A DNA stretch of 32,000 bases from an archaeon GW2011_AR10. GTDB lineage: Archaea > Iainarchaeota > Iainarchaeia > Iainarchaeales > GW2011-AR10. The DNA is taken from the NCBI GenBank assembly GCA_000830275.1, contig CP010424.1:180001-212000 (forward strand). Reading direction: 5' to 3'. The notes beneath the pieces were generated by a model. The model saw only the letters and a program-made list of their open reading frames with translations, did no database searches and was not told where the DNA came from. Both the position numbers and the translations under genes were made by a program. Positions 1 to 32,000 of this stretch are shown here, piece by piece; position 1 is the stretch's first letter; each line of letters opens with the position of its first letter.

Positions 1-280
1 GAATTCAAGGGAGCTGCTTGGCAGCACGAAAACGAATTCGTCCACTTCCAAGCTGTAGGGGAGCTTTCCCTTCAGCTTTCCTTTTGATGGCCTTGTTAGC
101 ACTTCTATTCCAATTGCTTTTCCTGTTTTTGTTTCAATTAGGAAGTCGAAAGAGCCAGCGCGCAGCCCGCGCTTTTCTAGCAGAACCGGCTGCTCCACTG
201 AAATGCTTTTAATTTGGAGTGAATTAAGCAGCTCCATTCTGCGCAGCTCGTGGAGAGTGTAAAAGTGCATCAGTTGCGTT
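1..280 (-). CDS. Hypothetical protein, C-terminally truncated by the window edge; possible PD-(D/E)xK-like nuclease motif
   Basis: Manual minus-strand translation from ATG at 278-280 gives MHFYTLHELRRMELLNSLQIKSISVEQPVLLEKRGLRAGSFDFLIETKTGKAIGIEVLTRPSKGKL... open to position 1. It is missing from the ORF track because it has no stop inside the window. An in-frame TGA lies upstream at 338-340. The FDFL...GKAIGIEV pattern loosely resembles nuclease-fold D...E.K motifs. Confidence 0.4.
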
Positions 281-412
281 AGGCCGTTCCCGGCAAATTC
301 AAGACTTACCGCTATCCTGTCACCTTTTCAATAGCTTTTAAAACAGCTTTGTTTTAAAATATCTGTAAACATATTTCATTAAAACTTTAATTAAATTTTT
401 GTGGTGGGGCTG

Positions 413-1198
413 ATGGTTTTCCTGCAGTCTGGGCTGTTTGGAGCAATTCTCGCGTTCATTTTCCTTCCCCTGCTAATAATTGCTTTTTTTGTTTTGCTTG
501 CCTCAATAAAAATCATTCAAGAGTATGAAAGGGGAGTTAAGTTCACGCTTGGAAGATTTGGTGGGATAATGGGGCCAGGCCTTAACATCCTTTTTCCGAT
601 TATTCAGTCTTACAGGAAAATAGATTTGAGGGTAAAAACGGTTGATGTGCCAAAACAGGAAGTGATGACTCAGGATAATGTTCCTGTTAGGGTTAATGCA
701 GTGGTTTATTTTAAGGTTGAAGACCCGGCTAAGGCAGTGCTAAAAATTGAGGACTACATGTATGCCACTTCCCAATACGCTCAAACAGCTTTAAGGGATG
801 TGCTGGGGGAAGCTAGCCTGGACAATGTGTTAACCAAGAGGGATGAGCTTGCAGTGAAAATCAAAAACATTGCTGACAAGGAAACAGATGCATGGGGAAT
901 TGATGTTACGGCTGTTAAAATGCAGGACATAGAGCTGCCAGATAATATGAAGAGGACAATGGCAAAACAGGCTGAAGCCGAAAGAGAGAAAAGGGCAGTT
1001 ATAATCAAGGCAGAAGGAGAAGTTATTGCGTCAGGCAACCTTGCAAAAGCAGCTGCAACCCTTTCAAAATCCCCGGGAGCACTGCACCTTAGAACCCTTA
1101 ACACCATCAATGACTTGAGCTCCGATCAGTCAAATACTGTTATTTTCGTTGTTCCGCTTGAAGTATTGAGGGCTTTTGAGAGATTTGGCAAAAAATAG
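413..1198 (+). CDS. SPFH/band-7 family protein (stomatin/prohibitin-like)
   Basis: The protein has an N-terminal TM helix followed by IIQEYERGVKFTLGRF...RVKTVDVPKQEVMTQDNVPVRVNAVVYFKV...ALRDVLGE...AEAEREKRAVIIKAEGE, which is typical of an SPFH domain plus coiled coil. The track start at 401 is GTG, and ATG at 413 is more likely. Confidence 0.9.
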   Translation: MVFLQSGLFGAILAFIFLPLLIIAFFVLLASIKIIQEYERGVKFTLGRFGGIMGPGLNILFPIIQSYRKIDLRVKTVDVPKQEVMTQDNVPVRVNAVVYFKVEDPAKAVLKIEDYMYATSQYAQTALRDVLGEASLDNVLTKRDELAVKIKNIADKETDAWGIDVTAVKMQDIELPDNMKRTMAKQAEAEREKRAVIIKAEGEVIASGNLAKAAATLSKSPGALHLRTLNTINDLSSDQSNTVIFVVPLEVLRAFERFGKK

Positions 1199-1250
1199 GT
1201 TTTTTTCTTCTTCGGCAGGGTTTTAATATTTTTCAGCCAATACTTATTGT

Positions 1251-1481
1251 ATGGTGGGGGTAAAAGGGCAAGCTGATCCAAACCTACCCCAAATAACGTT
1301 CGGGGTTTTTTTGGTTGCATTATCGGTTGTTTTGCTGTTGGGCTCGCTTGACTTGCTGGACTTTGACAGGTTGCCTGGAAACGCAAACGTTGATGTGTTC
1401 ATTGCCTTTGGGGTTCTGGCAATTGGCCTGATATACGTTTTCGGTTACCTGAACCCAAGGAAAAACAATAAAGAAAAATAA
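1251..1481 (+). CDS. Small predicted membrane protein (two hydrophobic segments), function unknown
   Basis: This is a 76 aa ORF with an ATG start directly downstream of the SPFH gene. It has two hydrophobic stretches (FGVFLVALSVVLLLGSL and VFIAFGVLAIGLIYVFGY). I recognise no homology. Confidence 0.35.
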   Translation: MVGVKGQADPNLPQITFGVFLVALSVVLLLGSLDLLDFDRLPGNANVDVFIAFGVLAIGLIYVFGYLNPRKNNKEK

Positions 1482-1508
1482 AAGAAAAAAAGAATTAGGC
1501 AAAGGTTT

Positions 1509-1594
1509 ATAGCAAATGACAAAAATATTTGAACAAATAATGTCATTTGCTATCTATCAGGCGACAATAAATGTTCAAAAATTAATGTCGCCTG
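1509..1594. repeat. Two adjacent perfect inverted repeats (13 bp and 9 bp arms) between convergent genes; possible bidirectional terminator or structured RNA
   Basis: ATAGCAAATGACA (1509-1521) pairs with TGTCATTTGCTAT (1541-1553). CAGGCGACA (1558-1566) pairs with TGTCGCCTG (1586-1594). Both loops are 19 nt and AT-rich, and they carry TTGAACA and its complement TGTTCAA. Confidence 0.6.
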
Positions 1595-1619
1595 CTATAG
1601 TTGTAAGAGATTGCAATTG

Positions 1620-2000
1620 TTATGTTGTGGCAGGAAGGCAAAACCTTACGATTTCCCCTCTTTTCAGTGCCTCTTTCCTTATCCCTGAAAGCGTTAGCCC
1701 AACAGTCATTCCTTGCTTGGCTTTAGAGACCCCGTATTTTGACTCTATTTCTATGAGGTCAAAAGCGTTTTCCCCAATTGAACCCCTCATGTTTTGTTCC
1801 AGCACCCCTGAGAGCACTTCCCCAACCATGAAGATTTCATCTTGCCCCACGAACTGGCAGACGGCTTTTACTTTAACGTCAGTTCTTTCCCCGGAACTGG
1901 CTTGAATGTTGTCCAGAGGCCTGGTTACCTCCTTAAAAGCTTCTGTTTGGGTGGGCTTTTTGCTCCCCCCGTAAATAAGTGAGATTAGGCTCATCCCCAT
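1620..2000 (-). CDS. Small EF-Tu domain-2-like beta-barrel protein
   Basis: GEVLSGVLEQNMRGSIGENAFDLIEIESKYGVSKAKQGMTVGLTLSGIRKEALKRGEIV matches the translation-factor domain II pattern (G.v..G.l......i.sie.....v..A..G..vgl.l.g......rGe.v). The track start at 2045 is TTG, and ATG at 1998-2000 is preferred. Confidence 0.55.
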   Translation of the reverse strand: MGMSLISLIYGGSKKPTQTEAFKEVTRPLDNIQASSGERTDVKVKAVCQFVGQDEIFMVGEVLSGVLEQNMRGSIGENAFDLIEIESKYGVSKAKQGMTVGLTLSGIRKEALKRGEIVRFCLPATT

Positions 2001-2205
2001 CAACTCCTTGTGTTTTTGGAAAAGACAAATTAATTGAAAAGGCAATTAATTATTTTTCCACAACTATAATATGCTAACCTCTTATTTTAATTTATTTATT
2101 AATAAATCAAACTAATTGCTAACAGAAACTTAAGATTTCTAATAGTTTTTTGGCTTTTTCCCGGCCTTTTTCTTCAAAATCAGAGCAATTTTTTCCTTAA
2201 AGTTT

Positions 2206-2586
2206 TTATTTGCTCCCTCTTTTCCTGTACCAGAAAATCAGGTTGATTATTACGGCTGCTGAAAAAACCATTATGAGGTCAACCATTGTATCGTTTAGGC
2301 TTGGCTGCAGTCCCAAGCCGAACATTTTGTCTGCAAGGAACTCGATTATTTCCCATGCTGCCCCAACCCCTAAAGTGATTGCAACATTTACTGCATAATA
2401 GTATTTTTTCAGGTATTCGTGGAGAAAACTAATCACAATTGAGGAAACAAGCGCTCCCCCGACAAAATGCGTTACAATGTCCCATGCAACAAGAGTCCTG
2501 TAAAGATTGAAGACGTTCCCGAAGAATTCTCCCAGCACAAACAAAACAAACAAAAAAATTGTTTCAGTCGAAACCAATTTCCCCAT
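2206..2586 (-). CDS. Integral membrane protein, function unknown
   Basis: The ORF has four hydrophobic segments. ATG at 2584-2586 is preferred because the track start at 2607 is TTG. Confidence 0.6.
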   Translation of the reverse strand: MGKLVSTETIFLFVLFVLGEFFGNVFNLYRTLVAWDIVTHFVGGALVSSIVISFLHEYLKKYYYAVNVAITLGVGAAWEIIEFLADKMFGLGLQPSLNDTMVDLIMVFSAAVIINLIFWYRKRGSK

Positions 2587-2649
2587 AAAATAGCCCTTAA
2601 AGAGCAAATCTTAAAAGGCATTCCGAACCCAATTTCTTTCTATATTAGT

Positions 2650-2734
2650 GCGGGGGTCCGATAGCGGTCAATTCGGCTAGCTTGAGGGGCTAGTGCCTTA
2701 GTGGCTTTCGGCAGTTCGAATCTGCCCCTCCGCA
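2650..2734 (+). tRNA. tRNA-Leu(GAG), class II, no intron, CCA not encoded
   Basis: I folded this by hand. The acceptor is GCGGGGG/CCTCCGC (one G-U) and the D stem is CGA/TCG. The anticodon stem is CTAGC/GCTAG with loop TTGAGGG (anticodon GAG, G37). There is a 16-nt variable arm (GCC/GGC stem), T arm GGCAG-TTCGAAT-CTGCC, and discriminator A. Confidence 0.9.
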
Positions 2735-2736
2735 TG

Positions 2737-3627
2737 CTATTTTTCCAGTAGTACTGCGTAACCATACTCTCCTTGTTTGTCCTGGGTGGTTTCTATTTTG
2801 ATGGGTTTTAATCCGTGTCTATTAAAGAAACTGCGGATGTTTTCCTCTGATTTGAACAGGTTTTTTTCTGCAGCCAGTTTTCTTATTATTGCTCTTGATC
2901 TCTCCAATTTGTTTCTGATTGCTCCTAATTCCTGCAATGCCGATTGTCTTCTGGGCCCTCTGGCTTGGATGTCCTGGAATGATTTAATGAAGTTAGTTAA
3001 TATCCTTTTCATGTGCGGGTTTTGGCCTCCCAAATTCCACCTGTTTGCAAATCCAACAATTTCCGGAGGCCTAACAAATTTTTCGCGTTCAATGTTCCGA
3101 ACCAATTCCGCCATCTTATCATAATAAGTTGAAGTTGCGGCAATTCCTTTCATGTGAAGTGACTTTGGTTTGTGAAGCAGAATTACGGCTTTCCCCCCTT
3201 TCTTCAGTACCCTTCTTATTTCTTGAGTTGCTTTTTTTTTATCAATGTACGATAAAACATAGCTGACTAAAATTTTGTCTGCAGAAGCATTTGCAAATGG
3301 TAATGCTAATCCGCTTGCCCTGATTCTGGAATGTTGTACTGAGTGTTCTTCGAAAGGAACATGAGTCGGCTCTACTGAAAGAACTCTTACTCTTCTGTCT
3401 GTCAAACCGCTTGTAATTTTTCCTGCTCCGGCACCAATATCAATTATGGTGTGGTTCGGCTGGGTTATGCCTTGGTTCAACATTTTCCTTGCTGCCAAGA
3501 GGTCCGGCTCATTCCCCTTGTAATCCGGCAACATTATCCCTATGTCGTGGTAATCCTGCCATAGCCTGATTGTTTCATCTTTTCTCTGGAAACCATGTTT
3601 TTTGGGGTTCTTTCCTGGACGCTGCAT
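2737..3627 (-). CDS. Class I SAM-dependent methyltransferase with a C-terminal helical extension
   Basis: Motif I is IIDIGAGAGKITSGL, the post-I acidic residue sits in VLSVEP, and ADKILVSYVLSYI...VLKKGGKAVILL follows. The stop lies 2 nt after the tRNA-Leu 3' end. Confidence 0.85.
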   Translation of the reverse strand: MQRPGKNPKKHGFQRKDETIRLWQDYHDIGIMLPDYKGNEPDLLAARKMLNQGITQPNHTIIDIGAGAGKITSGLTDRRVRVLSVEPTHVPFEEHSVQHSRIRASGLALPFANASADKILVSYVLSYIDKKKATQEIRRVLKKGGKAVILLHKPKSLHMKGIAATSTYYDKMAELVRNIEREKFVRPPEIVGFANRWNLGGQNPHMKRILTNFIKSFQDIQARGPRRQSALQELGAIRNKLERSRAIIRKLAAEKNLFKSEENIRSFFNRHGLKPIKIETTQDKQGEYGYAVLLEK

Positions 3628-3657
3628 AAAAGAGATTGATTTTTAACATTTATAAGT

Positions 3658-3695
3658 TTAGTGCCTATGGGGCTAGAATCTACCCATCCGCATTC
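3658..3695 (+). repeat. Degenerate copy of the 3' part of tRNA-Leu (variable arm to 3' end), same orientation
   Basis: tagtgcctatggggctag--aatctacccatccgcat aligns to tRNA positions 2691-2736 (tagtgccttagtggctttcggcagttcgaatctgcccctccgcat). An 8-nt block is identical, the terminal block matches at 15/17, and about 10 nt of the T arm are deleted. Confidence 0.6.
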
Positions 3696-3726
3696 TTGGA
3701 AATTGTATAGTTGTTAAGTATGATTT

Positions 3727-4140
3727 TTATTTGAGATTTTCCTTTATTATTTTCTGAGTTTTGTATAGTTCTTCTTTTCCTGCTTCCTTTGAAGGCCACC
3801 TAAAACCCAATCCGTCTCCTTCCTTTCGCGGAATAACGTGGAAGTGGGCATGGAAAACAACTTGCCCAGCTTCTTTCTCGTTTGACTGCAAAATATTGAA
3901 CCCTTTGGCTCCCAAAGCTTTCATCTGCGCTGCACCAATTTTTTTTGCAGTTTCAAGCACTTTTCCAAGCTCTTTTTCCGGCACATCAACAATTGTTCGG
4001 TAATGGTTTTTTGGAATCACCAGTGCATGCCCTTTGGTGATGGGAAAAATGTCAAGAAAACTAAGAACAGCCTTGTCCTCGTATAGCTTAGTTGAAGGCA
4101 GCTTTCCTTGCACGATTTTACAGAAAACGCATTCCTCCAT
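3727..4140 (-). CDS. HIT (histidine triad) family nucleotide hydrolase/transferase
   Basis: The N-terminus is CVFCKIV..., and the histidine triad reads HAHFHVIPR. Confidence 0.9.
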   Translation of the reverse strand: MEECVFCKIVQGKLPSTKLYEDKAVLSFLDIFPITKGHALVIPKNHYRTIVDVPEKELGKVLETAKKIGAAQMKALGAKGFNILQSNEKEAGQVVFHAHFHVIPRKEGDGLGFRWPSKEAGKEELYKTQKIIKENLK

Positions 4141-4173
4141 TAAATCACCTTAAACCATTTTGTTGGGAAAGAA

Positions 4174-4581
4174 TTAAAGCCCTTTTGCGAATTTTTTTTT
4201 GAGCTTGGTGAAAGCGCTGAACACAAACCCGCCCAAGATTATTACATAAAATAAAAATGTGATAAAGAAAAACCAAGGAGAAGCCACTGAAACAACAATG
4301 AGGATTACAAGCATTATGAGAAGAATCTCTTTTGAAACAATCATTTTTGTTCCCACCAAAATAAGCCAGCCAACTAGGATTGCCTGCAGCAGGAAAAAGT
4401 TTTCCTTAAACATTTCACTTAACGCCAAAAAGCCAACAAGCACAACTAGGAAATGCAGCCTTCCTGAATTATTGTCGGCTGCAACAAAGTGAATAATTAC
4501 AGCAAAATAAATCAGAATTGTTACTATCTGCTCGTAAAGCGGAGGAAATAAACCCATAATAGCAGTACTGCATTCCAACAT
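4174..4581 (-). CDS. Integral membrane protein, function unknown
   Basis: The 135 aa product is almost entirely hydrophobic helices. It is co-directional with and closely spaced to the DUF192 and HIT genes. Confidence 0.6.
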   Translation of the reverse strand: MLECSTAIMGLFPPLYEQIVTILIYFAVIIHFVAADNNSGRLHFLVVLVGFLALSEMFKENFFLLQAILVGWLILVGTKMIVSKEILLIMLVILIVVSVASPWFFFITFLFYVIILGGFVFSAFTKLKKKFAKGL

Positions 4582-4597
4582 TTAATTGTTGCTGGTT

Positions 4598-5044
4598 TCA
4601 TTCAGGCAAATCAAATTCAACTGAGTCATTTTCCTTAATTCCTTTTCGTCCAGCAAACCCGGCGTTCACTTCCAGCACATACTTGACTGGTTTTCTTGAA
4701 GGATAGGAAGGGCACGGGTCAGCCTTGCACGGCTGTACGTTTTCTGTTATGCCAGCAATTTTTTTGCTTTCATCAATCCACATAATGTCCAATGGAATCA
4801 AAGTGTTTTTCATCCAGAAAGAGCGCGGGCTTGAATCAGGGAAAATGAAAAGCATTCCTGAATTTTCAGGCAAGCTTTCTCTGAACATTAGGCCAAGCGC
4901 TTGTTCCCCTGCTTCATCAGCTGTTTCAACTTCAATGCAGGCTTTTCCCTGAACGCAAACCGTTGGAGTGGTTGCTCCTTGTTGCGGTTGCTGGACGCAA
5001 CCCAAAGAAAGCAAAACCACAAACAATAACGCAAATTTTTTCAT
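4598..5044 (-). CDS. DUF192-family secreted protein/lipoprotein
   Basis: The signal peptide ends in LSLGC. GLMFRESLPENSGMLFIFPDSSPRSFWMKNTLIPLDIMWID...KYVLEVNAGF matches the DUF192 consensus. Confidence 0.75.
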   Translation of the reverse strand: MKKFALLFVVLLSLGCVQQPQQGATTPTVCVQGKACIEVETADEAGEQALGLMFRESLPENSGMLFIFPDSSPRSFWMKNTLIPLDIMWIDESKKIAGITENVQPCKADPCPSYPSRKPVKYVLEVNAGFAGRKGIKENDSVEFDLPE

Positions 5045-5269
5045 CCAATCACTTAAAATAACTAATAAAAAATTTTTTTAATAAAACCGTGTTTGGTTTG
5101 AGTTAATTCACTCTTTTTATCACCAGTGCAATGTTTGGAAGCCGCGAGCCTGTTCTGAGCAGCCAATTAATTTAGCTTTCCCCTGCTTAATAATTTTTCT
5201 GGTAATGCCTTCTGCCAATTTAATTAAAAGCTTTTACGGTGAATTTTTAATAAAAGGAGGTAAAATTGT

Positions 5270-5776
5270 ATGAGCAAACCAGCATTTTTTCTTGCAGTGC
5301 TTTTGTTTTCCGCTGCATTAATAGCCTCAGTTAGCGCACATGGGCCAACAGTGCCGCCAACCGAGCCGCCCACTGTTGGAAGCGGTGATTTCCGCACAAT
5401 CGGCTTCTGGAAGCACCAGTTTGCAGTCGCAACCAGTAACAACAATGGAAAAGCTCAGATTTCAGCATCCGATCTTCAAGGCCTATTGGACGAGCTTGAT
5501 GCCAACTGGACAACTTTTTCAGGCACAACGCTTGGCGAAGGCTACGATCTTCTTTGGCTGAAGAAAGCTTCAATGGAGGAAAGGGCAAGGCAGCAGTGCT
5601 TTGCAACCCTGCTTAACTGGGCTAACGGAGCAGTTGCTTTTGGAGAACTTGTTGACACGGACTACGATGGGTTTCCAGACACAACATTCAGCGATGCAAT
5701 GGCTGATGCATTAACAGGAAGCGACTACGAGAACAACAAGAACATCTGTGATTCAATCAACAACATGAATCCCTAA
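5270..5776 (+). CDS. Secreted protein, function unknown
   Basis: A strong SD (AAAGGAGGT) lies 8 nt upstream of the ATG. The signal peptide is MSKPAFFLAVLLFSAALIASVSA, followed by a Pro/Thr linker. I recognise no family. Confidence 0.7.
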   Translation: MSKPAFFLAVLLFSAALIASVSAHGPTVPPTEPPTVGSGDFRTIGFWKHQFAVATSNNNGKAQISASDLQGLLDELDANWTTFSGTTLGEGYDLLWLKKASMEERARQQCFATLLNWANGAVAFGELVDTDYDGFPDTTFSDAMADALTGSDYENNKNICDSINNMNP

Positions 5777-5783
5777 TTCTCCC

Positions 5784-5799
5784 TTTTTTTCTTTTTTTT
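5784..5799 (+). terminator. Oligo-T tracts (T7, T8) after the secreted-protein gene
   Basis: The sequence cccTTTTTTTcTTTTTTTTc begins 8 nt after the stop codon, the pattern expected of an archaeal oligo-T terminator. Confidence 0.4.
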
Positions 5800-5838
5800 C
5801 ACCAAACATTTAAATATCTGCTAGGCCTTCTTTTTTTC

Positions 5839-6261
5839 ATGGCAAGGCCTCCAAGGAAAGAGAAAACCAGGAGCAGGTTTGGTGCTACTGGCTTCAGGGT
5901 TGGAAACCCTAGAAAGTCATCCATTGTTTACAAGATGGCTGATTTGCTGCTTGAGCTAGAGAAGTTTTCAAGGAATAACGGAAGGCACTTTTCTAGTGAA
6001 ACAATAATGCATTACATGAAGGAGGAGGATTTGCCGGATGAAGTTAGAAAAAAGCTTGCAATGAAATGGCATATGCCAATGCGTTCAGACGGGTTCGGTG
6101 AAATTGTTGACACTGCAATTAAGAACCTCCGGGACCAAGTTGTTTACCCTAAAGTTGGAAAAAAGGAAATGCGGGTAACGCATGCAGGTAGCTGGGCAGC
6201 AGAAGAACAAAGGCTTCCTCCAGGCTACAGGAAAAAAATCAGGGAAATGGAGCGCCCCTAA
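5839..6261 (+). CDS. Hypothetical basic protein
   Basis: This is a 140 aa ORF. A TATA-like TTTAAATAT at 5809-5817 sits about 25 nt before the ATG, which suggests a leaderless mRNA. I recognise no family. Confidence 0.55.
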   Translation: MARPPRKEKTRSRFGATGFRVGNPRKSSIVYKMADLLLELEKFSRNNGRHFSSETIMHYMKEEDLPDEVRKKLAMKWHMPMRSDGFGEIVDTAIKNLRDQVVYPKVGKKEMRVTHAGSWAAEEQRLPPGYRKKIREMERP

Positions 6262-6262
6262 C

Positions 6263-6334
6263 AAATTTATAACCCGTTTCTCGGAAGCGGGTTAGGCGTT
6301 TGAGTTACTTCCGGGCGCAACTGGAATGCGGGAA
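6263..6334. repeat. About 70-nt repeat, copy A, homologous to the 3' trailer of tRNA-Ser(UGA) (copy B at 11330-11401)
   Basis: The first 19 nt (aaatttataacccgtttct) are identical in both copies, and similarity continues at roughly 70-75 percent for about 70 nt. Both contain an AACCCGTTTC-N3-GAAACGGGTT-type 10-bp hairpin, with one G-U in copy A. Confidence 0.6.
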
Positions 6335-6359
6335 CTGGCGAAAAAGCTAATAGTTCGAG

Positions 6360-7391
6360 TTAGCTCCCATTCTTCGGTTGTTTTTTAGTATTATGGCTAA
6401 AATTGTCAATGATTTTTGTGTCTGAAAATGGGTAATAGTTCCATGCTCCGTGCATTTTGTAGTAGATTATTGACTCGCATTCTTTGAAGTTGTCCGGGTA
6501 TTTTCTTCTGAATTTGTCTAAAAGCGAGTATAGTTCGTGGATATTTTTTACTATTGCCCTGAATTCAAGTTCACAGTACCCTATTGTTTTTGTGATTGAA
6601 ACGACTGAATTTTCAGAAAGCAGGAAATCAATCATGCTTTTCTCTGTTTCCTCAGTCAAGTTCTCTAAGTGCAGGAATGCCCTGTAATGAAGATACCCTA
6701 AAAGTTGGTAGTTAATGAAAACCCTGTAACCTAGAATAATTTTCTGTTTCTCCATTTGTTTTATTCTGTTTTTTACTGCATTGGGGGTCAATTCAATTTT
6801 CTCACCCAGTTCGTGGAGAGAAATCCTGCAGTTTTTTGCCAGTTCTGCAAGAATAACTTTATCGTGATTGTCAAGCTCTGTTTTTTCTATGTCTCCAGTC
6901 ATTACTATTCTTTCGCTTGAATTCACTTCAAGCAACGGAGTTGGTTTTGTATAGTAAAAATCGGTCTCAATCACAATCTGTTTGCTTTTCACATATTTTT
7001 CATAGTCTTTCATTATTTTCTGGTAGAGGCGTTTGAAATGCATTATGCTTTCAGCCCATAGGTCAATAGTGTAATCCCATTTGCCGTTAACAGAAATGTT
7101 CACGCCAATGCTGTCCTGTGCGGTCATGTGCTTTACGAACTTTTCCTCAATTTCAGGAGTCAGGTGGTGGAACTTGAAATAAACCATGTAAATTTCCAAG
7201 CCGATTTTAGAGGCATTGATGTCCGTGTAAAAGCCCATTATAATGTTCCTTTTAACCAGATTCTCAACGCGATACTTTGCAACCTGCTTTGAAATGCCAG
7301 TTTCTTTTGCAAGCTGTGACAAGGGCATTCTTGCATTAAAATCAAGTGCAAAAATTATCTTTTTGTCAGTCAAATCAAGTTGTCCATCCAT
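6360..7391 (-). CDS. Tandem (duplicated) Lrp/AsnC-family transcriptional regulator
   Basis: There are two winged-HTH segments: LTDKKIIFALDFNARMPLSQLAKETGISKQVAKYRVENLVKRNII and LDNHDKVILAELAKNCRISLHELGEKIELTPNAVKNRIKQMEKQKII. Each is followed by an alpha/beta RAM-like region. Confidence 0.8.
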   Translation of the reverse strand: MDGQLDLTDKKIIFALDFNARMPLSQLAKETGISKQVAKYRVENLVKRNIIMGFYTDINASKIGLEIYMVYFKFHHLTPEIEEKFVKHMTAQDSIGVNISVNGKWDYTIDLWAESIMHFKRLYQKIMKDYEKYVKSKQIVIETDFYYTKPTPLLEVNSSERIVMTGDIEKTELDNHDKVILAELAKNCRISLHELGEKIELTPNAVKNRIKQMEKQKIILGYRVFINYQLLGYLHYRAFLHLENLTEETEKSMIDFLLSENSVVSITKTIGYCELEFRAIVKNIHELYSLLDKFRRKYPDNFKECESIIYYKMHGAWNYYPFSDTKIIDNFSHNTKKQPKNGS

Positions 7392-7541
7392 AATTTAACT
7401 ATAATACGTTATTTAATATAAATATTGCGTTTTGTAAAAAATAGTGTTTAAAAAATTTAAATATGTGAATATATCCTATATTTATACATAACTGTAATTT
7501 TGCTTTCATTTAAACGTTCAAACTGACAAGGTGAGGCAATA

Positions 7542-8555
7542 ATGGCCTTAAGGATATGCATAAGTGGCTTTGGAAGGGTTGGAAGAGCAATATTCAGAGC
7601 AAACTGGGAACAGGGCAACAATTTCGAAGTTGCGGCAATAAAGGACATAATGCCAGTTGAAAACAGCGCATACCTGCTCAAGCATGATTCACACTACGGA
7701 GAATTCGAAGAAGACATAAAAGTCATGGGGGAAAACCTTGTTATAGGCGGTATTGAACTTCCTTATTTCAAGGAAAAAGAAAACTCGAAAATCCCCTTAA
7801 AAGGGCTCGATGTGGACATTCTAGTTGATGCATCAGGAATTGACTCAAAAAAAGCGGACAGAAAGATAATTTCAGGCAAACTTGTTAATGTGGTTTACAC
7901 TAGAAACAGCGAAGATGTAGATATTACCCTGGTTTATGGAGTAAACAATGAAGAGTACCGTCCAGCAAAGCATAAACTCATCTCTGCAGGCAGTTGTACT
8001 GGAAACGCAATGGCACCAATTGCAAAAGTAATTGAAGAGAATTTTGGGATAGTTGAAGGGCATTTTGTGGTGGTTCACCCTGCACTCAGCGACCAAAAAC
8101 TACTCGACAGTGCACACCCTTATTTTACTCTCGGAAGAAATGCGATGCATTCAATAATTCCTTACAAAACCAACATTGCAAAATCAACAATCAAGGTAAT
8201 ACCCTCACTTGAAGGAAAGCTCACCGCCTCGAGTTACAGGGTTCCCACAACAGCAGTAACCGCAATAAACGCAAACTTCAAAATTAAAAACGAAACAACA
8301 ATGGAGCGGCTAAAGGAAATTCTGAAAAAACTCGAACCTGAAAAGCTGGTAAAATATGATGAGGGTTTCATGCAATACCCAAAAACAAGCATTGACTACA
8401 TCAAATGCCCTTATACTTCAATTGTGCTCGGAACAGAAACAAGGGTTGAGGGAAAAAAATTGTCGATTAGTATTTTCCATGACAACGAATGGGGCTATGC
8501 CTGCAGAGTCAACGACCTGCTAAATTACATACACAAACAAAACAAGAGGCAATGA
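7542..8555 (+). CDS. gap: Divergent type-I-like glyceraldehyde-3-phosphate dehydrogenase family protein
   Basis: The NAD motif is ISGFGRVGR. The catalytic region is SAGSCTGNAMAPIAKVIEENFGIVEGHFVVVHP, with Cys and His retained. The STGAAKA motif is replaced by YKTNIAKS, and the phosphate-site RR region reads TLGRNA. An SD (AGGTGAGG) lies upstream. Confidence 0.75.
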   Translation: MALRICISGFGRVGRAIFRANWEQGNNFEVAAIKDIMPVENSAYLLKHDSHYGEFEEDIKVMGENLVIGGIELPYFKEKENSKIPLKGLDVDILVDASGIDSKKADRKIISGKLVNVVYTRNSEDVDITLVYGVNNEEYRPAKHKLISAGSCTGNAMAPIAKVIEENFGIVEGHFVVVHPALSDQKLLDSAHPYFTLGRNAMHSIIPYKTNIAKSTIKVIPSLEGKLTASSYRVPTTAVTAINANFKIKNETTMERLKEILKKLEPEKLVKYDEGFMQYPKTSIDYIKCPYTSIVLGTETRVEGKKLSISIFHDNEWGYACRVNDLLNYIHKQNKRQ

Positions 8556-8556
8556 T

Positions 8557-9267
8557 ATGAAAGAAATGTCGCTAAGCATTAACACCAAAGACTATGACTC
8601 GGCGGAAGAAACACACCCCTTTTATCAGGAAATGGTTCAAGAAATGCTTGCCCAGTTAAAGAAGCACAAAAAAACAAAAATCCTGGAACTTGGAGCGGGA
8701 ACAGGGCTGTTCACAAAAAAACTACTGAAAATACCAGGAATTAAAATTGATGCACTTGAGATAGACGAAGAGTGTTTTGCATATTTGAAAAAGAAAATAA
8801 ATGGCAAAAATATCAATCTGATTGAAGGTGATGCAGTGACTTATTCAAAACCAGGATATTATGGTGCGGTTGTTTCTTGTTTTGCCCATGACCACACCTC
8901 TTCATTTAAGAACAGGCTGGTGTTTGCTGAAAATCTTGCAAAAAACCTTTCCAAGGGAGGGGTTTACATTGTGGGGCAGGAAATAATTTCTGAATTCAAA
9001 AACAAAGAGGGGCGAAGAAAAGCTCTCAGAGAATTTCAAGGCTACATCGTGTGGAAAGCTATCCAGGATGGCCATGAAAAAGTGGCTGGGCTGGAATTAG
9101 ACAGCCTCAAGGCAGCGGTTGAGGAAAAAGGCGACTGGAAAAGGCACATGAAAATGTTTGAAGAAGAAATGGAACACGCAGGGTTGAAGGAACTATTCAG
9201 GAAAAAGATCGGACCGCTTGACAGGGAAAATATAGGGGGCGTATATGTTTTCGTTTACCAAAAGTGA
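8557..9267 (+). CDS. Class I SAM-dependent methyltransferase
   Basis: Motif I is ILELGAGTGLFTKKL, and ALEIDEE follows. The ATG lies 1 nt after the GAPDH-like stop. Confidence 0.8.
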   Translation: MKEMSLSINTKDYDSAEETHPFYQEMVQEMLAQLKKHKKTKILELGAGTGLFTKKLLKIPGIKIDALEIDEECFAYLKKKINGKNINLIEGDAVTYSKPGYYGAVVSCFAHDHTSSFKNRLVFAENLAKNLSKGGVYIVGQEIISEFKNKEGRRKALREFQGYIVWKAIQDGHEKVAGLELDSLKAAVEEKGDWKRHMKMFEEEMEHAGLKELFRKKIGPLDRENIGGVYVFVYQK

Positions 9268-9938
9268 TGCAAATGCACAAGGATGAAAAACTCTGGGACA
9301 AGGTATACGATGAATTCAGGGGAGAAAGGAGTTCAGTGTGGAGGGAGACTGCAACCCCGTTTTTTACGCAGAAAGCAGAATACTTGAGGCATTTGGGGTT
9401 AAGAAAAATTCTAGACGCGGGATGCGGGGACGGAAGAAACATCCTTGCTTTTGCAAAATACGGATTTAATGCAACAGGAACAGACATATCAGGTTTGGCT
9501 TTGAAAAAAGCCGAAGAATTATGCAGAAATTATCCAAATGCGGAATTCAAAAAAGAACCGCTTGAAAAACCAAGCTTCAAGCGCGAATCATTTGACGTGA
9601 TTGTATGTGATTTTGTCACAGCCCATCTTAAAGAAATAGAACTCATAACAAATAACTTCCATAAACTTCTCAAGAAGAATGGATACCTGCTTATTGAATT
9701 CACTTCTTACAAAGATCCGCACTGTGGTAAAGGGAAAAAAATAGGTGAAAGGGAGTTCCTGCAAAAAGGGTTTTATCTAAGGTTTTACACCATTAATCAA
9801 ATAGAAAAAATAATGGGCAAATTCAGGATATTGTGCATTGATTCAATATCCTACACGGATCCAGGCCATGGAACAGGCTACAACAGAAAAAAAAGACACC
9901 AGCACCACTCCTACTTCGTCTTTGCTCAAAAAAATTAA
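9267..9938 (+). CDS. Class I SAM-dependent methyltransferase (second, unrelated paralog)
   Basis: Motif I is ILDAGCGDGRNILAFA, followed by GTDIS and FDVIVCDFV. The start is GTG at 9264 or ATG at 9267, and either overlaps the upstream stop (9265-9267). Confidence 0.8.
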   Translation: MQMHKDEKLWDKVYDEFRGERSSVWRETATPFFTQKAEYLRHLGLRKILDAGCGDGRNILAFAKYGFNATGTDISGLALKKAEELCRNYPNAEFKKEPLEKPSFKRESFDVIVCDFVTAHLKEIELITNNFHKLLKKNGYLLIEFTSYKDPHCGKGKKIGEREFLQKGFYLRFYTINQIEKIMGKFRILCIDSISYTDPGHGTGYNRKKRHQHHSYFVFAQKN

Positions 9939-10039
9939 ACCCCCAAAAAGGAACCTTCCAGAACCAATGAGGGAACGCGGAGGACGTAACAAAGTTACGA
10001 AATCCGACGCGGCAAATGCCCGCCAAAAAAAGGGCAAGA

Positions 10040-10203
10040 CGCGGAGGACGAGATTCGAACTCGCGCTCCTGTGAAGGAACACGCTGACTGATGCAACTGC
10101 CACCCGATTTCTTTCTTTTGGGCAACTTACACTTTTCTTTCTTTTCAAAAGAAAGAAAAGGGCAGTTCCAGGCGTGCGCGTTAGACCACTCCGCCACCCC
10201 CGC
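10040..10203 (-). tRNA. tRNA-Ser(GGA) with an 80-nt intron at the canonical 37/38 position (intron 10086-10165)
   Basis: I folded this by hand. The acceptor is GCGGGGG/CCTCCGC, the D stem GCG/CGC, and the anticodon stem CACGC/GCGTG. The loop is CTGGAA|intron|A. There is a 15-nt variable arm (TCCT/AGGA), T arm GCGAG-TTCGAAT-CTCGT, and discriminator G. A BHB is consistent: C32-G35 pairs with TCAG in the intron, flanked by 3-nt bulges AA|C and TC|A. Confidence 0.85.
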
Positions 10204-10415
10204 AACAACTGTTACGTCAGTTGACACCGTGTGGCATCTTCGATGCCACGTGCTCGGCTCTTGTGAGCCTCGCAACAACTGAAGCCTCAGTTGACTAAAA
10301 CTTTGGCAACTGAATATGTTTAATTATTTCTTTCGCCAAAGTTTTACAAGGCGTGCCATTTTCAATGGCACTGGCTCGCCCTTATGGGTTCGCAACAATT
10401 GAGGTTCCAGTAGTA
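10204..10415 (-). repeat. Modular hairpin-rich leader upstream of tRNA-Ser(GGA): three [CAACTG-N6-CAGTTG hairpin + TTGCG] junctions, two 51-nt structured units, one 11-bp inverted repeat
   Basis: The junction hairpins are at 10206-10223 and 10276-10293, with a degenerate third at about 10396-10413. Unit hairpins are GTGGCATCTTCGATGCCAC (10231-10249) and GTGCCATTTTCAATGGCAC (10353-10371). The inverted repeat AAAACTTTGGC/GCCAAAGTTTT spans 10297-10345. Confidence 0.55.
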
Positions 10416-10443
10416 AAGAAATCAATTGGTAAAAGAATTTAAA

Positions 10444-11091
10444 TTAAAGGTTTTTGAGGGTTTGGACTCGTTTGGGAATGTCACCTGATTTTATTACGTA
10501 AGAGCCCGCTATCAGGATATCGGCTCCGGCTTCAACGCTTTTTTTGCCTGTTTCAGCGTTTATTCCTCCGTCAACCTGTATTTCGCAGTTCAAGCCCTCT
10601 TTGTCTATGGCTTCCCGAAGCAGTTTCACTTTTGAAAGGTTTTTTTCAATGAAGTTTTGGCCTCCGAAGCCTGCTTCAACTGTCATCACTAATGCAAGGT
10701 CAACTTTGGAAAGAAATGGTGAAATTTTTTTTGCAGAAATTTTGTTGTTGACAGCAATTCCGGCTCCCAAACCAAGGCCGCGGATTTCCTTAATTGTTTT
10801 TTTTGGGTTGTTGGAGGTTTCAACGTGGAAAGTTAAGGAATCTGCTCCATAACCCTTTAATTGATTAAAGTATTTTTCCGGCTGCTGAACCATGAGGTGA
10901 ACATCAAAGAAGAGTTTTGTTTTTGGCCTCAGTTTTTTTATTTCTTCAATTGGAACGCCTGAATTCGGAACATACTTGTTGTCCATTACGTCCCATTGAA
11001 TCATTTCTGGCTTTGCTTTCTCCAGCTGCGGAAGCCATTCCTTAACCTTTGAGAAGTCCGCTGAAAGAACTGATACTCCTACCTTTGCCAT
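10444..11091 (-). CDS. rpe: Ribulose-phosphate 3-epimerase
   Basis: SVLSADFSKV...DVMDNKYVPN...FDVHLMV...LTFHVE...GIAVN...LVMTVEAGFGGQNF...VDGGIN is the classic Rpe TIM-barrel motif set. ATG at 11089-11091 is used because the track start at 11094 is TTG. Confidence 0.9.
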   Translation of the reverse strand: MAKVGVSVLSADFSKVKEWLPQLEKAKPEMIQWDVMDNKYVPNSGVPIEEIKKLRPKTKLFFDVHLMVQQPEKYFNQLKGYGADSLTFHVETSNNPKKTIKEIRGLGLGAGIAVNNKISAKKISPFLSKVDLALVMTVEAGFGGQNFIEKNLSKVKLLREAIDKEGLNCEIQVDGGINAETGKKSVEAGADILIAGSYVIKSGDIPKRVQTLKNL

Positions 11092-11329
11092 CAAACCAGC
11101 CTGATTTTTTTAATTGGTTAAATCATCGTTGTACGAAAAATAATAAATAACTTCTTCCTAAAAATAGTTTGATGGAAAGGCAAAAGCAGGGCAAGAAGCG
11201 CAAATAACGCTGCAATAGTTTTACTACAACAACATTTTCGCTTCGCTTCAATGGTGTAGCGTGGAGGGAGAAATCCGAAGTCAGAAAAACCTAGGTTTTT
11301 CCGACACCGTTTCCTCCAAAAATTTTGTT

Positions 11330-11393
11330 AAATTTATAACCCGTTTCTTTGAAACGGGTTGGACGTTTGCTCCCTTCCGAGGAGCAGCTCGGA
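11330..11393. repeat. About 70-nt repeat, copy B: the 3' trailer of tRNA-Ser(UGA), with a perfect 10-bp hairpin plus an AT-rich tail
   Basis: On the minus strand, the tRNA 3' end is followed by TCCGAG-CTGCTC-CTCGGA, then AACCCGTTTC-AAA-GAAACGGGTT, then ATAAATTT. This copy is homologous to 6263-6334. Confidence 0.6.
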
Positions 11394-11591
11394 CGCGGAG
11401 GGAGAGATTCGAACTCCCGCTCGCCGAAGCGAACCGGCTTTCAAGGGAAACTGCGTCACTAATTTTGCCTGTTACGCTAAGCGCTTTGGCTTATCGAGGG
11501 TTTGAGTGAAATGAAAACCCTTTACTCTGCGTTACAGGCGGACACAATTGCCTCTCAAGGCCGGCGCGTTTAACCACTCCGCCACCTCCGC
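11394..11591 (-). tRNA. tRNA-Ser(UGA) with an intron of about 114 nt in the anticodon loop (11440-11553 if canonical 37/38)
   Basis: I folded this by hand. The acceptor is GCGGAGG/CCTCCGC, the D stem GCG/CGC, and the anticodon stem CCGGC/GCCGG. The loop begins CTTGAG. The variable arm is TCGC-TTCG-GCGA, the T arm GGGAG-TTCGAAT-CTCTC, and the discriminator is G. The exact splice position is ambiguous because CTTGA occurs at both junctions. Confidence 0.8.
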
Positions 11592-11738
11592 ATAAACGGA
11601 GAGCTCCGTTTACGAGCTGTACGTGTCCCATCTTCGATGGGACGGTAGTGCTTTCTCCGTTTACAAGGCGTGCCATCTTCAATGGCACTTGCTCGCCCTT
11701 TTAGGCTCGCAAAAAAGCGAAATCCGCCAAAATTTCGC
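11592..11738 (-). repeat. Hairpin-rich leader upstream of tRNA-Ser(UGA), homologous in architecture to 10204-10415
   Basis: The junction hairpin TAAACGGA-GAGC-TCCGTTTA is at 11593-11612. The unit hairpins are GTCCCATCTTCGATGGGAC (11625-11643) and GTGCCATCTTCAATGGCAC (11670-11688). The 51-nt unit 11661-11711 is 45/50 identical to 10345-10394. The inverted repeat GCGAAAT/ATTTCGC spans 11717-11738. Confidence 0.55.
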
Positions 11739-11800
11739 CAAAATAATGGTTTAGTTAAGTTTATATATTACTTTTGTTTAACACTTATTGGCCTTTTCTC

Positions 11801-14449
11801 ATGAAGAATACATTGGTTTTACTTGCATTGCTTTTGGTTTCTTCTCTGGCTTATGCTGGGCCTGTTGAAGATGTTGCGACTGGCTTGAGCAGCCTTTTGT
11901 TCCAAGAAGCTGACAGATACTTTGATGACAGGTTTGACCCTTATGGTGGCGGTCCTTCTGGACCACAGCCTTTTGGCGGGCAAGGGCCTTACTCTGATCC
12001 GTTCAGTGCTCCTAGTGCGGGCGGCCCATTTGGGGGCGGCCCATTTGGTGCACCGCAACAACAGGGAGGTCCTTATGGGCAGCAGCCTTTTGGTGCACAA
12101 CAACCTTCTGGCGGGCAAGGGTTTGGTCCGCAGCAGGGTTTCGGCTTTAATGACTTCGCTCAGGGCAGTGGCCCATCCACTGGCTTTAACACTCCTTACC
12201 TTCCCCCAGAGTTCCCTACATCAATTTCGCCTGAAAAAATTTTGGAGGGAAAAATCAGGAACGTTATTTTCAGCGAACTCGACCCACTTCTAATTGAAGA
12301 GCTTTACCCGGATGAAGAAAGGGCAGTGGATTACCTTTACTCAACTGTTCAGGAAAGCGGTATTCTGGAAATATGCGAACAAATAGAGCTTGAAATAGAA
12401 AGATGCGAGCTTGGAAAGGATTTCTGTGACCAGATTGGAAGCGAAATGAACAACTTTGGCCCACCGCCTGGAGAGGCGCCGCCAGAGGCAATGGAAATAT
12501 TTGAGAACTTGTCATGTGATGAGGAGCCAGATGTTTCAAAGCTCACTGAAATAATGTTTGGCAAAATTAAGGAAAAAATGCAGCAAGAGCAAAAATTCAG
12601 GGATGAACAGCAGTGCTCTTTTAACTGGGAGCGGCAGAAGGATTTCCTTTGCAACAGGTCGCAGGACTTTGGCTACAACCAGGGGCCTTTTGGCGGCGAA
12701 GACTTTGACAGAAGATTTGAGGGACAAAGGGATTTCCCTGAGAGGCCATTCAATGAAGGGCCAAAGTGTACCTCAGAAAATGACTTGGCTTTAAGGGAGG
12801 ACAAGTGCAGGGTTAGAGGAAAAGAATCGTTTAGAGTGAGGGGAAGCGATGGCTGCCCATTTGTTGAGTGCGTTGAAAGCGGCTCAAGGCCGTCAGGCGA
12901 AATTTATAGGGAGGAACAGGTTGCGCGTGAGCCTTACTCTAGCCCAGAACCTTACAATGAACAGGAACCCTTCTATGATAGGCCACAGTGCCAAGACATT
13001 CAACCTCAGTTTGACAGTTGTAGAAGCAGTGGAGGCAACCCAATAACCTATAATTCCAATGGTTGCGACTATTTCCAGGGGTGCGAGTATCCGCAACAAC
13101 CAGTTGGGCAGCCGGTTCAGGAACCAATAGAGCAGCCTCCAGCTGAAGAACCAAGTGGTGGAGAAATAACGACGAGTGCACTTGGCAATGATTTGCTTGT
13201 GGCAAGTTTGCAGGAAGAATCTGTTGAGCCTGCACCCGAGCCTGTTGTTGAGCCTGAACCAATTGTGCAGGAACCAGAATCAGTGCCTGTTGAACAGGAA
13301 CCTGTTTATGATAATGTAGTCCAGTCAGAGCAACCATTTTATGGTGACGGTTTTGACCGCGGATTTGAAAGGCCGCCTTTTGAGCCAGAGCACGTTGAGC
13401 CGTTCCAGCCTTATGGGCCTGAACCTTTTGGCGGCCAATACGGGGGAGGCCAATATGGCGGTGGTCCATCACCCGGCGCTTATGGTGGAGGGCCTTTTGG
13501 TGGTCCGCAAGGCGGAGGACAGAGCCAGGATTGTGACAGAGAAAAATTTATTGCGCAATGCATTGAGTCATCCAAGAAAATGTCTGAAAAGTTTTTCAGC
13601 GAGGAAAGGATCAAGAAGCAAATTGGATTTGAAATGAAGAGGGTTGCGAAAGAATACCAGTTTTTCTGCAAGCAGGCAGAGTTCGGGCAAAAGCAATGCG
13701 TCAGGCATGTTGAGAGATCGTGCACGTTCATTGATGCGCAGCTTAAAACTTGCAGAACTTTAACAACAGAGGACAAAGTGAGGGAAATAGTGAGAAGAAT
13801 TGTGCAGAACATTTTCAAGTGGAAGAAATTGCAGGAACTGAAAGAGGAAAAAGGCTTTGAGTCAAAAATTTTGGATGCAGCTGAAGGCTTGAGCGAGGAC
13901 TCATACTACTTGGAAGGCGATTTGTCATCTGTTGTTTCAGTAACCAGCTCAGAACTGGTAGATGCTGCTGCAACAGTAGAGGAATTGAACGAATCTGAAA
14001 GAAACAAAGACATTTTGTATCATTTTACAAAAGTGTTCGGCTTCCAAAAAGAAAATGAAAGGGGTGAAGCAAACAAGCTGTCAAAGCAGATTGAAAAAAT
14101 TGAGGCAACAATTGATGCACTTGAAGTCGTAGTCGAGCAAGTTGACGATGATATGCTGAGGAGAAGAATTTCCCAAGTGATTGATGAACTTGAAAAAGAA
14201 AAAAGTTCGCTTGAATCTGTTTATGACAACAAATTAAGCGGTGCCGGCGGCTTGTTTGGTGGAGTCAGCGAGGAAGAAGTTAAATCAGGCGAAGCACTTG
14301 TCTGCGAAACCGGAAGAGCCGACTGCGATGGATTGTCAGTGAACGGCTGCGAATCAAGCTTGGAAAGAGATTACGAGAACTGCGGTGCATGCGGCATAGT
14401 GTGCAATGAAAATGAGGCATGCGTTAACAGCGTGTGCACTTCAATATAA
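11801..14449 (+). CDS. Large secreted protein: G/P/Q/F-rich low-complexity regions, acidic Cys-containing core, coiled-coil region and 8-Cys C-terminal module
   Basis: ATG at 11801 gives the signal peptide MKNTLVLLALLLVSSLAYA (the track start at 11774 is TTG). PFGG/PYGG-type repeats lie at 11936-12193 and 13424-13527. The C-terminus is CETGRADCDGLSVNGCESSLERDYENCGACGIVCNENEACVNSVC. There is no C-terminal TM helix. Confidence 0.8.
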   Translation: MKNTLVLLALLLVSSLAYAGPVEDVATGLSSLLFQEADRYFDDRFDPYGGGPSGPQPFGGQGPYSDPFSAPSAGGPFGGGPFGAPQQQGGPYGQQPFGAQQPSGGQGFGPQQGFGFNDFAQGSGPSTGFNTPYLPPEFPTSISPEKILEGKIRNVIFSELDPLLIEELYPDEERAVDYLYSTVQESGILEICEQIELEIERCELGKDFCDQIGSEMNNFGPPPGEAPPEAMEIFENLSCDEEPDVSKLTEIMFGKIKEKMQQEQKFRDEQQCSFNWERQKDFLCNRSQDFGYNQGPFGGEDFDRRFEGQRDFPERPFNEGPKCTSENDLALREDKCRVRGKESFRVRGSDGCPFVECVESGSRPSGEIYREEQVAREPYSSPEPYNEQEPFYDRPQCQDIQPQFDSCRSSGGNPITYNSNGCDYFQGCEYPQQPVGQPVQEPIEQPPAEEPSGGEITTSALGNDLLVASLQEESVEPAPEPVVEPEPIVQEPESVPVEQEPVYDNVVQSEQPFYGDGFDRGFERPPFEPEHVEPFQPYGPEPFGGQYGGGQYGGGPSPGAYGGGPFGGPQGGGQSQDCDREKFIAQCIESSKKMSEKFFSEERIKKQIGFEMKRVAKEYQFFCKQAEFGQKQCVRHVERSCTFIDAQLKTCRTLTTEDKVREIVRRIVQNIFKWKKLQELKEEKGFESKILDAAEGLSEDSYYLEGDLSSVVSVTSSELVDAAATVEELNESERNKDILYHFTKVFGFQKENERGEANKLSKQIEKIEATIDALEVVVEQVDDDMLRRRISQVIDELEKEKSSLESVYDNKLSGAGGLFGGVSEEEVKSGEALVCETGRADCDGLSVNGCESSLERDYENCGACGIVCNENEACVNSVCTSI

Positions 14450-14528
14450 TTGCTTTAGTTAACTGCTTTTTCTTTTGGTTTTAAAGAAACAGTTTGTTTG
14501 CCGAAGGCGGATTTTGATAAAACTCCTT

Positions 14529-14639
14529 GCAAAACTCGGGGTTTTGCGAGGCCCGCAAAATCTTTGATTTTGCTTGGGTTTCCCAAAAGGTTTTTGGAGA
14601 AGCCGGTTTTTCGCAAACCTTTTTCCAAAAGGTTTTTGG
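14529..14639. repeat. Array of five consecutive short hairpins with A/T-run stems, including two copies of TCCAAAAGGTTTTTGGAGA
   Basis: The hairpins are GCAAAAC-tcgg-GTTTTGC (14529-14547), GCAAAATC-ttt-GATTTTGC (14555-14573), CCAAAA-ggt-TTTTGG (14583-14597), GGTTT-ttcgc-AAACC (14605-14619) and CCAAAA-ggt-TTTTGG (14625-14639). A long-range pair GATAAGCA (14641-14648) / TGCTTATC (14692-14699) follows. Confidence 0.6.
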
Positions 14640-14750
14640 AGATAAGCAGGGATCTGCACGGCGTAAACCGGCGGTTCCCCGCAAAGCAGTATGCTTATCT
14701 CCTTAACTCCCAATACAGTAAAAAGTATTGGCTTAACTTTTTAAATAACT

Positions 14751-14801
14751 TTTCTTTTTTTTGCGTTTTTTTTCCTTTGAGCTCGTTTTTCTTGTTTTTT
14801 T
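14751..14801 (+). terminator. Cluster of oligo-T tracts downstream of the hairpin array
   Basis: The tracts are tttctttttttt, gcgtttttttt, cgttttt and tgttttttt. Several T5-T8 runs fall within 50 nt on the plus strand. Confidence 0.4.
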
Positions 14802-14876
14802 GTCAGGTTGTTTTAGGCAAAAATTATTTATACTGGTTTAGTTATGTGATTATTCGTTGCTTTTTTTGGTGATTGA

Positions 14877-15566
14877 ATGGACAAATCCTTGGAGATTGTC
14901 AGGAAGCTTGGCTTGAACGAGTACGAGTCAAAAGCCTATCTGGCACTGCTTCGGTTTAGGTCAGCGCAGGCCTCAAGTATCAGCAGGCATGCGGCTATTC
15001 CTAGGGCAAGAGTCTATGATGTGCTTTCAACCCTTGAAAAAAAGGGTTTTGTGCAGCGCAAGCCTGTCAAGCCGGTTGAGTATTTTGCTCTGCAGCCCTC
15101 AGAGGTCTTCAAAAAGTTGGAGAAAGAGAAAAAAGCAGAGCTTGATTCAAGGCTCTTAGAGCTAAATGAAGCCATTAAAAGGGTTGAGAAAGAGCTGGTG
15201 TCAGACACTGTTTCAGTTGCAACCGGCGAGCAGGTGTGGCTGGTTGAGGGAAGAGACAATATCTACACAAGGATACTGCAACAGTTAGAGAACTGCAAGG
15301 AAACGGTTATTATTTCCGGTTCAAACGACTCAATTAAGAGAAAAAAGGCTGCTTTCAGGCAGAATCTGGATGCCCTGCCTAAAAAGGGAGTCAAAGTCAA
15401 GTACAGGCTGCTATCCCCGCGGTCTAGTGCGCGTTTTATGGTGTTCGACAGGCAGGCAGTGCTGTTGTTCTTAAGCAACGATCCTGCGAGTGCAGGCCAA
15501 GAAAAAGCTGTGCTGATTCAAAGCCCTTTCGTGGCAAACTTTTTTTCAAGCGCAGCCAAGAATTAG
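14877..15566 (+). CDS. TrmB-family transcriptional regulator
   Basis: LGLNEYESKAYLALLRFRSAQASSISRHAAIPRARVYDVLSTLEKKGFVQRKPVKPVEYFALQP is the canonical TrmB N-terminal winged HTH. It is followed by a coiled coil and a short C-terminal domain. Confidence 0.85.
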   Translation: MDKSLEIVRKLGLNEYESKAYLALLRFRSAQASSISRHAAIPRARVYDVLSTLEKKGFVQRKPVKPVEYFALQPSEVFKKLEKEKKAELDSRLLELNEAIKRVEKELVSDTVSVATGEQVWLVEGRDNIYTRILQQLENCKETVIISGSNDSIKRKKAAFRQNLDALPKKGVKVKYRLLSPRSSARFMVFDRQAVLLFLSNDPASAGQEKAVLIQSPFVANFFSSAAKN

Positions 15567-15568
15567 CT

Positions 15569-18500
15569 TTATTTCTTCTTTTGGGCTCTAGGCTGAGGCT
15601 TGCTTTTGGCTGGGGCTTTCTTTTTTTGGGCTGCCCCTGTTTCCTTTGCAGTTTCCCCTGCGTTTGCCTGTGCTGGCGGAGCTTCCTTTGCTTTCAGCAC
15701 AGAGTAAATTATCAATCCAATAACTATCAGCAGCAGCAATACAATTATTGCGTTTCTTGGTGTAACCAGGGTTAGGAGCCCTGCTCCAATGCTTACTGCA
15801 CTGCCTTCAATTGGAGTTCCTCCGCCTCCCTCTTTTTTCTCTTCTTGCCTGAATTGAATTTCAATGTTCCTTACAAAGCTTCCTTCATTGGTTCTAATCC
15901 TGATTGTTGCAACAGCCTTGGCCTTGTTAAAGTCTTCCGGCAGGTCAAGCAACATCCTTACCTTTGAGGATTCCTGTCTCTTTATCTTGCTTTCCTGCAA
16001 CTCGAACGCTGCATTGAAGTCAAGGCTCTCAATGCCTTGAATTTCAAGTGTTCTGTTTGAATCATTCATTAAATCAAATTCAACTACTGCATCAATTTCA
16101 ACAAGTTCTCTTTGCGTAATGCTTGTCAGGTTAACATCTGTGATGCTGACATTAACCGGAGTCAAACCGTAGCTTGATCCAACCAAGTTGAGTTTCACTT
16201 CGCCGAATGTGCCATAGTCGAAATCGTTTTGAGCAGTTATGGTTATGAGTGAATCTGCTTCTGTTATGTCAAATGGCGGGGAGATAAAGAAGTAAACTTC
16301 TTTTCTTTCACCTTTCTCAAGCTCGACTGTTTCATCCACAAGGTAAACGAATGGCTTGTCAACGCTTAACTGCACTTTGAAACCGGTTTGCCCCTGATTT
16401 TCAAGGATTATGGTCTGCTGCTTTCCTTCGCATGTGGCAGCGTCAACTTCCGGTTCAACAATGATGAGGTCAAAGCCATAACAGCTTGCGCTGCTCAAAT
16501 AATTAATTGAGGCAGCGTCACTTGCAGTGAAGTCAGGAGAGCTGACAGCAACCTCAATTTCTTCAGCCTCTGTTTCAAGTGGCGGCCTTGCCCTGATTCC
16601 GATAAATGTTTCTTCTGCTGGTTCAATTGTGATTGATTCGGTTTCAAGCTCAACCCATTCAGGTTCAACGCTTACCGAAACACTCTGGGGTTTAGAGCCA
16701 ATGTTTGTTAGGCTGATGAAGTCATTCAAAGGAATGCCTTTGCATAAGTTAAGCTCAGGCACAACAACTGCTATGTTGTGGCAGTCGTTAACTGTAACAG
16801 TGTAATCTTTTTCAAAGGAAAAGTATTCGGATGAAAGCTTGAGCGTGAAGGTTCTTTCCCCTGCAGCGCCCGGCTCTATGTTTAGTTCCTTTGTTATCTG
16901 CTTGAATGTTTCAAGCAGTTCCTCGGAGTTGCGTGCATCATAATAAAGGCCGCCTGTTGCCTCAACAATTTCTTGGAGCTGCCGCTTTCCAGTTTCATCT
17001 ATGTCAAAGCCTATCGCGTAAACAACAATGCCTTCACTGCGCAAGCTGTTTGCTGCACTTGAAATGTTTCCCTCGCAGCTCTCCTTCCCGTCGCTCACAA
17101 GAATAATGTACTTTTCTTTTGTTCCTCCAAAATCATTTGCTGCTGAGTCAAGGCTGCTTACAAGAGGGGTTTGGCCCACTGGATTGAAGCCCTGGATTCT
17201 CTCAGTTATTTCCGGAATGTCAAGCTTGGAAACAGCCACAAGCAACTCGGATTCACTGCATTCCTCTTTGTGGCCGAAAACCCTCAGGCCAAGCTCAACC
17301 TCTGTTATGTTGTTTACAAAGGAAATAATTGCATTTTTTGCAATGTCAAGTTTTTTGGTTCCCTCAATTCTTTGAGCCATGCTTCCAGAAGAGTCCATTA
17401 CGATTTCAATTGCAACATCGCTTCTGCTTATTGAGCCCTCTCTTCCAATATCTGAAACTTTAAGTTCAGCCGTAACCTCTTTACTGCTTCCCTGCTTTAG
17501 TGAAATGCTTTCATCGCTCAGCTCTGCGTCAATTCCTTCAACTTCAACCGCAACATCTAAGTCCTTGACCCCGTCATTTGAGAGAGAGAACCTGTAAACA
17601 GGTGTTGCTTCCATGCACAGGCTTTCCTCCCCTTCAAGCCTTTCAACTGAAACATTGTAGCAGTCAAGCAGTGAAACCTCAAAGTTTTTTGTTTCCTCGA
17701 AGTCAAAAAGCTGTGAGCGCGCGGTAATTGAAATGTCATAAGTTTTTTCTTCCTCAGAGGTTGCATTGAATGCAAGCTCAACTTCTTGGCTCTCTCCTGG
17801 CGCCAGTTCAATTGTGTCAGCTGAAATGCTCACCCAGCTTGGAGCATCAAGCTCAAGGTCAAGGACATCCTTCTTCAAGCCGTTGTTTTCAAACTCAACT
17901 GTTCTGCTGATTGTTTCCTCAGTGCAAGCAACATAGCTTGCCTCGCTTTCAATTAATAGTTCCTGTCCTTCTGAAAGCACGTACTCAGCTGAGTCCCTTG
18001 ACTTGAAGTCAGGGTTGAATAGTTCTGCAACAACATCAAACTCGTAAGTGCCAAGCGGAGCGTCGCATGGAGCCTGCACTTTCAGCTCAACTTCTTCCGG
18101 GTTGCCTTTTGTCACAATAAGCTCGCGGCTTTCAAGCTCAAACCAGTCTTCGGGAATTCCTTCAACCCTTAGCTTTACTGCTTCAGTTCTCTGGTTTGGC
18201 ACAATAGTGTTGTTTGAAAGCTCTACAAGATAGCTTTTTTCCTCGCACTGCGTTGCAACCTGCCTTTCAGGGCTTATGTCAATGTCAACAAAGTGCCCCT
18301 GCTCAATGTCAATAACGCAGCTGACTGATTCAATTGTACTATCGCCGCTTACAACAATTTCTGCCTCATAGGTGCCTGGTTCAGCATAACAATTGGCAAT
18401 AGTGTATGTCCTGAGCTGCTTGCATTCACCGCTTTCAAGCGAAAACCGTTCAGGCAGAACATTAACCCAGCTTGCAACTTCACCGCTGGTTCTTGCAGTG

Positions 18501-18661
18501 TAAGTGTGCGCTTCCAGCGAATCGTTGCAGACCTCCAGCTCGTTTATTGAAAGCTCGCACTGGGTGCTCGCAGAACTGCAGCTGCCGCTTAACTCAACAG
18601 CCCTAACAGCTGCTCCAAAAAGCAGTACAATGACCCCTAAAAGCAAAAATCTTTTGTCCAT
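15569..18661 (-). CDS. Surface type-I membrane protein: repeated CARDB/NEW3-like beta-sandwich modules with an inserted MIDAS-type vWA domain
   Basis: The signal peptide is MDKRFLLLGVIVLLFGAAVRA. Repeats follow the type ...LRVEGIPEDWFELESRELIVTKGNPEEVELKVQAPCDAPLGTYEFDVVA. The vWA domain lies at 16892-17419, with DSSGS (17381-17395), GQTPL and LVSDG. The protein ends in a C-terminal TM helix and a Lys-rich tail. The ATG overlaps the upstream stop (TAATG). Confidence 0.85.
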   Translation of the reverse strand: MDKRFLLLGVIVLLFGAAVRAVELSGSCSSASTQCELSINELEVCNDSLEAHTYTARTSGEVASWVNVLPERFSLESGECKQLRTYTIANCYAEPGTYEAEIVVSGDSTIESVSCVIDIEQGHFVDIDISPERQVATQCEEKSYLVELSNNTIVPNQRTEAVKLRVEGIPEDWFELESRELIVTKGNPEEVELKVQAPCDAPLGTYEFDVVAELFNPDFKSRDSAEYVLSEGQELLIESEASYVACTEETISRTVEFENNGLKKDVLDLELDAPSWVSISADTIELAPGESQEVELAFNATSEEEKTYDISITARSQLFDFEETKNFEVSLLDCYNVSVERLEGEESLCMEATPVYRFSLSNDGVKDLDVAVEVEGIDAELSDESISLKQGSSKEVTAELKVSDIGREGSISRSDVAIEIVMDSSGSMAQRIEGTKKLDIAKNAIISFVNNITEVELGLRVFGHKEECSESELLVAVSKLDIPEITERIQGFNPVGQTPLVSSLDSAANDFGGTKEKYIILVSDGKESCEGNISSAANSLRSEGIVVYAIGFDIDETGKRQLQEIVEATGGLYYDARNSEELLETFKQITKELNIEPGAAGERTFTLKLSSEYFSFEKDYTVTVNDCHNIAVVVPELNLCKGIPLNDFISLTNIGSKPQSVSVSVEPEWVELETESITIEPAEETFIGIRARPPLETEAEEIEVAVSSPDFTASDAASINYLSSASCYGFDLIIVEPEVDAATCEGKQQTIILENQGQTGFKVQLSVDKPFVYLVDETVELEKGERKEVYFFISPPFDITEADSLITITAQNDFDYGTFGEVKLNLVGSSYGLTPVNVSITDVNLTSITQRELVEIDAVVEFDLMNDSNRTLEIQGIESLDFNAAFELQESKIKRQESSKVRMLLDLPEDFNKAKAVATIRIRTNEGSFVRNIEIQFRQEEKKEGGGGTPIEGSAVSIGAGLLTLVTPRNAIIVLLLLIVIGLIIYSVLKAKEAPPAQANAGETAKETGAAQKKKAPAKSKPQPRAQKKK

Positions 18662-20331
18662 TACTGTTCCCCTGATTCCAGTTTAGCCCAATAGTGGCGC
18701 TCTTTGTTACCACTGCTTAGTAAAGACAACATAACTATTGTTAGGGCAAATATTAATATAAATAATGCCCCCAGCGTAATTCCTGCGTTGCTGCCTGCAA
18801 GCGAAACCAATGCTGCCAGGCCAGCGAATTCTGGCTTTTGTTTTCCGTTTCCTTCATTTTGCTGGCTTCCCCCAGCCAAATTGCCGGAGCCATCCTCATT
18901 TTCTGCACCGCTTTCATTGCCGTTATCATTGCTCTCTTCATTGTTTTCTGGAAATGCTTCAACAACAGTGAAACGCAGTTCCTGCCTGAAAGTGAACTCT
19001 CTTGAAAGCCCCTTCACCACTAGCTCCACTTTCTTGTCGCCTAGTGGGGCATCAAACGAGGGAGCAACCGTAATGTACACTGTTTCTGTTTTGCCGTCCT
19101 CCACTTCTATGACTTCATCAGAAACATTCACGCCAATTGATTCATAGGGGTTTTCAACCCTGACTTCAACCCTTTCATCAAAGTCGCCTTTGTTTTCAAA
19201 CTCGATTTCGAATACCTCGAAATCAACGGCAGAGCAAATGCGCTGCTCGAACTCATTGTTGAGGACTTTTACTTCAAGCAGGTGCTTTGGCAGCACATTA
19301 ACCTTGGCTATTTCAAATTCCTCGCCTTTGCTGTTCCAAGCGAAAATCTGCACTTCGTGGATTCCTTTCTCATCAGTTTCCCTCGCTGAAACGTTTATGT
19401 AACTTTGCATTGACTCGTTTTCCTCAAGGCGGATTGTGAGGTCAGCTTCTTTTGTGGGCAAATCGCTTATTGAGCTGATCCTGATTTCCTGTTCCTCTTC
19501 AAGCAGGTTAGTCAAAGTGAACCGCAAAGGAACATCGGCTCCTTTCTCTACTTCCACGGATTCATCCAAGAGCACAAGCTCAAATGCCTCCTTTATTGCT
19601 GTTTCATCGTCTTCTTCAAAGCCAGTTTCCTCGTCAAAGCATTTTATGAGGCTGAAAGAAACTTCCCTTTGGACAAATCTGTCATTGCTGAGCGCGTATA
19701 TTGGAATAGTGTAAGAGCCTGCCCTGAACGAGTCATTCAAGTGGATTTCCAGTTCAACTGTTCTTGTCTCGTTTGGGTCAAGCCTCAGCTCCGTGTTGTT
19801 AAATGTTGGCAAAAACAGTTCTGAGTCAGCGGAAAGGAAAACCCTCTGCCTTTCACTGCTTAAATTTGCAACCTCAACCTGAATTGTTTTGGTGTAAGAG
19901 TCAATGCAGAACTCTTGCCCTTGGTTAAAGGGAAGCAACTCAATTGCTTCAAGCTCTTCAACCCTCACCTCAACAGTGTTGTAAGCGCTTCCCCTGCTGA
20001 ATTCTGTTTCAAGCTCAACAAGATAGCTTCCTTCTGCCGCATCATCTTTCGCAAAAACGGTCAAGGAAAAAACAAGTGATTCTCTTGGATTAATTGAAAA
20101 TTTTTTGTTGGCTGCAACGGCTTCAATTGAACCTGAACTCGTGTCAACAAAAAGTTCAACGAATGCAGTTTCCTCGAAGTCACTGTTGAAGAACTCCAAA
20201 AAAATTGATGCCTCATTCCCCTGCACCAAATTAATGGAATCAAATTCTGTTTCAACAGTTACATCAGCAGCAAATGCAAGGCTGGGCAAAAGAGCAACGA
20301 GTAAAACTGTTAATGCTGTTCGCTTGTTCAT
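18661..20331 (-). CDS. Surface type-I membrane protein with about five acidic beta-sandwich repeats
   Basis: The signal peptide is MNKRTALTVLLVALLPSLAFA. Repeats end in motifs such as AEGSYLVELE, RAGSYTIPIY and APLGDKKVELVV. A Gly/Asn/Glu linker precedes PEFAGLAALVSLAGS and the TM helix. The ATG is 4 nt after the upstream stop. Confidence 0.8.
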   Translation of the reverse strand: MNKRTALTVLLVALLPSLAFAADVTVETEFDSINLVQGNEASIFLEFFNSDFEETAFVELFVDTSSGSIEAVAANKKFSINPRESLVFSLTVFAKDDAAEGSYLVELETEFSRGSAYNTVEVRVEELEAIELLPFNQGQEFCIDSYTKTIQVEVANLSSERQRVFLSADSELFLPTFNNTELRLDPNETRTVELEIHLNDSFRAGSYTIPIYALSNDRFVQREVSFSLIKCFDEETGFEEDDETAIKEAFELVLLDESVEVEKGADVPLRFTLTNLLEEEQEIRISSISDLPTKEADLTIRLEENESMQSYINVSARETDEKGIHEVQIFAWNSKGEEFEIAKVNVLPKHLLEVKVLNNEFEQRICSAVDFEVFEIEFENKGDFDERVEVRVENPYESIGVNVSDEVIEVEDGKTETVYITVAPSFDAPLGDKKVELVVKGLSREFTFRQELRFTVVEAFPENNEESNDNGNESGAENEDGSGNLAGGSQQNEGNGKQKPEFAGLAALVSLAGSNAGITLGALFILIFALTIVMLSLLSSGNKERHYWAKLESGEQ

Positions 20332-20335
20332 AAAA

Positions 20336-21328
20336 TCACTTCTTTCCCTGAATCCTTTCCTTTAGCTCCTCAAGCCTTGGATTGTAAGTTTCAAACTTGT
20401 CTCTCGGCCTGCCTGCACGAACTTCATGTCGCTGCACTGAAGCAGTATTCGTTTCCGGTTTTGCTGGTTTTTCGCCGCCGATTTTTCTGACGAACCTTGC
20501 AATGAACGCAATTAAGAGCACTGCCGCAATCAAAACCAATGCGATGTCCAGCAGCAGCTCCAGCTCCGAGAATTCAAACGGCCTGTTGAGTTGCTCAAAC
20601 GAAAACAGTGAAGCCAAACCACTGAAGAAATTGTTTCCTTCGCTTCCGGCAGAAACATTCAGCGAACGCTTTTCAATGAAGTCGCCGCACTTGAACAATA
20701 GTTCCGCTTCTCCTTCAAAGGCCGAGTTAGGGGTGATTGTAACAGTTAGATTTTTTTGCTCCAGCCTGCCAACTGAAACCGCATTTGGAAGCTCAATGCC
20801 CCAAGACTCTGGCAGGCCACTGATTTTTGCCAGCTCAACTTCCTCGCTGGAAACAGAACTGTTTTTTAGTGCAGCTACAACAAAAAGCTTTTCACCGTTT
20901 TCTTGGCTTTTGTTTAAGGAAAGGTCAATTGAAACAGGGCAGGAAAGCGCTCTCTCAAACGAAATCTTAAAGTTTTTTTCCGCAGCTCTTTTTCCGAGTT
21001 TAGCTGAAACAGTTGCAGTGATTTCTTTTCCATTAAGAGTGCTTTCAGGGAAAACCCTGACAGTAACCCTTTCTGTTCTGCCAGCGCCAACAATGCCCGG
21101 CTGCTCCAAGAACTCTGTTTCTGCAGGCGCAAGCACTTCCACTTCCAGCGGCCTATCAACAATGTCGTCATTTGTTACCTTGAAATAGAATTCTGTTGGA
21201 ATGCCCTTAACCGTAACAGTGCCAGGCAACTCTGAAATGAATGCGCTTGCCTCTGAAAAAAGCAGCAAAAAAAACGCCAATGCCAGAACATTTTTCCCAA
21301 GAAAACCCATTTTTTCACTTGTTAACAT
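20336..21328 (-). CDS. Surface type-I membrane protein with two to three beta-sandwich repeats
   Basis: There is a signal-like N-terminus (an alternative ATG at 21310 gives MGFLGKNVLALAFFLLLFSEASA). The repeats are followed by FFSGLASLFSF, a TM helix and a 50-aa basic tail. Confidence 0.75.
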   Translation of the reverse strand: MLTSEKMGFLGKNVLALAFFLLLFSEASAFISELPGTVTVKGIPTEFYFKVTNDDIVDRPLEVEVLAPAETEFLEQPGIVGAGRTERVTVRVFPESTLNGKEITATVSAKLGKRAAEKNFKISFERALSCPVSIDLSLNKSQENGEKLFVVAALKNSSVSSEEVELAKISGLPESWGIELPNAVSVGRLEQKNLTVTITPNSAFEGEAELLFKCGDFIEKRSLNVSAGSEGNNFFSGLASLFSFEQLNRPFEFSELELLLDIALVLIAAVLLIAFIARFVRKIGGEKPAKPETNTASVQRHEVRAGRPRDKFETYNPRLEELKERIQGKK

Positions 21329-21398
21329 TAATAGAGTACTATAACTAAGTGCTGGTAAATGAATTATTTAAAGATATCGTTTGGCTTCAGGGATGGTC

Positions 21399-24300
21399 TC
21401 ATTTTCTGACCAATGCAACGATAATTGCAATTACGATGATTAGTATAATCAGAAGGATAATTCCTAATCCCACTGAGCCTGCCAAGCCCAGCAAACCAGA
21501 AATGAGCCCAGGCTCTTCGCCTTCATCTGCTGGAGCTTCAACGCTTACCTTGAACGCTTCAACAGCTCTTGCCTGGTCTGATTCAACTTCAAGCAATGCC
21601 GTGAAATCCTGCTCTTCAGCACCGGCTGCATTAATGGTGCCAGTAACATTTATTGTTTCTCTGGCGCCTAACTGCTGCCTTACAATTGGCTCAAATGCAA
21701 CTTTTTCAGGGAGGTTAGCTATTGAGACAACAACGTTTGTCATTATGCTGCTGGAGTTGTTCTTAATTGAAAAAGAGAACTGCTTTGACTGGCTGGATGA
21801 AAGCTCAACAACCTGCGGCAGGCCGAATACTTCCAGCTCCGGCTCAGCAGGCCTTGGCTCTTCGCCTAAAACATTCACCTTAACCAAGTTAATGATTGCA
21901 GGGAAGTCTCCCTCAGCCTTAAACGTAACCGTATAATTGCCTGGCCTGGCGCTTGAAAGAGCCTTGACAGTCAATTCAATTTCCTTGTCATTATCCCTGC
22001 TTAAGCAGAATTCACTGTCTTCCAGCGAAGCTTCAATGGATGCTGAGTTGCTTGAAACACTCAAATCAAAGCATTCACTGCTGTTTGAGTTGTTTTCTAC
22101 TCCCACAGTTATCTTCTTCAGCCTGCCTGGTTCAAGTGAAATGCTTGCAGGGGAAACATTTACCTCAATGTCATCTGCTTCAACAGCATCGCCTGTGTTG
22201 AGGATTGTAATTCTGTCAGTCAACTTAATGTCATTGAAGCCGCAGCTCTTCCCGTCCTCGAATGAGCCGTCAACTTTCAGGGTTACGTTTGCAGTTCTCC
22301 TGCTTGGAACTGCCCTTGACTCAAACCTTACTTCCACTTTTGCTGAACCGAAAGCGCTTATTTTTGTAGGTTCGTTCCTCACTGAAGCTGAAAGGTAAGT
22401 TGAATCCTCAGATACCTGCACGTTGTCAACAAAGAAATCCTTGCTGCTGCGGTTCCTGATTATAATTTCCTTTGTTTCAGTCCTGTTCTCTCTCAGTGAA
22501 AAATCAAACGAATCAATCTTTATGTTTCCGCAGACAGCGCTGCCGCCTGAAACATTCTCAACAACAACCCTGAAGCTTTCAGTTCCAACAGAGTCAAAAC
22601 TGCAGCTTCTCCCGTCTTCAAACTCTCCGCTTACCTTTATTTTTCCAAAGCCTTCCTCTGTCCTTGAAACGGAATTGCTTTCAACCCTGACCTTTAAGTC
22701 AGCGCTGTCATCACTTCTTGCAATAGTGTCATGGGAGACAAGGCTAACGTCGAATTCCCTCTCAGATTCAAAGACATCAACATCGTCAATGAAGAAGTCC
22801 TGGCCTGAATTGTTCCTTATGCTGAAATCAGCTGTTTCAACATCTTCCTCGTCAACGAAGACAGTGCGGGTTTCAACATCAATGTCAGAGCAGAAGCCGT
22901 TTGAAGAGCGCTCAACAATCATTCTTGCAGTCTCAAAGTCCTCTAATCCGTCAGTGTCCTCAACAACAACAGTAACAAGGTTGGTGCCGGTGCTGTTTCT
23001 TCGCGGAGCATCGCACTCCAAGTGGCGGTCATCCGAAATAAAGCAGTCAACAAGTGAAGAGTTAGTCTGGTTGCTTACCCTAAAGTCGAGTTCGCTGTCA
23101 GAGTCCTCGTCATCGCTTGCGTAATCCCACAAGTCAATCAGCCTTTCCTGGAACCCGTCATTTTCCTCAATAACTTTGTCAGGCAGCTTTGAAATCCTTG
23201 GGGCCTGAATCAGTTCATCCTCCGGGAAAACGGTTACATCAAATGAGTCAGAGTCAATTTTTCCGCCTGAATCCTCTGCTTCTATAACAATTGAGCTTGT
23301 TCCTGTTTCATCTCTGTCCGGGGCAAAGCACTCAAAGTACCTGTTTCCAACAATCAAGCAGTCAATGAGGCCGGTGCTTGACTGGGAAACAATGCTGAAT
23401 GAAAGTTCACTGTCAGAATCCTCTGCATCAGAAGCGTAATTCCAGAGGTCAACAAGCCTGTCGGAGTAGCCGGAGTTCTCTTCTATCTCTCTGTCAGGCA
23501 AATTGCTGATTGATGGAGCATCATTTGAGCCGTTGTTGTTTCCGAGTTCTTCGTCAATAATGTTCTCGAAAACGCTGAATGGCTGTGCACCAACAAGCTT
23601 CTGTCCATTAATAAAAAATGTAGGTGTTCCGCTTATGTCTCTGTTTTCACCGTTTCTCAGGTCATCTAGAACTTCAGGCAAATATTGTTTTGAATCAAGG
23701 CAGGCATTAAAGCTATTCTCATTAAGGCCTGCTTGACTTGCATACTGCTTGAGTGCACTGTTGCTAAGGTTGCTTTGGTTGTTAAACAGTATTTCTGCGT
23801 ATTGCCAGAATTTCCCTTGGCTATGTGCACATTCCCCTGCTATTGCTGCCCCTTCGGCATTTGAGTGGAATGAAAGCGGGAAATTCCTGAAAATTATCTG
23901 CACATCACTACCATACTTACTGAGTATCTGGTCGTGCGTTTCTGTAAAGTATTTTCCGCTAAAAGGGTCTTGGAAACCCAAGTAAGCCTCAATTGTGACT
24001 GGTGCATTAGATCCTCCTGTTCTAGGCTCTGACAGTTGATCCTGCGGGGTTACAGGCTGTGGTGCATTTTCAAAATCAATTCTTATCTGCACGTAAACAT
24101 AGGAGAAATCTCCTTGGTAGTTATTGGGGAAAGTGCAGTTGTCAATGCCCTTAGCGTGCACTGTGTTGTAGCCTTCGTGCACATAACTTGTGATATCAAC
24201 GTTCGCGTTTAACGGAAATTCAGGGTATGGGTTAACAGAGCAGTTGCCTGTGTTTGGGTCGTTGAAGACCCTGGTTCCATTGATTTCCACAAAGCCGTCA

Positions 24301-24518
24301 TCATCAAACCAAACCCTTTCAAGCGTTACCTTGTTGTAGTCTGCTGGAATGTAAATTACGCTTGTGCCCTCGCAGTCAATGCTTTGCCCTGGATGGAAGT
24401 CCTCGCAGATGGTTTCGATTAAGGTTACATATCCTGGGCCTGTTAAGGTGACTGAATCGGCATAGGCAAAGCTTGCTAAAAACAGAAAAATTAACCCAAA
24501 AATAAAGCTTTTACTCAA
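21399..24518 (-). CDS. Surface type-I membrane protein: N-terminal lectin-like beta-sandwich, CxxC-less DsbA-like thioredoxin fold, two cadherin-like repeats and multiple CARDB-like repeats
   Basis: The start is TTG, with signal peptide MSKSFIFGLIFLFLASFAYA. The DsbA-like region is aa 170-325 (23544-24011), and DPFS sits where CPFC is expected (23958-23969). Tandem repeats lie at 22911-23519 and 22197-22892. The C-terminus is PGLISGLLGLAGS plus a TM helix plus RK. Confidence 0.85.
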   Translation of the reverse strand: MSKSFIFGLIFLFLASFAYADSVTLTGPGYVTLIETICEDFHPGQSIDCEGTSVIYIPADYNKVTLERVWFDDDGFVEINGTRVFNDPNTGNCSVNPYPEFPLNANVDITSYVHEGYNTVHAKGIDNCTFPNNYQGDFSYVYVQIRIDFENAPQPVTPQDQLSEPRTGGSNAPVTIEAYLGFQDPFSGKYFTETHDQILSKYGSDVQIIFRNFPLSFHSNAEGAAIAGECAHSQGKFWQYAEILFNNQSNLSNSALKQYASQAGLNENSFNACLDSKQYLPEVLDDLRNGENRDISGTPTFFINGQKLVGAQPFSVFENIIDEELGNNNGSNDAPSISNLPDREIEENSGYSDRLVDLWNYASDAEDSDSELSFSIVSQSSTGLIDCLIVGNRYFECFAPDRDETGTSSIVIEAEDSGGKIDSDSFDVTVFPEDELIQAPRISKLPDKVIEENDGFQERLIDLWDYASDDEDSDSELDFRVSNQTNSSLVDCFISDDRHLECDAPRRNSTGTNLVTVVVEDTDGLEDFETARMIVERSSNGFCSDIDVETRTVFVDEEDVETADFSIRNNSGQDFFIDDVDVFESEREFDVSLVSHDTIARSDDSADLKVRVESNSVSRTEEGFGKIKVSGEFEDGRSCSFDSVGTESFRVVVENVSGGSAVCGNIKIDSFDFSLRENRTETKEIIIRNRSSKDFFVDNVQVSEDSTYLSASVRNEPTKISAFGSAKVEVRFESRAVPSRRTANVTLKVDGSFEDGKSCGFNDIKLTDRITILNTGDAVEADDIEVNVSPASISLEPGRLKKITVGVENNSNSSECFDLSVSSNSASIEASLEDSEFCLSRDNDKEIELTVKALSSARPGNYTVTFKAEGDFPAIINLVKVNVLGEEPRPAEPELEVFGLPQVVELSSSQSKQFSFSIKNNSSSIMTNVVVSIANLPEKVAFEPIVRQQLGARETINVTGTINAAGAEEQDFTALLEVESDQARAVEAFKVSVEAPADEGEEPGLISGLLGLAGSVGLGIILLIILIIVIAIIVALVRK

Positions 24519-24604
24519 TCCAGATGCCCCTATAAATTAATTTGTTACTATTAAGTAGTGACATAGAAGTTATTTAAAAGTATCGATTTCTGCAGCTTTT
24601 GCAC

Positions 24605-25171
24605 TTATTTCCGCTTCAGCATCGAATTCAGCAAATCTGACTTAGTTATAATTCCAACAATCTTGCCCTTCCTTGCCACCAGCACTCCTGCATTGTTTTC
24701 CAACAGTGCCGAAACCGCCCTGAAAGAGCTGTCCCCCATAATTACAGGCATTGCCTCACCCATAACATCTCTTACAATCAGTTTTCCGGCTTTTGTGGGA
24801 TCATTCACTTCATTCATTTTGTCAAGCACCAGTTTCTCTGAAATAGTTCCGATGTTTTTGCCTTCCTCGATTACTGGCAGCTGGGAAACAGCATTCTTTT
24901 CCATTGCTCTTGTTGCATCTTTCAGTGTTGAATCAGGTCTGGCACTTAAAACTTTATGGGCCATAAGCTGATGTGCTCTCAGTTCACTCTCATGGTGCAG
25001 GGACTCAAAAAAATCAAAAAGTTTTTTTGCGTTAGCGTAGCCCGGAATAATGCGGCCGGCCTCGGTTTTTGCAATCAATGACTGGCTTACGCCGGTTTTC
25101 TGCGCCAGTTCAATCTGGGTTAAATCGAATGCCTGCCTTTTTCTTTTCAGCTCTGACAGCTCCGGCAGCAC
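24605..25171 (-). CDS. XRE-type HTH plus CBS-domain-pair regulator
   Basis: The HTH is LTQIELAQKTGVSQSLIAKTEAGRIIPGYANAKKLFDFF. Two CBS motifs follow (...VSQLPVIEEGKNIGTISE... and ...AGVLVARKGKIVGIITKSDLL). The start is GTG. Confidence 0.8.
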   Translation of the reverse strand: MLPELSELKRKRQAFDLTQIELAQKTGVSQSLIAKTEAGRIIPGYANAKKLFDFFESLHHESELRAHQLMAHKVLSARPDSTLKDATRAMEKNAVSQLPVIEEGKNIGTISEKLVLDKMNEVNDPTKAGKLIVRDVMGEAMPVIMGDSSFRAVSALLENNAGVLVARKGKIVGIITKSDLLNSMLKRK

Positions 25172-25248
25172 AAAAAACCACTATTCCTAAAAGAATATTT
25201 TAAACAGAAATTATTATTAAGGTTCCTTTATACTTTATTTAAAGAAAT

Positions 25249-25340
25249 AAATATTGGTTTTTTTTAAATATTGGTTTTTTTAGGTTTTGGAATTTTTGAA
25301 ATTTTTGCATTCAAAGGGTTTTGGAATTTTCGCATTCAAA
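25249..25340 (+). promoter_or_regulatory. metK upstream region: tandem AAATATTGGTTTTTTT repeat (TATA-like) followed by two copies of a GGTTTTGGAATTTT...GCATTCAAA hairpin-forming repeat
   Basis: Repeat 1 is at 25249-25265 and 25266-25281. Repeat 2 is at 25283-25315 (with a 9-nt internal duplication) and 25317-25340. The AAGGAG SD is at 25345-25350 and the ATG at 25359. Confidence 0.45.
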
Positions 25341-25358
25341 TGGAAAGGAGTTGGTTTA

Positions 25359-26513
25359 ATGGCAAGGAATTATTTTTTTACCTCGGAGTCAGTAACTGAG
25401 GCTCACCCGGACAAAATGTGCGACCAAATCAGTGATGCGATTCTTGACGCAATGATAAGGGGTGACCCTAACTCAAGGGTTGCTGTTGAAACAGCGACAA
25501 AAACCGGCCTCATACTTGTCTTTGGCGAGGTTACAACTAAAACATATGTTGACATCCAGAGCATTGTGCGAAACACTATCCGCGAGATAGGTTACAATAA
25601 GCCGGAGTATGGTTTTGATGCGGATGCTTGCTCTGTTCTGATTTCCCTTTCCGAGCAGTCAGGCGACATTGCGCAGGGAGTCAATGCAGGTAAAAGCAAG
25701 GAGCAGGGCGCTGGCGACCAGGGAATGATGTTTGGCTATGCAACCAGCGAAACACCTGAGTTAATGCCTTTGCCAATACTGCTTGCGCACAAGCTCACAA
25801 AAAGGCTTGCAGAGGTTAGGAAAAAAGGAGAGATTTCCTGGATTAGGCCTGACGGCAAAAGCCAAGTCACTATTGAGTATGAGAACGGCAAACCAATAAG
25901 GGCCGATACAATCCTTGTCAGCACGCAGCACAATGATATTCCATACGAGCAGATAAGAAAGGAAGTAATTGAGAAGGTAATAAAGCCAGTGTGCAGGGAG
26001 TGGATTGACAAGAAAACAAAATTCTTGGTTAACCCAACTGGAAGATTTGTTATCGGAGGCCCTGTTGGGGATTCAGGTTTAACCGGGAGAAAAATAATTG
26101 TTGACACTTATGGAGGGGTTGGGGCGCATGGCGGCGGCTCTTTTTCCGGAAAGGACCCCAGTAAGGTTGACCGCTCTGCAGCATACTTTGCAAGGTATGT
26201 TGCAAAGAACATTGTTGCAGCAGGTTTGGCTGAAAAATGTGAAATACAGTTTGCTTACGCAATTGGAATCGCTGAACCAGTTTCAGTTTACGTCAATACT
26301 TTTGGCACTGGAAAGTTGCCGGATGAAAAGCTTGAGAAAATAGTGAAAAAGGTTTTTTCCTTCAAGCCAGCCGACATAATAAAGCACCTTAACCTCAAAA
26401 GGCCAATTTACCGCAAAACAGCTGCTTACGGCCACTTCGGCAGGAGCGAGCCGGAATTCACCTGGGAAAAAACTGACAAAACAAATGAACTGAAAAAAGC
26501 TGCAGGGCTTTAG
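25359..26513 (+). CDS. metK: S-adenosylmethionine synthetase, bacterial/eukaryotic (MetK) type
   Basis: Diagnostic motifs are [37 protein letters not shown] and [23 protein letters not shown]. The start is set at MARNYFF, because the track's 24-aa N-terminal extension covers the repeat region. Confidence 0.95.
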
Positions 26514-26567
26514 TCTCAGAGAAGATTTTTATACTTCTTTTCCGCTATTTATTGTGGCGGTTACTGA

Positions 26568-26927
26568 ATGAGGCTTCCTCCAAAAAAATTCAAGGCAGCG
26601 GTCGGCCATTTGAAAAGCACTGGGCTTTCTGTTCAAGAAAGAAGGCAAAGGGTTGAGGGGGCCTTCAAGCAGGCTGAAAAAAGTTTTGGAGCCTATGAGA
26701 CAAATATAAGCAGACTTACGAGGGCAAAAAGAATCAACTCTGAGCAAGGGCATATCCGGCAGTTGGAGTCCGAATTAAGACTGCTTAGAGAAAAGCCAAA
26801 CCTAACCATTGAAGATTTTGTCAAGGAAGAGGAAATTGCCGCAAAGCTTGCTCTTTTCAGGAAGCTGTTAGCAAAAGATAAGGCAGATTTTGCGGCAGCG
26901 CAGGCGAAGTACAGGCCCAAGCAATAA
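26568..26927 (+). CDS. Hypothetical coiled-coil protein
   Basis: This is a 119 aa ORF that is charged and heptad-like (QLESELRLLREK...AAKLALFRKLLAKDKADFAAAQAKY). I recognise no family. Confidence 0.5.
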   Translation: MRLPPKKFKAAVGHLKSTGLSVQERRQRVEGAFKQAEKSFGAYETNISRLTRAKRINSEQGHIRQLESELRLLREKPNLTIEDFVKEEEIAAKLALFRKLLAKDKADFAAAQAKYRPKQ

Positions 26928-26962
26928 TTCTATTTTTATTTTTTTCCTAAATTGCTTTACTA

Positions 26963-27418
26963 ATGCTTGAAGACTTCATTGGGGTGAACGGCCTCAAGGC
27001 GAAACTATTCGAGGTTTCCTCCAGGGTTGTTTCAGTGAAAGATGTGGGGGAAAAAGTGGGGATTCCCTCTGAAGACAACGCCAAATCGCTTCTTTTCATA
27101 ACACCTGAAAACACTCCTGTTTTGGCTGTGGTGTTGGGCCACACAAGGGTTGACACAAAAAAACTCAAAAGCGTTTTAGGGGTTAAAGATGTCAGGCTTG
27201 CAGAACCAAGGGAAGTGCTGGAGATAACAGGCTACGAGGTTGGCGGGGTTCCTCCTGTTTCGGTTTACGGCGTTAAAACACTCCTTGACAAGCAAGTAAC
27301 CAAAAAAGACCTTGTTGTCTGCGGCGGTGGTGACACAATGCACTTGCTGAAAATCTCGCCAAAAGAAATCATTGAGCACAATGAAGAAATTTCTGTTGAA
27401 GATATAGCCAAGGAATAG
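26963..27418 (+). CDS. YbaK/ProX-like aminoacyl-tRNA trans-editing domain protein
   Basis: The size (151 aa) and the pattern ...AKSLLF...PVLAVVLGHTRVDTKKL...ITGYEVGGVPPVS...VVCGGG are typical of YbaK/EbsC-family deacylases. Confidence 0.75.
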   Translation: MLEDFIGVNGLKAKLFEVSSRVVSVKDVGEKVGIPSEDNAKSLLFITPENTPVLAVVLGHTRVDTKKLKSVLGVKDVRLAEPREVLEITGYEVGGVPPVSVYGVKTLLDKQVTKKDLVVCGGGDTMHLLKISPKEIIEHNEEISVEDIAKE

Positions 27419-27461
27419 TTTTATAGCGGATTTTTAACAACCCAAAGAAATCCACCGAATA

Positions 27462-29513
27462 TTACAAAAACAGCGGCAGCAGCACCAATGTTATTGTTCC
27501 CAGGAGCTTGATGAGCACGTGAAGCGAGGGCCCTGCAGTATCTTTGAGCGGATCACCAACAGTGTCACCGGTAATGGATGCCTTGTGGGCGTCGCTTCCT
27601 TTGCCGCCAAAGTTTCCTTCCTCAATGAATTTTTTTGCGTTATCCATTGCCCCGCCGCCATTGTTCATGAACAAAGCAGTAATTATTCCAGTAATGGTTC
27701 CAACCATCAAAAAAGCGCCAACCGCCTCTGCCTTCAAAACCATGCCGACAACAACTGTTGTAGCAAGCACAAGCAAGCCAGGCAGCATCATTTCTTTTAA
27801 GGATGCCTGAACGCAGATGTCAACGCAGCGCGCGTAATCAGGCTTTGCCTTGCCCTTCATTATGCCGGGAATTTCCTTGAACTGCCTACGCACCTCGTTT
27901 ATTATTGAGTAAGCTGTTTTTCCGACAGCCTTGATTGCAAGAGAACTGAAAACAAACACAAGCATTGCCCCTAAAAGCGCTCCAACAAACACAGGCACCT
28001 TTGAAATGTCTATTGCTGAAAGCTCTGCATCAACCATGAACGCAGAGAAAAGCAAAAATGCTGCAAGCCCGGCTGAGCCGACAGCGTAACCCTTTGTAAG
28101 CGCCTTTGTAGTGTTTCCAACAGCGTCAAGCCTGTCAGTGATTTTTCGCACCTTTTCAGGCTGCTTTGACATCTCAACAATTCCGCCGGCATTATCAGTT
28201 ATTGGCCCAAACGTGTCCATTGACAAAACAAATGCTGCTGTGGAAAGCATTCCCATTGTTGCAACAGCGGTTCCAAACAAGCCACCGTGCTCCACGCCGC
28301 TTGCCTGGCCCAGCATGAATGAGAATATCAGAGCGGCGCCCAAGGTAACTATTGGCAGGCCAGTGCTTTCAAGCCCAACTGCAAGCCCTGAAATAATGTT
28401 TGTCGCGTGCCCGGTTTTTGAGGCCTCAGCAATGGACCTTACTGGGCTGAACCTTCTTTCAGTGTAATAAGTTGTAATCCACAAAAACAATATTGAGGTG
28501 GCAATTCCTACTAAACCTGCAAAGAAAAAGAAAATGTTTCCCAAAAGAAACTCTGACACCACAAAGAAGCCAAGTGCGCACAGCAATGCCGTAACGTAAA
28601 ATCCCCTGTTCAGCGCATTCATTGGGTCCTCTGTTTCCTTTGCGTTGACAGAGAGGATGCCAATTATTGATGCTATCAGTCCTGCTGCGCGAGCAACAAG
28701 CGGGAACAAAATTCCATTCAACCCAAAAACAGGGAAGAGTGCAACTCCCAAAATCATTGCACCAATGTTTTCTGCTGCGGTTGATTCAAACAAGTCAGCT
28801 CCGCGGCCGGCACAATCCCCCACATTGTCTCCGACAAGGTCGGCAATTACCGCTGGGTTTCTTGGGTCATCTTCCGGAATGCCTGCTTCAATCTTTCCAA
28901 CAAGGTCAGCGCCAACATCAGCTGCTTTGGTGTAAATTCCGCCGCCGAGTTGTGCAAATAGTGCCACAAAGCTCGCGCCAAAACCGTATCCAACAATAAC
29001 AAACGGTATTTCTTCTGCGCTTAACCCAAAAATCGCGCCAAAAGCAACATAAATGAGTGAAATGCCCAAAAGAGACATTGCGACAATGGTTATTGCTGAG
29101 ACAGCGCCGCCCCAAAGCGAAATCCGGAGAGCTTCCCGCATGCTGCGGGTTGAAGCAGAAGCAACCCTGATGTTTGCTCTTACAGAAATCCACATCCCGA
29201 TTATTCCTGCAAGGCCGGAAGAAAACGCTCCGAAAATAAATGCAATTGATGTCTGGGTTCCAAGCTCCTGTTTTCCGATAAAAAAGTAAGCAGCATAAAT
29301 AATAACTGCAAGTGCGAGTGACAAGAGGCCTATTGTAAGGTACTGCCTCTTAATGAATGCGTGCGCTCCTTCCGCAATCGCATCACTGATTTCGCGCATT
29401 TTTTCTGTTCCAGTGTCCTTGCTTAACACCCACCGGGCCAACGCGCCTGCCACTAGGAGGGCAAAAACAGAAATTCCAAGCACTAGGAGGATCAAATCAA
29501 CCATACTCAACAT
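27462..29513 (-). CDS. hppA: Membrane-bound proton-translocating pyrophosphatase, with the K+-independent-type signature
   Basis: Diagnostic motifs are GDNVGDCAGRGADLFES, DNAGGI and GDTVGDPLKDTAGPSLH. GNTTKALTKGYAVGSA has Lys where K+-dependent enzymes have Ala. Confidence 0.95.
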   Translation of the reverse strand: MLSMVDLILLVLGISVFALLVAGALARWVLSKDTGTEKMREISDAIAEGAHAFIKRQYLTIGLLSLALAVIIYAAYFFIGKQELGTQTSIAFIFGAFSSGLAGIIGMWISVRANIRVASASTRSMREALRISLWGGAVSAITIVAMSLLGISLIYVAFGAIFGLSAEEIPFVIVGYGFGASFVALFAQLGGGIYTKAADVGADLVGKIEAGIPEDDPRNPAVIADLVGDNVGDCAGRGADLFESTAAENIGAMILGVALFPVFGLNGILFPLVARAAGLIASIIGILSVNAKETEDPMNALNRGFYVTALLCALGFFVVSEFLLGNIFFFFAGLVGIATSILFLWITTYYTERRFSPVRSIAEASKTGHATNIISGLAVGLESTGLPIVTLGAALIFSFMLGQASGVEHGGLFGTAVATMGMLSTAAFVLSMDTFGPITDNAGGIVEMSKQPEKVRKITDRLDAVGNTTKALTKGYAVGSAGLAAFLLFSAFMVDAELSAIDISKVPVFVGALLGAMLVFVFSSLAIKAVGKTAYSIINEVRRQFKEIPGIMKGKAKPDYARCVDICVQASLKEMMLPGLLVLATTVVVGMVLKAEAVGAFLMVGTITGIITALFMNNGGGAMDNAKKFIEEGNFGGKGSDAHKASITGDTVGDPLKDTAGPSLHVLIKLLGTITLVLLPLFL

Positions 29514-29580
29514 TTTTTACAAAGACAAAAATAAATATCTTTTGGTCTTGAAATGGAGAGTCGGGGTATAGCGAACAGCT

Positions 29581-30813
29581 TTAATTTTTCCTTTTCCTGC
29601 TTTTCTTTAGGTTTTCCAGCGCTGACACAAAAATATCCACTTCTTCTTTCGTGTTATACAAATAAAATGAGGCCCTGCATAAGCCCTTGCTGTTAAGGCT
29701 TTTCACTAATGGTTCAGCGCAAAGCATTCCTGAGCGGACTGAAATGTTCTGCATTTCATCCAACGCAATCGCGACATCATGGCAGTCAAATGGCGGCAAA
29801 CCAAACATAACGATTGCGGCCTGCTTTTCTGGGTTGCTGGGGCAGAAAAGTTTCAGTGCACTGTTTTCCCGGAGCCCAATTATTGCCTGCTCTGTTAATG
29901 CCTTGTCATGTTTTCTGATGTTCTCCAGGCCAATTTCCTCCAAGAAATCAATCGCTTTGCCTAAAGCAATTGCTTCCGCAATTGCAGGGGTGCCTGCCTC
30001 GAATTTGAATGGAACCTCATTCCACTCGGTTTTCTCCAAGCCAACTGAACTAATCATGTCACCGCCGAAAAGAAACGGTGGCATTCCCTCCAACAGTTCC
30101 TGCTTTGCGTAAAGCGCTCCGATTCCGGTTGGACCGAGCATTTTGTGGCCTGAAAACGCAAGAAAGTCAATGCCTGTTTTTTTTACTTCAACAGGAAAAT
30201 GGCCAACGCTTTGCGCGGCGTCAACCAAGCAAAGCGCTCCAGCATCATGCGCTGCTTCCGTTAACTCTCTTACTGGACTAATGCTTCCAACAGTGTTTGA
30301 GGCATGCGCTACTGCAACCAGTTTTGTTTTTTTGGAAATTTTTTTATGAAAATCAGCCACATCAAGAGTAAAGTCTCCATTCAATTCAGCAACCTTCAGT
30401 TTAACCCCTGCTGTATCACGCAAAAACTGCCATGGAACAAGGTTAGAGTGGTGCTCCAGTTTAGTGATTAATATTTCGTCTCCTCTCCGGAAAAACCCCT
30501 TGCGGTGCAGTGAATTCATCACAAGGTTAATTGCCTCGGTTGCGTTCTTGGTGAAAACAATTTCTTTCTGCTCCGCGCCTACTAGCCCGGCAACTTTTTT
30601 CCTCGCTCCCTCGAATTCTTTGGTTGAAGCTTCAGCCAACGAGTGAACGCCGCGGTGCACGTTTGCCCCAAGCTCCTCATTGTAGTGTGCAAGCGCGCCG
30701 GTAACTGTTTTTGGCTTCAGTGAGGTTGCAGCGCTGTCCAAGTAAACAAGTGGCTTCCCATCAACCCTGCGCTCAAGAATCGGAAACTCTTTCCTTATTC
30801 TTTCAGTATTCAT
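29581..30813 (-). CDS. Cysteine desulfurase, class V aminotransferase (SufS/CsdA-like)
   Basis: The PLP lysine sits in FSGHKMLGPTGIGALY and the catalytic Cys in RSGMLCAEP. The protein is 410 aa. There are no sufBCDE genes in the window. Confidence 0.9.
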   Translation of the reverse strand: MNTERIRKEFPILERRVDGKPLVYLDSAATSLKPKTVTGALAHYNEELGANVHRGVHSLAEASTKEFEGARKKVAGLVGAEQKEIVFTKNATEAINLVMNSLHRKGFFRRGDEILITKLEHHSNLVPWQFLRDTAGVKLKVAELNGDFTLDVADFHKKISKKTKLVAVAHASNTVGSISPVRELTEAAHDAGALCLVDAAQSVGHFPVEVKKTGIDFLAFSGHKMLGPTGIGALYAKQELLEGMPPFLFGGDMISSVGLEKTEWNEVPFKFEAGTPAIAEAIALGKAIDFLEEIGLENIRKHDKALTEQAIIGLRENSALKLFCPSNPEKQAAIVMFGLPPFDCHDVAIALDEMQNISVRSGMLCAEPLVKSLNSKGLCRASFYLYNTKEEVDIFVSALENLKKSRKRKN

Positions 30814-30850
30814 ATTAATTCATCCAATTAATTAATATTTTAAAAGAAAT

Positions 30851-30901
30851 ATAATACCACAATAATACCGCATAATAACACATAATAGTGGTAATAGTGG
30901 G
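30851..30901. promoter_or_regulatory. Five helically phased (10-11 bp) ATAATA-NNNN repeats in the divergent promoter region
   Basis: The repeats are ATAATACCAC A ATAATACCGC ATAATAACAC ATAATAGTGG TAATAGTGGG. They lie between the desulfurase start (30813, minus) and the PHP gene start (30920, plus). Confidence 0.35.
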
Positions 30902-30919
30902 CATTAAGGAGTGTTTCAA

Positions 30920-31579
30920 TTGAAGCTGGACATGCACGTTCACTGCAACCATTCAAGTGACGCAATTTCAAAGCCTGAAACAATAATGCAAACAGCAAAA
31001 AGCAAGGGCCTTGTTGTTGCAATAACCGACCACAACACTGTTTCAGCTTGGCCGCTGTTCCAAAAACTTTCAAAGGAAATGAGCTGGCCTTTCATTCAAG
31101 GAGAGGAAGTTAAAGTAATTGAAAGCGGCAAATGCACTGGCGAAATTATAGGTTTGTTTCTGCAGGGAAAAGTGAAGCCTGGGAGCGCTGGCGAGGTTTT
31201 TGACGCAATTCACGGCCAAGGAGGCCTTGCAATGGTCGTGCACCCTTTTGATGTGTTCCGGAACGACTTCCATGGCCTTAAGGATTTTGTGAAAAGAATT
31301 GACCTATTGGAAGTGTTTAACTCCCGCACAACGCTTGAAAGCCACAACAAAAAAGCCTTTGAATTCGCTGAAAAACATGGTTTGCCAAAAACAGCCAACA
31401 GCGATGCGCACATTCCTGAGGAAATCGGGATGTCATTCACTGAGGTTAATGCATCCACGCTTGAAGAGGCCCGCAGGGAACTCCTCATGGGCAGGGCAAA
31501 ACTGCACACAGAAAAATCCCCAATAACAGTGCACTTTTACACTACGCTTGCAAAGCTTAACCTAGTAAAGGACAGGTAA
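30920..31579 (+). CDS. PHP-domain metal-dependent phosphoesterase
   Basis: Motifs are KLDMHVHCNHSSDA, ITDHNT, VHPFD and NSDAH. TTG at 30920 is preferred because AAGGAG (30906-30911) lies 8 nt upstream. The track start at 30911 is GTG. Confidence 0.8.
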   Translation: MKLDMHVHCNHSSDAISKPETIMQTAKSKGLVVAITDHNTVSAWPLFQKLSKEMSWPFIQGEEVKVIESGKCTGEIIGLFLQGKVKPGSAGEVFDAIHGQGGLAMVVHPFDVFRNDFHGLKDFVKRIDLLEVFNSRTTLESHNKKAFEFAEKHGLPKTANSDAHIPEEIGMSFTEVNASTLEEARRELLMGRAKLHTEKSPITVHFYTTLAKLNLVKDR

Positions 31580-31652
31580 TTGTGCAGGAAAATTTGGCTA
31601 ATGGAATAAATTAATGCAATCGTTTAAATACAGGAAAGCAGAAATTATTACG

Positions 31653-32000
31653 ATGAAGTCCTCGCTTGAAATTGCCCAGAAAGCAAAACTGAAGCCGATT
31701 TCAAATATTGCAAAGAAGCTTTCACTCAAGGAAAAAGACCTAGAGCAGTATGGAAACTTTATTGCAAAAGTTGATGTAGGGCTATTGAAAAAAATGAAAA
31801 ACAAGCGCGACGGAAAACTTGTTCTTATAACTGCAATGACTCCAACCAGCAGGGGCGAAGGCAAGACAACAATTACGGTTGGGTTAGCCCAAGCGCTTCA
31901 GCGCCTTGGCAAAAAATCAATGATTTGTCTGCGCGAGCCATCGCTGGGCCCTTTATTCGGCATTAAGGGCGGCGCTGCAGGCGGCGGCTACAGCCAAGTG
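31653..32000 (+). CDS. fhs: Formate--tetrahydrofolate ligase, N-terminal 116 codons (runs off the window)
   Basis: Manual translation from ATG at 31653 gives MKSSLEIAQKAKLKPISNIAKKLSL...LITAMTPTSRGEGKTTITVGLAQAL...CLREPSLGPLFGIKGGAAGGGYSQV. These are canonical FTHFS motifs. It is missing from the ORF track because there is no stop inside the window. Confidence 0.9.
   Translation, partial: MKSSLEIAQKAKLKPISNIAKKLSLKEKDLEQYGNFIAKVDVGLLKKMKNKRDGKLVLITAMTPTSRGEGKTTITVGLAQALQRLGKKSMICLREPSLGPLFGIKGGAAGGGYSQV

Follow-up and report, generated by a model that had tools for sequence, protein, structure and literature searches.

A probable nest of miniature insertion elements in the leader of an archaeal tRNA-Ser(GGA) gene

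Introduction

What is the array of hairpins that fills the space directly upstream of the tRNA-Ser(GGA) gene in a DPANN archaeon (Iainarchaeota/Diapherotrites) from groundwater? The array occupies positions 10204-10415 of a 32,000-nt stretch of the archaeon GW2011_AR10 genome (GCA_000830275.1, CP010424.1:180001-212000), referred to here as the window. A sequence-only reading of the window had described it as a structured leader in which the tRNA 5' junction, a hairpin followed by TT|GCG, is reiterated as a shared 5' processing signal. In the present analysis, the leader was compared with its counterparts at related loci and with copies at other sites.

Results

The tRNA-Ser(GGA) locus and its expression setting

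Twenty-four Rifle-type groundwater contigs, as well as GCA_018304495.1, encode the Rpe protein of the window without change, and its nearest homologues carry the annotation Diapherotrites or Iainarchaeum. The hairpin modules, including both exact copies of the junction motif, are sited between rpe and an intron-containing tRNA-Ser(GGA) gene. The order rpe to tRNA-Ser was observed at eight of nine related loci examined, the exception being L058. The features that frame the leader are as follows.

10444..11091, minus strand: rpe (ribulose-phosphate 3-epimerase), the upstream gene, identified by ORF and Pfam PF00834
10436..10448, minus strand: TATA-like box TTTAATTTAAATT, which overlaps the stop codon of rpe; the TATA box of relatives is in the same position
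10040..10203, minus strand: tRNA-Ser(GGA), with exon 1 at 10166-10203, intron at 10086-10165 and exon 2 at 10040-10085
9975..9986, minus strand: CGTCCTCCGCGT, a 12-nt direct repeat whose other copy, at 10039-10050, is at the tRNA 3' end

The tRNA-Ser(GGA) gene matched Rfam RF00005 with 40.5 bits at 10040-10203, and aragorn -i called an 80-nt intron; both tRNA-Ser genes of the window were missed by default ARAGORN and recovered with the intron option. The repeat of the tRNA 3' end at 9975..9986 is preceded by the hairpin CGTAACtttGTTACG. The tRNA-Leu gene in the window has a typical leader, short and unstructured.

The earlier observation that the 35 nt upstream of the tRNA hold no AT-rich box was borne out. 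Near the GGA leader, TATA-like boxes were confined to 10436-10448 and the AT-rich loop of a hairpin within the leader. Judged by sequence, the box TTTAATTTAAATT is a candidate distal promoter of the GGA leader, and the AT-rich nested loop is a candidate proximal promoter. In L052-L054, which share the gene order, the TATA box is upstream of the GC-rich hairpin modules, and no AT-rich box was found between module and tRNA in these three relatives. From these positions, the long structured tRNA precursor that had been proposed is very probable.

HARP, which had been put forward together with RNase P for cleavage of the precursor, is reported to be absent from DPANN (PMC6380272), and RNase P proteins have been reported in Diapherotrites (PMC4919917). 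Genes for Pop5 and Rpp30 are present in the window species. No transposase, integrase or reverse transcriptase domain was found in the ORFs examined in the 32-kb window and its flanks.

Anatomy of the leader

The junction motif GTCAACTG-N6-CAGTTGTTGCG (25 nt, 19 specified bases) has two exact matches, at the places where it was first noticed (10201-10225 and 10271-10295), and none in 100 dinucleotide shuffles; the degenerate third copy is present as well. The components of the leader are listed below, where "target copy" denotes a repeat that the insertion model presented later treats as a duplicated target.

10225..10201, minus strand: exact motif copy GTCAACTGACGTAACAGTTGTTGCG, adjoining tRNA +1
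10295..10271, minus strand: exact motif copy GTCAACTGAGGCTTCAGTTGTTGCG
10413..10391, minus strand: degenerate third motif copy CTACTGGAACCTCAATTGTTGCG
10396..10413, minus strand: remnant hairpin CTACTGgaacctCAATTG, whose 3' arm plus TT (10394-10401) is the first putative target copy, CA(G/A)TTGTT
10274..10393, minus strand: unit A, with hp1 at 10374-10393, hp2 at 10353-10371, linker GCCTTGT, the nested 52-nt hairpin and hp3 at 10276-10293
10294..10345, minus strand: nested 52-nt insertion in unit A
10274-10282, minus strand: second putative target copy TCAGTTGTT, in unit A
10204..10273, minus strand: unit B, with hp1 at 10252-10273, hp2 at 10231-10249, ACGGTGT and hp3 at 10206-10223
10204-10211, minus strand: third putative target copy CAGTTGTT, abutting tRNA +1

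Both units follow the plan GCGA-hp1-GAGC-NN-hp2 (GAA loop)-linker-hp3, which spans about 62 nt plus an 8-9-nt repeat. The first hairpin, hp1, is variable, has 0 to 5 bp and is closed by GCGA/GAGC. In hp2, a stem of 7-8 bp ends in a Y-R closing pair that leaves a GAA triloop, and hp3 has a stem of 5-7 bp, often with the loop ACGYAA, and is followed by TT. A second context of hp2, termed type b, has the flanks GYAYTAYC ... ACRTAC. The sequence-only reading had divided the leader into 51-nt units. Their starts at 10393 and 10273 and their layout (GCGA-hairpin-GAGC-NN-7-bp stem-YGAAR) held, and their length did not, since the natural repeat is about 70 nt. Comparison of the copies also showed that the hairpin before each junction, formerly seen as the lead-in to the unit that comes next, is the third hairpin of the preceding unit. 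The region of unit B scored 56 bits at 10197-10258 with the covariance model (CM) described below. The segment GTATTACCGCG resembles the complement of the 16S 530 loop.

The nested insertion consists of a perfect 11-bp inverted repeat (10297-10345) around a 27-nt AT-rich loop (10308-10334), as had been read from the window. Its loop core ATGTTTAAT is common to a hairpin loop of L059, in which TTTAATA lies at -39..-33 from tRNA +1. In strains L004/L005 the hairpin of the third motif copy is intact (CGACTGgaacctCAGTTGTTGCG, arms CGACTG/CAGTTG). When folding was compared with that of shuffled sequences, the 251-nt spacer gave z = -6.7, and the individual units were also stable, with z = -2.5 to -5.2.

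This stability of the units is in line with the model of the sequence-only reading, in which RNase P maturing the tRNA would cut at each TT|GCG and so release small stable RNAs; a U before GCG at most unit starts as well as at the tRNA +1 points the same way. We nevertheless hold this model to be very unlikely. The type-a 5' junction was not found in L052-L054, which retain only hp2-hp3-tRNA, and hp1, with its 0 to 5 bp, is not tRNA-like. Furthermore, no C/D box, H/ACA, tRNA-like or other Rfam signal was detected in the units, and the inverted copies described below cannot yield an identical RNA.

A second leader of the same kind

The second tRNA-Ser gene of the window has a comparable leader.

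11394..11591, minus strand: tRNA-Ser(UGA) with an intron of about 113 nt, missed by default ARAGORN, by Rfam and by the earlier reading
11593..11710, minus strand: UGA leader, with hp1 at 11691-11710, hp2a at 11670-11688, hp2b at 11625-11643 and hp3 at 11593-11612
11716..11769, minus strand: upstream of the UGA leader, TATA-like AATATATAAAC at 11759-11769 and a hairpin with a T-run at 11716-11739

The UGA leader is laid out as GCGAGCCTAAAAGGGCGAGC-AA-GTGCCATTGAAGATGGCAC ... GTCCCATCGAAGATGGGAC ... TAAACGGAGctcTCCGTTTA-T|GCGGAGG, and is built of the modules seen in the GGA leader; the CM scored 75.8 bits at 11585-11652. The 9-nt sequence TAAACGGAG stands as a direct repeat on both sides of the 42-nt hp2b core. 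The motif CATYGAARATG occurs four times in the 32 kb, compared with 0.2 expected, and all four occurrences are in the two leaders on the tRNA strand.

Conservation and covariation in relatives

The related loci L052, L053 and L054, whose Rpe homologues have 63-68% identity, share the order rpe - TATA box - (GTATTAYC-hp2-ACATAC-GCGGTGT-hp3) - tRNA-Ser(GGA), and the hp2-hp3-tRNA architecture is kept in four genomes sharing the rpe gene order. In an alignment of nine modules, 96% of the cells were paired and 12 of 14 pairs showed double changes, a covariation that could partly come from differing element subfamilies and not from selection on structure. None of 500 shuffles reached these values, slid controls paired at 35-44%, and RNAalifold recovered the same two helices. 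The loops (CGAAG, ACGCAA) and the single-stranded flanks (GTATTACC, ACRTAC) were more conserved than the stems. The hp2 module was absent from L055-L057 (55-58% Rpe identity), where a different, T/A-rich hairpin precedes tRNA-Ser.

A CM built from the nine-module alignment was run against 139 kb of related DNA. The significant matches were in or adjoining tRNA genes, save two copies known from the pattern search. As in the sequence-only reading, the units matched no RNA family: the Rfam search, run at the gathering threshold and at E ≤ 10, matched only tRNA, and over 9800-10800 and 11080-11800 no other family reached a gathering threshold and only tRNA was found at E ≤ 0.1, the next best value being 0.43. 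Pattern scans of genomes and metagenomes returned mostly chance bacterial matches (19/22 and 17/19), and viral contigs gave 0 pattern matches. An early impression that hp2 is more conserved than the tRNA, and hence horizontally transferred, was dropped because the pattern search itself selects conserved hp2 and because relatives with the same gene order have diverged stems. Module swapping between L052 and L053 was also rejected, the module being 66% identical compared with 76% for rpe and 54% for the trailer.

These data resemble what a functional cis-acting RNA of the pre-tRNA-Ser would leave behind, with hairpins that insulate the tRNA body and position RNase P and tRNase Z. The paired and covarying helices, the conserved loops and flanks, the tRNA-adjacent matches of an unbiased search and the TATA box upstream of the GC-rich modules, in the window as in L052-L054, all speak for it. 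In this reading, stable hairpins sit beside the processing sites, hp3 lying 0-2 nt before +1 and an inverted hp3' lying 1 nt after the discriminator. In one version, coexisting leader and trailer modules would close a processing stem, GUAUUACC pairing with GGUAAUAC. Predicted minimum-free-energy folds of L054 UGA, L054 GGA and L003 do close leader on trailer (z = -4.4 to -8.6). Even so, we judge a cis-acting RNA to be rather unlikely, in view of the missing modules in the more distant L055-L057 and of the orientation, stem composition and strain differences described next.

Orientation, stem composition and strain variation

Inverted copies of the module were found in trailers directly after the discriminator in L054 (UGA and GGA), L003 (a strain of the window species), L052, L058 and L025, and inside canonical-position introns in L025, L028 and L058; a single inverted leader copy was found in L051. 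The inverted trailer and intron copies were matched by the CM with E values of 1e-21 to 4e-4, except for the L025 trailer (E ~2e-3), and three of the inverted-copy matches are independent of the training set. Of 12 leader copies, 11 had the orientation of the tRNA, and all nine clear intron and trailer copies were antisense. The inverted copies keep their own non-palindromic motifs, so that the pre-tRNA would carry the complements of these motifs. A single factor could not read both forms of such an RNA, which counts against a cis-acting function, as do the trailer modules without a leader partner in L052 and L058 UGA.

The stems come close to perfect palindromes: in 17 distinct copies, we counted 207 Watson-Crick pairs, five G·T, three A·C and three other mismatches. 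When counted on the tRNA-sense strand, G·U and A·C were level at 4:4; the counts are small and show no G·U excess. In structured RNAs, G·U is accepted much more readily than A·C, and the composition of the stems is accordingly a further point against the cis-acting RNA.

The leaders also differ among strains. Where rpe is identical over 648/648 nt and the flanks are at least 99.7% identical, the GGA leaders are only 58-70% alignable. In the leaders of L001/L003, 36 nt are missing, hp1 of unit A among them, and the 27-nt loop is inverted, those of L004/L005 are recombinant with the UGA leader, and L003 has a different 3' exon plus a trailer module. Such presence or absence among near-identical strains is not what a cis-acting RNA would lead one to expect. 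Many assemblies break exactly at the GGA leader.

Modules were also found nested within one another: in addition to the 52-nt hairpin in unit A, an hp2-like hairpin of L025/L028 holds a unit in its loop. The L023 copy is bounded by the 10-11-nt repeat CTCGACC(C)TAC; its neighbouring genes gave no significant Pfam match and two sub-threshold ones (E ~0.005-0.008). In L059, a 19-nt tandem duplication covers the junction TTAATGCAATAAAT|GCGGA, suggesting that junction instability is recurrent.

Occurrence in either orientation, with mismatch types that are strand-symmetric, raises the possibility that the palindromes act as double-stranded DNA, either as cruciform operators or as recombination sites for a dimeric protein, with the 11-bp inverted repeat and its 27-nt loop serving as an invertible promoter of tRNA-Ser(GGA). 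Both loop orientations do occur within one population, and the loop core ATGTTTAAT, with its TTTAATA in front of the tRNA, is conserved in L059. Yet the two loop versions differ at three positions, no recombinase gene is nearby, and inversion by a recombinase requires a segment longer than 27 nt. The stems, moreover, change freely and stay complementary, which hairpin formation explains and base-specific contacts do not. We therefore regard such DNA sites as a most improbable explanation.

A free-standing copy inserted into pop5

A metagenome pattern scan returned one free-standing copy, L033, at the 3' end of pop5, which encodes a subunit of RNase P, within the conserved operon rpl15e - rpp30 - HD - pop5 - psmA - SBDS - rrp4. 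Identical Pop5 and Rpe proteins occur in the same samples, each on a contig of >1 Mb, and the L033 pop5 locus therefore very probably belongs to the population of the window. At the stop codon of pop5, a 53-nt insert stands between 9-nt direct repeats AAAACTGAA; in the mRNA sense, the site reads ...ATC AAA AAA CTG AAg (53 nt) AAAACTGAA ATAA. From CGAGCC to its end, the insert is identical to unit A at 48 of 49 positions once the nested 52-nt hairpin, which is missing from the pop5 copy, is removed.

When the insert and one repeat were deleted in silico, the ORF ended in ...VSGSIKKLK*. The L060 orthologue (49% identity, 113 aa) has precisely this C-terminus, and L060 shows neither the insert nor a CM match. 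This empty-site control is available for one insertion only, that in pop5. The insert is read through, and Pop5 gains 18 residues. The 3' end of the insert, CAACTGA, pairs with the right-hand target copy (TCAGTT) to form hp3. The copy begins exactly at the G of GCGAG, which is the cleavage site predicted by the model of released RNAs and one more point in its favour.

The pop5 insertion indicates that the unit moves as DNA, which adds to the case against a cis-acting RNA. Together with the inverted trailer and intron copies and the strain differences at identical rpe, it also speaks against the claim that hairpin-TT|GCG is a shared 5' processing signal.

A model of successive insertions

On balance, we consider it probable that the stretch 10204-10415 is not a dedicated leader RNA but consists of miniature, non-autonomous insertion elements, rich in hairpins, that form a nest. 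One element would be about 53-62 nt long, with the layout GCGA-hp1-GAGC-NN-hp2 (7-8 bp, GAA loop)-linker-CAACTGA. Its insertion would duplicate a target of 8-9 nt, and the 3' end of the element together with the right-hand target copy would form hp3. The ancestral state may have been a single hairpin plus TT before the tRNA, CGACTGgaacctCAGTTG-TT|GCGGGGG, and the CGACTGgaacctCAGTTG-TT form is kept in strains L004/L005 and in the relatives L053/L054. Two successive insertions into (T)CAGTTGTT, directly 5' of tRNA +1, would have given units A and B in the resulting order of target (10394-10401), unit A, target (10274-10282), unit B, target (10204-10211) and tRNA. The 52-nt hairpin would have been inserted into unit A later.

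By this model, the three hairpin-TT|GCG junctions would be target-site duplications, and the GCG that they share would be the element's own 5' end beside the G1-C2-G3 of the tRNA. That the junction is a repeated target-site duplication is argued from the inverted copies, the strain differences and the pop5 insertion with its empty site. The same logic also fits TAAACGGAG around the hp2b core and CTCGACC(C)TAC around the L023 copy. Related modules would fill tRNA leaders, trailers and introns in relatives, mostly those of tRNA-Ser, and would have been reshuffled between tRNA-Ser paralogues. A preferred target next to the acceptor-end sequence would account for the orientation rule of leaders and trailers; the top strand at the 5' end of the tRNA and the bottom strand at its 3' end would give the same reading of that sequence.

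The elements would be transcribed together with the tRNA, starting from the upstream TATA box, and RNP RNase P would take them off as part of the leader. With either start site, the box at 10436-10448 or the loop, the leader would include the whole of unit B and no less than hp3 of unit A. The hairpins may be tolerated, or may even be useful, as self-contained structures.

Several observations weigh against mobile DNA. No terminal inverted repeats were found in the pop5 copy, whose 5' end (GCGAGTG...) has no more than GC in common with its reverse-complemented 3' end (GCCTCAG...), and the element ends vary between copies. The search of the window and its flanks for a transposase, integrase or reverse transcriptase, negative as noted above, is a further point on this side. 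The conservation of loops and flanks above that of the stems is typical of a functional structured nucleic acid, and the non-random orientation, the tRNA linkage and the covarying architecture of four genomes also count against the mobile-element reading. Taken together, conservation, tRNA linkage, orientation and covariation suggest at least domestication or a tRNA-linked function.

A further extension of the insertion model is that a novel ultra-small mobile element picks its target through its own 3' end and perhaps spreads by an RNA intermediate, as a prokaryotic analogue of a SINE derived from a pre-tRNA leader. With its CAACTGA, the 3' end of the element shows complementarity to each of the two known targets, TCAGTTGTT next to tRNA-Ser and TTCAGTTTT in pop5, and the transposed pop5 copy starts at TT|GCG, where RNase P-type leader cleavage would release the unit. 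We treat this extension as speculative and improbable.

Discussion

Comparison with known systems

Non-autonomous elements with subterminal hairpins, near-identical copies and insertion polymorphism are known as MITEs and, in archaea, as PATEs derived from IS200/IS605, and the elements described here are alike in these respects. Three marks of a MITE were found, namely dispersed near-identical copies, target duplication and, in a single case, an empty site; the terminal inverted repeats that MITEs have were lacking, and the elements are several-fold smaller than described MITEs. IS200/IS605 elements insert 3' of a fixed tetra- or pentanucleotide without duplication, whereas a 9-bp duplication is present here, so that the elements are not of the IS200/IS605 type.

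The bacterial REP/BIME/REPIN and BOX elements are short near-perfect hairpins with compensatory stem changes that form mosaics in both orientations, lie in tandem or nested and are co-transcribed; the elements here share the hairpin, mosaic and nesting traits and, probably, co-transcription. REP/BIME/REPIN elements have a conserved 5' motif of the GTAG type and an associated RAYT gene, number from tens to hundreds outside genes, and make no target duplication. In contrast to REP, the present elements are archaeal, show 9-bp duplications and are nearly exclusive to tRNA gene ends and introns. They contain no GTAG motif, their conserved flanks being GTATTACC or GCGA/GAGC, and no RAYT is known for them. 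The Rickettsia palindromic elements (RPE) reportedly described by Ogata et al. in 2000 are said to be bacterial, selfish, 100-150 bp long and tolerated inside genes. The pop5 copy, with its 18 additional residues, resembles them in being tolerated within a gene, but RPE are larger (100-150 bp compared with ~53 nt) and show no preference for tRNA ends.

The closest archaeal precedent is the disruption of tRNA genes and gain of introns by a 1.8-kb recombinase-encoding mobile element (Sugahara et al. 2012, PMC3293823). A tRNA-gene hotspot, sequence sharing between leader and intron, heterogeneity within the population and partial duplicates of tRNA ends are common to both systems, but here the cassettes are hairpins of 42-62 nt without coding capacity instead of a 1.8-kb element with a recombinase. 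Ordinary leaders processed by RNP RNase P likewise lie between the TATA box and tRNA +1 and have a U at -1; they are short and unstructured, whereas these leaders consist of about 95-210 nt of GC-rich hairpins reaching up to position -3.

With respect to structured RNA, covarying helices were found, and a constant orientation and a preponderance of G·U over A·C (5:3 or 4:4, depending on the strand) were not. With respect to invertons, a 27-nt segment in both orientations and a TATA-like core shared with L059 were found, alongside three differing positions and no recombinase.

Other classes were considered and rejected. A substrate of the BHB splicing endonuclease, which would need two 3-nt bulges on either side of a 4-bp helix at the junctions, does not fit, because direct-repeat junctions cannot pair with each other, and inspection of the predicted folds showed no BHB at TT|GCG. 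C/D-box and H/ACA sRNAs were set aside because RUGAUGA/CUGA and ACA boxes are absent and Rfam gave no match, and a CRISPR array because the hp2 spacing is irregular (45 and 122 nt). GCGA/GAGC does not make a K-turn, as there is no 3-nt bulge and there are only tandem G·A pairs. For a tRNA half, split tRNA or cloverleaf built from hp1-hp2-hp3, the arm sizes and loops misfit, and the sole shared 7-mer is not significant. Finally, a remnant of an integrase att site was rejected, the duplicated tRNA pieces being 7-12 nt long and no integrase having been found.

We found no description in the literature of such tiny tRNA-nested elements in these archaea. What stands out is the combination of tiny size, a 9-bp duplication without terminal repeats, complementarity between the 3' end and the target, and a niche at tRNA ends and in introns.

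Implications

A covarying array of GC-rich hairpins beside a tRNA can be selfish DNA that mimics a new structured RNA, which is a practical caution for the discovery of noncoding RNA in metagenomes. If the insertion model is correct, DPANN archaea, in which mobile elements are poorly known, would harbour a class of insertion elements of ~53 nt, far below the size of described MITEs. One copy has lengthened a protein subunit of RNase P by 18 residues. The presence of the same cassettes in leaders, trailers and introns would provide a testable route for the growth and exchange of archaeal tRNA introns and long leaders, and, were the SINE-like extension true, the units would supply archaeal tRNA genes with leaders, trailers and introns.

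Hairpin modules in the tRNA-Ser leaders and introns

The hairpin modules were found in the leader of the second intron-containing tRNA-Ser gene of the window as well as in that of tRNA-Ser(GGA).

11394-11591, minus strand: tRNA-Ser(UGA), with an intron of about 113 nt
11593-11710, minus strand: leader of tRNA-Ser(UGA), with hairpin modules as in the tRNA-Ser(GGA) leader
10132-10160: T/A-rich perfect hairpin CTTTTCTTTCTTTTgAAAAGAAAGAAAAG in the GGA intron

The window's tRNA-Ser(UGA) gene was not detectable by ARAGORN with default settings or by Rfam. The deposited MAG of another strain (L005, GCA_018304495.1, 9690-9700) lacks 67 nt, including the entire 3' exon of this gene; the loss marks either a genuine pseudogene or an artefact of assembly at this repeat-rich locus.

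The GGA-intron hairpin was similar both to hairpins located directly 5' of tRNA-Ser in the more distant loci L055-L057 and to the tRNA-Ser(UGA) intron of the related locus L059 (1880-1920). The T/A-rich hairpin represents a second hairpin family common to leaders and introns.

Loop and 3'-side elements of tRNA-Ser(GGA)

10308-10334: 27-nt AT-rich loop between 11-bp inverted repeats; equivalent in strain loci L001/L003; hairpin loop sharing its core at L059 3790-3850
9975-9986 and 10039-10050: direct repeat CGTCCTCCGCGT, comprising the final 11 nt of tRNA-Ser(GGA) and 1 further nt

The L001/L003 version of the 27-nt loop is the reverse complement of that in the window, with three differences, and the core ATGTTTAAT is common to the window and an L059 hairpin loop. 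TTTAATA occurs at -39 to -33 of the L059 tRNA-Ser(GGA), so a candidate promoter may lie within this hairpin loop, whose orientation differs between strains.

On the 3' side, the downstream copy of CGTCCTCCGCGT lies 64 nt past the copy at the tRNA-Ser(GGA) 3' end and adjoins a small hairpin; this repeat was possibly left behind by a past duplication or rearrangement there. In the same-species strain locus L003 (10852-11082), the 3' part of the intron differs, the 3' exon has a TTCAAAT T-loop, and the trailer holds an inverted module terminating in GGTAATAC.

Type-b modules share a conserved 5' flank, GTATTACCGCG (L054 2341-2351, the L003 trailer, and others), which is fully complementary to the universal 530-loop sequence of 16S rRNA, GCCGCGGTAATAC; the sense version is present in the inverted trailer copies. 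This match is probably a coincidence.

Modules beyond tRNA-Ser

L033 1233-1625, minus strand: pop5 with a hairpin-element extension
L061 1501-1896: pop5 with a hairpin-element extension

Pop5, an RNase P protein subunit, has a C-terminus 18 residues longer in the window species. An inserted hairpin element took the place of the original stop codon and encodes these extra residues.

Non-Ser tRNAs (Gly and one ambiguous call) of the Iainarchaeum MAG JAZDMJ01 (L028 1300-1464 and 4408-4470) likewise carried hairpin modules in their leaders, among them a 10-bp stem capped by a GAA triloop and a shared GGCTCGCGAAAGGGCC hairpin abutting +1. Therefore, the association of modules with tRNAs is not restricted to tRNA-Ser in this genome.

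Follow-up and report, generated by a model that had tools for sequence, protein, structure and literature searches.

A pseudoknotted interspersed repeat at the edges of stable-RNA genes in an Iainarchaeota archaeon

Introduction

In compact eukaryotic genomes, Ty3 of yeast and TRE5 and TRE3 of Dictyostelium are autonomous retroelements that read Pol III factors and target tRNA genes. Elements of the IS200/IS605 group move by single-strand transposition on the lagging-strand template (PMC6006769). Archaeal tRNA genes are known to be disrupted by mobile DNA (Sugahara et al. 2012, PMC3293823), and similar intron sequences common to different Thermoproteales tRNAs have been read as the result of intron transposition (Fujishima et al. 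2010, as summarised in PMC4033280).

We analyzed a 32,000-nt stretch of the closed genome of the archaeon GW2011_AR10 (contig CP010424.1, positions 180,001 to 212,000; hereafter the window), which contains two tRNA-Ser genes. A sequence-only reading of the window had pointed out that the 5' flanks of these genes match at 45 of 50 positions while the introns of the two genes are unrelated; it took this as a sign of selection on a tRNA-Ser leader and named neutral segmental duplication as the alternative. Here we describe a family of structured repeats to which both leaders belong, its association with the edges of stable-RNA genes and its turnover between related genomes. We found no description of this element in the literature.

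Results

Both tRNA-Ser genes lie on the minus strand, and positions 11592-11738 of the window are the 5' flank of tRNA-Ser(UGA). The acceptor stem places G1 of this tRNA at 11591, so that the start given by ARAGORN, 11592, is 1 nt early. The 146 nt before the gene are a two-unit array in which a unit of one subfamily (type B) is nested in the pseudoknot of a unit of another (type A). The features, in the direction of transcription of each tRNA gene, are as follows.

11761-11770, minus strand: TATA-like box TAATATATAA, about 25-30 nt upstream of the first structured element (sequence reading)
11717-11738, minus strand: first leader hairpin, GCGAAAU-N8-AUUUCGC (sequence reading; present in the minimum-free-energy fold)
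11691-11710, minus strand: type-A hairpin 1, GC-GA-GCC-loop-GGC-GA-GC, its stem bracketed by tandem G.A pairs (alignments)
11670-11688, minus strand: type-A hairpin 2, GUGCCAU-U-GAA-G-AUGGCAC, 7-8 bp with a GAA triloop (covariation)
11655-11669, minus strand: 5' half of the type-A pseudoknot, made of S1a GCCU, loop UGU and S2a AAACGG, then AG
11625-11654, minus strand: type-B linker AAAGCACUACC and hairpin GUCCCAUC-GAA-GAUGGGAC (subfamily comparison)
11594-11624, minus strand: type-B pseudoknot module, starting ACGUAC (covariation)
11618-11606, minus strand: 5' strands of that pseudoknot, S1a AGCU (11618-11615), C, GU and S2a AAACGG (11611-11606)
11605-11594, minus strand: its 3' strands, S1b AGCU (11605-11602), CU and S2b CCGUUU (11599-11594)
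11394-11591, minus strand: tRNA-Ser(UGA) with a 114-nt intron (ARAGORN with introns, and acceptor-stem reading)
10296-10395, minus strand: sister locus, type-A unit with an extra hairpin of about 50 nt in pseudoknot loop 1 (covariance model and comparison)
10204-10275, minus strand: sister locus, complete type-A unit abutting tRNA-Ser(GGA) (model, 70.5 bits, E 1e-16)

From its sequence, the TAATATATAA box is a likely candidate for the promoter of a transcript that comprises the leader and tRNA-Ser(UGA). The interruption of the type-A unit falls after S2a (S1a to S2a occupy 11669-11657), and the nested type-B unit, with its hairpin proper at 11643-11625, takes the place of the 3' half of the type-A pseudoknot. 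Two nucleotides (AU) separate the type-B pseudoknot from G1. In the minimum-free-energy fold, the distal type-A strand AAACGGAG pairs with CUCCGUUU at 11601-11594 and encloses the type-B hairpins. The first leader hairpin is similar to the stem-2 hairpin found ahead of each unit in arrays.

The individual elements that the sequence-only reading had listed are all present. Its 7-bp hairpins are perfectly paired: GTGCCAT-N5-ATGGCAC at 10353-10371 and 11670-11688, GTGGCAT/ATGCCAC at 10231-10249 and GTCCCAT/ATGGGAC at 11625-11643. The three described versions of the small first hairpin are found (GGCTC/GAGCC, CCC/GGG and GCC/GGC), the inverted repeat GCGAAAT/ATTTCGC lies at 11717-11723 and 11732-11738, and our repeat search extends the 45-of-50 match to 89% over 56 nt (50/56; 10343-10398 against 11660-11715). 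The stable hairpin TAAACGGAGAGCTCCGTTTA, at 11593-11612, does end 1 nt before the tRNA +1. This hairpin is the S2 helix of the type-B pseudoknot, and together with the stretch that precedes it forms a crossing helix, S1, which the earlier reading had not described (AGCU at 11618-11615 with AGCU at 11605-11602), giving a pseudoknot or a switch.

A complete type-A unit measures about 65 nt and consists of hairpin 1, hairpin 2 and a pseudoknot module. Hairpin 1 reads UU-GCGA-[variable stem-loop]-GAGC, with tandem G.A pairs bracketing the stem, and is followed by 2 nt; GCGA...GAGC is almost invariant and the inner stem covaries. Hairpin 2 has 7-9 bp, usually GUGNCAU...AUGNCAC, with an additional covarying closing pair and a GNA triloop (C-GAA-G, U-GAA-A, C-GCA-G or U-GUA-A). 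The pseudoknot module runs S1a (4 nt), a loop of 2-3 nt, S2a (6), S1b (4), a loop of 2 nt and S2b (6); S1a pairs with S1b and S2a with S2b, which makes either an H-type pseudoknot or two mutually exclusive hairpins. The type-B subfamily is marked by the linker (U)AUUACC or UACUACC; of its approximately 12 genomic copies, five are near-identical.

The 10 copies of the source genome (G000) aligned for a covariance model have 96% of their cells paired, with two-sided changes in 16 of 26 pairs. The model (R1) was built from these copies without the S1 helix and recovers the copies in the window at E 1e-16 to 5e-11; it replaced a home-made hairpin and pseudoknot descriptor, which was too unspecific for use (about 4000 pseudoknot matches, 727 with the hairpin). 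With R1 we collected 44 copies from 20 genomes, the source genome and 19 relatives. In this alignment 94.5% of cells are paired, whereas shifting partners by 1-3 columns lowers this to 29-46%, and all 20 pairs tested show two-sided changes (176 cells), a result matched by 0 of 500 shuffles. The hairpin 2 helix is 98% paired with two-sided changes in 7/7 pairs, and S2 is 95.5% paired with two-sided changes in 6/6. S1 is 88% paired with two-sided changes in 4/4 even though it was absent from the search model; its versions include ACCU/AGGU, GCCG/CGGC, ACGU/ACGU, AAAA/UUUU, ACAU/AUGU and GCUC/GAGC. The fold and not the sequence is conserved, and all four helices covary, including that of the pseudoknot. 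Because the stems are held by compensatory change, in the 10-copy as in the 44-copy alignment, what is conserved is a folded single strand, of RNA or DNA, and not a sequence-specific operator, as the sequence-only reading had argued from four hairpins.

A scan of Rfam 15 at the gathering score matched only tRNA, and a scan of positions 10000-11900 at E values up to 10 gave no credible match. By eye, we saw no conserved core of a self-cleaving ribozyme, C/D box or K-turn.

The source genome is closed, 1.24 Mb long, 43% GC and 99.9% complete. R1 finds 36 matches in about 24 clusters, all of them intergenic, intronic or within RNA genes. Of the 24 clusters, 16 have a last unit whose pseudoknot end is 0-3 nt away from a stable-RNA gene edge. 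Six of these edge clusters are in sense at tRNA 5' ends (four Ser, Trp and Ile), at a constant 1-3 nt from the tRNA +1, and ten are antisense at stable-RNA 3' ends: nine tRNAs (two Ala, three Gly, Ile, Glu, Arg and Pro) and the RNase P RNA, which one cluster adjoins. The tRNA-Pro 3' end is reached via a degenerate unit. A type-B unit also lies antisense at the 5' splice site within the intron of tRNA-Gly(CCC), and the hairpins of the trp leader at 351k are members of the family.

Further arrays end at or just before the start codons of protein genes, at 682k, 699k, 705k, 1074k, 1224k and 1159k. Before the first five of these ORFs, S1b reads GAGGU or GAGGC and S1a is ACCUC, which resembles an anti-Shine-Dalgarno (anti-SD) sequence; S1b stands 8 nt from the AUG at four of them and about 13 nt at 1224k. 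The gene upstream is divergent for 12 of 22 clusters. TATA-like boxes are visible by eye about 25 nt upstream of several arrays.

Two further functions were considered for the units and rejected. An rRNA-like processing stem between leader and trailer does not fit, since the units that flank tRNA-Ile are not complementary and, at tRNA-Ser(UGA), leader and trailer pair over 7 nt alone. Nor, on inspection, does a promoter element, since the AT-rich GUAAAC at -23 to -17 is swapped for GC-rich stems in many copies.

Among relatives, R1 detects the repeat family in 17 of 41 genomes (E <= 0.001) and, in a sample of the phylum, in 37 of 151 (E <= 1e-4), all of one order. A genome has between 0 and about 36 copies. 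The distribution is patchy, with 0/15, 0/12 and 0/17 genomes in three archaeal families, 14/20 in another and a mixture within genera; many unit-free genomes are at least 90% complete, and given the sensitivity of the model and gaps in assemblies their units are "not found" rather than "absent". In the relatives, too, units precede tRNAs in sense, follow them in antisense and precede ORFs. Units also stand in sense at the 3' end of long introns, in tRNA-Trp of one relative (G016) and tRNA-Asp of another (G014).

The two tRNA-Ser genes are syntenic across the archaeal family. Ahead of tRNA-Ser(UGA), units are present in G000 and G002 and missing in G001, G003 and G005; G002 and G005 belong to one genus. 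Other edges are occupied across genera: that of tRNA-Ser(GGA) in G000, G001 and G002, with a hairpin abutting +1 in 4/4 family members examined, and the tRNA-Ala 3' end in both G000 and G001.

Several copies bear signs of recent duplication or insertion. Units at the distant loci 1159.2k and 1215.9k differ at 1 position in 72 nt, and five type-B cores are 1-2 nt apart over about 62 nt, with unrelated flanks. Three near-identical inserts of 50 nt occupy the same loop of the pseudoknot; one is the extra hairpin of the sister locus (window 10295-10345), and the others lie at 394.4k and 1074.7k of the genome. In G022 the RNase P RNA is interrupted by a unit at model position 257/258, with CAGAAGGCG on both flanks (a 9-nt repeat). 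Single units in G003 and G016 are bordered by direct repeats of 13-21 nt (L030, L017 and L033), which hold a ribosome-binding site with ATG, the final 14 nt of tRNA-Leu or the boundary upstream of tRNA-Trp.

Of 45 units, 7 have flanking repeats of at least 12 nt; among 300 mismatched flank pairs that served as controls, 2 do. Overall, flanking repeats measure 9 to 21 nt, and none surround most copies in G000. Some of them (L019, L035 and perhaps L017) are more plausibly explained by tandem duplication of the unit together with its junction, and for this reason the evidence from flanking repeats is suggestive, not clean. At the tRNA-Ser(UGA) spot of G001, 19 nt are repeated in tandem, the initial 5 nt of the tRNA among them; this repeat could be an empty duplicated target.

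The closed source genome lacks a Y1 (IS200/RAYT) transposase (PF01797), TnpB and reverse transcriptase. Across 41 genomes, neither the Y1 transposase nor TnpB co-occurs with the units: the unit-rich G003, G014, G016, G020 and G033 are without Y1, and the unit-free G006, G017 and G030 have 3-5 copies. A hidden multi-copy transposase ORF was also considered and discarded, as the paralogue pairs of the genome are membrane proteins, KaiC-like ATPases and glycosyltransferases, and nothing else.

Among about 540 cells of hairpin 2 and S2, 520 are Watson-Crick, 3 are G.U and 5 are A.C, and in the 44-copy alignment one-sided changes number 12 against 176 two-sided ones; Watson-Crick-only pairing is what is expected if pairs must hold in DNA or in both strands. 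The orientation of a unit is unrelated to the neighbouring gene. In 18-20 of 23 clusters of G000, and in 7-8 of 8 matches of G033, the sense strand coincides with the strand that is locally G-rich; in G033, all seven matches in the positive-skew part of contig C9 follow the rule and the eighth, past the skew switch, is flipped. The tRNA genes of G000 have no comparable bias. Together, the pairing, the gene-independent orientation and the strand bias lead us to lean towards a constraint at the level of DNA or of both strands.

A purely symmetric DNA reading is opposed by the strand specificity of the GNA triloops and of the tandem G.A pairs, which means that one strand, as single-stranded DNA or RNA, is the active form. 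Hairpins of the GCGAAGC and C-GNA-G types are unusually stable as DNA mini-hairpins. Folding energy is uninformative on the strand of action, since the 146-nt leader folds far more stably than its shuffles by much the same margin as RNA (z = -5.2), as DNA (-5.8) and as RNA of the opposite strand (-5.6). A link to the lagging-strand template is not established, because the cdc6/orc1 genes (840.6k and 1128k) lie off the skew extremes and skew tracks gene direction.

Discussion

We interpret the family as a non-autonomous, structure-dependent interspersed repeat that is inserted or duplicated at gene starts and at either boundary of stable-RNA genes, and we put the probability of this reading at roughly 0.6. 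The element would propagate via its folded single-strand form, which comprises the G.A hairpin, the GNA-triloop hairpin and the pseudoknot of 4+6 bp. It would lodge pseudoknot end first, at either end of a stable-RNA gene, at start codons or in tRNA introns. There it may be harmless, since it would be transcribed with the leader, trailer or intron and then trimmed by the ordinary maturation enzymes; the repeat would be tolerated at edges because maturation removes it. Movement would take place as DNA, with the sense strand as the probable active form, and the unit would have no role specific to tRNA-Ser.

This reading is favoured by the near-identical copies at distant loci, the presence and absence of units at orthologous genes and the insertion in RNase P RNA with its 9-nt repeat, as well as by Watson-Crick-only pairing, both orientations relative to host genes, the G-rich-strand bias and the patchy spread. 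We count against it that no mobilizing enzyme was found in the closed genome and that Y1 and TnpB do not track the units, that flanking repeats vary and are missing around most G000 copies, and that a DNA process offers no explanation for a precision of 0-3 nt relative to the mature RNA.

A complex, strand-specific fold kept across an order, and the same tRNA edges occupied in different genera, would also fit a function for the host. The unit could be an RNA module, a functional cassette by which the boundary with the following RNA is marked or protected. It might do so as a recognition platform for an endonuclease that cuts 1-3 nt past the pseudoknot to make tRNA 5' ends and leaderless or short-leader mRNAs, as an autonomous fold that prevents mispairing between flanking RNA and the tRNA or, before ORFs, as a pseudoknot that hides the Shine-Dalgarno sequence. 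The strong covariation of four helices, including a crossing one that lay outside the search model, is what such a module would display, and the GNA triloops and GCGA...GAGC imply one functional strand; the constant 1-3 nt to the tRNA +1, the GAGGU/GAGGC and anti-SD-like ACCUC strands before five ORFs and the TATA-like boxes seen by eye about 25 nt ahead of several arrays agree with it. However, 10 of the 16 edge clusters are antisense to the RNA gene that they touch, G.U pairs are no commoner than A.C mismatches, close relatives have orthologous tRNA-Ser(UGA) leaders that lack units, and in most genomes of the order no unit is found. Near-identical dispersed copies, nested copies and the lack of an Rfam match speak against it too. 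Furthermore, the RNase P RNA gene is present in G000, so that ordinary removal of leaders is possible and no special 5' processing is needed. We therefore regard a host RNA module as unlikely, while granting it real weight.

Alternatively, the unit could serve the chromosome as DNA, its sense strand folding when single-stranded in replication or transcription. It might be a polar signal on one template strand beside heavily transcribed stable-RNA genes, with possible roles in priming, in managing conflicts between forks and transcription or in loading proteins. Watson-Crick-only pairing, hairpin motifs of the stable DNA mini-hairpin type, a strong G-rich-strand bias in two genomes that is independent of tRNA orientation, and units that point at an RNA gene from either side all suit this idea. 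It is harder to reconcile with a copy number of 0 to about 36 among close relatives and with the position of some units within introns, at the starts of ORFs and within an RNase P RNA; a link of the strand bias to replication is itself unproven, given the positions of cdc6/orc1 and the dependence of skew on gene direction, and we know of no archaeal system of this kind. We consider it improbable.

A structured leader RNA that senses or controls the expression of serine tRNAs at both loci, the direction in which the sequence-only reading pointed, is very improbable. Four of the six G000 tRNA genes with a sense 5' unit are indeed Ser, and the abutting hairpin at tRNA-Ser(GGA) is constant in the 4/4 members of the archaeal family examined. 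But the unit also stands beside at least 7 other tRNA species, the RNase P RNA and ORFs, often antisense to the neighbouring tRNA, and its absence from the orthologous tRNA-Ser(UGA) of G001, G003 and G005 means that the distribution already contradicts such a role. With about 36 copies of the unit, at many genes, the likeness of the two leaders, in spite of their unrelated introns, reflects shared membership of a dispersed repeat family. Finally, two genes only 1.3 kb apart with a 50/56-nt match might have suggested that one tRNA-Ser leader was recently copied as part of a duplicated segment and then decayed neutrally, its hairpins being due to chance. This is scarcely credible and stands refuted, because the copies differ mainly at paired, compensating positions, true partners pair at 94.5% against 29-46% for slid ones, and 37 of the 151 genomes sampled from the phylum contain the family.

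We can only tentatively suggest that this is a new kind of element that homes to mature stable-RNA ends and start codons, either as a transposase-less, structure-guided insertion element moved by a host enzyme able to read folded single strands or as a processing cassette whose pseudoknot directs a nuclease to cut 1-3 nt downstream and so sets tRNA ends and short-leader mRNAs in these reduced archaea; on present evidence this is rather unlikely.

If the interspersed-repeat reading is true, DPANN (Iainarchaeota-like) archaea carry tiny, long-lived structured repeats, a counterpart of REP sequences that differs from REP/REPIN in its pseudoknot, in having no recognizable transposase and in abutting tRNA ends, and that could help to explain the survival of selfish DNA in genomes of 1 Mb. 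In these archaea, the repeat family may also be the source of long leaders and introns of tRNA genes and of their disruption. Annotators should first compare with this family any structured "leader", "spacer" or "riboswitch-like" pseudoknot that lies near a tRNA or gene start in these genomes. Should the minority reading as host RNA hold instead, the unit would be a new RNA-processing signal.

Comparison with known systems

The units resemble the short, non-coding, multi-copy extragenic repeats of compact bacterial genomes known as REP/BIME/REPIN (with RAYT transposases), Correia elements of Neisseria and Rickettsia palindromic elements (RPEs). As in REP-type repeats, compensatory changes keep the fold and not the sequence, copies stand singly or in tandem arrays with a strand bias, the repeats persist for long within a lineage, and some copies lie inside functional RNA genes, as is the case for RPEs. 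They differ in their archaeal host, in a three-part fold with a pseudoknot instead of one palindrome, in lying 0-3 nt from stable-RNA gene edges and in their variable flanking repeats. Unlike REP/REPIN-RAYT, the alignments have feet GCGA...GAGC and GUG...CAC and no GTAG/CGTC tag, and there is no RAYT/Y1 gene in the closed genome nor co-occurrence in 41 genomes.

Like the ends of IS200/IS605 and of their miniature derivatives, the units have subterminal hairpins that can be read as single-stranded DNA, a strand bias linked to skew and Watson-Crick-only stems. In contrast, there is no TnpA/TnpB, the flanks inspected hold no fixed tetranucleotide target, and some copies have flanking repeats of 9-21 nt, of which IS200/IS605 makes none. 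Compared with a classical MITE, type A has no terminal inverted repeat and type B only AAACGGAG/CUCCGUUU, flanking-repeat length varies and there is no multi-copy ORF.

With the transposing tRNA introns and split-tRNA leaders of archaea, the units share the recurrence of similar short sequences, in introns and leaders, at different tRNA genes within one order and the use of tRNA genes as a favoured landing place of mobile DNA. Archaeal bulge-helix-bulge introns, however, are in sense and inside the tRNA, whereas the units, some of which do stand at intron ends (in sense in tRNA-Trp of G016 and tRNA-Asp of G014, antisense in tRNA-Gly(CCC) of G000), mostly lie outside the mature tRNA, many in antisense, and occur at ORF starts and in RNase P RNA as well.

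Pseudoknots of the H type and of similar size are found in preQ1-I/II and SAM-II riboswitches and in ToxI RNAs, with which the units share a possible sequestration of the SD before ORFs and, in the case of the ToxI repeats of type III toxin-antitoxin systems, an arrangement in tandem. Unlike these, they have no Rfam match, no conserved ligand-pocket sequence and no downstream toxin gene, and dozens of copies stand in unrelated contexts and both orientations. With Ty3 and TRE5/TRE3, the units have in common a position-specific residence on both sides of tRNA genes, a "safe haven" in a gene-dense genome; they differ in being 65 nt long, in a genome without reverse transcriptase, and in abutting the mature ends themselves.

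Repeat units within and beside RNA genes

The related genome G022 has a repeat unit within its RNase P RNA, where an insertion of ~87 nt in the P15 region consists of one unit plus a 9-nt duplication. The 3' end of the 23S rRNA is ~680 nt upstream of this RNA. In the GW2011_AR10 genome, units also accompany a tRNA-Ile and a tRNA-Ser-like 5' half.

L020 (locus fetched from G022) 1475-1894, minus strand: RNase P RNA with insertion
Genome 122860-123222: tRNA-Ile with units on both sides, oriented inward
Genome 392653-394363 (locus L072): tRNA-Ser-like 5' half and 3' half, joined by ARAGORN

The units bracketing tRNA-Ile are unrelated in sequence, which rules out a leader-trailer helix around this gene. 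The tRNA-Ser-like 5' half at 394363 is preceded by two units, and its first 23 nt are identical to those of tRNA-Ser(GGA). ARAGORN places the 3' half 1.6 kb away, with ORFs between the two. This arrangement could reflect a tRNA gene that is disrupted or split, or else a pseudo-half.

The pseudoknot can itself carry a further hairpin in its loop 1.

Window 10295-10345, minus strand; also genome 394.4k and 1074.7k: ~50-nt hairpin AAAACUUUGGC...GCCAAAGUUUU in loop 1

Its copies are near-identical at all three of these loci, and the S1 pairs enclosing it vary by locus (GCCU/AGGC, GCCG/CGGC and ACCG/CGGU). It has the appearance of another mini-element, nested in the first and landing at the same spot each time.

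Repeats at tRNA-Ser genes and genome context

Directly 5' of tRNA-Ser(UGA) in a second relative, G001 (locus L041), TTAATGCAATAAATGCGGA is present as a tandem repeat that reaches 5 nt into the tRNA, with no unit between the tandem copies. This repeat may have arisen by slippage or may be the footprint of an excision. Partial copies of tRNA-Ser 3' ends occur in the window.

Window 11260-11282, plus-strand letters CGTGGAGGGAGAAATCCGAAGTC: degenerate copy of the 3'-terminal 23 nt of tRNA-Ser(UGA) (83%; repeat search, family D8)
Window 9976-9986: parallel 11-nt copy of the tRNA-Ser(GGA) 3' end

The degenerate tRNA-Ser(UGA) copy, ~134 nt downstream of its gene, looks like a scar from an earlier insertion event at the 3' end of the tRNA.

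Cumulative GC skew of the genome reaches its minimum at ~130-250k and its maximum at ~1010k; skew tracks the direction of the gene majority.

Genome 840.6k and 1128.0k: two cdc6/orc1-like genes

Neither gene is located at a cumulative skew extreme.

Repeat units ahead of open reading frames

In the units preceding ORFs at genome 682.9k, 699.1k, 705.1k, 1074.7k and 1224.9k, the pseudoknot strand S1b reads GAGGU or GAGGC and lies 8 nt upstream of the AUG in four of the five (~13 nt upstream at 1224.9k). Because S1b has this sequence near the AUG, and its partner S1a is ACCUC, resembling the 16S anti-SD, units before ORFs may both provide and hide a ribosome-binding site.

Follow-up and report, generated by a model that had tools for sequence, protein, structure and literature searches.

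The window analysed here, a whole stretch of 32,000 nt from a groundwater Candidatus Diapherotrites/Iainarchaeum MAG (Iainarchaeota), carries four co-directional open reading frames on its minus strand, named A (24518..21399, 1039 aa, TTG start), B (21328..20336, 330 aa, the small subunit), C (20331..18661, 556 aa, the middle subunit) and D (18661..15569, 1030 aa, the large subunit). A and B are separated by 70 nt, B and C by 4 nt, and C and D meet in a TAATG overlap; the ORF coordinates reproduce the orientation, sizes and spacings given in the preliminary description. A gene for a TrmB-family regulator of 229 aa (14877..15566, plus strand) converges on D across a 2-nt gap, and 5' of A lies a gene for a regulator with an HTH_3 and two CBS domains (24605..25171, minus strand), co-directional with A and divergent from metK. 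As had been proposed, the locus lacks enzymatic or export functions of the kinds sought: domain searches found no ATPase, protease or sortase in the whole window and no secretion partner at the A-B-C-D cluster.

The four products are predicted type-I membrane surface proteins with a Sec-type signal peptide, an Ig-like ectodomain and a C-terminal TM helix. This plan, put forward earlier with an acidic ectodomain, was seen in all four: each has an N-terminal hydrophobic segment with an AxA-like end and a single C-terminal hydrophobic helix in a Kyte-Doolittle scan (AF2 helices at residues 970-990 of D and 256-284 of B), and isoelectric points are 4.2-5.4. N-x-S/T sequons number 43 over all products against 23.5 expected, an excess which hints that the products are probably N-glycosylated. 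Ig-like modules (FixG_C/NEW3/HYDIN-type), previously likened to CARDB/NEW3, were found in A, C and D, and B was modelled as two beta-sandwiches; because Foldseek returned generic Ig-array matches alone, with TM-scores <0.4, the folds are uninformative on specific function. The genes had also been called paralogous, which BLASTP upheld for C and D (22% over 223 aa, E 2e-7) and for A and C (E 0.004), whereas B matched none of A, C and D; common pre-TM motif aside, paralogy of the four is weak. That motif, [STA]G[LF]xxL, is common to all families and lies 8-25 residues N-terminal of the TM helix; conserved TM or juxtamembrane signatures are specific to the individual families, and cytoplasmic tails of 10-60 residues follow the helix in B, C and D.

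D consists of four beta-sandwiches, a vWA domain, three further beta-sandwiches, a linker, an AGLLTL motif, the TM helix and a Lys-rich tail. The vWA domain (aa 416-595; 16877..17416, minus strand), between sandwiches 4 and 5, matches Pfam over aa 420-586 (E 3e-11), and its MIDAS, described earlier as complete, is indeed so: DSSGS at nt 17381-17395 is completed by T498 and D524, and residues D423, S425, S427, T498 and D524, together with 17 Cys, are invariant in 25 D orthologues. Conservation within D is highest in the vWA domain and sandwich 2, and the N-terminal sandwiches are conserved, not variable. The AF2 model has good per-domain confidence (pLDDT 78), but domain-to-domain geometry is unreliable (pTM 0.34). 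The vWA domain is closest to bacterial proteins, and its best PDB sequence matches (4rck, 3ibs, 4jdu) are membrane proteins of the BatA/BatB type from the aerotolerance operon; nevertheless, D scores 22.6 against a cut-off of 380 for NCBIfam BatA, its topology differs, neither a MoxR ATPase nor a DUF58 gene lies beside it, and Ig arrays are absent from Bat proteins.

The AF2 model of B (pLDDT 80) shows two PapD/ASH-like beta-sandwiches, and the protein continues through an SGLASL motif and a near-invariant TM helix (IAAVLLIAFIARFV) into a 45-aa cytoplasmic tail; across a family of ~490 clusters, this helix (IAAxLLIAFIAR) is the most conserved part. C is an array of ~4-5 Ig-like (FixG_C/NEW3) modules, with an AGLAAL motif and then a TM helix ending in LSLLSSGNK. 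Conserved TM helices could, counter to a reading as assembly elements, reflect recognition by a processing enzyme.

A is the variable, modular product: a signal peptide, an N-domain, a DsbA module, two Big_9 repeats and ~4 Ig-like modules lead to a PGL..SGLLGL motif, the TM helix and a terminal RK. The putative N-terminal domain (aa 21-160; 24039..24458, minus strand) had been described as a lectin-like sandwich, a label that was not confirmed: sequence searches of Pfam and PDB gave nothing significant for it, and BLAST against 20 related loci found no counterpart. By contrast, the degenerate DsbA fold recognized earlier was recovered clearly as a DsbA/Thioredoxin_4 module (aa 164-323; 23550..24029, minus strand; Pfam E 7e-22; PDB DsbA chains E 3e-13), closest to bacterial proteins. 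In the alignment, FQDPFS (nt 23958-23975) replaces the FQCPFC of active bacterial homologues and the CxxC is lost; the module is predicted to be redox-dead. The two cadherin-like repeats also stood, as acidic Big_9 (cadherin-like/bacterial Ig) repeats (aa 332-540; 22899..23525, minus strand; 29.2 bits, cut-off 23.6), which number one to four across A orthologues and occur at the N-terminus of C in other species. Comparison with the 20 related loci limits the N-terminal domain and DsbA module to A of this species, and A is missing from four vWA-clade species; A is a variable add-on to B-C-D.

Gene order is kept well beyond this MAG. The arrangement metK (reverse), HTH-CBS regulator (forward), A where present, B, C, D (forward) and trmB (reverse) was seen in ~20 GTDB species genomes, Ca. 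Iainarchaeum andersonii among them, and in 12 further long metagenome loci, in line with the conservation anticipated for the genes and the neighbouring trmB. In the loci examined, B, C and D always occur together in unchanged order, and the cluster is single-copy per locus, at a constant site beside housekeeping genes. B-C and C-D junctions across relatives are mostly -4 to +6 nt (some larger gaps or overlaps reach 271 nt), and the A-B gap is always at least 28 nt. The conserved and tightly coupled unit is B-C-D. A sister clade keeps the triad without A and without an adjacent trmB; in its D proteins (735-793 aa) the sequences flanking the vWA domain on either side can be aligned, but the domain itself is absent. 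Since D of the sister clade has no vWA domain, metal-dependent binding appears to be a later addition to D and cannot be the core mechanism, contrary to the metal-dependent adhesion first suggested.

The single operon proposed earlier stands in part, for B-C-D, with A set apart. Upstream of A is a TATA box, TTTTAAATAA (24570..24579, minus strand), preceded by a BRE-like AAATCGATA and conserved in an eight-species alignment, and a second TATA box, CTTTAAATAA (21364..21373, minus strand), lies in the A-B gap and is taken as the B-C-D promoter. A TATA box was found 44-60 nt 5' of B in 14 of 17 related loci checked, whether A was present or not, and because most relatives checked have one in this gap, two transcription units (A and B-C-D) seem more likely than one operon. 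Sixteen nucleotides downstream of the A TATA box is an imperfect palindrome, GTCACTACTTAATAGTAAC (24544..24562, minus strand), a candidate operator that contains TACT-N4-AGTA, has its only exact match in the window here, and recurs at the identical TATA offset in six species. Sites of the TrmB family have the form TACT-Nx-AGTA (PMC4158304). Nearly every vWA-clade locus has trmB in this syntenic position, and synteny together with motif resemblance makes the TrmB-family protein a candidate regulator of the cluster; the HTH_3-CBS regulator gene is syntenic in both clades.

We interpret B, C and D as three subunits of a lineage-specific (Iainarchaeota) heteromeric cell-envelope or adhesion complex, a reading to which we give about an even chance (probability roughly 0.5). 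Each would be a Sec-exported, probably N-glycosylated type-I protein with an ectodomain formed by a string of ASH/PapD/CARDB-type beta-sandwiches; the three would be made in fixed proportion, and their TM and juxtamembrane segments would join them in a hetero-oligomer that extends from the membrane, either under the S-layer or across it. A bacterial-type vWA domain would have entered D between sandwiches 4 and 5 in the Iainarchaeum clade, with an invariant MIDAS that would hold a carboxylate ligand via a divalent cation; this ligand could belong to another subunit of the complex, to a component of the S-layer or to a surface outside the cell. A would likewise be a gain of this clade, separately transcribed and with the same anchor module as B-C-D, its distal modules shuffled among species (Big_9 generally, and here also the unique N-domain and the dead DsbA, which could at most bind and not oxidize). 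At the A promoter, the TrmB-family protein probably acts as a repressor via TACT/AGTA palindromes at the transcription start, and it may do the same at the B promoter.

An alternative interpretation is that the cluster is the S-layer itself, with D, alone or with C, as the lattice and B as its membrane stalk or anchor in the manner of SlaB. The generic hallmarks (signal peptides, acidic pI, sequon excess, Ig-like arrays and C-terminal TM anchors), the single cluster per locus at its constant housekeeping site and the conserved, not hypervariable, distal domains of D all suit this role, and slaA/slaB of the Sulfolobales offer the precedent of a co-transcribed lattice and anchor pair (preprint 10.1101/2024.05.28.596244). 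We consider it quite unlikely, however, because there is no sequence match to S-layer families in Pfam, NCBIfam or PDB, TM anchors on all three or four subunits are unusual among lattice proteins, and an S-layer survey preprint nominates a different Iainarchaeota protein, A0A2G9N319 (1039 aa), by Methanococcales/DPANN-type homology, with a predicted 6+2 lattice, which also tells against the S-layer association raised in the preliminary description. The D orthologue list contained no orthologue of 1039 aa with a UniProt source.

That description had also evoked an episymbiotic archaeon, and the cluster could be the host or partner attachment apparatus of such a DPANN cell, in which D, through its vWA/MIDAS, and A, through its distal modules, would bind the host surface. 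A complete-MIDAS vWA domain within an extracellular Ig array recalls pilus-tip adhesins and integrins, the shuffling of A distal modules is what a recognition subunit would show, and DPANN are mostly ectosymbionts (PMC10936187). Yet Iainarchaeota/Diapherotrites alone among DPANN groups have been reported as possibly free-living (PMC10936187), the sister-clade core has neither vWA domain nor A, A is lacking even in four vWA-clade species, and the vWA domain and N-terminal sandwiches of D are its most conserved parts, not its most variable; we consider this reading improbable. Equally doubtful is that there is no complex at all, only independent surface proteins kept adjacent by shared regulation or history, their C-terminal module acting as a signal for sorting or processing of an archaeosortase-like or similar kind. 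The module is tripartite (motif, TM helix, basic residues), A stops straight after its TM helix with RK/KK and has a PGL before the motif that resembles PGF-CTERM, and the TM helix of B is conserved far beyond the needs of an anchor, as an enzyme recognition site would be. Against this, NCBIfam sorting-signal models gave no match, the tails of B, C and D past the TM helix are normally absent from sortase-type signals, the family-specific TM signatures fit a single shared enzyme site poorly, and strict co-occurrence with mostly abutting or overlapping start/stop junctions fits stoichiometric partners better.

Known systems resemble the proposed B-C-D complex in parts. Like D, integrin beta and ANTXR1/2 (TEM8/CMG2) are type-I proteins with an extracellular vWA/MIDAS beside Ig-like domains, and integrins are heteromers of TM-anchored subunits, as proposed for this cluster. 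The likeness is architectural: the integrin beta vWA sits within an Ig-like (hybrid) domain and that of D between two beta-sandwiches, similarity does not extend beyond the vWA fold, and D lacks a beta-propeller partner, EGF/PSI modules and an NPxY tail. Gram-positive pilus tip adhesins of the RrgA/GBS104 type also display a MIDAS-bearing vWA domain amid an Ig-like string on a prokaryotic surface, but they carry isopeptide-bonded CnaB domains and, as sortase/LPXTG substrates, are polymerized into pili, whereas this cluster has no sortase, LPXTG or pilin genes and one TM anchor per chain. Like Sulfolobales SlaA/SlaB, the cluster would be a set of neighbouring genes, expressed together, whose products are glycosylated surface proteins of beta-sandwich build with a smaller TM-anchored subunit among them, although there is no homology and the cluster has three or four partners, all TM-anchored. 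WxL/Csc clusters of Enterococcus and Lactobacillus (WxLIP, DUF916/DUF3324) likewise comprise several secreted proteins, type-I Ig-like members among them, in an assumed surface assembly; a weak Pfam WxLIP_PGBD match (E 0.0013) and Foldseek matches 9i25 and 9i1y fall below family thresholds and serve as analogy only, and those bacterial systems require peptidoglycan and WxL domains.

As anticipated in the preliminary description, no described matching system was found in Pfam, NCBIfam, PDB or the literature searched. B-C-D is a conserved but undescribed gene set across the Iainarchaeota lineage, assembled from ordinary parts, and we infer that the role of the cluster would be surface scaffolding together with ligand or partner binding, and not catalysis or secretion.

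The four genes form a real, conserved and previously undescribed surface-protein module built of ordinary parts, the function of which we can only infer. They lie at the positions given in the preliminary description, but on the minus strand: gene A at 24518..21399 (1039 aa, TTG start), gene B at 21328..20336 (330 aa), gene C at 20331..18661 (556 aa) and gene D at 18661..15569 (1030 aa), with spacings of 70 nt (A-B), 4 nt (B-C) and a TAATG overlap (C-D). The N-terminal hydrophobic segments of the products end in AxA-type sites (FAYA/D, EASA/F, LAFA/A and AVRA/V); type IV pilin-like signal peptides were considered and ruled out, because these N-termini are of the classical Sec/AxA type. Each protein has one further hydrophobic helix near its C-terminus (residues 970-990 of D and 256-284 of B in the AF2 models). 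All four are acidic (pI 4.2-5.4) and together hold 43 N-x-S/T sequons where their composition predicts 23.5; the cytoplasmic neighbours of the cluster have the expected number or fewer. GC content is unremarkable and synteny with housekeeping genes is deep, for which reasons we rejected the idea that the cluster as a whole is a genomic island or was recently transferred. The claim that the four are paralogues overstates their relationship, since pairwise BLAST links only C with D (22% identity over 223 aa) and, marginally, A with C, the other pairs being unlinked.

Contigs from several groundwater metagenomes encode a D identical to that of the window, as does the MAG GCA_013332025.1 (Candidatus Diapherotrites archaeon), and full-length D orthologues (37-52% identity) were found only in Iainarchaeum/Diapherotrites and 'archaeon' genomes, which span 20 GTDB species, Ca. 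Iainarchaeum andersonii among them. Every one of these genomes has B, C and D, and they share the arrangement metK←, HTH-CBS→, (A)→, B→, C→, D→, ←trmB; the lack of a conserved gene order, which the preliminary description had named as a ground for refutation, is therefore not observed. A more distant sister clade, in which metK is only 60-63% identical to that of the window, has metK← and HTH-CBS→ followed by a B of 185-200 aa, a C of about 610 aa and a large subunit, D', of 735-793 aa, without A and without an adjacent trmB. Variation within the population amounts to at most 10 SNPs per gene among six near-identical contigs, too few to compare selective pressure. One contig (L004, 1488-2059) carries an RHH/PemK toxin-antitoxin pair between a tRNA-editing gene and metK, a strain-level variant missing from the window and the other contigs.

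The vWA domain with a full MIDAS that had been proposed for D was borne out by profile scores and by orthologue comparison. Residues 420-586 match PF00092 at 44.2 bits (cut-off 23.8, E 3e-11) and VWA_2 at 37.7 bits (cut-off 27), and the DxSxS ... T ... D set is complete, D423, S425, S427, T498 and D524 being invariant in 25 orthologues, as are 17 cysteines of D; the DSSGS of the MIDAS reads at nt 17381-17395. An AF2 model from the 25-orthologue alignment (pLDDT 78, pTM 0.34) places four beta-sandwiches ahead of the alpha/beta vWA, followed by three sandwiches and, past a disordered linker, the TM helix, with a strand-helix alternation at residues 416-592 (pLDDT about 75-92) typical of a Rossmann-like beta-alpha fold; conservation is highest in the vWA and in sandwich 2. 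The flanks of the vWA give weak multi-family Ig-like matches (FixG_C, NEW3, HYDIN/VesB and Cep192), FixG_C reaching 51.6 bits in D. C also has threshold-level Pfam matches to FixG_C (32.2 bits against 25.6) and NPCBM_assoc, that is NEW3 (25.7 against 24.4). The models of D and B are chains of 7-9-strand sandwiches in keeping with an Ig-like (E-set) CARDB/NEW3/FixG_C assignment, and the CARDB/NEW3-like modules of the preliminary description are upheld by these models and by the above-threshold matches in C and D. Outside Iainarchaeum/Diapherotrites and 'archaeon' genomes, matches to D are limited to the vWA and are mostly bacterial. Since D' aligns with residues 21-408 and 587-1019 of D but lacks the vWA, the domain is, on this alignment, an insertion between sandwiches 4 and 5 with bacterial (BatA/BatB-like) affinities, and the B-C-D triad is, on the same comparison, older than its vWA.

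B has no Pfam match; its model (pLDDT 80) has two sandwiches of the PapD/ASH type, then a short helix, the TM helix and one more helix at the C-terminus. An exhaustive profile search collected a B family of 493 representatives at the 50% clustering level, mostly of 165-330 aa, two of them on contigs of 3-4 kb with little gene context. In 148 of the 493 representatives, conservation of the TM core, with the signature D.FL.IIAAxLLIAFIARxV[KR], reaches 70-98%, while that of the ectodomain is 20-40%. This pattern is the opposite of that of a passive anchor and points to a TM helix constrained by specific helix-helix packing or by recognition by an enzyme. Of all elements of the cluster, this invariant helix of the small subunit is the most unusual. 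The other families have TM or boundary signatures of their own (LSLLNSNKS in C, GLIxYSAY[KR]A in D and S[IV]FxKK in A), and common to all four is a motif, [STA]G[LF]xxL, 8-25 residues N-terminal of the TM helix, which in the window takes the forms SGLLGL (A), SGLASL (B), AGLAAL (C) and AGLLTL (D).

A is the variable member. Its residues 164-323 match Thioredoxin_4/DsbA (PF13462, 78.8 bits, E 7e-22; PF01323, 48.6 bits) and DsbA chains in the PDB (E 3e-13), with bacterial tandem-DsbA proteins as closest homologues (45-52% identity). The catalytic CxxC is missing, FQDPFS standing where homologues carry FQCPFC; the degenerate DsbA fold noted earlier is confirmed, and the module is redox-dead, having the fold of DsbA without being an oxidoreductase. 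Its closest relative, a 536-aa tandem-DsbA protein (P0078), has likewise lost the catalytic cysteines (GFQDPYS and GFADQFS), which suggests that redox-dead DsbA folds are a small family of their own. Two further stretches of A match Big_9 (29.2 bits, cut-off 23.6) and include acidic DxDxD-like runs that may bind Ca2+, and a search with the true cadherin profile PF00028 gave no match. For the N-terminal 140 residues, a putative lectin-like domain in the preliminary description, the best Pfam match (DUF7282, E 0.035) and the best PDB sequence match (E 0.095) both fell short of significance, and these searches returned no lectin, CBM or PA14 family match. Neither the N-terminal domain nor the DsbA module has a counterpart in any other A orthologue compared, Big_9 copy number varies from one to four, and four species have no A. 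A Big_9 repeat also occurs at the N-terminus of C in other species. In one species without A, the C orthologue (L018/L008, 5047-9987) is 1646 aa long, about three times the C of the window; distal modules seem to move between A and C. We infer that A is a clade-specific, module-shuffling accessory subunit.

A and the B-C-D genes also differ in their spacing. The A-B gap is never below 28 nt, whereas spacing at B-C and C-D is usually within -4 to +6 nt, some loci having wider gaps or overlaps there. Of 17 related loci checked, 14 have a TATA box of the form TTTA[AT]A at 44-60 nt ahead of B, irrespective of the presence of A. In place of the single co-transcribed four-gene operon proposed previously, A is probably transcribed as a unit of its own. 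The near-palindrome GTCACTACTTAATAGTAAC (24544-24562), which includes TACT-N4-AGTA, lies 16 nt downstream of the TATA box of the A promoter and keeps an equal TATA offset in six species, between which A proteins share only 26-39% identity. Half-sites of the TACT/AGTA type have been described for TrmB-family regulators (PMC4158304), and the palindrome is a candidate operator that fits the trmB gene next to the cluster. Most species (loci L010-L029) have a leader element, GCA[GC]CAAT ... ATA[GT]TAAC, 20-45 nt upstream of B and 3' of its TATA box, which in L025, L028 and L029 reads TAGTAGTAAC, as in the candidate A operator, and which may serve as another operator or as a conserved 5' leader. Upstream of trmB (intergenic, 14579-14642 and 14735-14755) we observed two copies, 42 nt apart, of a 22-nt near-palindromic repeat, TTTYCCAAAAGGTTTTTGGAGA, and a TATA region, TTTTTAAATAACTT, nearly identical to that of the A promoter; regulator sites or a small RNA are possible readings of both. 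The HTH_3 regulator with two CBS domains (24605-25171, minus) is divergent from metK (25287-26513, plus), a bacterial/eukaryotic-type S-adenosylmethionine synthetase, and this pairing recurs in more than 30 loci across both clades. A regulator with CBS domains adjoining metK suggests control of metK through SAM or an adenosyl ligand rather than control of the surface genes.

Elsewhere in the window, Rfam reports a tRNA at 10040-10203 (minus; 40.5 bits), on which ARAGORN is silent and which is overlain by two spurious ORFs (9823-10278 and 9843-10208); its 164-nt span for model positions 1-71 suggests an intron-containing archaeal tRNA. The plus-strand gene at 11774-14449 encodes a secreted protein of 891 aa with long Gly/Pro/Gln-rich low-complexity stretches, a coiled-coil-like middle, 28 cysteines and a C-terminal Cys-rich module that is MXAN_6577-like (NCBIfam E 7.6e-5, under the cut-off). 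The protein is poorly conserved, its only match being a weak one in locus L020.

D resembles integrin beta, the ANTXR receptors and vWA pilus-tip adhesins in architecture, and the gene set resembles SlaA/SlaB and the bacterial WxL/Csc surface-complex clusters, but the features that define these families are absent. A-D have no Pfam domains of the integrin-type beta-propeller or PSI/EGF kinds, and PDB profile matches of D are confined to the vWA, so that there is no homology with integrins beyond it. A Bat/MoxR system was rejected (NF047508 at 22.6 bits against a cut-off of 380, and no AAA/MoxR or DUF58 gene in the window). Whole-chain Foldseek comparison of the D and B models with the PDB returned only generic Ig/ASH/macroglobulin arrays (hydin, CFAP, CEP192, A2M and PapD-type chaperones) at TM-scores below 0.4, which carry no functional information. 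Searches of Pfam, NCBIfam, the PDB and the full-text literature yielded no description of the gene set, in agreement with the earlier view that it is not a described system.

B, C and D strictly co-occur in a fixed order, their start/stop junctions are close and they share an anchor module, which leads us to favour a heteromeric B-C-D complex held at or near the membrane. An alternative interpretation is that the cluster encodes an S-layer, with which the signal peptides, acidic pI, sequons and membrane anchors of A-D agree, but these properties are generic rather than S-layer-specific. This reading is weakened because Pfam, NCBIfam and PDB searches gave no homology to S-layer families (S_layer_N/C, DUF1608/MSTP, halobacterial csg or SlaA/B) and because another protein, the 1039-aa A0A2G9N319, found by homology with the Methanococcales/DPANN type, has been nominated as the Iainarchaeota S-layer protein (S-layer survey preprint); among the D orthologues listed, none has both this length and a UniProt source. 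An episymbiont adhesin, suggested earlier for the set with its MIDAS, is likewise weakened, since conservation, not variability, marks the vWA and the distal sandwiches of D, the sister-clade core lacks the vWA, and Iainarchaeota/Diapherotrites have been reported as a possibly free-living DPANN group (PMC10936187). The C-terminal module may instead be a sorting signal, for instance of the PGF-CTERM/archaeosortase kind (a PGF motif, a TM helix and a short basic end), and A does end in PGL..TM..RK, but long cytoplasmic tails beyond the TM helix in B, C and D and TM sequences that differ family by family fit it poorly; an NCBIfam scan gave no sorting-signal or named-family match to A-D above threshold.

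Under the favoured membrane-held complex, the vWA would be a clade-specific ligand-binding insertion into D, and A would join B-C-D as a clade-specific accessory subunit with shuffled modules. Taken as a whole, the fullest form of this reading is tentative, and we give it a probability of roughly 0.2: B-C-D would be an unrecognised heterotrimeric, membrane-anchored envelope machine of Iainarchaeota, with assembly or targeting encoded in the IAAxLLIAFIAR TM helix and the [STA]G[LF]xxL motif as a new archaeal anchoring or assembly signal, and in one clade a bacterial vWA insertion and a module-shuffling fourth subunit would have made it a MIDAS-dependent receptor or S-layer tether resembling integrins.

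Iainarchaeota are uncultured and, to our knowledge, nothing experimental is known of their cell envelope, for which this three-gene surface module, conserved in position across all the related loci that were examined, offers a concrete target. The near-invariant TM helix of B is a searchable signature that may reveal a new principle of anchoring or assembly, and the vWA insertion, together with the module-shuffling A, is a natural experiment in which an archaeal surface complex acquires bacterial ligand-binding modules. If the complex tethers an S-layer or mediates cell contact, it would bear on the free-living status of a DPANN lineage.
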